Assembly (NCBI GenBank): GCA_036344135.1
Contig: JAYYUG010000050.1
Location: 1-48,972, forward strand
Origin: Pseudomonadota bacterium
GTDB lineage: Bacteria; Pseudomonadota; Alphaproteobacteria; MED-G09
Length of the DNA stretch: 48,972 nt
Direction: 5' to 3'
The notes beneath the pieces are model-generated. The model was not told where the DNA came from. It saw only the letters and a program-made list of their open reading frames with translations, and ran no database searches. Each line of letters begins with the position of its first letter. The first letter of the stretch is position 1. The position numbers were made by a program, and so were the translations under genes. Shown in pieces: positions 1-48,972 of the stretch.

Positions 1-1079
1 GGAACCTGAGCCCCCAAATACCCCAACAAAAGACAGTCTAAAACAAATATGAAGAAGAACATCTTGTAGAATGGACGATAACGAGCCGATCTGACTTTCA
101 TTGTGTCAAGCCATGGCAAAAAGAAAAGAACAATTATAGACCCAAACATCAGTAAAACTCCAAATAACTTGTCCGGAACAGCACGTAAAATTGCGTAAAA
201 AGGAAGGAGATACCATTCTGGAACGATATGAGCGGGTGTTAACATAGGATCAGCTTCAATGTAATTGTCAGGGTGTCCTAAAGCATTAGGATTGTAAAAA
301 ATAAAATAACAGAATAACAACAAGAAAACTACGTAAGCAAAGAAATCTTTGACAGTATAATATGGGTGAAAAGCTACAGTGTCCTGCTTTCCTTGAACCG
401 ATACCCCTGTTGGATTGTTGTTACCTGGAACATGGAGCGACCATATGTGTAAGATTACTAATCCAAAAATTATAAATGGTATTAAATAATGTAAACTGAA
501 AAACCTGTTTAAAGTTGGGTTATCAACGGCGAACCCTCCTAACAAAAGTTGCGTCAATGAATCCCCAATTATAGGCAGTGTGCCAACCAAATTTATAATC
601 ACAGTGGCTGCCCAATAACTCATTTGTCCCCAAGGTAAAACGTATCCCATAAAAGCAGTAACAATCATTAGGAAGTAAATAATACAGCCAAGGATCCATA
701 AGACCTCCCTTGGCTCTTTATAAGAGCCATAATACAAACCTCTAAACATATGAATATAAACCGCAAGAAAGAACATCGAGGAACCGTTTGAATGGGCGTA
801 CCTAATCAACCAACCATAATTAACATCACGCATAATGTGTTCAATACTATCGAAGGCTAGTAACGAATTTGGCGCATAATGCATTGCCAGTATTACTCCT
901 GTTATAATTTGAGTGATTAAGAAGAAAGTCAGGATAAAACCAAAAGTCCAAAAATAGTTTAAATTTTTTGGTGTAGGGAATTGTAAAATGTGCTCATTTG
1001 TAAACCTGAGGATTGGCAGACGTGTATCCAACCATCTAGTAAAACTGGTTTTTGCAACATATTCGTAATCGTTATTCAT
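1..1079 (-). CDS. petB: cytochrome b of the bc1 complex (3'-truncated by the window edge; missing from the ORF track)
   Basis: Manual translation from ATG at 1079 gives [23 protein letters not shown]..., followed by cytochrome b motifs ([39 protein letters not shown]). Lies directly downstream of the Rieske gene. Confidence 0.97.
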
Positions 1080-1084
1080 GCTCT

Positions 1085-1606
1085 CTATCCGATCTTTATG
1101 ATGGTATCACTGGAAAATTCATAAGGGGGAATCTCGAGATTAGTTGGAGCTGGCCCTTTTCTTATTCTACCGGAAATATCATAATGCGATCCATGACATG
1201 GGCAAAACCACCCATCATAATCCCCTCGATCGGCAATTGGAATGCAACCCAAATGCGTACAAACACCTACAACAACTAGCCATTCTTTCTTTTTAACTCT
1301 ATCAGCATCATTCTGAGGATCAGGTAGATCTTCTTTATCCTCAGACTCAGCTCTTATTATTTCTTCAGCTGTTCTACGTCTTATATAAACTGGCTTACCT
1401 CGCCAGGCTACCTTTAGGAATCCTCCCTCAGGAACTTCAGAAATGTCAACTTCTATACTAGATAAAGCTTTTACAGAGGAGTCAGGGTTCATTTGATCGA
1501 CTAATGGCCAAACCACTGCAGCTGCTCCAACGGCACCAAAAGTCCCTGTGGTTATATATAAAAAATCTCTTCTTGAAGGCTTATCATCTTCAGGGATGTC
1601 AGACAT
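1085..1606 (-). CDS. petA: ubiquinol-cytochrome c reductase Rieske iron-sulfur subunit
   Basis: Tat motif SRRDFL, TM anchor, Rieske boxes CTHLGC and CPCHGS; SD AGGAG upstream. Confidence 0.98.
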
Positions 1607-1682
1607 TCAAACTCCTAAAAAATTAAGAATCGTAAGATTGTATCGTTTATCTTGATTAGAAAGTAAAGAAAATAGTTGGGGA

Positions 1683-1699
1683 TGCGACATAATTGATCA
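1683..1699 (-). promoter_or_regulatory. possible RegA/PrrA/RegR-type box upstream of petA
   Basis: Minus strand reads TGATCAATTATGTCGCA. The right arm GTCGC, the central TT and the spacing fit the RegR-type box; the left arm is poor. RegA/PrrA regulates petABC in other alphaproteobacteria. Confidence 0.3.
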
Positions 1700-2929
1700 T
1701 CATATCTTAGCCCTTACAATTGACCTCATTCTTTCGATAAGGGAATATTTATCGTCGATAAAATCGGAATCAATCCACCATTTCTCTAGTTCGTCCAAAA
1801 TTTCTCCTACAATTGGGCCCTCAGGTACTCCTGACAACATCACATCTCTAGCTTTTATTGGTAAAGCCGGGATTTCCCAAGAGCTTGCCATTGCAAGAAG
1901 TGCTCTCCAATGTGTTGAATTTGAAATCTTTTTATCTTTAGCCCAAGAAATTCTTATTAGATCAATAAAATTATTGGATCCAAATAAGTAAAGGAATTTT
2001 CTTACTTCCTTAACAGACAAATAGCTTTTTACCTGATTCTTATTTTTTAATAACGTATCAATCCGCTTGTTGTCTTTGTTTGAGAATCTAAAAAGCTCTA
2101 AATTTGAGGATAGATTGTGGGCTTTAGGCATTAAAATGAAAAACCTCAAAAAAATGTCTACGTCAAAAAAATTCTCGCCATCTATATTTATCATTCTTTC
2201 AAAACTACCTGTAACAACTTCACCAGAGTAAATTGTATCTAGAAGACCTATCTTTTTCATTTCAACAATGGTTTTAAAAGAATTATTTGAAGACAAAATT
2301 TTAAAAAATTCTTTTTGAATTCTTTCGGGTGACAGAGTAGTTATTTTATCTTTATGTTTTTTAACAATATTTAACGTTTTTTTGCTTATTGCATTGCCAT
2401 AGTTGCTTGAGAATCTAAAAAATCTCAGAATTCTAAGATGATCCTCATTTATTCTTTCATTGGTATCACCAATAAAATTTATTACCTGTTTTTTTAAATG
2501 CTCAACCCCACTAAAAGGATCAAAAATTTCTCCATCTTGACTCATATAAATAGCATTAATGGTAAAATCTCTTCTCTTCGCATCAATCAGCCAATCATTG
2601 GTGTATTCAACTTCAGCGTACCTACCATCTGTGGATTTATCTCTTCTTAAAGTTGTTATCTCGAAAGTTAAATCATCAATAATTGCAGTAATTGTCCCGT
2701 GTTTGAGCCCAGGAGCCACAACTTTAATGTCTTTTGTCGATAAAATTTTGATAACCTCTTGAGGTTCATGTTTAGTAGCAATATCTATGTCCAAAGTCTC
2801 AAGATTTAATAATGCATCTCTTACACATCCTCCAACATATTTTGCTGCCTCTCCATCTTGATTAAGGAGTTGCATAATCATTTTAGAATTAGGATGATTT
2901 AGAGATGAATTTTTGTACTTTTCAATCAT
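1700..2929 (-). CDS. cca: CCA tRNA nucleotidyltransferase
   Basis: VGGCVRD, DIDIAT, EITTLR, RRDFTINA and EDHLRILRFFRF motifs. ATG at 2929 (MIEKY) preferred over the track's 2941 start. Confidence 0.92.
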   Translation of the reverse strand: MIEKYKNSSLNHPNSKMIMQLLNQDGEAAKYVGGCVRDALLNLETLDIDIATKHEPQEVIKILSTKDIKVVAPGLKHGTITAIIDDLTFEITTLRRDKSTDGRYAEVEYTNDWLIDAKRRDFTINAIYMSQDGEIFDPFSGVEHLKKQVINFIGDTNERINEDHLRILRFFRFSSNYGNAISKKTLNIVKKHKDKITTLSPERIQKEFFKILSSNNSFKTIVEMKKIGLLDTIYSGEVVTGSFERMINIDGENFFDVDIFLRFFILMPKAHNLSSNLELFRFSNKDNKRIDTLLKNKNQVKSYLSVKEVRKFLYLFGSNNFIDLIRISWAKDKKISNSTHWRALLAMASSWEIPALPIKARDVMLSGVPEGPIVGEILDELEKWWIDSDFIDDKYSLIERMRSIVRAKI

Positions 2930-3176
2930 TAGCTTTTTCAAAATGGCCAGGTTTTAACTCATCATTTATTATCTGTGGAGGAACGTATTCCAGGTCATTT
3001 GGTATTTTGTTGAAAAAAGAAGAAAAAATTAGACTAGAACTTAAAACTAGTAAGGAAATGATTGTAACCCAAAATGTTCGAGTCTTAGTGAATTCTCCAT
3101 TAGAAAGCAATATCCAGATAATATAGACAATAAACGGAATTAAAAATAAACCAATATGGAAAAGAAGTCGTATCAA
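2922..3176 (-). CDS. small two-TM membrane protein (DUF6111-like)
   Basis: Two hydrophobic segments and C-terminal YVPP...KPGHF. Occupies the usual position between the CoA pyrophosphatase and cca in alphaproteobacteria, with overlapping start/stop codons on both sides. Confidence 0.75.
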   Translation of the reverse strand: MIRLLFHIGLFLIPFIVYIIWILLSNGEFTKTRTFWVTIISLLVLSSSLIFSSFFNKIPNDLEYVPPQIINDELKPGHFEKAND

Positions 3177-3805
3177 TTCTTTTTAAGCCTTTCACACAAA
3201 TTTCTTAACATGCCAGCAGTTGCTCCCCAAATATAGTAATTATTATAAGGTATAGTATAATATTTTCTAACCGCTCCTTTCCAATATGAAGATTCTAATT
3301 TGTGATTCCTTTCATCCATAAGGAATCTAAGGGGCACCTTAAATACTTCTGACACCTCATGTGAATTATTTATCGCTGTATAGGGATTAGCAATAAATCC
3401 AACTACAGGTAAAATACGGTAACCTGTTCCGGTCTCATAGGTATCTAAATAACCGCATATAGAAATTTCATTTTTTAAAATACCAACCTCTTCTCTTGCC
3501 TCTCTAATAGCAGCATCTGTAACATCTTCGTTATTATCAACCTTTCCTCCTGGGAAAGCTACTTGTCCAGGATGTTCTTTCAAATAAGTAGATCTTTTAG
3601 TTAACAAAACATGTGGCACTTCCATATCTATAATACCTACCAAAACTGATGCTAGCTCTAATTTTTCAGGAAGAACACGGTCTTTTCTTTCGTCTATTAA
3701 ATCAAAGTCACTTTTGATACCGGGATTGAAATTCAATATCTCTTCTGATGGAGGGTTTTTATCGACCGCAGCAGTAATCTTTTTTTTCCATTCACTATCT
3801 TTCAT
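3173..3805 (-). CDS. CoA pyrophosphatase (Nudix hydrolase, NudL/PCD1 type)
   Basis: LLTKRS...HPGQVAFPGG motif, Nudix box GGKVD...AAIREAREEVG, and IWGATA. Confidence 0.92.
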   Translation of the reverse strand: MKDSEWKKKITAAVDKNPPSEEILNFNPGIKSDFDLIDERKDRVLPEKLELASVLVGIIDMEVPHVLLTKRSTYLKEHPGQVAFPGGKVDNNEDVTDAAIREAREEVGILKNEISICGYLDTYETGTGYRILPVVGFIANPYTAINNSHEVSEVFKVPLRFLMDERNHKLESSYWKGAVRKYYTIPYNNYYIWGATAGMLRNLCERLKKN

Positions 3806-4374
3806 ATTTTATTTAACTCTTTTGAATCCATGAAAGGAAAAAAACAACCTCCTGACCAAACTCCAAATTTTCCATTATGATCTTCAGCAATATCAACTAA
3901 CTCATAAAATACCGATCTATATATTTTAGCCTCCAGATCACCCCTTATTAAAACGTAAGGTTTTGGTTCCATTGTCTTTCTATCTATCTCAACTCTTATA
4001 GGGTACTCTTCACAAGCTATTACAGTGTCACCAACATTTGTATGAAACTTAAGATTACTAGATTTACCTTTATCCATAATATCAACATAAGTTGCAATAA
4101 AGGGAACATCTTCAACATCAATTAAAATTTTTTCTACTGGCGTGACAAGTACGTAACTACCATCCTCTTCTTTTCTCAATATTCGGGAAAAGAGATTTAC
4201 TATTCTTTTCCTCCCAATAGGAGAGTTCATGTAAAACCATGTTCCATCGCTTTTTATTTCCAATCCTATCTCCCCACAATGATCAGGGTTCCATTTTTCT
4301 ACCGGAGGATATCCATCATGACTCTCAGAGTTAACAGCTTCTGCTTCTTTTAGAACTTTACTTAAATCGACCAT
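3802..4374 (-). CDS. DUF1285 family protein
   Basis: PPVEKWNPDHCG, DGTWFY, LVTPVEK..I.VEDVPF and VWSGG.FF motifs; conserved neighbourhood. Confidence 0.88.
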   Translation of the reverse strand: MVDLSKVLKEAEAVNSESHDGYPPVEKWNPDHCGEIGLEIKSDGTWFYMNSPIGRKRIVNLFSRILRKEEDGSYVLVTPVEKILIDVEDVPFIATYVDIMDKGKSSNLKFHTNVGDTVIACEEYPIRVEIDRKTMEPKPYVLIRGDLEAKIYRSVFYELVDIAEDHNGKFGVWSGGCFFPFMDSKELNKI

Positions 4375-4444
4375 TATAAGAAGATATATATCTGATTTCT
4401 TTAGAGTATATTATAACTATTTTATTTTTTATGGAGATTTTTAT

Positions 4445-5359
4445 ATGGGTGTTTTAGATGGAAAAGTCGTATTAATCACTGGTGCGGCTAACGGTATAGG
4501 TAAAGAAACCGCTCTTCTTGCCTCTAAAGAAGGCGCCAGATTGGTTATAAATGATCTAGGTGGATCCGTTTCTGGTGGAGACGAAGGAGATAAAAGCCCT
4601 ATCGAAGAAGTGGCAGATCAAATTAAAAAGAATGGTGGAGAAGTTGTTTCGAATTCAGATTCAGTAACAGATAAAAAAGGAACTAAATATATGATACAAC
4701 AAGCTCTTGATGAATACGGAGATTTGCACTCAGTAATAAATCCCGCAGGAATATTAAGAGACAAGATGTTTCATAAAATGGATGATGAAGATTGGGAGGC
4801 TGTCATCTCAGTTCATTTGCATGGAAGTTATAACATCTGCAGATCAGCAATCAATTATTTTAGAGATAAGGAAGAAGGTAATTTTGTTCTCTTTACATCA
4901 ACATCTGGGCTTATAGGAAATATAGGACAAGCAAATTACGCGGCAGCTAAACTCGGTATCGTAGGCCTCTCAAGAATTATTGCTATGGAAAATACTTTAA
5001 AGAACATTAGATCAAATGTAATAGCCCCTTTTGCATGGACGAGAATGATAGCAACTATTCCGATAAAAGATGAGGCATCAAAAGAACGTGTAGAAAGGAT
5101 GAAAAATGCTATGCGTCCTGATCAAGTAGCACAAACTGTAGTTGCTCTTGCATCTCCTAGCTGTAACTTAAGCGGTCAAATATTATCTGTTAGAGGCAAT
5201 GAAATAGTTTTATTTAATCAACCGAGACCGATCAAAGGTATAGCCGATTCAGAAGGATGGTCGCCTGAAAAAATATTGCAATCTGCTTTTCCTGCTTTTG
5301 AAAATATCTCACAAGACTTAGGAGCTACAGCTTCTGTCTTTCCCTATGAGCCACTTTAA
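4445..5359 (+). CDS. short-chain dehydrogenase (3-hydroxyacyl-CoA dehydrogenase / MFE-2-like SDR)
   Basis: TGAANGIG, VINDLGG, AGILRD and GNIGQANYAAAK (YxxxK); SD GGAG upstream. Confidence 0.9.
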   Translation: MGVLDGKVVLITGAANGIGKETALLASKEGARLVINDLGGSVSGGDEGDKSPIEEVADQIKKNGGEVVSNSDSVTDKKGTKYMIQQALDEYGDLHSVINPAGILRDKMFHKMDDEDWEAVISVHLHGSYNICRSAINYFRDKEEGNFVLFTSTSGLIGNIGQANYAAAKLGIVGLSRIIAMENTLKNIRSNVIAPFAWTRMIATIPIKDEASKERVERMKNAMRPDQVAQTVVALASPSCNLSGQILSVRGNEIVLFNQPRPIKGIADSEGWSPEKILQSAFPAFENISQDLGATASVFPYEPL

Positions 5360-5361
5360 AT

Positions 5362-6285
5362 TCATTGATACAGGGCATATATATATACTGAGTAAGATAA
5401 AAGGCTTATAGCGCCAAAAATTCTAGGATTCCTATTACCGTACCTTACGATTATATAAAGCCAGCATGCAGTTCCGATTAAGATGTATGGATCTAATAAC
5501 AAGAAATCATCAGATATCTCTAAAGAACCTTTAACAAGAGAAGCAATTCCTAGCGCTCCTAAAATGTTTATTATATTTGATCCAATTATATTGCCTAAGG
5601 CAACGCTTGATTTTTTTCTAATAATAGAAAAAAGGGTCACGGATAACTCAGGAAGAGAGGTTCCGATCGCAGCAAGGCTTAACCCCAAAACTGATTCAGG
5701 AATATTAAATTTTTTAGCTAAGTCTACGAGCCCCTGAATTAAAAAATCAGAACCATAAAAAAGTGAAATAAAACTAATAATTAAAAGCCCCAATATTTGA
5801 AAGTAATTTTTCTTCTCTTCGTTCTCACCCGATGAAGGATTAACATTAAAAAATCTGAATGATAAAAAAAAGTAAACTAACAAAAAGAAAAGCATAAGCG
5901 CAGGCCAAATACCTCCTATAGAACCTAAAGCCATTAGATAAATTAGAAACAAAGTTGAAAAAGCCATAACGCTTAGATCGCCCATTGAAATCTTAGGTAA
6001 AACGTTTTTTTGACTAAGAAATAAGGCAAAACCAAGAACGAGAAGAATATTAGCTATATTGGAGCCAATAATTCCACCTACTGCTATGTCAGGAGAATTA
6101 GATAACGCTGCATTTGTAGCGACAAAAATCTCGGGTATGGAGGTGCCAAACCCTATAATAGCTATACCTATTATCATTGGAGATATGTTCATCTTTTTAG
6201 CGAGAGCAGTTGAGCTGCTAACAATAAAATCACCACCAAAAGCAAGAAGAGCAATACCGAGAGGAATTAGAATATAAAACGTCAT
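5362..6285 (-). CDS. calcium/sodium antiporter (CaCA, YrbG family)
   Basis: Two alpha-repeats, GTSIPE...GSNIAN and GTSLPE...GSNIIN; about 10 TM segments. ATG at 6285 preferred over the track's 6300 start. Confidence 0.92.
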   Translation of the reverse strand: MTFYILIPLGIALLAFGGDFIVSSSTALAKKMNISPMIIGIAIIGFGTSIPEIFVATNAALSNSPDIAVGGIIGSNIANILLVLGFALFLSQKNVLPKISMGDLSVMAFSTLFLIYLMALGSIGGIWPALMLFFLLVYFFLSFRFFNVNPSSGENEEKKNYFQILGLLIISFISLFYGSDFLIQGLVDLAKKFNIPESVLGLSLAAIGTSLPELSVTLFSIIRKKSSVALGNIIGSNIINILGALGIASLVKGSLEISDDFLLLDPYILIGTACWLYIIVRYGNRNPRIFGAISLLSYSVYIYALYQ

Positions 6286-6382
6286 TAGCTTAGATATCAA
6301 TATGTTATTAATTAGTCCAATTTTTTTAGAAAATTGATAAGATTTATTATAAATCTGGTATTTTCTTTATAAAAAAACCAAT

Positions 6383-6407
6383 AAAATAGATAAATTTTAT
6401 CTATTTT
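6383..6407. repeat. perfect 12-1-12 inverted repeat in the antiporter/groES divergent intergenic region
   Basis: AAAATAGATAAA-T-TTTATCTATTTT read directly from the sequence. Confidence 0.8.
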
Positions 6408-6450
6408 TAGTGAAAATTTGAGAAAATTTGTAAAATTTTACATAATTACC

Positions 6451-6479
6451 CTTGACACTCTCGATATGAATACTTATCT
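6451..6479 (+). promoter_or_regulatory. RpoH (sigma32)-type promoter of groESL
   Basis: CTTG-N18-CTTATCT matches the alphaproteobacterial RpoH consensus CTTG-N17/18-CYTATNT, 73 nt upstream of groES. Confidence 0.7.
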
Positions 6480-6552
6480 AAACACTGCTCTGGTTAAAAC
6501 CAGCAGAATTTTTAAGGAATGAGAAGTATTTAAATAAATTGGAGAAGAAAAT

Positions 6553-6840
6553 ATGAAATTTAGACCCTTACACGATAGAGTCTTAGTACAAAGAATTGAA
6601 GAAGACGAAAAGTCACCAGGAGGTATTATTATTCCCGATACCGCTAAAGAAAAACCTTCAGAAGGAAAAGTTGTTGAAGTTGGAAGTGGAGCCAAAGCTG
6701 AAGACGGCACGGTTACACCTCTAGATGTGAAGAAAGGTGACAAAATTTTATTTGGTAAATGGTCCGGCACAGAGGTAACTGTGGACGGGGACGAATTACT
6801 TATCATGAAAGAATCCGACATCTTAGGGATTATTGGATAA
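6553..6840 (+). CDS. groES: co-chaperonin GroES
   Basis: [25 protein letters not shown]; SD GGAG. Confidence 0.99.
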
Positions 6841-6860
6841 ATTATTATTGGAGGAATTAA

Positions 6861-8516
<1,656 letters not shown>

Positions 8517-8539
8517 TTCATATATTTGTATAAACAAAG

Positions 8540-8570
8540 AAAAAGGCCATCAGATTATGATGGCCTTTTT
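8540..8570. terminator. bidirectional intrinsic terminator between convergent groEL and hisG
   Basis: AAAAAGGCCATCA-GATTA-TGATGGCCTTTTT, with A and T tails on either side. Confidence 0.9.
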
Positions 8571-8580
8571 TGTTATAAAT

Positions 8581-9555
8581 TCACAAATCTATTTCAGTTT
8601 TTAACTTTTGCCATGCACTATCAATATTAAAATATATGAGATTAGGTTTATTAATTCTTATAGGACCATAGCCCTTCGATGTTAAATATTGAGAGCACGA
8701 AGACGATTTTTTTTCAGGGGTAATTAAGGAAACAACATCTCCCAAATTAGGTGTTCCGCCTGAAAAAATACCGTTAAACTTTCTAAATAAATCTAATTCC
8801 AGACTGTCATCATACGAAAGATACTCAAAAAGCATTTCAACCTTGTTAATAGCTTCCGATCTAGCTGAAATCGTCCTCAATAATTTCTCCACTGGATTGA
8901 GATTAAATTTATTCCAATCAAGACTTTTAGACGCGAAAATGCAGGCCTCACTTTTTAAAATTATCCCATCATTTAAAACCCTTAAATTATTAGCCTCCAA
9001 TGTTTTTCCACTTGATGTTATATCTACTATAAGTTCTGAAGTCCCAGCTGAAGGGGACCCTTCAGTCGCGCCAGTACTTTCGACAATCCTATAATTATTA
9101 ATACCCTTCTCTTTAAAAAAATTTCTTGTCAGCGTCTCAAATTTAGTAGCAACTCTTAAACGTCTTTCGTGAATGTGTAAAAAATCTCGAGTTACCTCTG
9201 ATAGATCCTGAGTATTGGAAACATCAATCCAAGAATTCGGAATTGCAACAACTACATCTGCTTTACTGAAGCCTAGTTTGGATAGAATGATTACTTCTTT
9301 AGAAATCTTACTATCCAGCTCAGAGATTAAATCCAATCCTGTAATACCTAATTGAACATTACCCGCTAGCAGTTCCATTGCTATCTCATTAGCAGAAAGA
9401 AATCTGATTTTTATATCTTCAAATTCCTTGATATGGCCTGTATAAGTTCTTTGATCTCCATCACGTATGATTGAGATCCCGGCAGAATTTAGGAATTCAT
9501 CCATATCCTCTTGAATCCGTCCTTTTGAAGGTAATGCGATTGTAATTGCTTTCAT
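8581..9555 (-). CDS. hisG: ATP phosphoribosyltransferase catalytic subunit (324-aa form)
   Basis: IALPSKGRI, LGITGLD, RVATKF and GATEGSP..GTSELIVDITSSGKTLEANNL; 4-nt overlap with hisZ. Confidence 0.95.
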   Translation of the reverse strand: MKAITIALPSKGRIQEDMDEFLNSAGISIIRDGDQRTYTGHIKEFEDIKIRFLSANEIAMELLAGNVQLGITGLDLISELDSKISKEVIILSKLGFSKADVVVAIPNSWIDVSNTQDLSEVTRDFLHIHERRLRVATKFETLTRNFFKEKGINNYRIVESTGATEGSPSAGTSELIVDITSSGKTLEANNLRVLNDGIILKSEACIFASKSLDWNKFNLNPVEKLLRTISARSEAINKVEMLFEYLSYDDSLELDLFRKFNGIFSGGTPNLGDVVSLITPEKKSSSCSQYLTSKGYGPIRINKPNLIYFNIDSAWQKLKTEIDL

Positions 9556-10907
9556 TTTAATGGCCTTAAAGATAATGCTTTTTCCAAATTTTCCATATTT
9601 AGTGCAGCTCCTACTGCGGGGATGTCAGTTTTTGAGCCCATTGACCTTATTAAATTATCATAACGACCACCTCCGCCAAGGTGAGTGGATTTCCCTTTTT
9701 GGGAATTAACAAAATCGAAAAGAAAACCTGTGTAATACTCAACCTCTCTTCCCTTTTCAGAAGAAAATTCAGATTTATCAAGATCCACTCCAAGCTCTTT
9801 AATTTGTTCTAACCTTTCTTTGGCTATATCTATCTGTCTTATGAGAGAGCTATCCAAATTTTTTGATATTGATCTTAAACGATCCAAAGCCTTAAAAGGT
9901 TTATCCGAAATAGACAGAAAATCCTTTATAAGATTAACTGTAGCATTTGAAAGCGGCTGTAAAGAGAACTCCTCACCTTTCTGCCTTAATCTCTCCATTA
10001 TTTCTTCGACGCTTCTTCCGACTGGTATTTCCTCAAAAGACATCCCAAGGCTCCTTCTGACTAAATCTGTGGCGGATTCCCTATCAAGTGAATAAACTCT
10101 ACGAGCAAGCTCATTATTGACAGATTTCTTAAAAGACAAATCCTCTAAAAGCACCCTGAAGTCGGATTCATTCCAATACTTTGCTTTTAACTTTTTTCTC
10201 CAAAGATCGGGAAGATCCATAACATCAAGAAAGATTGAGAATAGCGAAACATCCCCCATAAATGTTTGATAATTCTTAAGACCTTCATTTCGCAGCGTTG
10301 ATTCAACTTTATAAAAAATCTCTATCTCAGCAGCTAATTGGTCCTGTTTTCCTATATATTCTAAGCCTGCTTGGCTATATTCTGATGGTCCAGAACTATT
10401 TTCCAATCTGAGCTGAAAAACTTTACCAAAATAGGAATATAATTTCTTTTCCCCTGTAAACCCTTGGTCTAAATAATAAAGGCATGTTGGAATGGTTAAA
10501 TCAGGGCGAAGGCATAATCTTAGACCTTCTTGATCTGAAAAAATAAAAAGTCTATCAGCTACATTTTCACCCATTCTGTCTAGAACTTTTTCTGCTGAGA
10601 TCATTACTGGTGGATCTATTAAATCAAAACCGTCAGTTGAGAGATGTTTAACCATAGAGAGAGATGTTCCTGATAAATATTCTGTTGGATTAGTTTTAAT
10701 AATCTTTGGAACTGTCACTCCCCCAAAAACATCATTACTAATTTGTACTGATCTCTCTTCACATAACATTGCAATCTTAAGATGCAAACGAGCCGGAAAA
10801 CCTTTTTGCCTATAATTAGATACTGCGGAAGGATTAACGCCTAATAAATTGGCAAGTTTTCCTGTTCCACCGAGAGAATTAATTATGTCGTTAACATTTT
10901 TTTTCAT
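9552..10907 (-). CDS. hisZ: ATP phosphoribosyltransferase regulatory subunit with fused N-terminal Cro/YdaS-like HTH domain
   Basis: HisZ motifs LCLRPDLTIP, YFGKVF, QAGLE, EYYTGF and GGGRYDNL; position between hisS and hisG. About 65 extra N-terminal residues, IINSLGGTGKLANLLGVNPSAVSNYRQKGFP, have a Cro-like HTH pattern. Confidence 0.9.
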   Translation of the reverse strand: MKKNVNDIINSLGGTGKLANLLGVNPSAVSNYRQKGFPARLHLKIAMLCEERSVQISNDVFGGVTVPKIIKTNPTEYLSGTSLSMVKHLSTDGFDLIDPPVMISAEKVLDRMGENVADRLFIFSDQEGLRLCLRPDLTIPTCLYYLDQGFTGEKKLYSYFGKVFQLRLENSSGPSEYSQAGLEYIGKQDQLAAEIEIFYKVESTLRNEGLKNYQTFMGDVSLFSIFLDVMDLPDLWRKKLKAKYWNESDFRVLLEDLSFKKSVNNELARRVYSLDRESATDLVRRSLGMSFEEIPVGRSVEEIMERLRQKGEEFSLQPLSNATVNLIKDFLSISDKPFKALDRLRSISKNLDSSLIRQIDIAKERLEQIKELGVDLDKSEFSSEKGREVEYYTGFLFDFVNSQKGKSTHLGGGGRYDNLIRSMGSKTDIPAVGAALNMENLEKALSLRPLK

Positions 10908-10914
10908 ATTATAT

Positions 10915-10931
10915 ATTCATATAATATGAAT
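10915..10931. promoter_or_regulatory. 17-bp palindrome, candidate operator 1, upstream of HTH-hisZ
   Basis: ATTCATAT-A-ATATGAAT, a perfect 8-1-8 repeat with core TTCAT-N5-ATGAA, 7 nt upstream of the hisZ ATG. Confidence 0.55.
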
Positions 10932-10954
10932 TATATTAATAATCAAATAACAAT

Positions 10955-10969
10955 TTCATGAATTATGAA
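10955..10969. promoter_or_regulatory. candidate operator 2 overlapping the hisS stop codon
   Basis: TTCAT-GAATT-ATGAA has the same arms and spacing as the core at 10916-10930, offset by 39 bp. Confidence 0.5.
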
Positions 10970-12453
10970 CTTTTTTTTATTTTTCTTTGAATTTCTGCTA
11001 TTAATTGATCTTTGGAAATTGAAATTTGTGAACCTTTACCAGATCTCCACTCTTCATTATCGTCAATATTTTCCGATAACTCTTTACCCCTAGCAAGATC
11101 TTTAATGGTCACCGTATCACTTGCAATCTCATCTTCGCCTACTATTACAGCAAACTTTGCATTTCTTTTATCCGCGTAGCGAAGTTGAGCTTTCATACCG
11201 CCATCACCTGTATAACATTCTGCAATAATTTTTTCTTTCCTTAGTTGTGAGGCTATTTCGTAGAAAATAGATCTTTTCTCCTTATCCATGACCAATACAA
11301 CAACATCCAAACAGCTATCTTTAAGATTGTCTTCATTCAGTATCGATAAGGCACTTGCCAATCTGCTTACTCCAATTGAAATGCCAGAGGCAGGAACTGA
11401 TACACCTTTCAATCTCTCTATTAAATTATCGTATCTGCCTCCTCCTCCAACAGAACCATAATTATTTAATTTCTTATTATTGGAAAAAATTAAATCAGCT
11501 TCATAGATCGCGCCAGTATAATAGCTGAGACCTCGAACCACTGAAGGGTCAATGGCAATCTGATCTTCTTGATATCCAGAATTTTCTATTATTCCCGAGA
11601 TTGCATTTAATTCACTAACAGCATCAGAAAATTTTTGTGAACCACCAAATTTCACTTCAAGGTTTTCAAGCGCTTTTAAACGATTTAATTTTTTTGTATC
11701 TTTACCATTTTCAAGAAAAGATAGGATTGAAGAGATTTGATTTTTATCGAGACCGGCTCCTTCGGTATAATCACCAGACTCATCCTTCCTGCCCTTACCT
11801 AGCAACAATTCCACAGCGGCAAGACCCAATCGATCAAGTTTATCAACTGACCTCATGACTGACAGATATGTTTTCTCGAAATTATCTTCTGTTGGAATTT
11901 TATTTTGTTCCAAAAGCGCATCAAGAAGATTTCGACTATTAAGACGGACAAGATATTCACCTCTTTTTATACCTACACTTTCTAGCGTATCACAAAACAT
12001 CATGCACATTTCTGCGTCGGATAAAGAATTCTCACTGCCAACAGTATCGGCATCTATCTGTAGAAACTGTCTGAATCTTCCTGGTCCTGATTTTTCGTTT
12101 CTAAACACAAATCCGGATTGGTATCTCCTGTAGGGTTTTGGGAGACTATCAAAATTCTCTGAAACATATCGAGCTAAACCAGCAGTTAAATCGTAACGTA
12201 AAGATAACCAATTCCCATCATCATCTTCGAACGAAAAGACTCCTTCATTGGGCCTATCTTGATCGGGAAGAAAAGAACCAATCATCTCCGAATACTCTAT
12301 CACGCTGGTTTCTAATGGTTCAAAACCATACCCTTGGTAAACCTTCTCAATTGATTCGGTAAGTTTAGTAATCGCAAGGTAATCCTTACCTGAGGTATCC
12401 TCAAATCCTCTGGGTCTTTGAGCTTTCATCTTTTTCTTTTTTCCAGAAGTCAC
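10963..12453 (-). CDS. hisS: histidine--tRNA ligase
   Basis: PRGFED, LRYDLTA, FRNEK.GPGRFRQF.Q.DAD, VRGLSYYTG, GGGGRYD and anticodon-binding domain; GTG start. Confidence 0.97.
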   Translation of the reverse strand: MTSGKKKKMKAQRPRGFEDTSGKDYLAITKLTESIEKVYQGYGFEPLETSVIEYSEMIGSFLPDQDRPNEGVFSFEDDDGNWLSLRYDLTAGLARYVSENFDSLPKPYRRYQSGFVFRNEKSGPGRFRQFLQIDADTVGSENSLSDAEMCMMFCDTLESVGIKRGEYLVRLNSRNLLDALLEQNKIPTEDNFEKTYLSVMRSVDKLDRLGLAAVELLLGKGRKDESGDYTEGAGLDKNQISSILSFLENGKDTKKLNRLKALENLEVKFGGSQKFSDAVSELNAISGIIENSGYQEDQIAIDPSVVRGLSYYTGAIYEADLIFSNNKKLNNYGSVGGGGRYDNLIERLKGVSVPASGISIGVSRLASALSILNEDNLKDSCLDVVVLVMDKEKRSIFYEIASQLRKEKIIAECYTGDGGMKAQLRYADKRNAKFAVIVGEDEIASDTVTIKDLARGKELSENIDDNEEWRSGKGSQISISKDQLIAEIQRKIKKSS

Positions 12454-12536
12454 AACTATACCTTTATAAGTAGATTCACTATTATAACATCATCAATTTT
12501 TCTATGTTATACTTTAACTATCAGTACGGCAAAAAT

Positions 12537-14153
12537 ATGAATACAAATTCAATAAAAACTCCAGAAGGTTTGGAAGTTTTAGGTCAACAGATTCCAAGAA
12601 TGGAAAAGATATTAACGAATGGGTGTTTAGAATTAATCGCTGATCTGGAAAGGAATTTTGGAGAAAAAAGAAGAAATCTCTTAATAGCTAGAGAAGACAA
12701 ACAAAAGGAATACAATAAAGGCGTTTTACCTGATTTCCCATCAGAAACCCAATCAATAAGGGATAGCGACTGGAAGGTTGCTTCGATTCCCGGAGATCTT
12801 CAAGATCGGAAAGTAGAAATAACCGGTCCAGTAGATCGAAAAATGGTTATAAATGCTTTAAATTCTGGAGCTAAGACTTTTATGACCGATTTTGAAGACT
12901 CGATGTCTCCCACATGGGAAAATGTTATTCAAGGTCAAATAAATCTTTTGGACCTATGGAATGATGAAATAGACTTTGTTGATCCTAACACTGAAAAAGA
13001 ATACAAATTGTCTGATAATCCGGCAGTTTTGATTGTTCGTCCAAGGGGATGGCATCTTGAAGAGGCTCATATAAAGGTAGACGGTAAAAGAATTTCGGCT
13101 GGAATATTTGACTACGCAACTTACTTGTTTCATAACCATCAAAAAATATCAGAAAAAGGAACAGGACCTTATTTTTATCTCCCTAAAATGGAGACATATT
13201 TAGAGGCGAAACTATGGAATGAAGTTTTTGAACATTCTCAAAAATCTTTAAATATTCCAATAGGAACCTGTAAGGCGACGGTGTTAATTGAGACATTACC
13301 CGCAGCTTTTCAAATGGATGAGATTCTTTTCGAATTAAAAGATCATATTGTCGGACTAAACTGTGGTCGATGGGATTACATTTTTAGCTATATAAAAAGG
13401 CTCGCATTAAATTCGAACTATATACTCCCTGATAGATCCCAGGTAGTGATGGGTGAAGCATTTTTAAATGCATATTCCTTACTTCTTATTAAGACTTGCC
13501 ACAAAAGAGGAGCATTCGCTATGGGGGGTATGGCTGCACAAATTCCGGTTAAGAATGATGATCAAGCAAATGAACAAGCTTTTGAAAAGGTAAGAAACGA
13601 TAAGGAAAGAGAAGCTAATAATGGCCATGACGGAACTTGGGTGGCTCATCCAGGTTTGGTTCCTATAGCTTTGGAGGTCTTTAATAATAAGATTTCGGGC
13701 AACAATCAACTAGATATGTCCTTGGATAATATTTCTATTACCCAACAAGACCTTTTAAAGGTACATGAAGGAGAAAGAACTGAAGAGGGAATAAGAGAAT
13801 GCGTAAGAGTTGGTGTCCAGTATATTGCAGCCTGGTTAGGTGGTAGAGGCGCTGTTCCTCTTTATAACCTTATGGAAGATGCCGCTACAGCAGAGATTTC
13901 GCGAGCGCAAATATGGCAATGGCTGAAGCATTCTACTATTCTTGATGACGGGAGAACAGTAGATGAGGTCCTATTCAAAGAAGTTCTTGTAGATGAAATG
14001 AAAAAGTTGAAAGAGCTTATAGGAGAAGATTATTGGAACAACGGTAATTATGAAAAAGCTGTTGAAATATTTGAAAAAATGTCTATATCTCCTGAATGTG
14101 AAGAATTCTTAACCTTACCTGCTTATGAAGAAATAATATCTATTTCTAATTAG
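12537..14153 (+). CDS. aceB: malate synthase A
   Basis: VEITGP, DFEDS, VRPRGWHL, YFYLPKME, GLNCGRWDYIFS, GHDGTWVAHP and LMEDAATAEISR; about 540 aa, so the A type rather than the about 720-aa G type. ATG at 12537 preferred. Confidence 0.96.
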   Translation: MNTNSIKTPEGLEVLGQQIPRMEKILTNGCLELIADLERNFGEKRRNLLIAREDKQKEYNKGVLPDFPSETQSIRDSDWKVASIPGDLQDRKVEITGPVDRKMVINALNSGAKTFMTDFEDSMSPTWENVIQGQINLLDLWNDEIDFVDPNTEKEYKLSDNPAVLIVRPRGWHLEEAHIKVDGKRISAGIFDYATYLFHNHQKISEKGTGPYFYLPKMETYLEAKLWNEVFEHSQKSLNIPIGTCKATVLIETLPAAFQMDEILFELKDHIVGLNCGRWDYIFSYIKRLALNSNYILPDRSQVVMGEAFLNAYSLLLIKTCHKRGAFAMGGMAAQIPVKNDDQANEQAFEKVRNDKEREANNGHDGTWVAHPGLVPIALEVFNNKISGNNQLDMSLDNISITQQDLLKVHEGERTEEGIRECVRVGVQYIAAWLGGRGAVPLYNLMEDAATAEISRAQIWQWLKHSTILDDGRTVDEVLFKEVLVDEMKKLKELIGEDYWNNGNYEKAVEIFEKMSISPECEEFLTLPAYEEIISISN

Positions 14154-14180
14154 GCTTTATTTTTTTTGAAAGGATTGGAT

Positions 14181-15467
14181 ATGTCAAAAAGTTTCTACGA
14201 TTTAATTCCTTCGGCACCCAAAGATCGGTTTGATGGAATAGAGAGACCTTATTCAATTGAAGATGTAGAAAAATTGAGAGGATCAGTTCAGATAGAATAT
14301 ACCCTTGCAACAAGAGGGGCTAATCGTCTGTGGGAACTTCTCCATACGGAAGATCAGGTGTCTTCTTTAGGAGCTTTATCGGGTAACCAAGCCATGCAAA
14401 TGGTTCGCGCAGGATTAAAAGCAATCTACCTTTCAGGTTGGCAAGTTGCTGCAGATAACAATACAGCAGGAGCCACATATCCTGATCAAAGTTTATATCC
14501 TGCAAACTCGGGTCCCGAGCTAGCTAAAAAAATCAATAGAACTTTACAAAGGGCAGATCAAATAGAGCACTCTGAGGGAGGGGCAAAGAGAGATTGGTTT
14601 GCACCTATACTCGCTGATGCAGAAGCCGGTTTTGGTGGTCCATTAAATTGCTTTGAAATTATGAAAGCCTACATTGAAGCAGGAGCCGCGGGAGTTCATT
14701 ATGAGGATCAGCTTGCTTCCGAAAAAAAATGCGGTCATATGGGTGGTAAAGTTTTAATACCCACTAAACAACATATTAGGAATCTTAATGCCGCTAGGTT
14801 GGGTGCAGATGTTTGTGGTGTTCCAACGTTAATAGTTGCGAGAACAGACGCTGAGAGCGCAAAACTTATTACTTCAGATGCAGATGAAAGAGACCACGAA
14901 TTCATCAATAAAGATGATCGCAGCCCTGAGGGATTTTATCGTATTAAAGAAGGTGTAGGTCTTCAACACTGCATTAAAAGAGGGATCGCTTATGCTCCGC
15001 ATGCTGATCTTTTGTGGATGGAAACATCTGTTCCAAGCCTTGAAGTGGCTAGAAAGTTTTCAGAAGCAGTTAAGAAAGAATTTCCTGATCAAATGTTAGC
15101 TTATAACTGTTCTCCAAGTTTCAATTGGGAAGCTAATATTGATAAGGATACTATTGCAGTATTCAGAGAAGAACTTGGGAAAATGGGATTCAAATATCAA
15201 TTTGTGACACTTGCTGGGTTCCATCAGTTAAATCATGGAATGTTTGAGCTGGCCTCAGAGTTTAGAGATCGCGGAATGGCTGCATATTCAGAACTTCAAC
15301 AATCTGAGTTTGCATCGGAAAAATCGGGGTATTCTGCTACCAGACACCAAAGAGAAGTGGGTACAGGATACTTTGATTTAGTATCTGAAGCTGCTTCTGG
15401 TGGAGAATCTTCAACAACTGCTCTTGATGATTCAACTGAGTTAGATCAATTTGAAGCTGCCGAATAA
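14181..15467 (+). CDS. aceA: isocitrate lyase
   Basis: [34 protein letters not shown] and [13 protein letters not shown] at 14181 preferred. Confidence 0.97.
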
Positions 15468-15475
15468 AAGCTTTA

Positions 15476-15955
15476 ATGCTCCCAACCACAGATATATGTG
15501 ATAAATATTTCGATTATGTTCGTATAGTAAAGCCTATTTTTAGGGATTTTGGAGGAAGGGTTACGTTTTTCGGAAAAGTTGTTACGCTGAAAACTTATGA
15601 TGACAATACCAAGGTTAGAACCACTCTTGAAAGGGATGGAACAGGAAAAATTTTGGTGGTAGATGGTCAAGGTTCAATGAATTGTGCTTTACTGGGAGGT
15701 AATCTCGCGGCTCTCGCCAGTAAAAATAACTGGTCGGGTATCATTATAAATGGGTGCGTCAGAGACCAAAATGAAATCAAGGAAGAAAACGTAGGAGTTA
15801 AAGCCCTTGCCTCCCACCCGAAAAAATCCAATAAGGATGATGGAGGCGAGTATGGTCTAACCTTGAGTTTCGGAGACATTACGATAGAGGATGGTGAATA
15901 CCTTTATGCAGATGAGGACGGTATAGTTATTTCAACAACAGAATTAGAAATTTAA
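15476..15955 (+). CDS. rraA: RraA family protein (regulator of RNase E activity / HMG aldolase-oxaloacetate decarboxylase-like)
   Basis: TTDICD, FRDFGG, DDNTKV, LVVDGQGS..CALLGGNLA, GCVRD and YADEDG. Confidence 0.9.
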   Translation: MLPTTDICDKYFDYVRIVKPIFRDFGGRVTFFGKVVTLKTYDDNTKVRTTLERDGTGKILVVDGQGSMNCALLGGNLAALASKNNWSGIIINGCVRDQNEIKEENVGVKALASHPKKSNKDDGGEYGLTLSFGDITIEDGEYLYADEDGIVISTTELEI

Positions 15956-16023
15956 ATCTCTGATACCATTATTTTCCTTCCTGAAAATTTAAATTTTATC
16001 TATAGTAAAAAAAGGGAGATAAT

Positions 16024-17478
16024 ATGGATATACTAGCTTTTAAATCGGCAAACGAATTAGCCGAAATGATAAGAAACAAAGAAATTAGCAGTTCCGAATT
16101 ATTGGAATACTACATAAGCCGAGTTAAAAAATATAATCCGGACCTTAACGCTATCATCGTAGAAAATTTTGATGCGGCAAGGGAATCTGCTAAGCAGTCT
16201 GACGAATTCTTGAGTAAAGGAGAAATTCAAGGACCACTTCATGGTGTACCAATGACACTTAAGGAATCTTATGGTCTGACAGGTACAGCATTAACTTTTG
16301 GTGTTCCTGAGTTCAAAGACAACATTTCTGATAGTGACGCTTTGTCTGTAGAAAGATTGAAGAATGCGGGTGCTGTCATTTTTGGAAAAACAAATGTCCC
16401 TTTCCGATTGGCCGATTTCCAAAGTTATAATGATATTTATGGCACGACAAATAATCCTTGGGATCTTACCAAGATACCTGGTGGTTCATCAGGTGGTTCA
16501 GCTGCTGCTTTAGCAGCTGGATTAACAGGATTTGAATCCGGATCGGATATTGGTGGCTCAATTCGAAATCCAGCTCATTATTGTGGAGTTTTTGGTCATA
16601 AACCAACTTGGGGTCTTTTGCCTCCGAGAGGACATGCACTTCCAGGCGGGGTTGCACAACCAGATTTATCCGTGATAGGTCCTTTAGGAAGAAGTGCTGA
16701 AGATCTTGAAACGGGGGTAATGGTTATGGCCGGTCCGGACGAAATTCAAAGCGCGGGACTGAAGTTGGATCTGGAAAAACTTCAAAAGAGTGATTTGAAA
16801 GAGTTTAAAGTTGCTGTATGGCTTAATCAAGATATCGCACCCGTTAATCAAGAAGTTCAAAACCGTGTAAACGCTGTAGCAAAAACTGTTAGTGATGCCG
16901 GTGGTGAAGTCAATTTTGAAGCACGTCCCGATTATGATATATACAAAGCTATGGATGTTTATGGGTCTCTGCTTCACCCTTCAATGGCATCAAGAAGCAC
17001 CGATGAGGAATTTCAGAAACTCCAAAATTCAGCTGAAAAACTTGACCCCAATGACTTAAGCGAGTCTGCTTATACTCTTAGAAAACAAGTTTCAACCCTT
17101 CGTGATTACAATATAGCTAACAACGAACGCACTCATTTACGTTGGGCATGGCATGATTTCTTTAAAAGTTATGACGTTGTCATTGCGCCTATTATGGCAA
17201 CCGAGGCTATACCTCATGATCATGGAAAATATGGTGAACGTACAATTATGGTAGACAATGACGAAAGACCTTACTTTGAACAGATCTTCTGGGCGGGTAT
17301 TGCGGTTTGCAGTTATCTTCCGTCAACTGTCATTCCCACTGGCTTAACGAAGGAAGGATTGCCAATAGGTATTCAGATCATCGGACCGGAATACGGAGAC
17401 TTAAAGACTATTGGATTTGCAAAACTTCTAGAAAATGAGGGATACACCTTTACAGCTCCTGAGAATTACCCCGATTAA
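16024..17478 (+). CDS. amidase signature family enzyme
   Basis: GPLHGVPMTLKE, GKTNVP, PGGSSGGS and GSDIGGSIR (Ser-cisSer-Lys triad motifs); SD GGGAG. Confidence 0.93.
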   Translation: MDILAFKSANELAEMIRNKEISSSELLEYYISRVKKYNPDLNAIIVENFDAARESAKQSDEFLSKGEIQGPLHGVPMTLKESYGLTGTALTFGVPEFKDNISDSDALSVERLKNAGAVIFGKTNVPFRLADFQSYNDIYGTTNNPWDLTKIPGGSSGGSAAALAAGLTGFESGSDIGGSIRNPAHYCGVFGHKPTWGLLPPRGHALPGGVAQPDLSVIGPLGRSAEDLETGVMVMAGPDEIQSAGLKLDLEKLQKSDLKEFKVAVWLNQDIAPVNQEVQNRVNAVAKTVSDAGGEVNFEARPDYDIYKAMDVYGSLLHPSMASRSTDEEFQKLQNSAEKLDPNDLSESAYTLRKQVSTLRDYNIANNERTHLRWAWHDFFKSYDVVIAPIMATEAIPHDHGKYGERTIMVDNDERPYFEQIFWAGIAVCSYLPSTVIPTGLTKEGLPIGIQIIGPEYGDLKTIGFAKLLENEGYTFTAPENYPD

Positions 17479-17489
17479 GATAAAAGAGG

Positions 17490-17894
17490 TTAGACCCAAA
17501 AAGACCGATCCGAGAGGTACAGTTTTTCTATGCCATGCCTTAGCTCCCAGGATTCACGAGAATCTTTTCTGAGTTTCCTGACTACCAAACTATAGGACCG
17601 ATTAATCATGCGTCTAATTTCACCCAAAGGTAGTTTTCCATTGAGAATCACGGTGTTCCAGTGAGCCTTATTCATATGGTAACCAGGAATCACGTCATCG
17701 TGAATTTCACGAAGGATAATTGCCTCCTCGGGATCACACTTCAGATTAATGCGCGCTACTCCTTTTCGGTATGTCATAAGCCCAAACATTTTTTCTTTGA
17801 TCTTGAAGACTTGTATATCCGGACCAAAGGGATAATCTTCCACCGCCTCAGGTAGTGTGAGACAATACGCTTTGACTTTTTCTACCTTCTTCAT
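17490..17894 (-). CDS. MmcQ/YjbR family protein
   Basis: YCLTLP, YPFGPD..VFKI..KMF, NLKCDP and PGYHMNKAHWNTV. Start moved to ATG at 17894 to remove the overlap with the upstream gene. Confidence 0.92.
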   Translation of the reverse strand: MKKVEKVKAYCLTLPEAVEDYPFGPDIQVFKIKEKMFGLMTYRKGVARINLKCDPEEAIILREIHDDVIPGYHMNKAHWNTVILNGKLPLGEIRRMINRSYSLVVRKLRKDSRESWELRHGIEKLYLSDRSFWV

Positions 17895-17901
17895 CGCTTT
17901 T

Positions 17902-20900
17902 CTAAATAATATACATATCCGATATAGTCCCTGTTTGGGCACCGGAAGAATTGAGAATATCATAAACTCCAAAAACATCTGCGAATTCCCTAAACGTTAA
18001 ATCTATCCCGTCAGTACCGTTGGTGATGTTGCCGCCTACATTGTAAGTGAACTTGTCCGCTCCGCTGATTGTCACCTCTCGTCCGTCTTGAAGGGTCAAA
18101 CGCGCCGCATTTTTGGTGAAAAGACTTGTATCAATATAGGTGTTGGCGGGCAACTGGATGGTGTTGTCTCCGGAGGCGTCGGTAATACTAATCTTGCTGT
18201 TTTTAGGAAGTAACTGGGAGATAAAGTAGGTGTCATCCCCCTCCAGGCCTCTGTAGGTTGTTGCCTGACCGTCAAGAATGATGACATTGTTACCCGCGTT
18301 AAAATTAAGGGTGCCAGAAATAGCACTTTCGCTGTGTGCCTCCAAGATATTAACGGATGAATCTATCGATCCTGATAGGGAGTATTCTAAAGAAATTTTT
18401 GAAACTGTTTTATCCGAGAATTGCATGTATTCAATATTCGTAAGAGTATCGGTCCCTTCGTCAGCCGCTATGTTTGATGAAAAACCTATCCCGCTATGAT
18501 TATGGCAATACACGTAGAGAGTATCTGGCGCTGTATCAGAGACAATAATTTCTGTATACGCTCCAGTCTGACCAGGGGTCCCTATAACAGTAACACCAGT
18601 AGTATACTCACTACCGCCAGCGTGTATTCCATCAGATGTTGTACTGAATCTTAAGTGATGATTGGCGTTAGAAGCATCGGATTGATCAAATTTGTAGGTC
18701 ATTCCTCTGTATAAGGACGAAGACATTATCTGCGCTACGTCATTGACATAGAAGACATTTCCGTATCCATCATTCTTCAAACTTATAGTGAAAGTTTCAT
18801 TCTTCAATGAATGATTAACCGAAACTGTACCATTGTCATTTTTAGTAATGGTGAAGTTCGATGAAGAATCTTTATAGATAGCAGTATCGATGCCAGCTCC
18901 ACCATCAATGGTATCATTACCGGCACCTCCCTCGATGGAATCGTTACCAGCATATCCCAGAGCACTTTCATCACCTTCCCGCAAAACAATCGTGTCGTCG
19001 CCTGAATAGCCGTGAACCTTTGTGTTAATTGCAAAGGTCTCAAAGCCTTCATCTTTTCCTACAGCCAGATAATGTTTAAGACCAGATGCATAAGTACCTG
19101 CTGTGACAGCATCTTCCGCTGAAGAATTTTCGTTGAGATAGTATCTTTCGTTAAAACCGGGGGCGCCGGAATCTGCTCCAGAGACATAATCCGGTCCGGT
19201 ACCTATAGTGGCTAACATTTCCAATAAGTAAAAACTATTTATTGACTCTTCAGCTGACATATTGGTCCAGCTGGTTCTAAAAATGACAATTTCCATAATA
19301 TTGTCTTGATCAAAATCCCCATAACCCAATATTGTTCCGTTTGAACTGTCGTGAGAGCTGTCTAACGCTATCTCTTTTATTTCAAATCTTCCCTCACCAT
19401 CATTTAGGTACATCAAAGGTACAGTTCCGGTACTTCTAGATCCTGCAATATCCATATGCCCATCGTTATTCATATCTATTAATTGCCATGGCTCCGTCCA
19501 CTCCAGACGAGATCCGTATGCATCTTGTAGGGAATTAGAGGGGATAAGATTAGTGACATCGGTGAAATTACCTTGTCCATCATTGAGTAAGATTTGGATA
19601 TAATTTCCGCCATAATACGGTTCGGCTCGCGCCCAATGAATGGCGAGATCTATGTCTCCATCATGATCAAAATCAGACGGCATAGTTTTCATGTGGTATT
19701 GATTGTCTGTTCCATAGACAGAATCAGGGAGAGCAATTTTTGAATCTTCTGAGAATTGACCATTATCATTTATAAAAATGAGACTTGATACACTTCCGCT
19801 CCCAAACCCGGCAATGAGATCATCAAATCCGTCGTTATTTATATCAACAAGAGCTGCATCAAGAAGAACATTAAAACCTGTAATTTCGTTGGTTAAGGGC
19901 CAGTTAAGCAATTTTACATAAAGAGGTTGTAGACTATATAAGAATGTTCCATCGTTTTGTTGGATCAATTCGTATGGTCCTTCCTCATTTGAATGACCGA
20001 TAAAAATATCATCGAGACCATCACCGTTTATGTCTCCAACGGCCATAGAATGCACATCTACCGCAAAAGGATATGTATCTTCAAATAGAGCAGAATTAGC
20101 ATTTGTTGGAAATGGAAGCTTAGGAAATATTGATGCACGATCATTATTTGAAACTGAGGATTGGATTAAAATTAGTTCGGATGGTGGTACAGTAGAATCG
20201 CTATTACGCTTGGAATCTTCTTCTGTTGAGTGATTGATTGTAACAGCGCTGACAGGGCTTGAAGTTCCTATTTGTATTAAATCAGACCGTCTTCCTCCTG
20301 TTGTAATTGGCATAGTCGCATTAATTTCTGCATCATAGGTAAGTGTCCCATCTTTTGTGGTAAAAGCTATAAACGGCGTTGAAGTATCAATACCCGTACC
20401 ATAGCCCTTCCACATAGGCGCTATTACATCTTTTATACCGTCCTGATTAATGTCGAGGAAAATGACCGCCTGAGAAAACCAACTAATCAGTTTTGCTTCA
20501 TGAAATACACCAACATAGGTGTAAGCCGGGGCAATAGTGTCGTCATTAAATGTATGAATTGTACCTTTTATTTCTGTTTTCACTGTTTCGAGAAAAAAAT
20601 CGATATCAATCGTCTTATTGTCACCTGAAAAAACTATCTCTTTTACACCCGTTATAATATCCAGTGTATTTAGGGAAGAATTGGTGACATGAATTTCATC
20701 TCCAACACTACTGATTACATAATCCGTAGAATTGAGTAAGTGGTAAGTAATTTTATCGTCTCCACCTCCCATATTAAAAGTATTATTTCCACCAAAAAGT
20801 AAAACATGTTCATAAGCAGAAGTCCCGGTGATTGTCATACCCAAACTTGTGCCGTGTATAGTTGTTATTCCTGAAATCGTATCTCTGTACCCGAAACCAT

Positions 20901-21132
20901 CATCTGCCCAGCCCTCTAAGAGATTTATGATTGGGGATTCAGTGGCGTGCCAAAATGCATACTGAACATTGGTTCCCGAAATGGAATCATCTCCAGGACT
21001 CGCGACTACTGTTTGACCATTGAGATTGGTTAATTGATCGTTACCTTTTTTAGGATAAATGTTTGAGATGTCCGAGGATAATTCAGAACCATCAATTATA
21101 TCATCTTCATCTGTTCCATTATAATCCGCCAT
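17902..21132 (-). CDS. large secreted/surface Ca-binding protein: RTX-like repeats, FG-GAP/VCBS propeller and inserted cupredoxin-like domain
   Basis: No Sec signal. N-terminal GTDEDDIIDG; six DxDxDG-type motifs (DINQDG, DINGDG, DINNDG, DFDHDG, DMNNDG, DFDQDN); GYAGNDSI/GGAGNDTI/GGAGIDTA nonapeptides; YVYCHNHSGIG motif. Confidence 0.85.
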   Translation of the reverse strand: MADYNGTDEDDIIDGSELSSDISNIYPKKGNDQLTNLNGQTVVASPGDDSISGTNVQYAFWHATESPIINLLEGWADDGFGYRDTISGITTIHGTSLGMTITGTSAYEHVLLFGGNNTFNMGGGDDKITYHLLNSTDYVISSVGDEIHVTNSSLNTLDIITGVKEIVFSGDNKTIDIDFFLETVKTEIKGTIHTFNDDTIAPAYTYVGVFHEAKLISWFSQAVIFLDINQDGIKDVIAPMWKGYGTGIDTSTPFIAFTTKDGTLTYDAEINATMPITTGGRRSDLIQIGTSSPVSAVTINHSTEEDSKRNSDSTVPPSELILIQSSVSNNDRASIFPKLPFPTNANSALFEDTYPFAVDVHSMAVGDINGDGLDDIFIGHSNEEGPYELIQQNDGTFLYSLQPLYVKLLNWPLTNEITGFNVLLDAALVDINNDGFDDLIAGFGSGSVSSLIFINDNGQFSEDSKIALPDSVYGTDNQYHMKTMPSDFDHDGDIDLAIHWARAEPYYGGNYIQILLNDGQGNFTDVTNLIPSNSLQDAYGSRLEWTEPWQLIDMNNDGHMDIAGSRSTGTVPLMYLNDGEGRFEIKEIALDSSHDSSNGTILGYGDFDQDNIMEIVIFRTSWTNMSAEESINSFYLLEMLATIGTGPDYVSGADSGAPGFNERYYLNENSSAEDAVTAGTYASGLKHYLAVGKDEGFETFAINTKVHGYSGDDTIVLREGDESALGYAGNDSIEGGAGNDTIDGGAGIDTAIYKDSSSNFTITKNDNGTVSVNHSLKNETFTISLKNDGYGNVFYVNDVAQIMSSSLYRGMTYKFDQSDASNANHHLRFSTTSDGIHAGGSEYTTGVTVIGTPGQTGAYTEIIVSDTAPDTLYVYCHNHSGIGFSSNIAADEGTDTLTNIEYMQFSDKTVSKISLEYSLSGSIDSSVNILEAHSESAISGTLNFNAGNNVIILDGQATTYRGLEGDDTYFISQLLPKNSKISITDASGDNTIQLPANTYIDTSLFTKNAARLTLQDGREVTISGADKFTYNVGGNITNGTDGIDLTFREFADVFGVYDILNSSGAQTGTISDMYII

Positions 21133-21344
21133 ATAAAGATAATATCTGTCTATTTGACAAAATCAATTCGTTAACTTCAAATTTCTCATGTAATGTACAT
21201 GTCTGATATAGATTGTCCTGAGACAAGATAGGTTTGCTCACTCATAAACACTCCCAATAGATTTAAAAGAATTCAGTATTATGATATTGTCATGCTATCT
21301 TCTTTTTTATTAAAAATAAATGTTGAGATAAGGATAAAAAGAAT

Positions 21345-21902
21345 ATGGCTGAAAAATATGATCATCTAACAGAACAACATCAAAGATTTATCGATGCACA
21401 AAAGATCTTTTTCGTTGGAACCGCTGCAGCCGAGGGCAATATTAATGTTTCTCCGAAAGGATTGGAAAGTTTAAAGATCGTAAATAAGAATAAGATTTTA
21501 TGGGTAAATTTGACGGGTAGCGGTAACGAAACAGCGGCGCATACTCAGGAAAATCCTAGAATGACTCTTATGTTTACCTCCTTTGAGAAAAATCCTCTTA
21601 TCCTACGCGTCTATGGAACAGTAAGAGCTATTCATCGACTTGATCCCGAATGGGAAACAGTGATCAATCATTTTCCTAAATCTCCCGGATCCCGTCAGGT
21701 GTTTGACCTTTCCGTCTCTTTAGTGCAAACATCCTGCGGCTATGCTGTTCCTTATTACGATTTTAAAGGGGAAAGGAGTACTTTAGAAAAGTGGAATGAT
21801 GCAGCAGGTGAAGATGGGATAAAAAAATACTGGGAAGAGAAAAACACCCAATCCCTCGATGGTATAGAAACGGGAATAGTTAAGAAAAATATCAGAAAAT
21901 AA
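21345..21902 (+). CDS. pyridoxamine 5'-phosphate oxidase-like (split-barrel flavin-binding) protein
   Basis: FFVGTA, NVSPKG, LTGSGNETAAH, RMTLMF.SF...P.ILR.YG and VQTSCGYAVP. Confidence 0.88.
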   Translation: MAEKYDHLTEQHQRFIDAQKIFFVGTAAAEGNINVSPKGLESLKIVNKNKILWVNLTGSGNETAAHTQENPRMTLMFTSFEKNPLILRVYGTVRAIHRLDPEWETVINHFPKSPGSRQVFDLSVSLVQTSCGYAVPYYDFKGERSTLEKWNDAAGEDGIKKYWEEKNTQSLDGIETGIVKKNIRK

Positions 21903-21934
21903 TAAAGAACATCGTCATCCGATTTTATGTTTGA

Positions 21935-23167
21935 TTAGTCTTCACCTGTGAATTCCGGTGAAGTTTCAACACCTAAGAAAATTTTTCCAAGCTCCTGGTA
22001 CAACGGATGGGCAACCCATCGATGGGTAGCACAGCCATGAGCATCTCTCAATTTCCTTTCCAAAGGACTAACCATGCGCATACCACTTGTTCCTGCAGCA
22101 TTATGAATTTTATCAACAACTTCCATTGAAGCATTCGCAGCATAGGTGCATGCCAATCTCCCAAGATGCGTTGCATGTGGAGATGGTTTTTCTAGTCCGT
22201 CATTCAGCTCATCCTCTACGGACCTCATAGACTCCATTAAGAAAGCTCGTGCCGATCTAAGTTTAGCTTCAGCTTCCCCTACACGGTATTGAGCAATAGG
22301 TCTTTCACGAGTGGTTGTGGTTGAAAGCATCGGAATCTTATTTTGGGCAATGTCTATAAATGTATCTATAGCTCCTCTTGCAACACCAATTGCGACTGCT
22401 GCTTTGTTATAAGCAAGACGAAGTGCTACAGGTACACGATAAGTAGGGTTAGGATATAAAGCCGGAACAGTAATGAGCTCAACTGAAGTAAAACGCTCAG
22501 GAACAAGAGCGCCATCTGCTACGACATCATGGCTACCTGAACCTCTTAAACCAGCTACATCCCATGTGTCTAAAATTTCCCATTCGCTTTTGTTTAAAAA
22601 CCACATTTTCATAATTGGTATTCCGTTGTCATCTAATTTGGGTTCATCGTTCTCAACGATAGGCGCCATCATGAAGCACCATTCCGCGTTATGACAGCCA
22701 CTAATAAAAGTCGTCTGACCCCAAACCTTATAACTTCCATCATCCTGTTTTATAGCTTTTGAAGGAAGGCTTCCGGGTCCTCCTCCCCCGCACATTATAA
22801 CATTCGGATTATCCAGATAAACTTCCTTTGCCAACTTAGGATCCATCCCACCCGCAGCCATGGCATTAATCTCGGAGCCTAACATGACATTCCAACCAAC
22901 AGAACCATCAATTGCCGATATGGCTTCTATGATCTCTATTGTCTCACAAATTGAAGCGTTCTCTCCACCCAACTCTTCTGGTAAAGCAAAACGAAAAAAC
23001 CCTGCGTCAACTAAAGTTTTTATTGTAACATCTGGAACTCGACGAATTTTTTGAGCTTCATCCCCACCTTTTACTATTACGTCACGAAGAACTTCTACTC
23101 TCTCTAAAATAGGAAGATGATTTATTTCTTTATCTTTATCGACAACATTAGTCTGACTGCTATTCAT
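21935..23167 (-). CDS. flavin-dependent monooxygenase oxygenase subunit (ACAD fold, HsaA/IacA-like)
   Basis: AGFFR..LP.ELGG, DGSVGW, FISGC..AEW, DTWDVAGLRGSGSHD, AAGTSG and LERKLRD; SD GAGGAG. Confidence 0.85.
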   Translation of the reverse strand: MNSSQTNVVDKDKEINHLPILERVEVLRDVIVKGGDEAQKIRRVPDVTIKTLVDAGFFRFALPEELGGENASICETIEIIEAISAIDGSVGWNVMLGSEINAMAAGGMDPKLAKEVYLDNPNVIMCGGGGPGSLPSKAIKQDDGSYKVWGQTTFISGCHNAEWCFMMAPIVENDEPKLDDNGIPIMKMWFLNKSEWEILDTWDVAGLRGSGSHDVVADGALVPERFTSVELITVPALYPNPTYRVPVALRLAYNKAAVAIGVARGAIDTFIDIAQNKIPMLSTTTTRERPIAQYRVGEAEAKLRSARAFLMESMRSVEDELNDGLEKPSPHATHLGRLACTYAANASMEVVDKIHNAAGTSGMRMVSPLERKLRDAHGCATHRWVAHPLYQELGKIFLGVETSPEFTGED

Positions 23168-23278
23168 TTCTTGCTCCTCAGTAATTGATGTGATTTTTTA
23201 AATTAAAACTATAAGCCAGCAAAAGTAAATAACATTTAAATAATAAACATATCTACAATGGAACTGTTAATTATTTTC

Positions 23279-24136
23279 TCAAAAGACAATGGTTTTTAAA
23301 CCATTTAATAATACACGTCTTTCTGAATGCATACGCACTGCTCTCAAAAGAACAGTTGATTCAATATCATAGCCGCTTTCTTGCATACTTTTAGGAGATA
23401 CGTTGTGATCGACACGCAATACATCCTGTTCGATTATGGGTCCCTCATCCAGTCCTTCGGTAACATAATGCGCGGTGGCACCAATGATTTTCACTCCTCT
23501 TTCATGCGCCTGATGATAAGGTTTTGCACCCTTAAAACCAGGTAAAAAGGAATGATGAATATTGATGCATTGACCTTCAATGTCTTTGATAAATTCCGAT
23601 GATAAAATTTGCATGTAACGAGCCAGGATGATTAATTCGGATCCCGTCTCAAGGTATACGTTCTTAAACATCTTCTCTTGATCTTGTTTTGTGTCGGAAG
23701 TTACCGGTAAATAGTGAAAAGGGATTTTATTCCATTCGACGAGATCTTTTGATACCTTATGATTGGATATGACTGCTTGAATATCTATGGGAAGAGACTC
23801 TATTTTCCAACGGTAAATCAGATCGTTCAGGCAATGGCCCTCTTCACTGACAGCTATGATAGTTTTGCAAGGTTTTTCTGCATCATAAAAACGTCCTTCT
23901 ATTTTAAATTTATTTAGTTCTTTTTGAAATTCCGCTTCTAAGATATCCAAGTTGAAATCCGAGGAGTCTTCCTTTTCAAAAGCAATACGGCTAAAGAATT
24001 TTTTCGTTTCAGGGTCGCTGAAGGAAGACGCCTCTGTCATGAAGGCCCCTCTGTTAAACAAAAAATGGGTCGCCGATGCCAACACACCGGGTATATCAGG
24101 ACATATAAACTGAAGTATGATTTTTTTTGCCTTCAT
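23279..24136 (-). CDS. purU: formyltetrahydrofolate deformylase
   Basis: N-terminal ACT domain (CPD.PG), GHCLNDL, LARYMQILS, INIHHSFLP.FKGAKPYHQA and LDEGPIIEQ. Confidence 0.96.
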   Translation of the reverse strand: MKAKKIILQFICPDIPGVLASATHFLFNRGAFMTEASSFSDPETKKFFSRIAFEKEDSSDFNLDILEAEFQKELNKFKIEGRFYDAEKPCKTIIAVSEEGHCLNDLIYRWKIESLPIDIQAVISNHKVSKDLVEWNKIPFHYLPVTSDTKQDQEKMFKNVYLETGSELIILARYMQILSSEFIKDIEGQCINIHHSFLPGFKGAKPYHQAHERGVKIIGATAHYVTEGLDEGPIIEQDVLRVDHNVSPKSMQESGYDIESTVLLRAVRMHSERRVLLNGLKTIVF

Positions 24137-24152
24137 ATTCTTTTACCCGAAA

Positions 24153-25364
24153 CTAAAGCATTAAAGCTCTTCCAACAAACCAGAAAGTCCCGAGAGCAAT
24201 CAATAGTGCTCCAGAGATATCATAAGCTAAATTTTGGTACTTTCTGAAACTCGTCTTCCCTAACACATAAAGTATTAAAACGGCAAGGAATACAGATAAA
24301 ATCTGTCCCAGTTCCACTCCGATATTGAAACCCAATAGACCAAGAACCAAACCATCCGTAGGCAATCCAAGCTCTAGTAAAACACCAGCAAATCCAAATC
24401 CATGAATAAGCCCAAAAATTATTGTGATAACTGGCATCGCCCTTTGAGCCTCATCCCTACCTTCTAGTAAAAACCCGTAGCATAAGGTAAATAATAACAA
24501 CCCTATCCATGTTAGGATATTGAGTGTTCCTCCGAAAATAAGCGCAGAAATAGCCAAAATTAATAATAAAAGCGTACCAAGCCAGACAAAGCGTTTCTTA
24601 TTCGTTTCATCAATTATCAACGCCTCAAAAGCAACCAGCAGTATGGTATATCCTATTAAAGCTTCAACTGCGGGTCCCGATGGTTGTACAAAACCAAGGC
24701 TCGCTAAGGCCAATGTAACGGAATGGCCAATAGTAAATCCGGTGATAGCCAACAAGAGTTGTCTTGCTCTAAAAGTAATCAACAAAATTGTTGCTAAGAA
24801 AGCCAAATGATCGTAGCCAGCAAGGATATGTTCAAAACCTAGGGATATATAATCAACAAAAATTGTGAGGTTACTTCTTTCACTCTCCCCTGATGATAAA
24901 GAAAAACTTGCTTCCTGGCGTGAGGAAGTAAAAATGTGTTCTTGCCAATCATTATTATCGAGAAGTATACGTGCAAAATGAATATGGCCTGCCGAAACTG
25001 GAAAAAAAGCTCCGTTGTAAATTGAAAGTTTTTCTCCATCTCCAGTACAGGTAAATTCTATCTTTGATTGTACATAACCATTATCGATGAGTTGCGTCTC
25101 AGGTCCTTTTAAAATCTGACAAGGCTGTCCAGAAACAGAAATCTTTAAATAATTTTTTAGGTGGGTTGTCAGCTGGTCTTGAAGGTTGGGTGAATAACCC
25201 TCCAAAACCGGCAAGAGAGTGACCTGGCGTGCAGGCACAGTAAAAACAGCTTTTGCTATATTTTCTTCAATCTCCCATTTTGAGAAAGACCTGCTCATTT
25301 GATGAGCATGAGTCTCAAACGAAAGAAAGGCTATAAAAGATATAAGTAAAAGTTTCCGGATCAT
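24153..25364 (-). CDS. long-form HupE/UreJ family membrane protein (periplasmic N-domain plus His-containing permease domain)
   Basis: Signal peptide ending ...THA-HQMS; GFEHILAGYDHLAF, FTIGHSVTL, FGLIHGFGFA and FNIGVELGQ. Confidence 0.88.
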   Translation of the reverse strand: MIRKLLLISFIAFLSFETHAHQMSRSFSKWEIEENIAKAVFTVPARQVTLLPVLEGYSPNLQDQLTTHLKNYLKISVSGQPCQILKGPETQLIDNGYVQSKIEFTCTGDGEKLSIYNGAFFPVSAGHIHFARILLDNNDWQEHIFTSSRQEASFSLSSGESERSNLTIFVDYISLGFEHILAGYDHLAFLATILLITFRARQLLLAITGFTIGHSVTLALASLGFVQPSGPAVEALIGYTILLVAFEALIIDETNKKRFVWLGTLLLLILAISALIFGGTLNILTWIGLLLFTLCYGFLLEGRDEAQRAMPVITIIFGLIHGFGFAGVLLELGLPTDGLVLGLLGFNIGVELGQILSVFLAVLILYVLGKTSFRKYQNLAYDISGALLIALGTFWFVGRALML

Positions 25365-25374
25365 TTTTTATATC

Positions 25375-26220
25375 TCATTCAAAGTATTTAATCTTGGCTC
25401 TTTTTTTAAGCCACACCATATACTGATCAACAGATTCTTCGTCATTCCTTCGTAAATATTCAGTTTTAACTTGCTCTTTAACATCATTAAATGGAATTCC
25501 TTCTCCTGCTATTGAACTCAACATATAAATAAAACTGTATCCCGTTGTCGATTCAATTTCAGTTGTAATTTGCCCGGGTTGCAAAGTTTCTATTAATTCA
25601 ACGAGGGCTGGTTCTAAATAATCTTTTAATTTTTTTATGGGCAATAAGACATTCGGTATCACTGGAATAATGGGATCACCGAGTTTCTCTTTTACAACAT
25701 CAAATTCTTCACCCGCTATAAGTAAACCTCTTACCTCATCTAAACGCTGCTCATCCTCTTCTTCTGTACCGTATTCAATGAAGAGTCTTTTGATATGAAC
25801 TTCTGAAGGTCTGGAGAAAAATTCAATGTTTTTGGAATAAAAATCAACAAGTTTTTCATCGTTTACTTCAGAAACTATACCTTCAGCGATAATCTTATCT
25901 AACATCTCAGAAACTATGGTTTTCCTTACCATTCCTTCGTTTTGAGGAAGATCAAGCTCTAATCCCCTTTGCAACAAAAGCTGTTCATCAATCAACCTTT
26001 CTAAAACAATTATCTTTTCTTCATCCGTAATTTGATTTCTTTTGTTCATCATTAGCGCTTCTAGAGCAAGATCCCAGTCCGATTGGTAAATGGGATGATC
26101 GTTTACAATTACCACCACGCCCTCATTAGCAGAGTTTTTTTTGGAGTCAGGAAGAACACCAAAAAAAATAAAAACGATACCAATTAATAAACCTGAAAGT
26201 AAAAGGAATGTCTTTCTCAT
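25375..26220 (-). CDS. membrane-anchored SurA/PrsA-like foldase with degenerate parvulin (PpiC) domain
   Basis: N-terminal TM helix, VNDHPI, LERLIDEQLLLQRG SurA-N helix, L.PGQI...IES..GY and PF.DVKEQV. Confidence 0.8.
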   Translation of the reverse strand: MRKTFLLLSGLLIGIVFIFFGVLPDSKKNSANEGVVVIVNDHPIYQSDWDLALEALMMNKRNQITDEEKIIVLERLIDEQLLLQRGLELDLPQNEGMVRKTIVSEMLDKIIAEGIVSEVNDEKLVDFYSKNIEFFSRPSEVHIKRLFIEYGTEEEDEQRLDEVRGLLIAGEEFDVVKEKLGDPIIPVIPNVLLPIKKLKDYLEPALVELIETLQPGQITTEIESTTGYSFIYMLSSIAGEGIPFNDVKEQVKTEYLRRNDEESVDQYMVWLKKRAKIKYFE

Positions 26221-26229
26221 AGTGCTAGT

Positions 26230-28458
26230 CTAATTTTGTGAAACAAAAATAGGTGATGACCATGCACGGTGTTCTTCTTTAGAAAGACAAAGATCATCCT
26301 TATCGACTCTATAATCACCCCAACATGGGTTAACCTCGATACAATTTCCTTCTTTATCATATGTACAACGCGGAGCGGATCCGTTTATGGTATCGGTCGG
26401 CTCTTGAATAGCTCGCACATAATATATCGCTTCACGATCATTTGCTATAAATTCGTTATCTTCAAATTCTACCGTACATCCATTCTCATTATCTTCGCAT
26501 GGCAAAGACAGCCATGGATCCAAAATTAAGTCATCGATTGCCTCAGAGGAATTTATCTGAGGAGTAATCTTTATAATTTCTACTCTCGTAATCTTTAATC
26601 TTTCTGAAGAAGGATTATAACATTCTCCTGAGCATAACTTTTCAATCCTCTCATTGGGTAATCCGTTACTAGTGAACTCGGGACAACCCGGTTTTTGTTT
26701 AAAGGCTCCAACAGCTCTAACCACAAATCGAGGATTGTTATTTAAAGATAGCTCGGAGCCCATCGGATTGATAGCACCGTTAGAAATTTCATCAAACCAC
26801 AAAAGAATTCTTGGGCCAGAAGTTCCATAGATCTCCTTTCTGTTTAAGGAATCCCAAATTCCATCGCGAGATCTGTCTTTAACATGAACAGCAGCCAACC
26901 CTCCTTGTGTCCAAAATGCCTGTTGCCTTTCAAGTTCTGTTAAAGCAAAGCCCAATCCTCCTTTTAATATATCCTCATAAGTGATTTCATCAATGCTGGA
27001 CTTGACAGGTCCAGGGTCCGGATTCGTTGCATTGCGCCAAAATTTATTTATTCCACCCGCTGCTTCTGTTGTTGTTAATCGGTCAACAGGTTTGTATCCA
27101 GTTCCCGGTTTAGCTCTATGATTGTCGGAAGCCGCTATAAAACCCCATTTAAAATTGGTGGGTAGTTGGTTTTCAAAATTAGTGATAGCCAATCCGTACT
27201 GTACCGATGTGGTAGGGATGTGGTTAAAAGATGGCAAAAAACAATCCCGACATTGGTTTGAATCTAGCCATTCCTCAGCGTTTTCTCCTGAAACCGCAAT
27301 ATGTCCAGCCACACCAAGACTGGCGTGGATTTCTCTTGCCGTTACTGCTCTTTTTTCACATTCAGCATCGGTTTCTCCATCCGCAAGGCATCTCTTTCTT
27401 ATTATTTCACCCGCTTGCCAGCACGAGGGAAGGAACTCGGTAGTTGCTTCTGGACAGACGGGGTTATTAATATCTCCTATAACCTGTCTATAAGAGCGAT
27501 ACTCTTCCGAATTCCCGTGTCCCGACATAACTTCGATAATTTTCATTTTATCAGGACGCATCTTTGGTGATAACTGTTTGTCCCATGAGGTTGTTGGAGG
27601 CGTGTAATAACCCCAGGTGGATCCGTGAGGAATTATCAGAGGATCTAAGGATTGTTCTTCAAGTTTCCGCACGAGATCTCCAGGTGTGTTAGCGAATTCG
27701 TAACAACTTTCCTCCAACTCATTTGATGGAGAATTTTCATCACAAAAAGGGATGCCTCTTATCTCATTTACAAAATACTGAAAATCGGAATAGTGAGTAA
27801 ATTTTTTGATATCCAATATTCCAACTATTTTAGGCATAAGAGCATTGGAGTTAAGTCGAAGAGAATTCGTAGCTACACCTCCCGATCCTATCGGTCTCTT
27901 GGATAATTTGTCATCCTCAAGATCTTTAAAAATAACATTCTTATGGCCATAGTGATCTTCTGGCAATGATCCAACCTGTGTCCATTCAAATCCTATAAAA
28001 GGTATAACGTCATTACTTTCCTCACCGTTGACCTTAGAACATTGACGAATAAAATCTTTTGTTTCTGTCCACTTCCTTGGGGTGGAAGCCTCCGCATGAT
28101 CCGTAATAGCCCAAAAATCGATGGAAGAACAATACCGGGCGTAATCACAGGCATCGGCCATGGGATGTACCCCTTCACCTCCAAGTATCGGTAAAGACCA
28201 CCAAAAAGCATCGGTGGAAAATGTAGTATGGACGTGCAGATCGCCAAAAAGTATCTGTTTTGAATCGTCTCCGTTCAGAAGATTAGTAGCTTTTTTTTGA
28301 GAGAGTGTTCTTTCAGCAATAATATTCTCAGGCAGTGGTTCTCCCTGAAATTCTTCAACATGTCTAGCACGACCAAACCATCCCTGATACACCGCCATTA
28401 GAAATACAGATGATCCAATAATTGCAATTAATAGAACAAGAGAGATAATTTTTTTCAT
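26230..28458 (-). CDS. DUF3604 domain protein (PHP-like metallohydrolase), Cys-rich, N-terminal membrane anchor
   Basis: FGDLHVHT, ITDHAE, GFEWT, GHKNV, IPHG, SDNH, YGTSGPR, YYVR and RAWSSPI; about 20 Cys. Confidence 0.88.
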   Translation of the reverse strand: MKKIISLVLLIAIIGSSVFLMAVYQGWFGRARHVEEFQGEPLPENIIAERTLSQKKATNLLNGDDSKQILFGDLHVHTTFSTDAFWWSLPILGGEGVHPMADACDYARYCSSIDFWAITDHAEASTPRKWTETKDFIRQCSKVNGEESNDVIPFIGFEWTQVGSLPEDHYGHKNVIFKDLEDDKLSKRPIGSGGVATNSLRLNSNALMPKIVGILDIKKFTHYSDFQYFVNEIRGIPFCDENSPSNELEESCYEFANTPGDLVRKLEEQSLDPLIIPHGSTWGYYTPPTTSWDKQLSPKMRPDKMKIIEVMSGHGNSEEYRSYRQVIGDINNPVCPEATTEFLPSCWQAGEIIRKRCLADGETDAECEKRAVTAREIHASLGVAGHIAVSGENAEEWLDSNQCRDCFLPSFNHIPTTSVQYGLAITNFENQLPTNFKWGFIAASDNHRAKPGTGYKPVDRLTTTEAAGGINKFWRNATNPDPGPVKSSIDEITYEDILKGGLGFALTELERQQAFWTQGGLAAVHVKDRSRDGIWDSLNRKEIYGTSGPRILLWFDEISNGAINPMGSELSLNNNPRFVVRAVGAFKQKPGCPEFTSNGLPNERIEKLCSGECYNPSSERLKITRVEIIKITPQINSSEAIDDLILDPWLSLPCEDNENGCTVEFEDNEFIANDREAIYYVRAIQEPTDTINGSAPRCTYDKEGNCIEVNPCWGDYRVDKDDLCLSKEEHRAWSSPIFVSQN

Positions 28459-28474
28459 GTTATTTTACCTTTAG

Positions 28475-29557
28475 CTAAACCCCAAAACCTTGTATTTCTG
28501 CGGCTTCTTTCCTAACCCTTTCTGGGCCACCAAGAATCTGACGTGCTAAACCAATCCTTTTAAACCAATAATGTAAACCCAAAAGGTCTGTAAAACCCAT
28601 TCCTCCATGTACCTGAGTAGCAATCCTTGCCAGATTATGCGCTACCTCTGATAGATGTGCTTTTGCATGACATGCTGCAAGGCGTGACTCTTCAGGAATT
28701 GAATCCTGTGCATAAGCAGAATACCAAACAAGTGCACGGCAAGGCTCGAGTTCCGCTGCCATCTCAGCACACATATGCTTAACAGCCTGAAAAGATCCTA
28801 TAACCCTATTGAATTGTTTTCTCTCGAGAGAATATTCGACAGCTTTCTTCAACATGCTGTCACTTGTGCCTAACATATCTGCTGCCAACACCACTCTTCC
28901 AGCATCTATAACTTTATCAATAATCTCTTTTCCACCAGATATTTCTTCTGCCTTGCAAGAATTAAAAATAACCTCTGAAACAGGTCGAGTGCTATCAATG
29001 GTTGGTATTTCAGAAATTTCTACATCCTCTTCTTTTGTATCAACAAGATAAAAATTATTGTCTACAACCGTTACAATTATTCTGGGATCATGCTCTCCAT
29101 CCAAAGCAAAAATACTTGTTCCAGAAATCTTTCCGTTGTCAATTTTTAGACCTGTATCTTCGCGTGAACCAACTACTTCATTAATTGCAATGCATGCGCT
29201 AACTTCACCTTTTGCAATTTGCGGTAGCCACTTCTCCGCTAAATCCGATGATCCTTTATCCAAAAGACTTATAGGTACCATCACAGAATTGGCTACCCAC
29301 AATACGGGGGCCACATATTTTCCAATCTGTTCGGCAACTAAAGAAGCTTCAAGTACTCCCAATCCTGAGCCCCCATACTCCTCCGGTATTAGAAGTCCAG
29401 GAAGACCCATTTCTACAAACTGATCTTTGAGAATGTTTCGTAACTCTTTATCACCACCTGAATGGTTTCGAATAATATCCACATCACAGACGGACTCAAT
29501 CATCTTAGAGACACTTTCAGATAAAATTTCTTGTTCTTCAGATAATGCAAATTCCAT
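28475..29557 (-). CDS. acyl-CoA dehydrogenase, short (beta-type) subunit
   Basis: IPEEYGGSG, R.QF.R.IGSFQAVKH and QVHGGMGFT; 360 aa; 1-nt overlap with its partner. Confidence 0.9.
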   Translation of the reverse strand: MEFALSEEQEILSESVSKMIESVCDVDIIRNHSGGDKELRNILKDQFVEMGLPGLLIPEEYGGSGLGVLEASLVAEQIGKYVAPVLWVANSVMVPISLLDKGSSDLAEKWLPQIAKGEVSACIAINEVVGSREDTGLKIDNGKISGTSIFALDGEHDPRIIVTVVDNNFYLVDTKEEDVEISEIPTIDSTRPVSEVIFNSCKAEEISGGKEIIDKVIDAGRVVLAADMLGTSDSMLKKAVEYSLERKQFNRVIGSFQAVKHMCAEMAAELEPCRALVWYSAYAQDSIPEESRLAACHAKAHLSEVAHNLARIATQVHGGMGFTDLLGLHYWFKRIGLARQILGGPERVRKEAAEIQGFGV

Positions 29558-30759
29558 TATTTTTTTTCCTCTAACATGGGTTTTGGTTCTCTTGGCATTC
29601 CCAAACCAATTTCACTTATTATATTTTTTTGTATTTGGGCTGTTCCCCCTCCGATAATCAGACCAAGATCGAACATATAACGCCATTGCCATTTTCCTGA
29701 ATCATGATCGTGATTGCTTAAACCATAGATTGTTCCGAGTTCTCCGAGTAAATCAATAGCAAAGCCTGCGAGATCGTGATTAAGTTGGCATCCGTTTAAC
29801 TTCACAATCAGTTTACCCATCTTAACATCTAATCCTTTATGAGATGCTGTTAGGGACCGTAAACTATTATATGACATACTAAGGACTCTTCCTTGTAAAC
29901 GCATTAGACGGTCAAGATGTACTGGGTTATTGATAAGTTTTTCGCCATTAATAGTCTCGACATTCATTAGGTTTACTATCTCTTTCAGCCTCGTTGCTGC
30001 TTGATTAGGGTCTCCTAACATACCTCTTTCGTGTTTTAGGGTAGCATTTGCGACATACCATCCTTCGCCCCTATTACCGACTATATTGGTCTTAGAAACA
30101 CGTACATCGGTAAAAAACACTTCGTTGAATTCTGCGTGTCCTGTCATAGTCATTAGAGGTCTAACGTCAATCCCAGGGGTTTTCATATCAATAAGGATAT
30201 AAGAAATTCCTTTATGCTTGGGAGCGTCTGGTTCAGTTCGGACGAGACAAAACATCATATCTGCAAACTGTGCAGTTGAAGTCCAAATTTTTTGACCATT
30301 AATTATAAAGTCATCCCCATCATCGACTCCTTTAGTTTGCAAAGAAGCAAGATCAGATCCTGAGCCTGGTTCCGAATAACCTTGACACCAAATTATCTCG
30401 CCTTTGATTGTTTTCTCAATCCATGATTTTTTTTGTTCTTCTGTTCCAAGTTCTAAAAGAGTAGGCACAAGCATTGAAATACCTTGATTAGCCATTCCAA
30501 GTGGAGTTTGAGATTCTGTAAATTCTTCAGCAATTATTCTTGATTTTAATACATCTGGTTCAGCGCCAAATCCTCCATACTCTTTTGGTATAGTTCTTGC
30601 TGCATACCCATTTTTTATTAATTTCTCTTGCCAATTTGACTCTTTGTCAGCTGTATAAGCACTATCACTTGCTCTACTTGACATATGATTATTTTTGGAT
30701 AAGAACGATTTAACTTCTTTTCTAAATTTTATATATTCTGGTCCTGGATTTAAATCCAT
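29557..30759 (-). CDS. acyl-CoA dehydrogenase, catalytic (alpha-type) subunit
   Basis: WCQGYSEPGSGSDLASL, NGQKIWTS, FNEVFF, TLKHERG and IGGGT..IQKNII. ATG at 30759 with SD GGAG preferred. Confidence 0.92.
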   Translation of the reverse strand: MDLNPGPEYIKFRKEVKSFLSKNNHMSSRASDSAYTADKESNWQEKLIKNGYAARTIPKEYGGFGAEPDVLKSRIIAEEFTESQTPLGMANQGISMLVPTLLELGTEEQKKSWIEKTIKGEIIWCQGYSEPGSGSDLASLQTKGVDDGDDFIINGQKIWTSTAQFADMMFCLVRTEPDAPKHKGISYILIDMKTPGIDVRPLMTMTGHAEFNEVFFTDVRVSKTNIVGNRGEGWYVANATLKHERGMLGDPNQAATRLKEIVNLMNVETINGEKLINNPVHLDRLMRLQGRVLSMSYNSLRSLTASHKGLDVKMGKLIVKLNGCQLNHDLAGFAIDLLGELGTIYGLSNHDHDSGKWQWRYMFDLGLIIGGGTAQIQKNIISEIGLGMPREPKPMLEEKK

Positions 30760-30859
30760 ACTTCTCTCCAATAATAAGTTTGTGTTCAGACGATTTTAAT
30801 ATATTGTCCTTACTACAATTAGGAAAGAATATATTATATAGATGGGCAAGGAGATTAAA

Positions 30860-31417
30860 ATGAAAAAAAATCCAAAAATTTTACTTTTTATTCTTTTCTT
30901 CATGATATTTAGCACCATTCTTAATGAAAGGATTTCTGCTATGGAAGAGAACGCTTTTTCTTTCGCATTTGAATCAATAGAAGGACAACCGATGCCTTTG
31001 GATCAATACCAAGGTAAAGCTCTACTTGTTGTAAATACTGCTTCTTTATGTGGTTTTACTCCACAATACGAAGGTCTTCAAAGCCTATGGGAGGAATATA
31101 AAGATAAAGGTTTAGTCGTAATTGGAGTTCCTTCCAATAACTTTGGAAAACAAGAACCCGAGGGTGAAGAAAAAATAAAAGACTTTTGTGAAACAAACTT
31201 TGGAATTGATTTTCCAATGACAAGTAAAGAGGATGTTAAAGGTGAAAATGCTCATCCCTTTTACGAATGGGCAAACAGTCAATCTGGAAAAAATCCTAAA
31301 TGGAACTTTTATAAATATCTAATAAGCCCAGATGGGTCTTATTCGGGTTTCTATAGTTCAATGACGAAACCAAAATCTGGAAAAATGATAAAAGCGATAG
31401 AAAAAATACTCCCATAA
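30860..31417 (+). CDS. exported Cys-type glutathione peroxidase-like thiol peroxidase
   Basis: VNTASLCGFTPQY, PSNNFGKQE, FC and WNFYKYL; N-terminal hydrophobic signal. ATG at 30860 follows AGGAG. Confidence 0.92.
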   Translation: MKKNPKILLFILFFMIFSTILNERISAMEENAFSFAFESIEGQPMPLDQYQGKALLVVNTASLCGFTPQYEGLQSLWEEYKDKGLVVIGVPSNNFGKQEPEGEEKIKDFCETNFGIDFPMTSKEDVKGENAHPFYEWANSQSGKNPKWNFYKYLISPDGSYSGFYSSMTKPKSGKMIKAIEKILP

Positions 31418-31420
31418 AAA

Positions 31421-31843
31421 ATGAAGAGATTGTTACTGTTATTACTCCTATCGTCACAAACGGGCTATGCGTTCGCAGAACTTCTTTTGAGTAATGAATG
31501 GGCAAGGCTAACGCCAAGCGGTATGGGTTCTGTTTATGTCACAATTGAGAACAAAAATCCTTTTAACGAGGTTTTACTGACAGCCAAAAGTGATTCAGCA
31601 AAGATAGTGACAATACATGAAACTGTACGCGAAAATGATGTGGTAAAAATGAATCACATTATAGGAGGAATAAATATCCCTAAGGGGGAGAGTGCAATTC
31701 TTGAGCCCGGTGGATATCATATTATGCTAATGAATATAAATAAGAATCTTTCTCTCGGAGATCGGATAAAAGTAACATTAATTTTTGAAAAAAGTGGGGA
31801 AGTGGAATTAAACCCAATTCTTAAGCTCAAACCTCCTTTTTAA
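31421..31843 (+). CDS. periplasmic copper chaperone PCu(A)C
   Basis: Signal peptide, WAR, and an H-x10-M-x22-HxM motif (IHET...KM...PGGYHIMLM). Confidence 0.92.
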   Translation: MKRLLLLLLLSSQTGYAFAELLLSNEWARLTPSGMGSVYVTIENKNPFNEVLLTAKSDSAKIVTIHETVRENDVVKMNHIIGGINIPKGESAILEPGGYHIMLMNINKNLSLGDRIKVTLIFEKSGEVELNPILKLKPPF

Positions 31844-31876
31844 AAAGGCCCACTCTTTTTATGAACGGGCCTCTTT
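31842..31876. terminator. probable bidirectional terminator between PCu(A)C and ALDH
   Basis: AAAAAGGCCC-15 nt-GGGCCTCTTT between convergent genes; the loop is large and the stem imperfect. Confidence 0.5.
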
Positions 31877-31896
31877 CAAAGTACTTCATTCTTTAG

Positions 31897-33327
31897 TTAG
31901 GCAGCAGTATAACCAAGAATAGCTTTGACCTCGAGAAACTCCTCAAGACCAAATTCTCCCCATTCTCTACCATTGCCTGACTTCTTATATCCTCCAAAAG
32001 GTGCATTAAAATCCATTTGAGCGCCATTAACATGGACGTTTCCTGAACGAATCCTTTCTGCTACTTTTATGGCTTTTTCCTGGCTTCCAGAAACATAACC
32101 TGAAAGACCGTATTCTGTGTCGTTTGCAATTGCTACGGCATCATCTTCATCTTTATATGGCAGAATAGAAACAACCGGTCCAAAAATTTCTTCTCTTGCT
32201 ATGGTCATGTCATTATTAACGTCTGCAAAAACAGTAGGTTTTATAAAATAACCAGCATTTAAACCTTCAGGTTTACCAGGTCCGCCGGCAACCAAAGTGG
32301 CACCTTCTTCAATTCCTTTTTCAATTAAACCTTGAATTTTATCGAATTGAACTTCACTGACAACTGGTCCTATTCCTCCAGGGGCAACATCTTCCGGGTT
32401 GCCAACTACTGTATTTTCGGCAGTTTCTTTTGCAATTGCAATAGCCTCATCCTGTCTGTCCGCAGGAACTAGCATACGAGTTGGGGCATTACATGATTGA
32501 CCAGAATTAGTAAAACAACCACTAACTCCTCCAGCAATAGCTGTTCCAAAGTCTGCGTCATCAAGAATAATGTTTGCAGATTTACCACCCAACTCTTGCG
32601 CAACCCTTTTAACTGTATCAGCTGATGCTCTTGCAACTGCAATACCTGCCCTAGTTGAGCCAGTAAATGACATCATATCAATATCCTTATGAGCTGACAT
32701 AGCCTCTCCTACAGTTGGTCCATCGCCATTAACTAGATTAAAAACACCTGCAGGCACGCCTGCCTCATCCAAGATTTCAGTAAACAAGACAGCATTCAGT
32801 GGTGCAATTTCAGATGGCTTTAAAACCATGGTGCATCCAGCTGCAAGTGCTGGAGCAACCTTACATGTAATTTGGTTTATTGGCCAATTCCATGGAGTAA
32901 TAAAACCACAAACCCCTACGGGTTCTTTTCTAATCTTGGTATTACCTTTATCTTCTTCAAAATCATAATTTTTCAAAATCTCAAGATATGTACCCAGATG
33001 ACCGGCTCCTGTAGCAGCTTGAGCTGCTTTTGAAAGCCAAAGAGGTGCTCCCATTTCAGAAGAAATTGTTTCAGCAATTTCATCATATCGTGTTTGATAA
33101 ACTTCCAAAATTTTACCTAGTAGTTGTAATCTTTCTTCTTTAGAAGTTTGCGAAAAACTAGCAAATGCATTCTTGGCAGCAGCAACAGCATTGTCTACGT
33201 CCTGTGCATTTCCTAGAGCTATTCTTCCTATGGCCTCTTCTGTGGCAGGATTAATAACATCGTAATGCTGTGGATCGGATGGGTCTACCCATTCTCCATT
33301 AATATAAAACTTAAGACACTCTTTCAT
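31897..33327 (-). CDS. NAD-dependent aldehyde dehydrogenase
   Basis: ITPWNWP, LKPSE, FTGSTRAG, ELGGKS, NSGQSCNA and EEIFGPV. ATG at 33327 with SD GGAGG preferred over 33384. Confidence 0.95.
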   Translation of the reverse strand: MKECLKFYINGEWVDPSDPQHYDVINPATEEAIGRIALGNAQDVDNAVAAAKNAFASFSQTSKEERLQLLGKILEVYQTRYDEIAETISSEMGAPLWLSKAAQAATGAGHLGTYLEILKNYDFEEDKGNTKIRKEPVGVCGFITPWNWPINQITCKVAPALAAGCTMVLKPSEIAPLNAVLFTEILDEAGVPAGVFNLVNGDGPTVGEAMSAHKDIDMMSFTGSTRAGIAVARASADTVKRVAQELGGKSANIILDDADFGTAIAGGVSGCFTNSGQSCNAPTRMLVPADRQDEAIAIAKETAENTVVGNPEDVAPGGIGPVVSEVQFDKIQGLIEKGIEEGATLVAGGPGKPEGLNAGYFIKPTVFADVNNDMTIAREEIFGPVVSILPYKDEDDAVAIANDTEYGLSGYVSGSQEKAIKVAERIRSGNVHVNGAQMDFNAPFGGYKKSGNGREWGEFGLEEFLEVKAILGYTAA

Positions 33328-33444
33328 TTGGTCCTCCTTTAAATCCCTGTACGTCATTACAGCACAATCAATAAAAACCAACAATCTCTTTTACATATAA
33401 TTAAGAAATAATTATATTAAGGCAAACAACCATGGGAAAAACTA

Positions 33445-34854
33445 ATGGCTAAACCTTATCCAAAAGAAGAACATTTAACAGGAAATTTTGCTCCTATTCG
33501 AATGGAAAGCAACATCGATGACATAATCATAGAAGGTGAAGTTCCCAAAGAAATAAATGGAAGCTACTACAGAAATGGACCTGATCCAAAGTTTCCACCA
33601 AGAGGTGATAATTCTCATTGGTTTGGTGGTGATGGCATGATTCATGCTTTTCATATTAAAGATGGCAGGATTTCTTATTTAAATCGTTGGATGAGAACGG
33701 TAAAATGGTTAAAAGAGCACGAAGAACAAACAGCTCTTTGGTCGAGTGGTATGGATGTAATGAATAATGACCCGTTAGTATCAAATATTATAACTAATGG
33801 ATTAGCAAATACCGCAGTTGTTTCTCATGCAGGGAAAATATTGGCTCTCGAGGAAGCGCATGCGCCTTTTGAGTTTGATCCGTTTACCTTAGAGTCTTTA
33901 GGCTCACATACTTTTGATAACACTCTCGAAGGCCCAATGACCGCTCATCCAAAAGTTGATCCAATAACGGGAGAATTACTATTCATTGGATATATGGCTG
34001 ATGGCTTTTTTAGTGATACAATTAGGTATACGGCAGTTTCTAAAGAAGGAAAGATAACCAAATCTGAACTTATTAAGGCACCATTTCCATCTATGGTCCA
34101 TGACTTCTTTGCAACTCAAAATTATGTAATAATACCGGTTTTTCCTTTAACAGGTGATTTTGAAAGAGCTTTAAATGGTGGTCCGCCTTTTGCTTGGGAA
34201 CCAGAAAAAGGGAGTCACATTTGTATTCTTCCTAGGAATGGTTCTGCCGAAGATGCAAAATGGATTGAAGCTGATCCTTCTTTTGTATTCCATTATATGA
34301 ATGCTTATGAGGAGAATGGTTCTATAATTTGTGATTTAATGGAATTCGGAGTGCCTCCTCTTTTTCCTTTTGCGGATGGAACTATGCCAACACAAACTGA
34401 TGCTGAAGCAAAACTTGCAAGATGGAAAATTGATATTAATACTTCAAAAATTAATAAGACTTCTCTTGATAATATTACAGGAGAATTCCCTAGGTTCGAT
34501 GAGAGATTCGCTCTCCAAGAATATCGGCATGGTTATTATGCTGGATCAATTGGTGATCATGCACCAGGCATGAGCATGAATTCGATTGTCCACTATGATC
34601 ATAAGACGGGAGAAAGAAAGGAATATACTACTGAAGTCGGAGATGCAGTAGGTGAACCAGTATTTATACCTAAATCCAAAGATAGCAATGAGGGAGAGGG
34701 TTGGGTGATAGCTACAGTTTTCAGGGCAAAAGAAAATCGTTCAGATTTGGTTATTTTAGATGCAAATCATGTTGATGAAGGACCTATTGCTAAAGCACAG
34801 CTGCCACATAGAGTGCCATACGGTTTCCACGGATGGTTCGAAAATAGAGCATAA
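33445..34854 (+). CDS. carotenoid oxygenase (RPE65/CCO) family dioxygenase
   Basis: RNGPDP, GDGMIH, and four Fe-ligand His in TAHPK, MVHDF, VFHYMNA and YGFHG; EFPR and EPVF. Confidence 0.94.
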   Translation: MAKPYPKEEHLTGNFAPIRMESNIDDIIIEGEVPKEINGSYYRNGPDPKFPPRGDNSHWFGGDGMIHAFHIKDGRISYLNRWMRTVKWLKEHEEQTALWSSGMDVMNNDPLVSNIITNGLANTAVVSHAGKILALEEAHAPFEFDPFTLESLGSHTFDNTLEGPMTAHPKVDPITGELLFIGYMADGFFSDTIRYTAVSKEGKITKSELIKAPFPSMVHDFFATQNYVIIPVFPLTGDFERALNGGPPFAWEPEKGSHICILPRNGSAEDAKWIEADPSFVFHYMNAYEENGSIICDLMEFGVPPLFPFADGTMPTQTDAEAKLARWKIDINTSKINKTSLDNITGEFPRFDERFALQEYRHGYYAGSIGDHAPGMSMNSIVHYDHKTGERKEYTTEVGDAVGEPVFIPKSKDSNEGEGWVIATVFRAKENRSDLVILDANHVDEGPIAKAQLPHRVPYGFHGWFENRA

Positions 34855-34866
34855 AAGATATTAAAA

Positions 34867-36972
34867 ATGAAACAAGTTTTAAAGGTTGGCTTACTAAGCC
34901 TTTTGTTGTGTTGCGGTTTATTAGATAATCTTCTTTCTCAAGAAAATAATAAGATTATTTATGATAAGAATTACTTTGAAAAATTCAATATTGTCTCTGT
35001 TGTTGATGCAATTAAAAAAATCCCCGGTGTTGAAGCAATTACTGAAAGAGGCGGAAGTGGATCAAGCTCAAAATTTGATCTTTCTAGCAGAAAAGAAAAG
35101 AGGGGATTTGGTTCCTCAGGCACACAAATCTTGATAAACGGTGAACGGCTGTCTTCAAAAGCCAATAATGTAATGCAAACTCTTTCAAGAATTCAGGCTG
35201 ATGCACTTATAAGGATTGAGGTAATAAGGGGATCAGAAGCGGGTTTGGATGTTCGTTCCGAAGGAATTATTGTTAATGTAATTGTTGATTCAAGCTCTTT
35301 GAAAAGTTCTGGAACATGGGAAACTGCGCTTAAAATCTTATCTTCTGGAAATAGTATTTGGATGGGTGAAGGTTCGTGGTCAACAAAGGTTAAAAATACC
35401 GATATCGTCATAGGTTTGAAAAAAATTGGTTTTATTAGTAGTAGATACTATGACGAATTTCATCTCTTTGGGGATTCGTCAATTTATCAGTATAGAATAC
35501 GTGAAACTTTTGAATTTAAATCTGGCTTCCAAGCATCAATTGACGTCTCTTCAAAATTAACTCCTATCGACACCATAAGAATAAATACTCTTATCTGGTT
35601 CGATGGATCTGCTGCTGAACCACAAAATCAAAATTACTATAGCCCTGCGGATTCTTTAAGAGAGAATCCGAGTTCTTTTATCAATTGGGATAGAACCGAT
35701 TCTTTTGACGGTTGGGAATTCGGAGGCGATTGGGAGCATGACTTCAACGGAAACCATTCATTAAAAATACGAACCGTATTTACAGAAGAAAATAAACATC
35801 CCCGCGTGAGTCAATATCAAAAGATAGGAGTGGGTGACCTCAGTGAAATAGGAAGGGAAATTACAGATAGAACTGAGATTGAAAGAATCTTAAGAGCCAG
35901 TATGTCAAGTTCTTTGGGCTCTAGCTCTTTTGAGTACGGTTTCGAGGTTGCATATAATAAACTTGATAGAAATTTCATACTCTTAAATGTTGATAATCAA
36001 GGCGGACTAACAGATACAGATTTATCCAATACTCAAGGAACAGTTGAAGAAGATCGTTATGAAGGATTCCTTTCATATAATTTTCCTATAGAAGATAATA
36101 TTAGAGTTGAAATTGCTCTCAACTATGAATGGTCAGAAATTAGCCAATCTGGTGATGTTAATGAAAGTCGAGAATTTCAGTACTGGAAACCACGAATAGA
36201 TTTAAAGTGGGATTATGATCCAAATCGACAGATCCGATTAACAATTGAAAGGAGTGTCGGTCAAATTAACTTTGACGATTTTATTTCAAGTTATGATGTA
36301 TTTGAGGAAAGAATTAGAGCTGGAAATCCAGATTTACAACCCGACACCTCATGGGGAATTCGCTTGGAACATGAATGGAGACTACCCAACGATGGAGGAG
36401 TTATTACCCTTGAAGGATTTGCAACCCAAGTTGATGGTCCTGTTGAAAGGGTTCCGGTAGGTGGATATGCGGCAATAGGAAATCTTGGCACTGCTGAAAG
36501 GCAGCAGATTAAATTTGATGGAAGTGTAAGAATTGAAGATATTTTGCCAGGGGGTGTTTTTAACTTCATGGGGTATCTTCAACATTCAGAAGTAGTTGAT
36601 CCTTTAACCAAACAAAAACGAGATTTAGCCTGGTTTCCTACATGGGAATTTACGTTAGGTCTTAGACAAGATATCCCTGGAGGAAAATACAGCTGGGGAG
36701 CAAAATATTCTAGTGTTTCAATGAAAAATATTTATGATCCTTTTCTTTGGGGGCGATGGACGCAGGATCCTTTTCTCGAGCTTAATTTTTCAGCAAAATT
36801 AAATCCTAGGTTAACCCTAAAGCTTAAGGCTGAAAATGTTCTTGTTGACTTTGGAACCGGAAGGAAAATTATCTATAATGGATTTAAATCTAATAATGAT
36901 ATTTTAATAACAGAACACTTTAAGACCAAGGGTCATTCTCTCCTTAAAATTGAGCTTGAAGGAACGTTCTAG
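34867..36972 (+). CDS. TonB-dependent outer membrane receptor
   Basis: Signal peptide, plug motifs QILINGER and RIEVIRG, GNPDLQP, beta-strand pattern and C-terminal Phe. Confidence 0.87.
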   Translation: MKQVLKVGLLSLLLCCGLLDNLLSQENNKIIYDKNYFEKFNIVSVVDAIKKIPGVEAITERGGSGSSSKFDLSSRKEKRGFGSSGTQILINGERLSSKANNVMQTLSRIQADALIRIEVIRGSEAGLDVRSEGIIVNVIVDSSSLKSSGTWETALKILSSGNSIWMGEGSWSTKVKNTDIVIGLKKIGFISSRYYDEFHLFGDSSIYQYRIRETFEFKSGFQASIDVSSKLTPIDTIRINTLIWFDGSAAEPQNQNYYSPADSLRENPSSFINWDRTDSFDGWEFGGDWEHDFNGNHSLKIRTVFTEENKHPRVSQYQKIGVGDLSEIGREITDRTEIERILRASMSSSLGSSSFEYGFEVAYNKLDRNFILLNVDNQGGLTDTDLSNTQGTVEEDRYEGFLSYNFPIEDNIRVEIALNYEWSEISQSGDVNESREFQYWKPRIDLKWDYDPNRQIRLTIERSVGQINFDDFISSYDVFEERIRAGNPDLQPDTSWGIRLEHEWRLPNDGGVITLEGFATQVDGPVERVPVGGYAAIGNLGTAERQQIKFDGSVRIEDILPGGVFNFMGYLQHSEVVDPLTKQKRDLAWFPTWEFTLGLRQDIPGGKYSWGAKYSSVSMKNIYDPFLWGRWTQDPFLELNFSAKLNPRLTLKLKAENVLVDFGTGRKIIYNGFKSNNDILITEHFKTKGHSLLKIELEGTF

Positions 36973-36975
36973 TTA

Positions 36976-38235
36976 TTAGCCGGCGTGTCCTGAATGACCC
37001 ATACCTTCTTCATATTCGACTTTCTTATTAAGTCTTTTATCAGAGATAGCAATAATGAAACAAAAGATCATTAATAACACTGCAAAATAATAAGGGGAAT
37101 CGGGTTTCCAAGTAAATAATGACATCCCTGTTAAGGGATTAAGAAGAAAGCCTGCGGCATAGGAACTTATTAAAATTCCTGCAGCTGCCCCTTGCTCATT
37201 TTTTCCAACCGCCAATGAAACTCCAGTAAATAATCCTGGTCCCATCAAAGCTCCTCCTACTCCATATATAGCCATTGCTATAGCAACAAGATATAGGTCT
37301 TTAGATAATATGATTAGAATTAGGGATATTATCGTCGCGATGCTACCTAATCTCAGAAGTATTCCTGGTGTTGGAGATAATTTTCTCACCACTCCAAGTT
37401 GGATTATCAAAGTTGCTATACCTGTAAAAATAAGCATAAGACCTGTGTAAACTGAAGCATCAGTGTTCGAATAATCAAATTTATCCTGTAAATACATTGA
37501 TAGAATTTGCATAATAACGGCACTTGTCTGACTGATAAAAAGACCCATTAAAGCGAAAGTTAAAATGCGGGGGTCAAATGCAGTTAATCGAACTTGATGA
37601 ACTTTTGCCGGGATTTCCGGTTTGGTTTTTTCTGGCAAATAAATCCAAATTAAAAGTGTGATTAAAGCGGTAATTCCTCCAAAAAGGTAATAAGGAACCA
37701 ATGGTCCTAACAATACTGCTGCTGAAGCCAAACCTGGTCCAATTATTCCACTAATTGCGAAAGCAGAACCCATCACAGCCATAACCCCGGTTCTTTCTTC
37801 TTCGGTTGTTCTATCAGCAACGTAAGCCATAGATGCAGAATGTGAGCCAGAGCCCAAAAATCCATAACAACCCCTAGTTAAGATTAAAAGCACAAAAAGT
37901 GTACTAACACTTATCATGCCTCCTTGATTTAACTGGAATTCTATTCCCATAAGGATGGTGGTTATTGAGTAAACTGCCAAGCCCAGAAGAATAATCGTTT
38001 TTCTGCCAACGAAATCACTTTTGCGTCCCCAAAAAGGACTCATCAACATCCAACCTAGGGCAGAGAGTGAAAAGATAAACCCGACTTGCATCTCCACCAA
38101 ACCTAAGCCCCTAGCAAATGGAGGGAGAACGGCTATAAAAAGGGTTTGTCCAGTCCCAATAGCAAACATACCCAGAAAAAGAACACGAAAACCTAGTTTT
38201 CTTTCTTCAGGAGTAGTTTGAATAGTGGTGGACAT
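36976..38235 (-). CDS. MFS transporter (TetA/DHA1-like)
   Basis: About 12 TM segments; motif A WGRKSDFVGRK; AYVADRT...ERT. Confidence 0.92.
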   Translation of the reverse strand: MSTTIQTTPEERKLGFRVLFLGMFAIGTGQTLFIAVLPPFARGLGLVEMQVGFIFSLSALGWMLMSPFWGRKSDFVGRKTIILLGLAVYSITTILMGIEFQLNQGGMISVSTLFVLLILTRGCYGFLGSGSHSASMAYVADRTTEEERTGVMAVMGSAFAISGIIGPGLASAAVLLGPLVPYYLFGGITALITLLIWIYLPEKTKPEIPAKVHQVRLTAFDPRILTFALMGLFISQTSAVIMQILSMYLQDKFDYSNTDASVYTGLMLIFTGIATLIIQLGVVRKLSPTPGILLRLGSIATIISLILIILSKDLYLVAIAMAIYGVGGALMGPGLFTGVSLAVGKNEQGAAAGILISSYAAGFLLNPLTGMSLFTWKPDSPYYFAVLLMIFCFIIAISDKRLNKKVEYEEGMGHSGHAG

Positions 38236-38278
38236 TCATTGTGTTTATATGTTGGCAGGCTAAAGATCAACAAATGAT

Positions 38279-39049
38279 TCATCCTGCATGGCTTCCCATT
38301 GAACCGTCAGCTAATCTTCCCCCATCAATATTTAGTTCGATACCAGTAACGTATTCAGCGGTGCATAAAAACAAAATAGAGTCTGCCACATGTTCTGGTA
38401 GACCCACCATCCTGATAGGAGTTTCCTGAATGAAGAAATTTTTTAAGCTTTCATCCCCATGTTCTCCACCACCAACCATAGGAGTCCAAATTACTCCTGG
38501 ATGCAAAGCATTTACTCGGATCTTTTTTTCTGCAGCCTCTAACGCAACCGCTTTAGTCATAGATGTTACAGCGCCCTTAGAGGCACAGTAACCTGCTCCA
38601 TCAGGTAAACCCATTTGGCCCATCAAAGAAGAAACATTAACAATTGCACCACCATTATTCATTCTCTCTAAACAATGCTTCATTCCAAGCCATGTTCCAT
38701 CGATATTTACCGAACAAATTTCATTGAAGTTTTCTAAAGAAGTATCGGCAATAGATTTTACCCAAAACTGACCAGCATTATTAACAAGAATATCTAAAGA
38801 ACCGTAAGCATCTATAGTTTTATCAACTACATTAATCCAATTATCTTCACTAGAAACATCATGTTGAATATATAAGCACTTTCCACCTTCTTTAATTACC
38901 ATATCAGCAGTTTCTTTGCCGGCTTTTTCATTTCTTCCGGTGACAGTTAGTGATGCACCTTCTCTAGCAAACCTTAGAGCGGTTTCTCTTCCTATGCCAA
39001 CAGATGTAGCTCCAGTTATAATGGCAATTTTATCTTCTAACCTACCCAC
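38279..39049 (-). CDS. classical SDR oxidoreductase with intact catalytic tetrad
   Basis: TGA..GIG, LVNNAG, VNIDG, NVSS, YCASK and IRVNALHPG; GTG start. Confidence 0.92.
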   Translation of the reverse strand: MGRLEDKIAIITGATSVGIGRETALRFAREGASLTVTGRNEKAGKETADMVIKEGGKCLYIQHDVSSEDNWINVVDKTIDAYGSLDILVNNAGQFWVKSIADTSLENFNEICSVNIDGTWLGMKHCLERMNNGGAIVNVSSLMGQMGLPDGAGYCASKGAVTSMTKAVALEAAEKKIRVNALHPGVIWTPMVGGGEHGDESLKNFFIQETPIRMVGLPEHVADSILFLCTAEYVTGIELNIDGGRLADGSMGSHAG

Positions 39050-39057
39050 GTTGAAAC

Positions 39058-39834
39058 CTATTTAGCAATCATACCTCCGTCAATTGTAAGTTCAGCCCCA
39101 GTCATAAAAATTGATTCATCTGAAACTAAAAATCTTATAGTTTCTGCAACTTCTTCAGGGCTTGCTAATCTGTTAAAAGGAATGTCTTTAATAATCTCTT
39201 TTTGAAGTTCTAAAGATTCAGTTGCATTTGGATAAATTTCTGCAAATAATTCATCAGAATAAGTATCTACTAACCCCGGATGTATAGAGTTTACTCTAAT
39301 CTTCTCAGGACCGAGTTCACATGCCCCTGCTTTAGCTAGTAATTTTACACCTCCGTGCGCAGCGCTAAGAGCTGAATAATTAGGAGCACCTACTTTGGCA
39401 AGAATAGAGGACATCATAACAATAGATCCCCCCTCTCCATGTTTTCGGATAGCTTCAGTTCCAAATTTTAATCCTAAGAAACATCCATAAAGACTGGTTC
39501 TCATTAGCGCTTGGAAATTTTCTAAACTACAATCTCTTATAGATTCAACATTGTAACTGCCTGCATTGTTTACAACACTATCTATTCTACCAAATTTTTT
39601 TAAGGTTTGATCAATTAAAGTTTTCCAACTTTTCTCTGATGTTACATCATGTGAAATATATTTTGTAGAACCCCCAGAATCTAATATATCTTTTTCTACC
39701 GCTAAACCTTCTTTCTCAGTCCTACACGTAATAATGACATTGGCACCTACCTTCGCTAATAATTTACATGCAGACGCACCAATCCCTCGACCTCCTCCTG
39801 TCACGATAATATTTTTATTTTCTAAACTCTTCAT
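39058..39834 (-). CDS. SDR-fold protein lacking the YxxxK catalytic motif (probable pseudoenzyme)
   Basis: TGGGRGIG, VVNNAG, IRVNSIHPG and TGAELTIDGG are present, but the catalytic helix reads LSAAH. Confidence 0.85.
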   Translation of the reverse strand: MKSLENKNIIVTGGGRGIGASACKLLAKVGANVIITCRTEKEGLAVEKDILDSGGSTKYISHDVTSEKSWKTLIDQTLKKFGRIDSVVNNAGSYNVESIRDCSLENFQALMRTSLYGCFLGLKFGTEAIRKHGEGGSIVMMSSILAKVGAPNYSALSAAHGGVKLLAKAGACELGPEKIRVNSIHPGLVDTYSDELFAEIYPNATESLELQKEIIKDIPFNRLASPEEVAETIRFLVSDESIFMTGAELTIDGGMIAK

Positions 39835-39873
39835 TTATTACACTTTCTAGAATTTCAGAAATTTATAATCTAC

Positions 39874-39904
39874 AAAAAAAAGGGCGGAACAATAAGTTCC
39901 GCCC
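39874..39904 (-). terminator. intrinsic terminator after TonB-dependent receptor
   Basis: GGGCGGAAC-5 nt-GTTCCGCCC followed on the minus strand by T8. Confidence 0.9.
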
Positions 39905-39925
39905 ATATATTTCATAAAAATTCTG

Positions 39926-48972: not shown

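Follow-up and report, generated by a model that had tools for sequence, protein, structure and literature searches.

A Cro-like helix-turn-helix domain fused in frame to HisZ in two alphaproteobacterial orders, a candidate regulator of its own hisZ-hisG operon

The window, by which I mean the whole stretch of 48,972 nucleotides analysed here (contig JAYYUG010000050.1 of assembly GCA_036344135.1, Alphaproteobacteria, MED-G09), comes from a genome of 1.34 Mb (G000) and carries hisS, hisZ and hisG side by side on the reverse strand (Table 1). The hisS gene, which ends 55 bp upstream of the ATG of hisZ, codes for a genuine histidyl-tRNA synthetase that has its anticodon-binding domain, and the start of hisG overlaps the hisZ stop codon by 4 bp, an arrangement in keeping with translational coupling. 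A stop codon lies three codons upstream of the hisZ ATG, and no Shine-Dalgarno sequence is visible before it.

Table 1. Coordinates of the genes, protein regions and candidate regulatory elements around hisZ, in positions of the window
Feature	Position	Strand	Remark or basis
hisG, 324 aa	8581..9555	(-)	ORF coordinates; PF01634, TIGR00070
hisZ ORF, 451 aa	9552..10907	(-)	between hisS and hisG; ATG start
hisZ stop codon	9552..9554	(-)	
HisZ core, residues 86-451	9555..10652	(-)	PF13393, NCBIfam HisZ models
Variable linker, residues 53-85	10653..10751	(-)	pLDDT, low identity, variable length
Cro/YdaS-like HTH domain, residues 1-52	10752..10907	(-)	profiles, AF2, Foldseek, conservation
Predicted HTH (helices 2-3), putative recognition helix PSAVSNYRQK	within the N-domain		AF2
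Proximal operator candidate TTCATATTATATGAA	10916..10930	.	perfect TTCATA-N3-TATGAA palindrome, ends 8 nt before ATG
Candidate sigma-70-type promoter	10930..10959	(-)	-35 ATGAAA 10959-10954, 18-nt spacer, -10 TATAAT 10935-10930
Distal operator candidate TTCATAATTCATGAA	10955..10969	.	1 mismatch; overlaps hisS stop codon
hisS	10963..12453	(-)	PF13393 + PF03129

The sequence-only reading had proposed that this open reading frame joins a helix-turn-helix (HTH) domain in frame to a HisZ, and this is confirmed by the frame itself, by independent contigs, by family genomes and by the loci of named species. The N-terminal peptide quoted in that reading, IINSLGG...MLCEER, is found in the translated frame. 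Two contigs from independent runs of two studies (X4 and X11) span positions 10400-11200 with 1-3 substitutions and zero indels, and the junction is thus intact, as had been claimed, without stop or indel; no sequencing run with usable RNA coverage turned up, and one further run (X16), probably of DNA, covers 10771-10901 only. Besides the genome of the window, 20 of 24 family genomes contain full-length in-frame matches that run without stops from query residue 1 to 4 up to residue 445-450, and the HTH is in frame with HisZ at 69 of 72 named-species loci. In most family loci a stop codon likewise stands three codons ahead of the ATG. The internal methionine of SMVKHL, considered earlier as an alternative start, is not conserved and is replaced by I or L in other genera, which speaks against its use.

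The domain is carried by 21 of the 25 genomes of the window's order, and in a second order (records titled OCS116, PS1 and Parvibaculales) by 53 of 58 genomes, including 39 of the 40 high-quality ones, so that the expectation of a shared architecture in related genomes is borne out. The carriers are OCS116- and PS1-type lineages, both marine and freshwater, whose genomes measure about 1 to 2.1 Mb. Relative to the window protein, mean identity is 0.82 for the HTH, 0.43 for the linker and 0.60 for the core in the family set, and 0.50, 0.15 and 0.25, respectively, in 20 distant fused forms; judged by these identities, the HTH is the best-conserved region of the protein. The fusion is real, fixed in two orders and strongly constrained. 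It usually keeps its surroundings, with a downstream hisG-like open reading frame in 65 and an upstream hisS-like one in 67 of the 69 fused loci.

In a sample of 301 genomes from the class, a contiguous match to N-domain and core is, among the matches listed, confined to the families f1 and f121; the tallies of this sample take in genomes G064 and G262, on which no conclusion depends, and a stand-alone homologue of 81 aa from G064 (L033) enters only the checks of the NF046037 matches. I rejected the NCBIfam model NF046037 as a class-wide marker of the fusion, as it proved misleading. A HisZ core is present in 0 of the 12 loci fetched, and the strongest matches in the class are a different protein, such as a 440-aa open reading frame beside hemC/hemD (L023), which a HisZ-type profile barely detects. 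As a check on a single origin of the fusion, a quick IQ-TREE phylogeny of 74 HisZ cores (45 fused, 27 unfused, one with another HTH, and a hisS outgroup) needs two changes, and no starred branch forces more than one; it kept 44 of the 69 fused loci, after removal of near-duplicates and of three loci truncated by contig ends (L071, L104, L108). The fusion had appeared as a local oddity in the sequence-only reading, and this view has to be given up, as the trait spans the order and another family (f156) has, in nine of its nine genomes, a second fusion in which HisZ is joined to a different HTH. The upstream DNA of these f156 genes has a motif of its own, TGTCCYG/CRGGACA, with 24 sites in 1.6 kb vs. 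7 in 32.9 kb.

Three curated models match the N-domain, each below its cut-off. Residues 6-48 match Pfam P22_Cro (PF14549; 26.1 bits at E 7e-6, cut-off 30.2) and YdaS (PF15943; 26 bits at E 8e-6, cut-off 30), and for residues 5-56 the best NCBIfam match is NF046037, the 'carph-isopro domain' (35.6-36.1 bits, cut-off 38), a name for which I found no paper. E-values of the N-domain across the Pfam and NCBIfam profile matches range from 7e-6 to 8e-9, PHROG 8008 ('DNA binding protein') matches it with E 8e-11, and NF046037 is matched by all 65 sequences of an N-domain alignment (A3) in which 58 stand-alone relatives join the window and 6 family members. On these profile comparisons I take the matches to be real, though formally sub-threshold for all three curated models.

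The AlphaFold2 (AF2) model of residues 1-64 has a pLDDT of 85.4 and four helices, at 3-11, 15-22, 26-35 and 39-51. Its best PDB match in Foldseek is the Cro protein of Xfaso-1 (3bd1), with probability 1.0, a TM score of 0.65 and 35% identity over 60 columns, at an E-value of just 0.028 because the domain is small; N15 Cro, in a structure with operator DNA, and then YdaS are the next best. A Cro-type fold, as had been read from the sequence, is therefore what the model and Foldseek together predict, with profile scores that stay below threshold. There are 30 invariant HTH columns among 14 family sequences, and within the putative recognition helix S30 and N31 are invariant and R33 nearly so. 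A complex prediction with two copies of the N-domain, run without controls, scored 0.01, a value that speaks neither for nor against such a pair. The relatives of the HTH are mostly stand-alone proteins of 60-110 aa, and tblastn against 50,697 phage records returned three weak matches (40-49% identity). Capture of the HTH from a phage would be compatible with these relatives, which do not give the direction of transfer.

The linker is predicted to be disordered around residues 62-79, with pLDDT below 50 at residues 64-75, and its length differs among the sequences of alignment A4. The PF13393 match, the sole HisRS-type domain of the fusion protein, begins at residue 84, and the anticodon-binding domain PF03129 is not matched in the fusion protein, though it is in the neighbouring hisS. 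The closest NCBIfam HisZ model, NF008953, covers residues 84-443 with E 4e-87 and 292.7 bits vs. a cut-off of 384, and TIGR00443 gives 118 bits vs. 271.65, so that none of the scored HisZ models reaches its curated equivalog cut-off. As the seven top models are all HisZ and hisS scores lower (96.9), the core belongs to a divergent HisZ rather than to a HisRS. It has sequence matches to solved HisZ and HisRS chains and is, to judge from these alignments, a HisRS-like class II fold without the anticodon-binding domain. The motifs CLRPDLTIP, E..Q.G.E, YYTG and GGGRYD vary little or not at all in the core, and YYTG and GGGRYD, which presumably make the histidine pocket in a HisRS-like core, are common to HisRS and the HisZ core. 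Histidine binding by the core and relay of inhibition to HisG are putative functions. In hisG, PF01634 matches residues 55-228 and TIGR00070 residues 4-207; HisG_C is not recognisable, and no Pfam family matches the last 100 aa. The locus accordingly has the pattern of a HisZ partner, a hisG without the C-terminal regulatory domain together with a separate hisS.

The spacer between hisS and hisZ, with the end of hisS, contains two palindromes whose centres are 39 bp apart. Two spacer palindromes are present at 20 of 20 family loci (L003-L022), the proximal site in all of them, and the distal site is perfect in a sister genome (L004). In the OCS116-type family the start-to-start offset is 39 bp at 20 of 20 loci (L049-L068), with the sites at -62/-23, -60/-21 or -59/-20; outside this family the spacing ranges from 15 to 89 bp and the distance to the start codon from about 20 to 230 bp, and the number of sites varies. 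Upstream of the fused gene, 330 bp at each of the 69 loci (22.8 kb in total) contain 53 sites that are perfect, 31 with one mismatch and 36 with two, vs. 0, 0 and 14, respectively, in the other 311 kb of these loci. The cumulative counts of 53, 84 and 120 sites at 0, up to 1 and up to 2 mismatches compare with means of 0.005, 0.32 and 5.0 in a Markov control of 200 resamples of the same upstream DNA. At least one site is found in 63 and at least two in 46 of the 69 loci, among them genomes of 55-58% GC. The variable layout of the sites outside the OCS116-type family and the six fused loci without a site at up to two mismatches count against autoregulation. Nine unfused hisZ loci have zero palindromes at the same stringency. 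On these counts, the palindromes are conserved, specific to the locus and co-occur with the fusion.

A candidate sigma-70-type promoter can be placed at the two sites. The right half of the distal palindrome supplies its -35 hexamer, and its -10 hexamer lies directly next to the proximal palindrome, under which the start site would fall. This assignment matches the consensus at 10 of 12 positions, in a scan that found 3 sites vs. 3.2 expected in shuffles, and is a candidate by pattern match, not evidence of function; the -10 hexamer, judged by eye, is weak in the other two genera, which counts against it.

A scan of the whole genome of the window (1.34 Mb) gives two perfect sites, one of them the proximal operator candidate. 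The other (C39:5478), flanked by a GlcD-like gene and a putative porin/ammonium-transporter pair, is uninformative, as it is conserved in the same genus (G001) only. Over the 25 family genomes the hisZ pair accounts for nearly all perfect sites, and a reversed-pattern control gives 0. Each of five near-complete genomes of the second order has at least one site with at most one mismatch within 500 bp upstream of the HTH-hisZ gene; three of the five have 2-3 of these, and a single site is the most that any other locus shows. I tried and dropped the idea of a wider regulon, the off-target sites being coding, single or limited to a genus. Further perfect sites lie inside long open reading frames (G024, G016) or are single and at unrelated loci (G003, G023), and a near-match beside hisD is within a coding region in G000 and G001 and follows from the peptide sequence. 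In the scan of the window's genome the other his genes have no site, and hisZ-hisG is the only operon with paired sites. Control would therefore be limited to the first step, a point against the reading proposed below.

I propose that one polypeptide may serve as the HisZ subunit of the ATP phosphoribosyltransferase HisG-HisZ and at the same time act as a transcription factor. The Cro-like HTH at its N-terminus would bind the TTCATA-N3-TATGAA palindromes of the hisS-hisZ spacer, with the HisZ oligomer presenting two or more HTH domains to them, and as the candidate -35 and -10/start site lie under these sites, hisZ-hisG would be repressed on binding. The likely signal would be histidine in the HisRS-like pocket of the core; with histidine as the signal, feedback repression would come on top of the known allosteric inhibition. 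Binding of the spacer sites by the HTH and autoregulation of the operon are probable. I infer that the HTH, and not another protein, is the palindrome binder, and that repression would be the effect of binding; histidine as the signal is suggested by what HisZ does elsewhere. The whole mechanism, with histidine as co-repressor, I would place slightly below an even chance. The sequence-only reading had already suggested a histidine-sensing transcription regulator. Its regulator part gains support from the locus-specific palindromes upstream of the fused genes and their absence at nine unfused hisZ loci, and its histidine part stays an analogy. Its remark that no his attenuator leader is visible agrees with the Rfam search, in which the window contains neither a His leader nor any other Rfam family.

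The same cis-elements would serve equally well if autoregulation is as proposed and the signal is something other than histidine. HisZ free of HisG could bind the operators, shut the operon down and so balance the two subunits, or the signal could be another ligand of the complex, for example ATP, PRPP or AMP. The restriction of the sites to hisZ-hisG among the his genes fits control at the level of the subunits no less than at that of the pathway, and the coupling of hisZ and hisG through their 4-bp overlap also favours a subunit circuit. However, the core keeps the motifs common to the presumed histidine-binding region of HisRS, and end-product feedback is common logic for first-step enzymes; I regard a signal other than histidine as rather unlikely, if still a serious competitor. 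The long frame might also not be made at all, through mis-assembly or through an internal start that yields an ordinary HisZ, whether or not a small HTH protein is also made separately. The lack of a visible Shine-Dalgarno sequence before the ATG would suit such a start, but the indel-free independent contigs, the stop-free matched frames in 20 family genomes and 69 species loci, the in-frame stop three codons upstream in most family loci, the unconserved internal methionine and an N-domain that is the most conserved region make this very improbable.

A further alternative is that the palindromes belong to another regulator or process, the N-domain serving, for example, in protein contact or general nucleoid tethering, and that their association reflects shared ancestry only. 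The fused genomes belong to a few related lineages, so that finding motif and domain together does not count as independent evidence, and the two may have been inherited together without a functional link. A regulator specific to the order and encoded at another locus could be the binder of the palindromes, the N-domain scores beneath the curated cut-offs, and one of the matched families (YdaS) carries a 'toxin' label in Pfam. Against this, a motif essentially unique in each genome argues for a dedicated local binder, and the HTH of the fusion is the only one at the locus; the putative recognition helix and the half-site are nearly invariant across fused forms with about 25% core identity; and the unrelated HTH-HisZ fusion of f156, with a different palindrome at the same place, is hard to explain in this way. 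I therefore consider this alternative improbable.

If the fused HisZ is a repressor of its own operon, it would join the short list of aminoacyl-tRNA synthetase-fold proteins that double as repressors, and it would be the first non-catalytic allosteric subunit to bear the DNA-binding domain and the first defined transcriptional his control in these abundant marine alphaproteobacteria. I put forward tentatively, with doubts that outweigh confidence, the generalisation that HisZ is here a histidine-responsive repressor of its own operon, in which the histidine-induced change of the oligomer that inhibits HisG would also set the Cro-like HTHs on the paired operators, so that one binding event sets both activity and synthesis, that this arose at least twice, with two HTH types and operators, and that it takes the place of the RNA attenuators and separate repressors of other bacteria. 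A regulator folded into an existing subunit would spare a small genome a separate regulator gene, and the 15-bp operator with the 52-residue domain is a compact candidate part for a histidine-responsive switch. These observations give a concrete regulator-operator pair for his control in these lineages that can be put to experiment. The NCBI names looked up for fusion proteins are plain 'ATP phosphoribosyltransferase regulatory subunit', and the regulatory role proposed here is therefore invisible in those annotations. I found no description of an HTH-HisZ fusion in the literature searched (subscription journals and supplementary files lay outside the search), and no report on his control in these alphaproteobacterial lineages turned up there.

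Transcriptional control of his genes is understood for HisR, the his attenuator and the T-box, all dedicated to these genes and responsive to histidine supply, HisR being a separate TrpR-family repressor of less than 100 aa mainly described in Gram-positive bacteria (PMC9413887). The attenuator and the T-box consist of RNA, and all three stand outside the enzyme complex, unlike the fusion. Canonical HisZ proteins (Lactococcus lactis 1z7m, B. halodurans 3od1, P. arcticus 5m8h) share the HisRS-like core and the adjacent hisG without HisG_C, but the solved chains of 344-400 aa align only from query residues 84-117 on and leave the HTH region uncovered. The all-alpha Cro proteins and YdaS (3bd1, N15 Cro 6on0 and PF14549; 8co2 and PF15943) show the same arrangement, with some 55 residues folded into four helices of which the second and third form the HTH, and their target is a short palindrome, a role that the spacer sites would have for the fusion; whereas they are stand-alone prophage proteins of 60-75 aa, the domain here is the N-terminus of a housekeeping metabolic protein.

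The closest analogy is perhaps with BirA of E. coli, which combines an N-terminal HTH and a class II aminoacyl-tRNA synthetase-like ligand-binding core in one chain. Oligomerisation of its core brings two HTHs to a palindromic operator before the genes of its own pathway, and its metabolic and repressor roles compete. BirA has a winged HTH, is an enzyme and uses its own reaction intermediate as co-repressor, whereas the analogous one-chain regulator proposed here would have a Cro-type HTH on a non-catalytic allosteric subunit, with its own hisZG as target. As in trigger enzymes of the BirA, PutA and NadR type, one chain here unites a metabolic protein with a predicted DNA-binding domain, and a candidate operator likewise lies before genes of its own pathway.

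The HTH-HisZ fusion is real and fixed. The sequence-only reading had placed, between hisS and hisG, a HisZ joined in frame to a Cro/YdaS-like helix-turn-helix (HTH), and the profile searches of the single open frame bear this out. Residues 6-48 match the Pfam families P22_Cro (E 7e-6) and YdaS (E 8e-6), for residues 5-56 the NCBIfam match is NF046037, 'carph-isopro domain' (E 8e-9), and the N-domain matches PHROG 8008, 'DNA binding protein' (E 8e-11). All Pfam and NCBIfam scores of this domain lie a few bits under the curated cut-offs; by type it is a Cro/YdaS HTH, falling just short of threshold. The PF13393 match begins at residue 84 and the top NCBIfam models are HisZ equivalogs (NF008953, E 4e-87, 292.7 bits vs a cut-off of 384), and judged by these profiles the core is a divergent HisZ. 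The gene neighbours are also as claimed: hisS, with an anticodon-binding domain, ends 55 bp upstream, and hisG overlaps the stop of the fused gene by 4 bp.

Coordinates of the fused gene, its candidate operators and related features
Feature	Location	Strand	Remark
HTH-HisZ fused ORF	9552..10907	(-)	451 aa
Distal candidate operator	10969-10955	coding strand	TTCATAATTCATGAA
Proximal candidate operator	10930-10916	coding strand	TTCATATTATATGAA, ends 8 nt before ATG
hisG last ~100 residues (~225-324)	8581-8883	(-)	
NF046037 example, locus L023 (genome G165, contig C12)	466-1788	(-)	adjacent to hemC-like and hemD-like ORFs

The predicted structure agrees with the profiles. AF2, run on the N-domain with a 65-sequence alignment, gives four helices (3-11, 15-22, 26-35 and 39-51; pLDDT 85.4), and the full-length model shows the same four helices and the HisZ core with a low-confidence linker between them. 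The top Foldseek match in the PDB is the all-alpha Cro protein from Xfaso-1, a prophage of Xylella (prob 1.0, TM 0.65, 35% identity), at an E value of only 0.028 for this very small domain, followed by N15 Cro, whose structure is on its operator, and then by YdaS. Mean identity to the window protein is 0.82 in the HTH, 0.43 in the linker and 0.60 in the core within the family set, and 0.50, 0.15 and 0.25, respectively, in 20 distant fused forms; the N-terminal domain is Cro-like and under constraint.

One alternative is that the gene encodes a plain HisZ, translated from an internal methionine, but that methionine is not conserved, and an in-frame stop lies three codons 5' of the ATG of the fused gene. 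Nor do independent contigs point to an assembly error at the junction: those built from the runs of two further studies cover 10400-11200 with 1-3 substitutions and zero indels. Contigs from two sequencing runs, X9 and X11, part from the window at 10402 leftwards, both continuing with the same unlike sequence, as might be seen with a variant strain or at a recombination boundary within the HisZ core. Relatives show the same architecture: in the genome collection, 20 family genomes besides that of the window match from residues 1..4 to 445-450, stop-free, and in three genomes from other families the match begins only at residues 88-91. A word-indexed search with residues 1-80 returned 34 proteins, all of which contain PF13393 and 30 of which are 451-455 aa long.

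The window's order consists of a single family with 25 genomes, and the domain is present in 21 of these; of the other four, two have a hisZ fragment truncated by the end of a contig, and the remaining pair, 83% and 93% complete, lack any hisZ match. When species-representative genomes were scanned with the pattern [VI]SN[YW]R[KRQ]xGFP, I found 72 loci, on records named Rhodobiaceae, OCS116 cluster, PS1 clade, Parvibaculales, Parvibaculaceae and isolate IMCC14465. In 69 of them the reading frame of the domain continues into a HisZ core; of the others, one extends past the end of its contig and two are free-standing genes of 87-88 aa. Within the 69, hisS lies upstream in 67 and hisG downstream in 65, the four loci without hisG being short (3.1-3.8 kb) and in at least three cases truncated by the end of a contig. 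In a second order, that of genome G298, the domain occurs in one copy each in 53 of 58 genomes, in 39 of 40 high-quality genomes and in 13 of 14 genera.

Searched with a profile, 1.84 billion representatives yielded 704 relatives; among the best 150, a HisZ core is present in 22 (354-470 aa), and the remainder are mostly 60-110 aa long. NF046037 matches above the cut-off occur in 60 of the 301 class genomes, many within long open frames. The strongest in the class are not HisZ, but the N-terminus of an ORF of about 440 aa with a proline-rich stretch, as in the tabulated example; its immediate neighbours are hemC-like and hemD-like ORFs, recognised by eye in translation. In the window, the catalytic domain of the 324-aa HisG extends to about residue 228, HisG_C was not detected by Pfam or NCBIfam, and the last ~100 residues matched no family of either; they may form an unrecognised C-terminal domain.

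The 55-bp spacer between hisS and the fused gene carries two TTCATA-N3-TATGAA palindromes 39 bp apart. Both sites are kept in 20 of 20 family loci despite the diverged spacer around them, and the 39-bp offset in 20 of 20 OCS116-type species loci. In the 330 bp upstream of the fused gene in all 69 loci (22.8 kb) there are 53 perfect, 31 one-mismatch and 36 two-mismatch sites, vs 0, 0 and 14 in the other 311 kb of these loci. Upstream DNA resampled with its own first-order composition gave means of 0.005, 0.32 and 5.0 sites at 0, up to 1 and up to 2 mismatches, against 53, 84 and 120 observed, counted cumulatively. At least one site is found in 63 of the 69 loci and at least two in 46, genomes of 55-58% GC included, and the nine unfused hisZ loci examined have zero sites at up to two mismatches.

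Genome-wide, the hisZ pair makes up nearly all perfect sites across the 25 family genomes (reversed-pattern control, 0), and the 1.34 Mb genome of the window holds two. The only other perfect site there (contig C39, 5478-5492), conserved in one sister genome only, is 126 bp upstream of a gene for a 215-aa signal-peptide protein, with an ammonium-transporter-like gene after it. In the second order, all five near-complete genomes scanned carry one or more sites in the 500 bp before the fused gene, and three of the five carry two or three; no other locus there has more than one, and the remaining singletons are close to control numbers. By these counts the motif is specific to the fused hisZ locus.

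In genome G179, another NF046037-type domain, unlike that of the window, precedes a HisZ core in the same frame, and the linker between them is longer. This second type is found in nine of nine genomes of its family (f156); eight, namely seven at 75-76% identity and G179 itself, match in a single frame from residues 1..7 to 491-493, and one is split across two contigs. Their spacers contain TGTCCYG/CRGGACA, often palindromic, at 24 sites in 1.6 kb upstream vs 7 in 32.9 kb, and in loci L148-L155 three sites are conserved: at the hisS stop, at a central palindrome and 9-26 nt before the ATG. As the G179-type protein nests among unfused forms in the HisZ tree, the tree suggests, with weak support (85, unstarred), a separate fusion event.

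The data are explained most economically if the fused HTH binds the spacer palindromes and autoregulates hisZ-hisG; the comparative evidence is strong. The half-site centres, 9 bp apart, would fit the expected dimer of HTH domains, and since HisZ and HisRS cores dimerise, the core could supply it. A candidate -35 (ATGAAA) lies within the distal palindrome and a candidate -10 (TATAAT) abuts the proximal one; this promoter is a proposal, because the consensus scan was overall no better than chance. With both elements covered, repression would be expected. The Rfam search of the whole 48,972-base window, at gathering thresholds, returned zero RNA families, neither a His leader nor a tRNA, in line with the earlier claim that no his attenuator leader is visible, and an intrinsic terminator was not found. 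Control would be limited to the first step of the pathway, as the other his genes have zero sites. Histidine is the obvious candidate for the signal, because HisZ elsewhere is a histidine-sensing subunit and the YYTG and GGGRYD motifs, common to HisRS, are kept in the core. A circuit that responds to whether HisZ is free or bound to HisG would explain the data just as well.

Known histidine regulators are of other kinds (PMC9413887). Literature searches found no description of an HTH-HisZ fusion, and the fused proteins that were looked up carry the plain NCBI name 'ATP phosphoribosyltransferase regulatory subunit'. Autoregulation through the palindromes would make the fused HisZ a metabolic protein with a second role as repressor of its own gene. 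Its closest functional analogue is BirA: both combine an HTH with an aminoacyl-tRNA synthetase-like ligand-binding core, and BirA acts on the operator of its own pathway, as is proposed here for the fused HisZ.

Follow-up and report, generated by a model that had tools for sequence, protein, structure and literature searches.

What binds the two palindromes between hisS and hisZ, and what would that binding control? In the window, by which we mean the whole analysed stretch of 48,972 nucleotides (nearest named records: Rhodobiaceae MAGs at 92-93% identity), the hisZ product begins with a helix-turn-helix (HTH) domain. The original prediction held that this domain binds palindromes in front of its own gene and controls hisZ-hisG, independently of hisS, through an internal promoter or a roadblock.

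The locus and the fused domain

The genes and predicted elements of the locus are as follows, with gene limits taken from the ORF map or from family matches.

8581..9555, minus strand: hisG (ORF map; TIGR00070, 172.7 bits)
9552-10907, minus strand: hisZ, 451 residues (ORF map)
9552..10670, minus strand: HisZ body, ATP phosphoribosyltransferase regulatory subunit (NF008953, E 3.8e-87)
10677..10718, minus strand: low-confidence, probably flexible linker, residues 64-77 (pLDDT <50)
10755..10907, minus strand: N-terminal all-alpha Cro-like HTH, residues 1-51, recognition helix N-P-S-A-V-S-N-Y (NF046037, 36.1 bits)
10903..10907, minus strand: hisZ start codon plus AA, conserved in just 11/21 loci
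10915..10931, no strand: predicted proximal operator, perfect 17-bp palindrome ATTCATATAATATGAAT, 21/21 loci
10918..10923, minus strand: predicted -10 TATATG, inside the proximal site and overlapping its palindrome, 21/21 loci
10941..10946, minus strand: predicted -35 TTGATT of an internal hisZ-hisG promoter, TTG invariant in 21/21 loci
10954..10970, no strand: predicted distal operator, core at 10955-10969 (TTCATGAATTATGAA; TTCATAATTCATGAA on the coding strand), 21/21 loci
10963..12453, minus strand: hisS, histidine--tRNA ligase (TIGR00442, 359.5 bits, cut-off 286.75)

The body of the protein has the hallmarks of HisZ. It has a HisRS-like catalytic fold (fold comparison matched it to 3od1, 1z7m and 5m8h), domain searches found no anticodon-binding domain in it, its gene adjoins hisG, and hisS is a separate gene; its NF008953 score of 292.7 is below the cut-off of 384. 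The end of hisZ, including its stop codon, overlaps hisG by 4 nt, and the unit ends with hisG, on which groEL converges. HisZ retains the RPDLT, QxGxE and YYTG motifs, and D136, T138, Q179, E183, Y391 and Y392 are invariant in 40 of 40 sequences; these motifs and residues are assigned to the histidine-binding pocket of HisZ. The neighboring HisG has 324 residues, the Pfam HisG match stops at 228, and the C-terminal rest matches no Pfam or NCBIfam family. In the short form of ATP phosphoribosyltransferase, HisZ provides both the tetrameric core and the histidine pocket (PMC9734150).

Alone, the N-terminal domain scores 36.1 bits against NF046037 (the carph-isopro domain) and so misses the threshold of 38, while the G003 orthologue reaches 39. 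The predicted structure has four helices over residues 5-51 (mean pLDDT 81). Xfaso 1 Cro (3bd1) is the best solved match by sequence profile (E 1.8e-10) and ranks first by structure in Foldseek, though at an E value of 0.015; structural alignment to 3bd1 (VIA) gave Z 7.7 and an rmsd of 2.4 over 64 residues. The domain therefore shows the helical repressor-type HTH fold of the all-alpha Cro superfamily and, at the sequence level, palindromes over its own putative promoter in 21/21 loci. Unlike a true lambdoid Cro, it is an in-frame fusion downstream of the co-directional hisS and not a stand-alone gene divergent from cI. The SAVSNYR helix is invariant in all 18 aligned sequences. In this 90% complete genome no second member of the HTH family was found, and Trp_repressor (the TrpR/HisR family) matched neither the HisZ fusion nor anything else in the genome.

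Conservation of the two sites and a predicted internal promoter

A check of the letters confirmed the three strings named at the outset: the palindrome at 10915-10931, the second site at 10955-10969 and TTCAT at 10903-10907. The spacer is indeed 55 nt long (10908-10962), with 11% G+C. The claimed lack of a clear Shine-Dalgarno sequence also held up, as an SD-like 4-mer is absent from the last 20 nt in 21/21 loci. The TTCAT string had been read as a third half-site, and this reading had to be abandoned: it is the reverse complement of ATG plus AA, in other words the start codon, and not an operator. The loci begin with ATGAA (11/21), ATGAT (8) or ATGGA (2), so the string is not conserved, and ATGAA also opens 279 of the 1024 long ORFs in the genome.

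Taken singly, neither palindrome is commoner than chance predicts for so AT-rich a genome (1.34 Mb, 35% G+C): about 7 copies of TTCAT-N5-ATGAA are expected and 6 are present. The genome also holds 102 perfect palindromes with arms of at least 8 and a loop of 0-1. Elsewhere in the window, perfect A+T-rich palindromes with arms of 8, 12 and 13 lie at 6340-6407 (near the groES upstream region) and 46751-46777 (near the window end).

The sites rise above chance because they are conserved across loci. Our sample of the order comprised 25 genomes from three genera, 21 of which had the 5' part of hisZ. In the analysis as a whole, L025, L026, L117, L130 and L241 were left out, as their contigs stop short of the 5' part of the gene. 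All 21 encode the N-terminal domain, and all 21 loci carry two TTCA-N7-TGAA sites at a spacing of exactly 39 bp, with positions 2-5 invariant in all 84 half-sites. Shuffles gave 0.0 loci with two sites against the 21 observed, and of the 1009 upstream windows of this genome, just one contains a pair of sites when one mismatch or fewer is allowed. The bases between the two sites vary, and HisZ identity between genera is 53-59%. The proximal site ends 5-8 nt ahead of the ATG throughout the order and has the top genome-wide score of a matrix that was trained on these same sites. The predicted -35 is preceded by the distal site, whose left coding-strand arm is made by the last codons and stop of hisS (...TCA TAA in this genome); the same holds in genera g1 and g2. 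In genus g3 (8 loci) the distal site lies entirely outside hisS, and coding therefore does not explain its conservation.

The paired palindromes of the original prediction are real and conserved, but the consensus given for them needed correction: it is a 15-17 bp TTCATA-N3-TATGAA and not TTCAT-N5-ATGAA. This genome's distal site deviates from the corrected consensus at one position. Across the 25 genomes the exact consensus has 46 matches, 39 of them in the hisS-hisZ spacer; it has none in the 4 genomes without an HTH match, and a reversed control pattern has none in any of the 25.

The sole other invariant element of the spacer is a TTG; in 21/21 loci it belongs to a TTG(A/C) that has no second copy within 50 nt of the start. 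All 21 share the geometry TTG(A/C)-17 nt-TATATG across the sites, and TATATG stands 7-10 nt from the ATG, implying a leader of 0-4 nt. As a -10 element TATATG is weak evidence, with its final T missing and the hexamer part of the palindrome. Many alphaproteobacterial promoters lack the last T of the -10. A sigma-70 scan returned 3 sites against 1.9 +/- 1.3 in shuffles. Among the assembled RNA contigs of 4 runs, none spans the spacer. In a second order with the HisZ fusion, a TTG(A/C) at -33 to -36 is followed by TA 17-19 nt on ahead of 18 of the 50 starts; the same leaderless TTG(A/C)...TA...ATG geometry precedes 19 of 1003 ORFs of this genome. The second-order geometry thus lends independent support to a putative near-leaderless promoter. 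A literature search on leaderless or CarD promoters in alphaproteobacteria found no relevant paper. Of the two modes of control first proposed, we favor the internal promoter over the roadblock, given the conserved TTG(A/C) between the sites and the position of the predicted -10 within the proximal one.

Distribution of the motif and its covariation with the helix

The expectation that the motif would co-occur with the HTH fusion among relatives was largely borne out, in three orders and with two enzyme partners, and the motif is missing from the unfused orthologues examined. A class-wide search (401 genomes) located this domain on HisZ in a second order and on CoaBC in a third. We examined 51 of the 55 matching genomes of the second order (50 with the HTH) and 51 of the 78 of the third (49 with the HTH), searching 200 nt upstream for TTCAYA-N3-TRTGAA with one mismatch or fewer; the sixth position of this pattern was widened to Y after the first CoaBC loci were known. 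A site precedes 36/50 HisZ fusions of the second order (two sites in 11) and 24/49 CoaBC fusions of the third (two sites in 17), which leaves 14/50 and 25/49 fused loci, respectively, without a site at this stringency. The corresponding shuffles had a mean of 0.4, a maximum of 2 and no two-site loci.

Unfused genes gave the opposite result. The motif was absent upstream of unfused coaBC in ten HisZ-fusion genomes (0/10, at a matched A+T of 0.68) and upstream of unfused hisZ (0/9, five of these from CoaBC-fusion genomes, plus 0/5 more), the unfused hisZ controls being richer in G+C (A+T 0.52 for the first 9). In the CoaBC-fusion order, the window's protein found hisZ in 0/10 genomes at E 1e-12, and PF13393 detected it. 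In five CoaBC-fusion genomes, 7 of the 8 exact matches precede coaBC.

The CoaBC fusions (L113-L142, L193-L212 and L062; order of G159) have the Cro-like domain in all four families sampled. Their TTCACA-N3-TGTGAA sites, placed just past the preceding gene's stop codon, stand out clearly in f136 and f210 and have an irregular form in f201. Many fused loci have degenerate sites or none, above all in f211, where the sites are mostly absent.

Three genomes depart from the common arrangement. G423 (one genome, 75% complete) has neither the HTH nor the spacer nor the motif, and in G426 the sites are more than 200 nt upstream. In G425 both sites immediately follow the hisS stop, and HTH-hisZ-hisG is found in inverted orientation some 10 kb off, with no site in front. 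A recent inversion or an assembly error may account for this layout, or the sites may act in trans or at the hisS end. The same genome has another site pair, with a spacing of 28 bp, in front of an unrelated transporter-like gene (L282, at G425:C3:1303000-1318500, and L283).

On the HisZ tree the two orders with SAVSNY-type HisZ are sisters with moderate support (91/91, under the starred threshold). Kin are not independent, and the loci may therefore represent perhaps just three cellular events and a few phages. The HTH tree, built on 57 columns, is unresolved, and for this reason we claim no donor and no order of events. The profile used to locate the domains may include L058; no conclusion here depends on L058 or L175, the two loci of the unpublished G064.

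The scan for further target genes found no wider regulon in this order. Among the off-locus exact sites of the order (7/46), the six that were fetched sit at unrelated places, mostly within genes. One exact match, G000:C39:5478-5492, falls where an oxidoreductase gene ends; the gene ahead of amtB starts 125 nt further on, and only G001 shares this match. We rejected this amtB-linked site as a regulon member: it occurs in only two genomes of one genus, and at one mismatch or fewer it is absent from 8 amtB loci in five other genomes, 3 of which cover the matching stretch.

A change of helix is accompanied by a change of motif. In nine genomes of one genus, HisZ carries the helix GDLARKW and the same spacer holds the palindrome TGTCCYG-N4-CRGGACA, with no TTCATA-type site. 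TGTCCYG or CRGGACA half-sites are present in 9/9 of these loci, mostly at three positions per locus, and in 3/139 loci of other groups; this f156 motif was derived from the same nine genomes. In the GDLARKW HTH-HisZ loci (L233-L240 and L242; order of G323), a TTGC hexamer and TGTATT flank a right half-site, at a leaderless distance to the ATG.

Phage genes show a comparable pattern. Of ten cro-like phage genes examined, two (in MW202785.1 and JF412295.1) encode Asn at helix position 6, and both have TTCA-N7-TGAA upstream (shuffle P 0.0035 and 0.0005); the JF412295.1 gene diverges from one for a regulator. The other 8 encode Arg, Gln, Glu or Gly at this position and lack the motif upstream. A stand-alone Cro of G204 with the helix SAVSNW has two such sites. 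Phage matches that were duplicates, one match at a record start and one record were left out, and L271, from single-protein viral-contig scans (three proteins), was dropped as a false match. No nucleotide match to the HTH was found in phage records.

We also compared the site with a published Cro recognition code, which pairs helix position H1 with base +2, H3 with +5 and H6 with +6 (PMC6649833). In this protein Pro H1 with T+2 and Ala H3 with A+5 fit, at 2/2 applicable positions, and Asn H6 is outside the code. The groups with Gln H1 or Ser H3 do not follow the code; the site finder favors the consensus. The helix-motif covariation is the strongest evidence from sequence that the fused domain is likely the binder.

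Related domains also occur on other proteins. Cro-like domains are fused to ArgB-like amino-acid kinase family proteins (L213-L217) with TTG...17...TA promoters at leaderless distance, and L213 and L214 have a TTACT-N5-AGTAA palindrome. An aspartate carbamoyltransferase with such a domain (L220, L221) has TTGCG-N5-CGCAA palindromes upstream. HTH fusions occur, in one genome each, on prephenate dehydratase, a GlmU-like protein, NAD(P)H-hydrate epimerase/dehydratase and carboxyl transferase (L226, L228, L229 and L232), and in L228 and L229 short palindromes adjoin a TTG hexamer. A Cro/YdaS domain is joined to a TorD-like (nitrate reductase delta) chaperone in L222, L230 and L231. The commonest carriers of NF046037 are long proteins with the helix TTVQGW (most of L163-L192, L059 and L061), mostly with no upstream palindrome; one of them was confirmed as mitofilin/Mic60-like, which puts a DNA-binding fold on a protein that shapes membranes, and no operator is evident.

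A candidate mechanism, rival explanations and known systems

These data, all of them comparative, suggest that the two palindromes are likely the operators of the Cro-like domain fused to HisZ, and we consider it probable that the fusion represses a near-leaderless internal hisZ-hisG promoter. RNA polymerase would use TTGATT (10941-10946) and TATATG (10918-10923) and start 0-4 nt before the ATG. Each palindrome would be bound by two HTHs, joined through the HisZ oligomer or through weak Cro-type contacts of their own; a HisZ tetramer would bring four HTHs, sufficient for both palindromes. Protein bound at the proximal site would cover the -10 and block initiation, while the distal site would add cooperative binding and may damp read-through from hisS. 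The outcome would be a hisZ-hisG unit started independently of hisS, with negative feedback steadying the amount of ATP phosphoribosyltransferase.

One alternative is that the fused HTH binds the sites but acts mainly on the hisS transcript, either as a roadblock at the hisS stop that would set how much read-through reaches hisZ-hisG or, from the distal site, as an activator in the manner of lambda CI at PRM. The first site is at the hisS stop or within 10 nt of it in 21/21 loci and just past the upstream stop in many loci of the other two orders, the spacer has no terminator-like hairpin, and the G425 sites stay behind hisS. This alternative is nevertheless unlikely, since a TTG(A/C), 17 nt and a TA hexamer at leaderless distance under the proximal site are the layout of a repressed promoter, and phage relatives have the same layout.

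Another possibility is that a different, trans-acting regulator binds the sites, with the fused HTH either carried along as a passenger or directed at other DNA. Phage CI and Cro share operators (PMC6649833), and some extra sites exist (the 7/46 and the second G425 pair). On the other hand, the motif is nearly unique per genome, shifts from hisZ to coaBC together with the HTH and changes with the helix; the 90% complete genome yielded no second member of the HTH family and no TrpR/HisR gene, and six of the extra sites are at unrelated places. We regard such a regulator as improbable.

The operators might also be bound merely as a fixed dosage limiter or as the relic of a phage cassette, conveying no physiological signal and hardly altering hisG output. 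Similar domains do sit on ArgB, PyrB, prephenate dehydratase, GlmU, NnrE/D, TorD-like, carboxyl transferase and Mic60 proteins, the Mic60 fusions are mostly without a palindrome, and one lineage lost the domain. Against a relic, conservation of the helix and of the two sites exceeds that of the enzyme body, which implies continued selection, and the genomes are streamlined (0.9-1.6 Mb); we give this reading little credence. Finally, palindromes that are RNA hairpins (terminators or translational control) or chance products of A+T richness are very improbable: an all-A/U hairpin of 12 pairs can form across the proximal site and the start codon, and single sites are at chance level, but folding energy is no better than in shuffles (40/200 as good; z -0.87), the primary sequence is invariant rather than compensated, the spacing is fixed and two-site shuffles gave 0.0 against 21, so that the hairpin was rejected on folding energy and conservation.

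Under repression by the fused domain, a further question is whether a signal acts on it. Histidine or HisG binding to HisZ may tune DNA binding; HisZ holds a histidine pocket and the motifs are invariant, which makes histidine sensing plausible, and we propose it only tentatively. The flexible linker and the similar domains on unrelated partners would fit ligand-blind dosage control equally well. The unit resembles a cro gene that was taken from a phage along with its own promoter and operators and joined in frame to a housekeeping gene. A bolder version, which we hold doubtful, is that ATP phosphoribosyltransferase is a histidine-sensing transcription factor, with four captured Cro heads on two operators switched by histidine or HisG; that it would be one case of a recurrent capture of phage cro, promoter and operators included, onto oligomeric, feedback-regulated enzymes, yielding a pathway regulator in a single step, with HisZ having acquired two different heads and palindromes; and that Asn H6 with TTCA-N7-TGAA would extend the Cro code.

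The locus is a candidate for transcriptional control of the committed step of histidine synthesis in streamlined alphaproteobacteria in which no HisR was found, and HisZ, a known allosteric subunit, would likely take on a further role at DNA. All three components (protein, operator and promoter) have been predicted to the base. The matched sets of helix and motif (HisZ, CoaBC, free phage Cro and the second HisZ type) constitute a natural experiment on Cro-DNA recognition and on the origin of a regulator from phage parts.

Known regulators of histidine genes, HisR (TrpR family, PMC9413887) and HutC (PMC5343134), likewise act through palindromes but are stand-alone proteins of other folds. HisR was present in 11 alphaproteobacterial genomes of the HisR study, and the proteobacterial HisR motif is of a 20-bp TGTA...TACA type unrelated to TTCATA-N3-TATGAA (PMC9413887). 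The HisZ fusion has neither a TrpR domain nor a 20-bp TGTA...TACA or TTTA...TAAA motif. Known short-form HisZ shares the HisRS-like body, the missing anticodon domain and the position by hisG; the solved chains match the body only, and the extra 60-residue Cro domain and the putative operators set the present protein apart (PMC9734150). No published description of HTH fusions of HisZ or CoaBC, of enzymes fused to Cro-like domains, or of the carph-isopro domain was found in the literature covered, mostly open papers.

At the sequence level HisZ resembles a bifunctional enzyme-repressor, with a DNA-binding domain fused to a pathway protein and a predicted operator before its own gene. RbkR of Archaea is similar in being a biosynthetic protein with an N-terminal DNA-binding domain and palindromes before genes of its own pathway (PMC5397151). 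BirA, NadR and PutA are built on the same plan, and the DNA-binding domains of all four are of the winged-HTH or ribbon-helix-helix type. In contrast to these four, which have ligand control and wider regulons, the regulon of the HisZ fusion apparently consists of two genes; compared with RbkR-type proteins its head is Cro-like and its partner is a non-catalytic paralogue of an aminoacyl-tRNA synthetase.

The closest likeness in fold and recognition helix is to the all-alpha phage Cro proteins (Xfaso 1, 3bd1, with the helix QSAISNW; N15, 2hin/6on0; P22, 1rzs). These too have palindromes of about 17 bp over their gene's own promoter (PMC6649833). Unlike phage Cro, the HisZ fusion adds a 370-residue enzyme subunit and stands in a chromosomal operon, with no divergent cI and no lysis-lysogeny switch.

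Follow-up and report, generated by a model that had tools for sequence, protein, structure and literature searches.

A conserved envelope triad of a divergent DUF3604 protein, a SurA/parvulin-like protein and a HupE/UreJ-2 membrane protein: a plausible folding and metal-handling unit

Results

Gene content of the locus

We analysed a window of 48,972 nucleotides, i.e., the whole stretch of DNA presented here, which comes from a 1.34-Mb, 90%-complete genome. The locus under study consists of three adjacent minus-strand ORFs (D, S and H; Table 1), with intergenic gaps of 9 nt between D and S and 10 nt between S and H, which confirms the three coupled envelope-type genes of the first-pass annotation. 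A hydrophobic stretch opens both D and S (in D, a helix at residues 2-24 of the AF2 model). There are three DUF3604 genes in this genome, each followed by an S-type gene. It should be noted that no metal-regulator motif was found upstream of the locus, which counts against a metal-handling module.

Table 1. Genes and domains of the locus (positions in the window)
Feature	Position	Strand	Description
D	26230..28458	-	742 aa, divergent DUF3604 protein (DUF3604L); putative trinuclear metallohydrolase with a PHP fold, an N-terminal anchor and many Cys
D, PHP-type barrel with large inserts	26824..28263	-	~residues 66-545; limits approximate, from model ranges aligned to PHP structures
D, C-terminal beta-sandwich domain	26233..26823	-	~residues 546-742; all-beta from residue 543 in the AF2 model
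S	25375..26220	-	281 aa, TM-anchored SurA_N plus degenerate parvulin (Rotamase_2); predicted binding partner of D
H	24153..25364	-	403 aa, HupE_UreJ_2 membrane protein; signal peptide and periplasmic N-domain
H, periplasmic beta-sandwich domain	24894..25304	-	residues 21-157, His21 first; ZrgA/PA4063/Ang-1-like fold
H, HupE/UreJ-2 transmembrane domain	24156..24872	-	residues 165-403; Pfam PF13795 and AF2 helices

D is a divergent DUF3604 protein with a predicted PHP barrel

D scores 82.7 bits against Pfam DUF3604 (PF12228; cut-off 20.4) and is a member of this family. It covers the 591-position profile in two stretches only (313-413 and 3-68), whereas the second DUF3604 protein of the window spans positions 3-591 and is 25-27% identical to D; thus, D belongs to a divergent subfamily (DUF3604L, 327 cluster representatives at E<=1e-30). 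Assignment to the NCBIfam CehA/McbA metallohydrolases (NF038032) was rejected, with 22.7 bits versus a cut-off of 80.

The first-pass annotation had described a full set of PHP-type ligands and about 20 cysteines. The motifs HxH (H75, H77), DH (D120-H121), E158, H172, H278 and DxH (D445, H447) are present, and the number of cysteines is exactly 20; in an alignment of 40 full-length relatives, 16 of these cysteines are conserved at 90% or more. Among the same relatives, nine positions (H75, H77, D83, H121, E158, H172, H278, D445 and H447) either never vary or are conserved at 90% or more; we take them to correspond to the nine-ligand set seen in PHP enzymes of known structure. No relative of D was detectable by sequence in the PDB. 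The AF2 model (pLDDT 92.6, pTM 0.93) has 3E38 as its best solved fold (VIA Z 17.0, rmsd 3.6, 237 aligned residues, 23% identity; Foldseek E 2.4e-5), followed by other PHP structures, i.e., PsfC 7RTY (Z 12.9), EndoQ (Z 11.8), RNase AM (Z 9.2) and the PHP domain of Pol III alpha (Z ~8-10), whereas unrelated folds stay well below these matches, at Z<=4.6. Alignments to PHP structures begin at residues 66-71 of the model and end at residues 535-541, and residues 548-742 give Ig-like matches (VIA Z 3.5-4.4). The model and the conserved ligand set support a PHP barrel fold in D. A twin-arginine motif is absent from D, and this, together with the 20 cysteines, means that the protein must fold and acquire its metal outside the cytoplasm.

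H carries a predicted histidine-tipped periplasmic domain on a HupE/UreJ-2 membrane domain

H matches Pfam HupE_UreJ_2 (PF13795) with 130.6 bits (cut-off 24.5) over residues 172-403; no other Pfam family was matched at E<=0.01, including the classical HupE/UreJ family. Of 8000 candidate sequences that were scored, 2911 qualified as relatives (E<=1e-3). The first-pass annotation had noted that no urease or hydrogenase is nearby; a search of the whole genome, which is 90% complete, gave no match to the urease alpha subunit (PF00449) or to the large subunit of NiFe-hydrogenase (PF00374). We rejected a classical HupE/UreJ protein serving such enzymes as a candidate for H on these two grounds.

The sequence ...ETHA|HQMS, in which the cleavage site was read by eye, would make His21 the mature N-terminus, in agreement with the earlier reading that the periplasmic domain begins with histidine. 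In 47 relatives, this column contains His in 38 and Asp in 9; in H ORFs from other loci, it is His in all 49 that align there (16 further ORFs do not). H68, C82, C106, H127 and E142 of the N-domain are invariant among the 47 sequences, and H129 is kept in at least 90%. The His-bearing transmembrane motifs noted earlier recur as H179, H186, H214 and H321, which together with D185, E234, N347 and E351 are the invariant polar residues of the membrane domain; when 65 H ORFs from other loci are compared, the invariant columns of this domain are retained in 60-63.

In the AF2 model (pLDDT 86.6), the N-domain resembles ZrgA (8F1B; VIA Z 12.5, rmsd 2.9, 122 aligned), PA4063 (7AMX; Z 10.9) and Ang-1 (9GCE; Z 9.7, rmsd 3.3, 126 aligned, residues 21-157 of the model lying on 1-157 of the chain). 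Foldseek E-values for folds of these types are from 2.8e-5 to 8.8e-5, the latter for 9GCE (probability 1.00). These matches support a histidine-tipped outer domain of metal-binding type.

S is a SurA/parvulin-like protein that is predicted to bind D

S had been described as a TM-anchored, SurA/PrsA-like protein, and it matches both SurA_N_3 (33.7 bits, cut-off 27.2) and Rotamase_2 (33.3 bits, cut-off 27) after its hydrophobic start; it stays below the equivalog level for SurA, PpiD, PrsA and EpsD (16-50 bits versus cut-offs of 109-493). This protein evolves fast: E79 and L124 are the sole invariant residues in 31 sequences. No histidine reaches 90% conservation in this alignment, and this pattern suggests that S may be a non-catalytic parvulin.

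Complex modelling, which the first-pass annotation had proposed for all three proteins, supports the D-S pair, with an ipSAE of 0.79 versus 0.00 for the best of three controls. In a set of 80 solved complexes, 58 attain the mark applied to such models, as do 2 in a set of 110 mismatched pairs, a calibration that holds only roughly for D-S because custom alignments were used. Model runs have at least 55% of contacts in common, with a partner pLDDT of at least 79. On the D side, the predicted interface includes part of the beta-sandwich (residues 550, 552, 581-586, 595-600, 616-619 and 657-662), and it takes in D114 (invariant) and F135 and P189 of S (near-invariant). The modelling supports direct binding of D and S.

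The tree of S proteins splits into two clades (SH-aLRT 100% each), one with all 11 S that adjoin canonical D and the other with all 41 S that adjoin DUF3604L; two S proteins of this genome sit in different clades. S co-diversifies with the D subfamily.

Linkage of the three genes across genomes

Neighbourhood statistics for DUF3604, an earlier suggestion, show conserved linkage. We compared 56 loci that were seeded with D, are labelled as several phyla and have flanks of 2.5 kb or more on either side: S and H were both present in 34, S only in none, H only in none, and neither in 22; no further ORF cluster was widely common to these loci. Conversely, when H served as the seed in a phylum sample of 401 genomes, the 20 best places comprised 12 D-S-H triads, two S-H pairs and six solitary H genes. 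An H-type match was found in 23 of 24 genomes with PF12228, compared to 61 of 401 overall, and among the 34 canonical D genes of full length, 22 are within 5 kb of H, mostly ~1.25 kb apart, which is the length of S. The S and H ORFs often overlap, and both genes accompany D across distant lineages while the flanking genes change. These observations support D, S and H as a conserved unit.

The unit is not exclusive, given the 22 D loci that have neither partner. Nine of the 12 canonical D genes that are not near H also lack S, many D paralogues stand alone, and a sister genome carries a 45% paralogue of D without S or H. Conversely, D was absent, by PF12228 and profile A1 built here, from one 100%-complete genome with an S-H pair. 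In that genome, the pair closes the string TonB receptor - PepSY_TM - dihaem cytochrome c - S - H, which has the look of metal uptake rather than of enzyme maturation.

Discussion

Comparison with known systems

In LipA-Lif of Pseudomonas and Burkholderia, the gene of an exported lipase is followed by that of an N-terminally anchored, private periplasmic chaperone that binds the folded enzyme. The D-S pair has the same order of a putative exported hydrolase and a putative anchored private chaperone; however, Lif, a steric chaperone made up of helices only, is related to neither SurA nor parvulin, and LipA-Lif has no metal permease. YcdX and YcdY of E. coli are cytoplasmic, YcdY is of TorD/NarJ type, unrelated to S, and this pair comes without a permease. 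The likeness to D-S lies in a PHP-family enzyme with a maturation-type neighbour gene: YcdX is a Zn phosphatase, and its adjacent dedicated chaperone is said to aid maturation of the Zn cofactor (as cited in PMC4464133). MeeF and MeeY, TerC proteins of B. subtilis, according to the portion of PMC10550928 used here, metalate exoenzymes during Sec export; they resemble H as membrane proteins of metal-transport type that supply metal to exported enzymes, but they belong to an unrelated family, are general rather than enzyme-specific, are Mn-specific and have no private chaperone gene. Sb-PDE and No-PDE, sequence homologues of 3E38 (BVU_3505), are PHP-family proteins with trinuclear Zn that cleave phosphodiesters, and the portion of PMC11656708 used here reports no partner genes. 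D shares the PHP barrel and C-terminal beta domain of BVU_3505, but is twice as long and has large Cys-rich inserts and a membrane anchor.

ZrgA and PA4063, which work with ABC-type zinc uptake, are the best solved folds for the N-domain of H, although they are free soluble proteins with 6-11% identity, whereas the H domain is fused to a permease. The PDB entry titles describe both as periplasmic zinc-binding proteins (ZrgA of V. cholerae, 8F1B/8EZW; PA4063 of P. aeruginosa, 7AMX/7BGO). The closest architecture is that of the "anglerase" permease RbAng-1a-HupE/UreJ-2 (Franco Cairo et al., Nat Commun 2025; PDB 9GCE; PMC12537917), which, as described in the main text, has a signal peptide, N-terminal His, beta-sandwich periplasmic domain, linker and PF13795 membrane domain, as H does. 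Ang-1 is reported there to bind Cu with a Kd of 74 nM and Ni with a Kd of 220 nM by way of His1, on which His21 of H superposes in the fold match. Searches of the PDB with the H sequence alone and with the H profile gave no match to 9GCE at E<=1. The RbAng-1a site, as reported in that text, consists of His1 and Asn41, whereas H also conserves H68, H127, H129 and E142, which suggests a possibly richer metal site. Among the neighbours of Ang-1, the main text of PMC12537917 mentions no DUF3604 and no PPIase. In our literature search, we found no published characterisation of DUF3604 or of the D-S-H triad; the earlier remark that no functional characterisation was known agrees with this, but is outdated for the H type, which was partly characterised in the 2025 study of Ang-1-HupE/UreJ-2. 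The D-S complex model, the S clades that track the D subfamily, an S for each of the three DUF3604 genes and the fold of the outer domain of H are new here.

A model of the triad and its alternatives

Gene order, conservation, folds and co-diversification are observed, and a D-S contact is supported by modelling; it is plausible that the triad is a dedicated unit for folding and metal handling. D would be exported unfolded via Sec, remain tethered by its N-terminal helix, form disulfides and fold into the PHP barrel and beta-sandwich, with the nine conserved ligand positions holding a multi-metal, probably trinuclear, centre that would hydrolyse an ester, most likely, by analogy, a phosphoester. 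S, anchored in the membrane and probably without a conserved PPIase site, would be a holder or chaperone private to D, which it would bind via its parvulin-like domain. H would expose His21 at the tip of its ZrgA/Ang-1-like domain, above the HupE/UreJ-2 channel, catching a divalent metal (Zn, or Cu/Ni/other) to be handled for D; it could either hand the metal to S-held D or transport it through the membrane to the same end. We infer the catalysis by D, the identity of the metal and the service of H to D; likewise, we infer from gene order and the predicted interface that S and H may fold D or insert its metal. HupE/UreJ proteins are described as importers in the main text of PMC12537917, and import by itself does not feed a periplasmic enzyme, which counts against H supplying D. 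On balance, we put the chance that the three proteins form one envelope module of this kind at about even.

An alternative is a scheme of release and capture, in which D hydrolyses the carrier of an imported metal complex, H catches and imports the metal, S docks D to H, and D receives no metal. An uptake role has been proposed for the HupE/UreJ family and Ang-1 (main text of PMC12537917), the S-H pair of the D-less genome comes after a TonB receptor, PepSY_TM and a dihaem cytochrome c, with an ECF-sigma/FecR/TonB-transducer set adjoining this string, and the second D-S pair of our window is 96 nt from a TonB receptor. However, among 54 triad loci, only 7 have a TonB receptor in the flanks retrieved, and none has one within 300 nt (the 13-sequence profile may miss some); many D genes have no H nearby, and the conserved nine-ligand PHP set argues for D itself being a metalloenzyme. 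We consider this scheme unlikely. The first-pass annotation had favoured a Ni- or Co-dependent D with H as its permease, in line with the role of classical HupE/UreJ proteins as Ni/Co permeases and the Ni affinity of Ang-1 (Kd 220 nM; both in the main text of PMC12537917), and with a genome in which no urease or hydrogenase was found that would compete for H. This choice of metal is not specifically supported: H matches PF13795 and nothing else in Pfam at E<=0.01, rather than the classical family; its N-domain is closest to Zn proteins (Z 12.5 and 10.9) and then to Ang-1 (Z 9.7), which binds Cu tighter than Ni; and the characterised relatives of 3E38, the closest solved fold of D, contain Zn3 (PMC11656708, in the portion used here). 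A Ni/Co enzyme is, in our view, rather improbable.

Least probable of all is the absence of any shared mechanism, in which case S would be a chaperone for the periplasm at large, H would import metal for general use, and co-regulation or synteny would be all that links the genes. D is often solitary, and synteny in this lineage extends over the entire string ACAD-ACAD-D-S-H-PurU, so that local synteny alone is weak proof. On the other hand, S and H travel with D in distant lineages where the flanks differ, the S clades match the D subfamily even inside one genome, the S and H ORFs frequently overlap, the D-S model scores 0.79 versus 0.00, and the dependence of D on H at the genome level is 23 of 24.

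The most far-reaching form of the envelope module would be a dedicated extracytoplasmic metalation machine, in which S grips the freshly exported D at the membrane while H delivers metal, via its histidine-tipped domain or channel, into the tri-metal site of D. Such an enzyme-specific chaperone-plus-permease would have undergone duplication and co-evolution in D-S(-H) sets and would be common among marine oligotrophs; we regard this form as possible, with the odds somewhat against it. The triad, found in many bacteria, may reveal how enzymes outside the cytoplasm obtain their metal.

Gene layout of the trio

The trio of D (a divergent DUF3604 protein), S (or S1, SurA/parvulin-like) and H (a HupE_UreJ_2 protein) is a real feature, with intergenic gaps of 9 and 10 nt. 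In Pfam, the DUF3604 match of D scored 82.7 bits (cut-off 20.4), in two partial stretches only; the SurA_N_3 and Rotamase_2 matches of S were each slightly above cut-off, and the HupE_UreJ_2 match of H (130.6 bits) covered residues 172-403. In NCBIfam, D had only a CehA/McbA match, below threshold, and the PrsA, EpsD, PpiD and SurA matches of S were all far below threshold. Two acyl-CoA dehydrogenase (ACAD) genes lie upstream and purU lies downstream, all on the same strand as the trio and with a 16-nt gap on either side. The window is AT-rich (GC ~38%), and the closest named records for D (64-71% identity) are marine MAGs/SAGs labelled Rhodobiaceae or OCS116 cluster. The first-pass annotation had seen no urease or hydrogenase nearby, and this extends to the genome (1.34 Mb, 110 contigs, 90% complete), in which neither urease alpha nor the NiFe-hydrogenase large subunit was found.

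Features of the trio and of the other DUF3604 modules in the source genome
Feature	Position	Strand	Description
D	26230..28458	-	ORF, 742 aa; Pfam DUF3604
S (S1)	25375..26220	-	ORF, 281 aa; Pfam SurA_N_3 + Rotamase_2
H	24153..25364	-	ORF, 403 aa; Pfam HupE_UreJ_2
Second DUF3604	44790..46691	-	canonical full-length, 633 aa; signal-peptide-like start
S2	43951..44790	-	279-aa Rotamase_2 protein; 1-nt overlap with second DUF3604
TonB-dependent receptor of second module	46787..48964	-	precedes second DUF3604
Third DUF3604	L001 (source genome, another contig) 2..2469	-	675 aa; lipoprotein-like LGC start

The upstream architecture of D loci is heterogeneous. No k-mer is common to the regions upstream of D, and the palindrome GTTAT-N0-7-ATAAC, a Zur-like core, was absent from all 41 triad and all 34 non-triad upstream regions. 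Within 21800..31000, predicted promoters (28 vs. 24.6±5.1 expected) and terminators (6 vs. 6.8±2.9 expected) were at chance level; therefore, these scans do not define the operon limits. The share of the sampled words of the stretch in RNA-labelled runs is small (0.05-0.09). Short contigs from such runs, 90-99% alike, carry pieces of the PurU, H, D and ACAD genes and of the H/S junction (25292-25442), and, as contigs from RNA libraries, are no proof of transcription, DNA carry-over being possible.

Conservation of the linkage

The linkage of D, S and H is conserved, both from D seeds and from H seeds, which bears out the first reading of the genes as coupled. Within the family, 14 fetched loci, from relatives with 64-96% identity, show the whole seven-gene string in synteny; such close kin are weak evidence. 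For the D-seeded set, the D profile was used with one genome per species (80 loci kept), and S and H were found by HMMs from relatives. Both S and H were present in 42 of the 80 loci, H only in 2 (both at contig ends), and neither in 36 (14 truncated). With at least 2.5 kb on each side (56 loci), 34 had S and H, 22 had neither, and none had S only or H only. D is not exclusively tied to S/H, and many D genes stand alone. The commonest triad order is D-S-H, with ORFs touching or overlapping; other arrangements are S-H-D, and H-S running divergently from D. By record title (MAG labels as given), triads are found in Alpha- and Gammaproteobacteria, Myxococcota, Bdellovibrionota, Binatota and Spirochaetota. 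No ORF cluster besides D, S and H was common across the 80 loci, the next largest being acyl-CoA dehydrogenases (13 loci). Where a genome has a locus of DUF3604L, the divergent subfamily of D, without S/H, PF13795 genes were present elsewhere (5 of 5). Tandem pairs were observed for DUF3604L genes without S/H (L096 9914..14434) and for S genes ahead of H (L117 10690..12277 and L087 3275..4734).

An H-type match (E≤1e-10) was found in 61 of the 401 genomes of the phylum sample. The best 20 places in this sample, counted apart from ~95 other listed matches, comprise 12 with D-S-H, 2 with S-H and 6 with H alone; 11 of the 12 triads have a canonical DUF3604 (a full-profile PF12228 match) and a shorter H of ~330 aa. 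PF12228 occurs in 24 of the 401 genomes (20 genera, the kin among them not being independent cases), of which 23 have H too, and the lone genome without H is a 1,890-contig assembly with D fragments only. H lies within 5 kb of 22 of the 34 full-length canonical D genes, typically at 1.25-1.3 kb, i.e., the length of S; among the 12 without H nearby, S is present in 3 (two of the source genome and one more) and absent in 9.

D as a putative exported PHP metallohydrolase

The PHP-type ligand set read earlier in D is retained among 40 full-length relatives (29-48% identity): H75, H77, D83, H121, E158, H172, H278, D445 and H447, as well as H314, H525 and 16 Cys, are each either invariant or conserved in at least 90% of the sequences, and the approximate figure of 20 Cys in D is exact. 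The model of D (pLDDT 92.6, pTM 0.93) has as its top solved fold match 3E38, a PHP-like phosphoesterase of two domains (Foldseek E 2.4e-5; by VIA, Z 17.0, rmsd 3.6, 237 aligned, 23% identity); further PHP proteins match at Z 8-13, and unrelated entries at Z≤4.6 (VIA). The 3E38 homologues Sb-PDE and No-PDE are described as trinuclear-zinc phosphodiesterases (PMC11656708). Sequence searches of PDB chains with D, H and their profiles gave nothing meaningful, the best E values (0.17-0.25) belonging to unrelated proteins. A twin-arginine motif was not found in D; therefore, its folding and metal uptake would have to take place outside the cytoplasm. The Cys-rich helical insert of D (residues 332-383; 27310..27465, -) has a weak, non-significant match to a CHCH-domain profile (E 0.24). 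CHCH-domain proteins are twin-Cys helix hairpins, and the match may simply reflect a disulfide-stapled helical hairpin.

S and its predicted binding to D

The source genome has three DUF3604 genes, and behind each of them lies a separate gene for a TM-anchored SurA/parvulin-like protein; that after the third is truncated by the contig end. S1 and S2 are 24% identical, in N-terminal parts only. In a quick-method tree of 61 S proteins, with several long branches, we found two clades (SH-aLRT 100% each). The first includes all 11 S beside canonical D and 6 from clusters with the order S-H-D or a similar one; the second includes all 41 S beside DUF3604L and 3 others. S1 and S2 are in separate clades, as are both S of locus L115. 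Since the clades match the D subfamily, even within one genome, S diversified along with its D. The second module (43951..48964, -) is without a HupE gene, and a cytochrome P450 (42671..43945) adjoins it on the opposite strand.

The partnership proposed in the first-pass annotation was modeled for the D-S pair, and the model supports, rather than demonstrates, binding: the predicted complex of D(62-742) and S(28-281) scored 0.79, compared to 0.00 for the best of three controls. Among solved complexes, 58 of 80 reach the mark applied to this score, and among mismatched pairs 2 of 110; both counts are approximate here, as own alignments were used. The runs have at least 55% of contacts in common, with a partner pLDDT of at least 79. 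To our knowledge, there is no solved complex of this kind; therefore, it seems unlikely that the score reflects a memorised structure. The predicted interface involves the parvulin-like domain of S (131-138, 184-205, 242-257) and, in D, the start of the first barrel strand (65-71), D114 and the beta-sandwich (550-552, 581-586, 595-600, 616-619, 657-662). Judging from secondary structure, the S-facing surface of D would be the barrel side opposite the ligand ends of the strands. S is fast-evolving (23-28% identity between lineages where D has ~50%), and only E79 and L124 are invariant; this sequence pattern is more in keeping with a binding role than with isomerase activity.

H and its outer domain

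The sequence of H fits the predicted mature start at His (after ETHA, reading HQMS), the column being His in 38 and Asp in 9 of 47 relatives; in the short H of canonical triads, the first residue after the signal peptide is His in 9 of 12 and Asp in 3 of 12. In the model of H (pLDDT 86.6), residues 21-157 are folded into a beta-sandwich. Its matches are ZrgA with bound zinc (Z 12.5, rmsd 2.9, 122 aligned), PA4063 (Z 10.9) and Cu-bound Ang-1 (9GCE; Z 9.7, rmsd 3.3, 126 aligned), with His21 superposed on His1 of the latter. Ang-1 is an N-terminal-His "anglerase" described in 2025 (Kd 74 nM for Cu and 220 nM for Ni) and proposed to supply its HupE/UreJ-2 permease (PMC12537917). Compared to the His1/Asn41 pair of Ang-1, H has more conserved candidate ligands (H68, H127, H129, E142); in its membrane domain, H179, D185, H186, H214, E234, H321, N347 and E351 are conserved. 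As the metal, Zn is at least as likely as the Ni/Co of the earlier proposal. Glutathione peroxidase and PCu(A)C copper-chaperone genes (30842..31843, +) are divergent from the ACAD-ACAD-D-S-H string.

Proposed mechanism and the alternative

It is plausible that the trio is a folding and metal-maturation unit for D, as suggested in the first pass; the D-S contact now has model support, and what H does, and which metal and substrate are involved, is still inferred. On the best reading, D would be the exported, disulfide-rich PHP metallohydrolase of a three-part envelope unit, S its private membrane-anchored holder, which would bind D, and H a metal-catching HupE/UreJ-2 permease, which would handle the metal of D. 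Lipase-specific foldases are a precedent in kind. Other such precedents are YcdY, described as maturing the PHP Zn phosphatase YcdX (PMC4464133), and the TerC proteins, described as metalating exoenzymes (PMC10550928).

One complete genome (G387, locus L121 2947..14892) has an orthologous S-H pair without DUF3604. Genes for a TonB receptor, a PepSY_TM protein and a dihaem cytochrome c precede the pair in the same string, and behind it come those for an ECF sigma factor, FecR and a TonB transducer receptor. This context suggests a rival reading, in which S-H would be an uptake device and D, or a reductase, would release metal from a carrier. However, only 7 of 54 triad loci have a TonB receptor, adjacent in none, and such coupling was rejected as a general triad feature.

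Substrate clues

Clues to the substrate of D are weak. Of the 80 D loci, 9, all from marine Alphaproteobacteria, have an acyl-CoA dehydrogenase, thiolase or MaoC gene on the same strand at most 5 kb upstream, and these neighbors of acyl-CoA metabolism are a lead only. In five SAR86 loci (L071 7744..14378; L064, L081, L094, L102), DUF3604L without S/H lies between two MFS_2 transporters, directly after a rhomboid protease gene (MFS_2 - rhomboid - D - ... - MFS_2).

Several other observations concern neighboring metabolism. In sister genome G001 (contig C21, L039 1711..9533), a 45%-identical D paralogue without S/H directly follows genes for an acyl-CoA synthetase, two MaoC-like proteins, an SCP-x-type thiolase and a DUF35-like OB-fold protein, and faces a Rieske-type oxygenase; this combination is reminiscent of genes for the degradation of steroid or isoprenoid side chains. 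Genes of lipid/isoprenoid oxidation are abundant in the window: P450, an HsaA-like oxygenase (21935..23167), ACADs, and an aldehyde dehydrogenase (-) head to head with an RPE65-type carotenoid oxygenase (+) (31897..34854). A 1076-aa protein with FG-GAP and RTX calcium-binding repeats (17902..21132, -) is probably secreted or surface-located.

Significance

The module is uncharacterised, and its parts are of known kinds. Our literature search found no paper on the D-S-H triad or DUF3604 function, none under PF12228, PF13795, HupE_UreJ_2 or IPR022028, and nothing relevant among the papers listed for HupE UreJ together with peptidyl-prolyl and PHP. One 2025 study in the "anglerase" literature covers PF13795; the main text of PMC12537917 names neither DUF3604 nor PPIase. 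For DUF3604, no metal binding or activity is reported according to a 2026 preprint (bioRxiv 10.64898/2026.10.18.759936). Cultured carriers, by record title, are Maricaulis maris DSM 4734, Hyphobacterium vulgare KCTC 52487 and Hyphococcus sp. ECK-19.

Correct metal loading of exported enzymes is described as an open question (PMC10550928), and the D-S-H module would be a compact, genetically testable three-gene case of metal supply to such enzymes. It would supply the first function for two large families, DUF3604 and PF13795. Streamlined ocean bacteria are among the carriers, and the small source genome retains three DUF3604 genes and a separate S for every one of them; therefore, the enzyme probably has an important part in seawater in turning over a nutrient with ester linkages.
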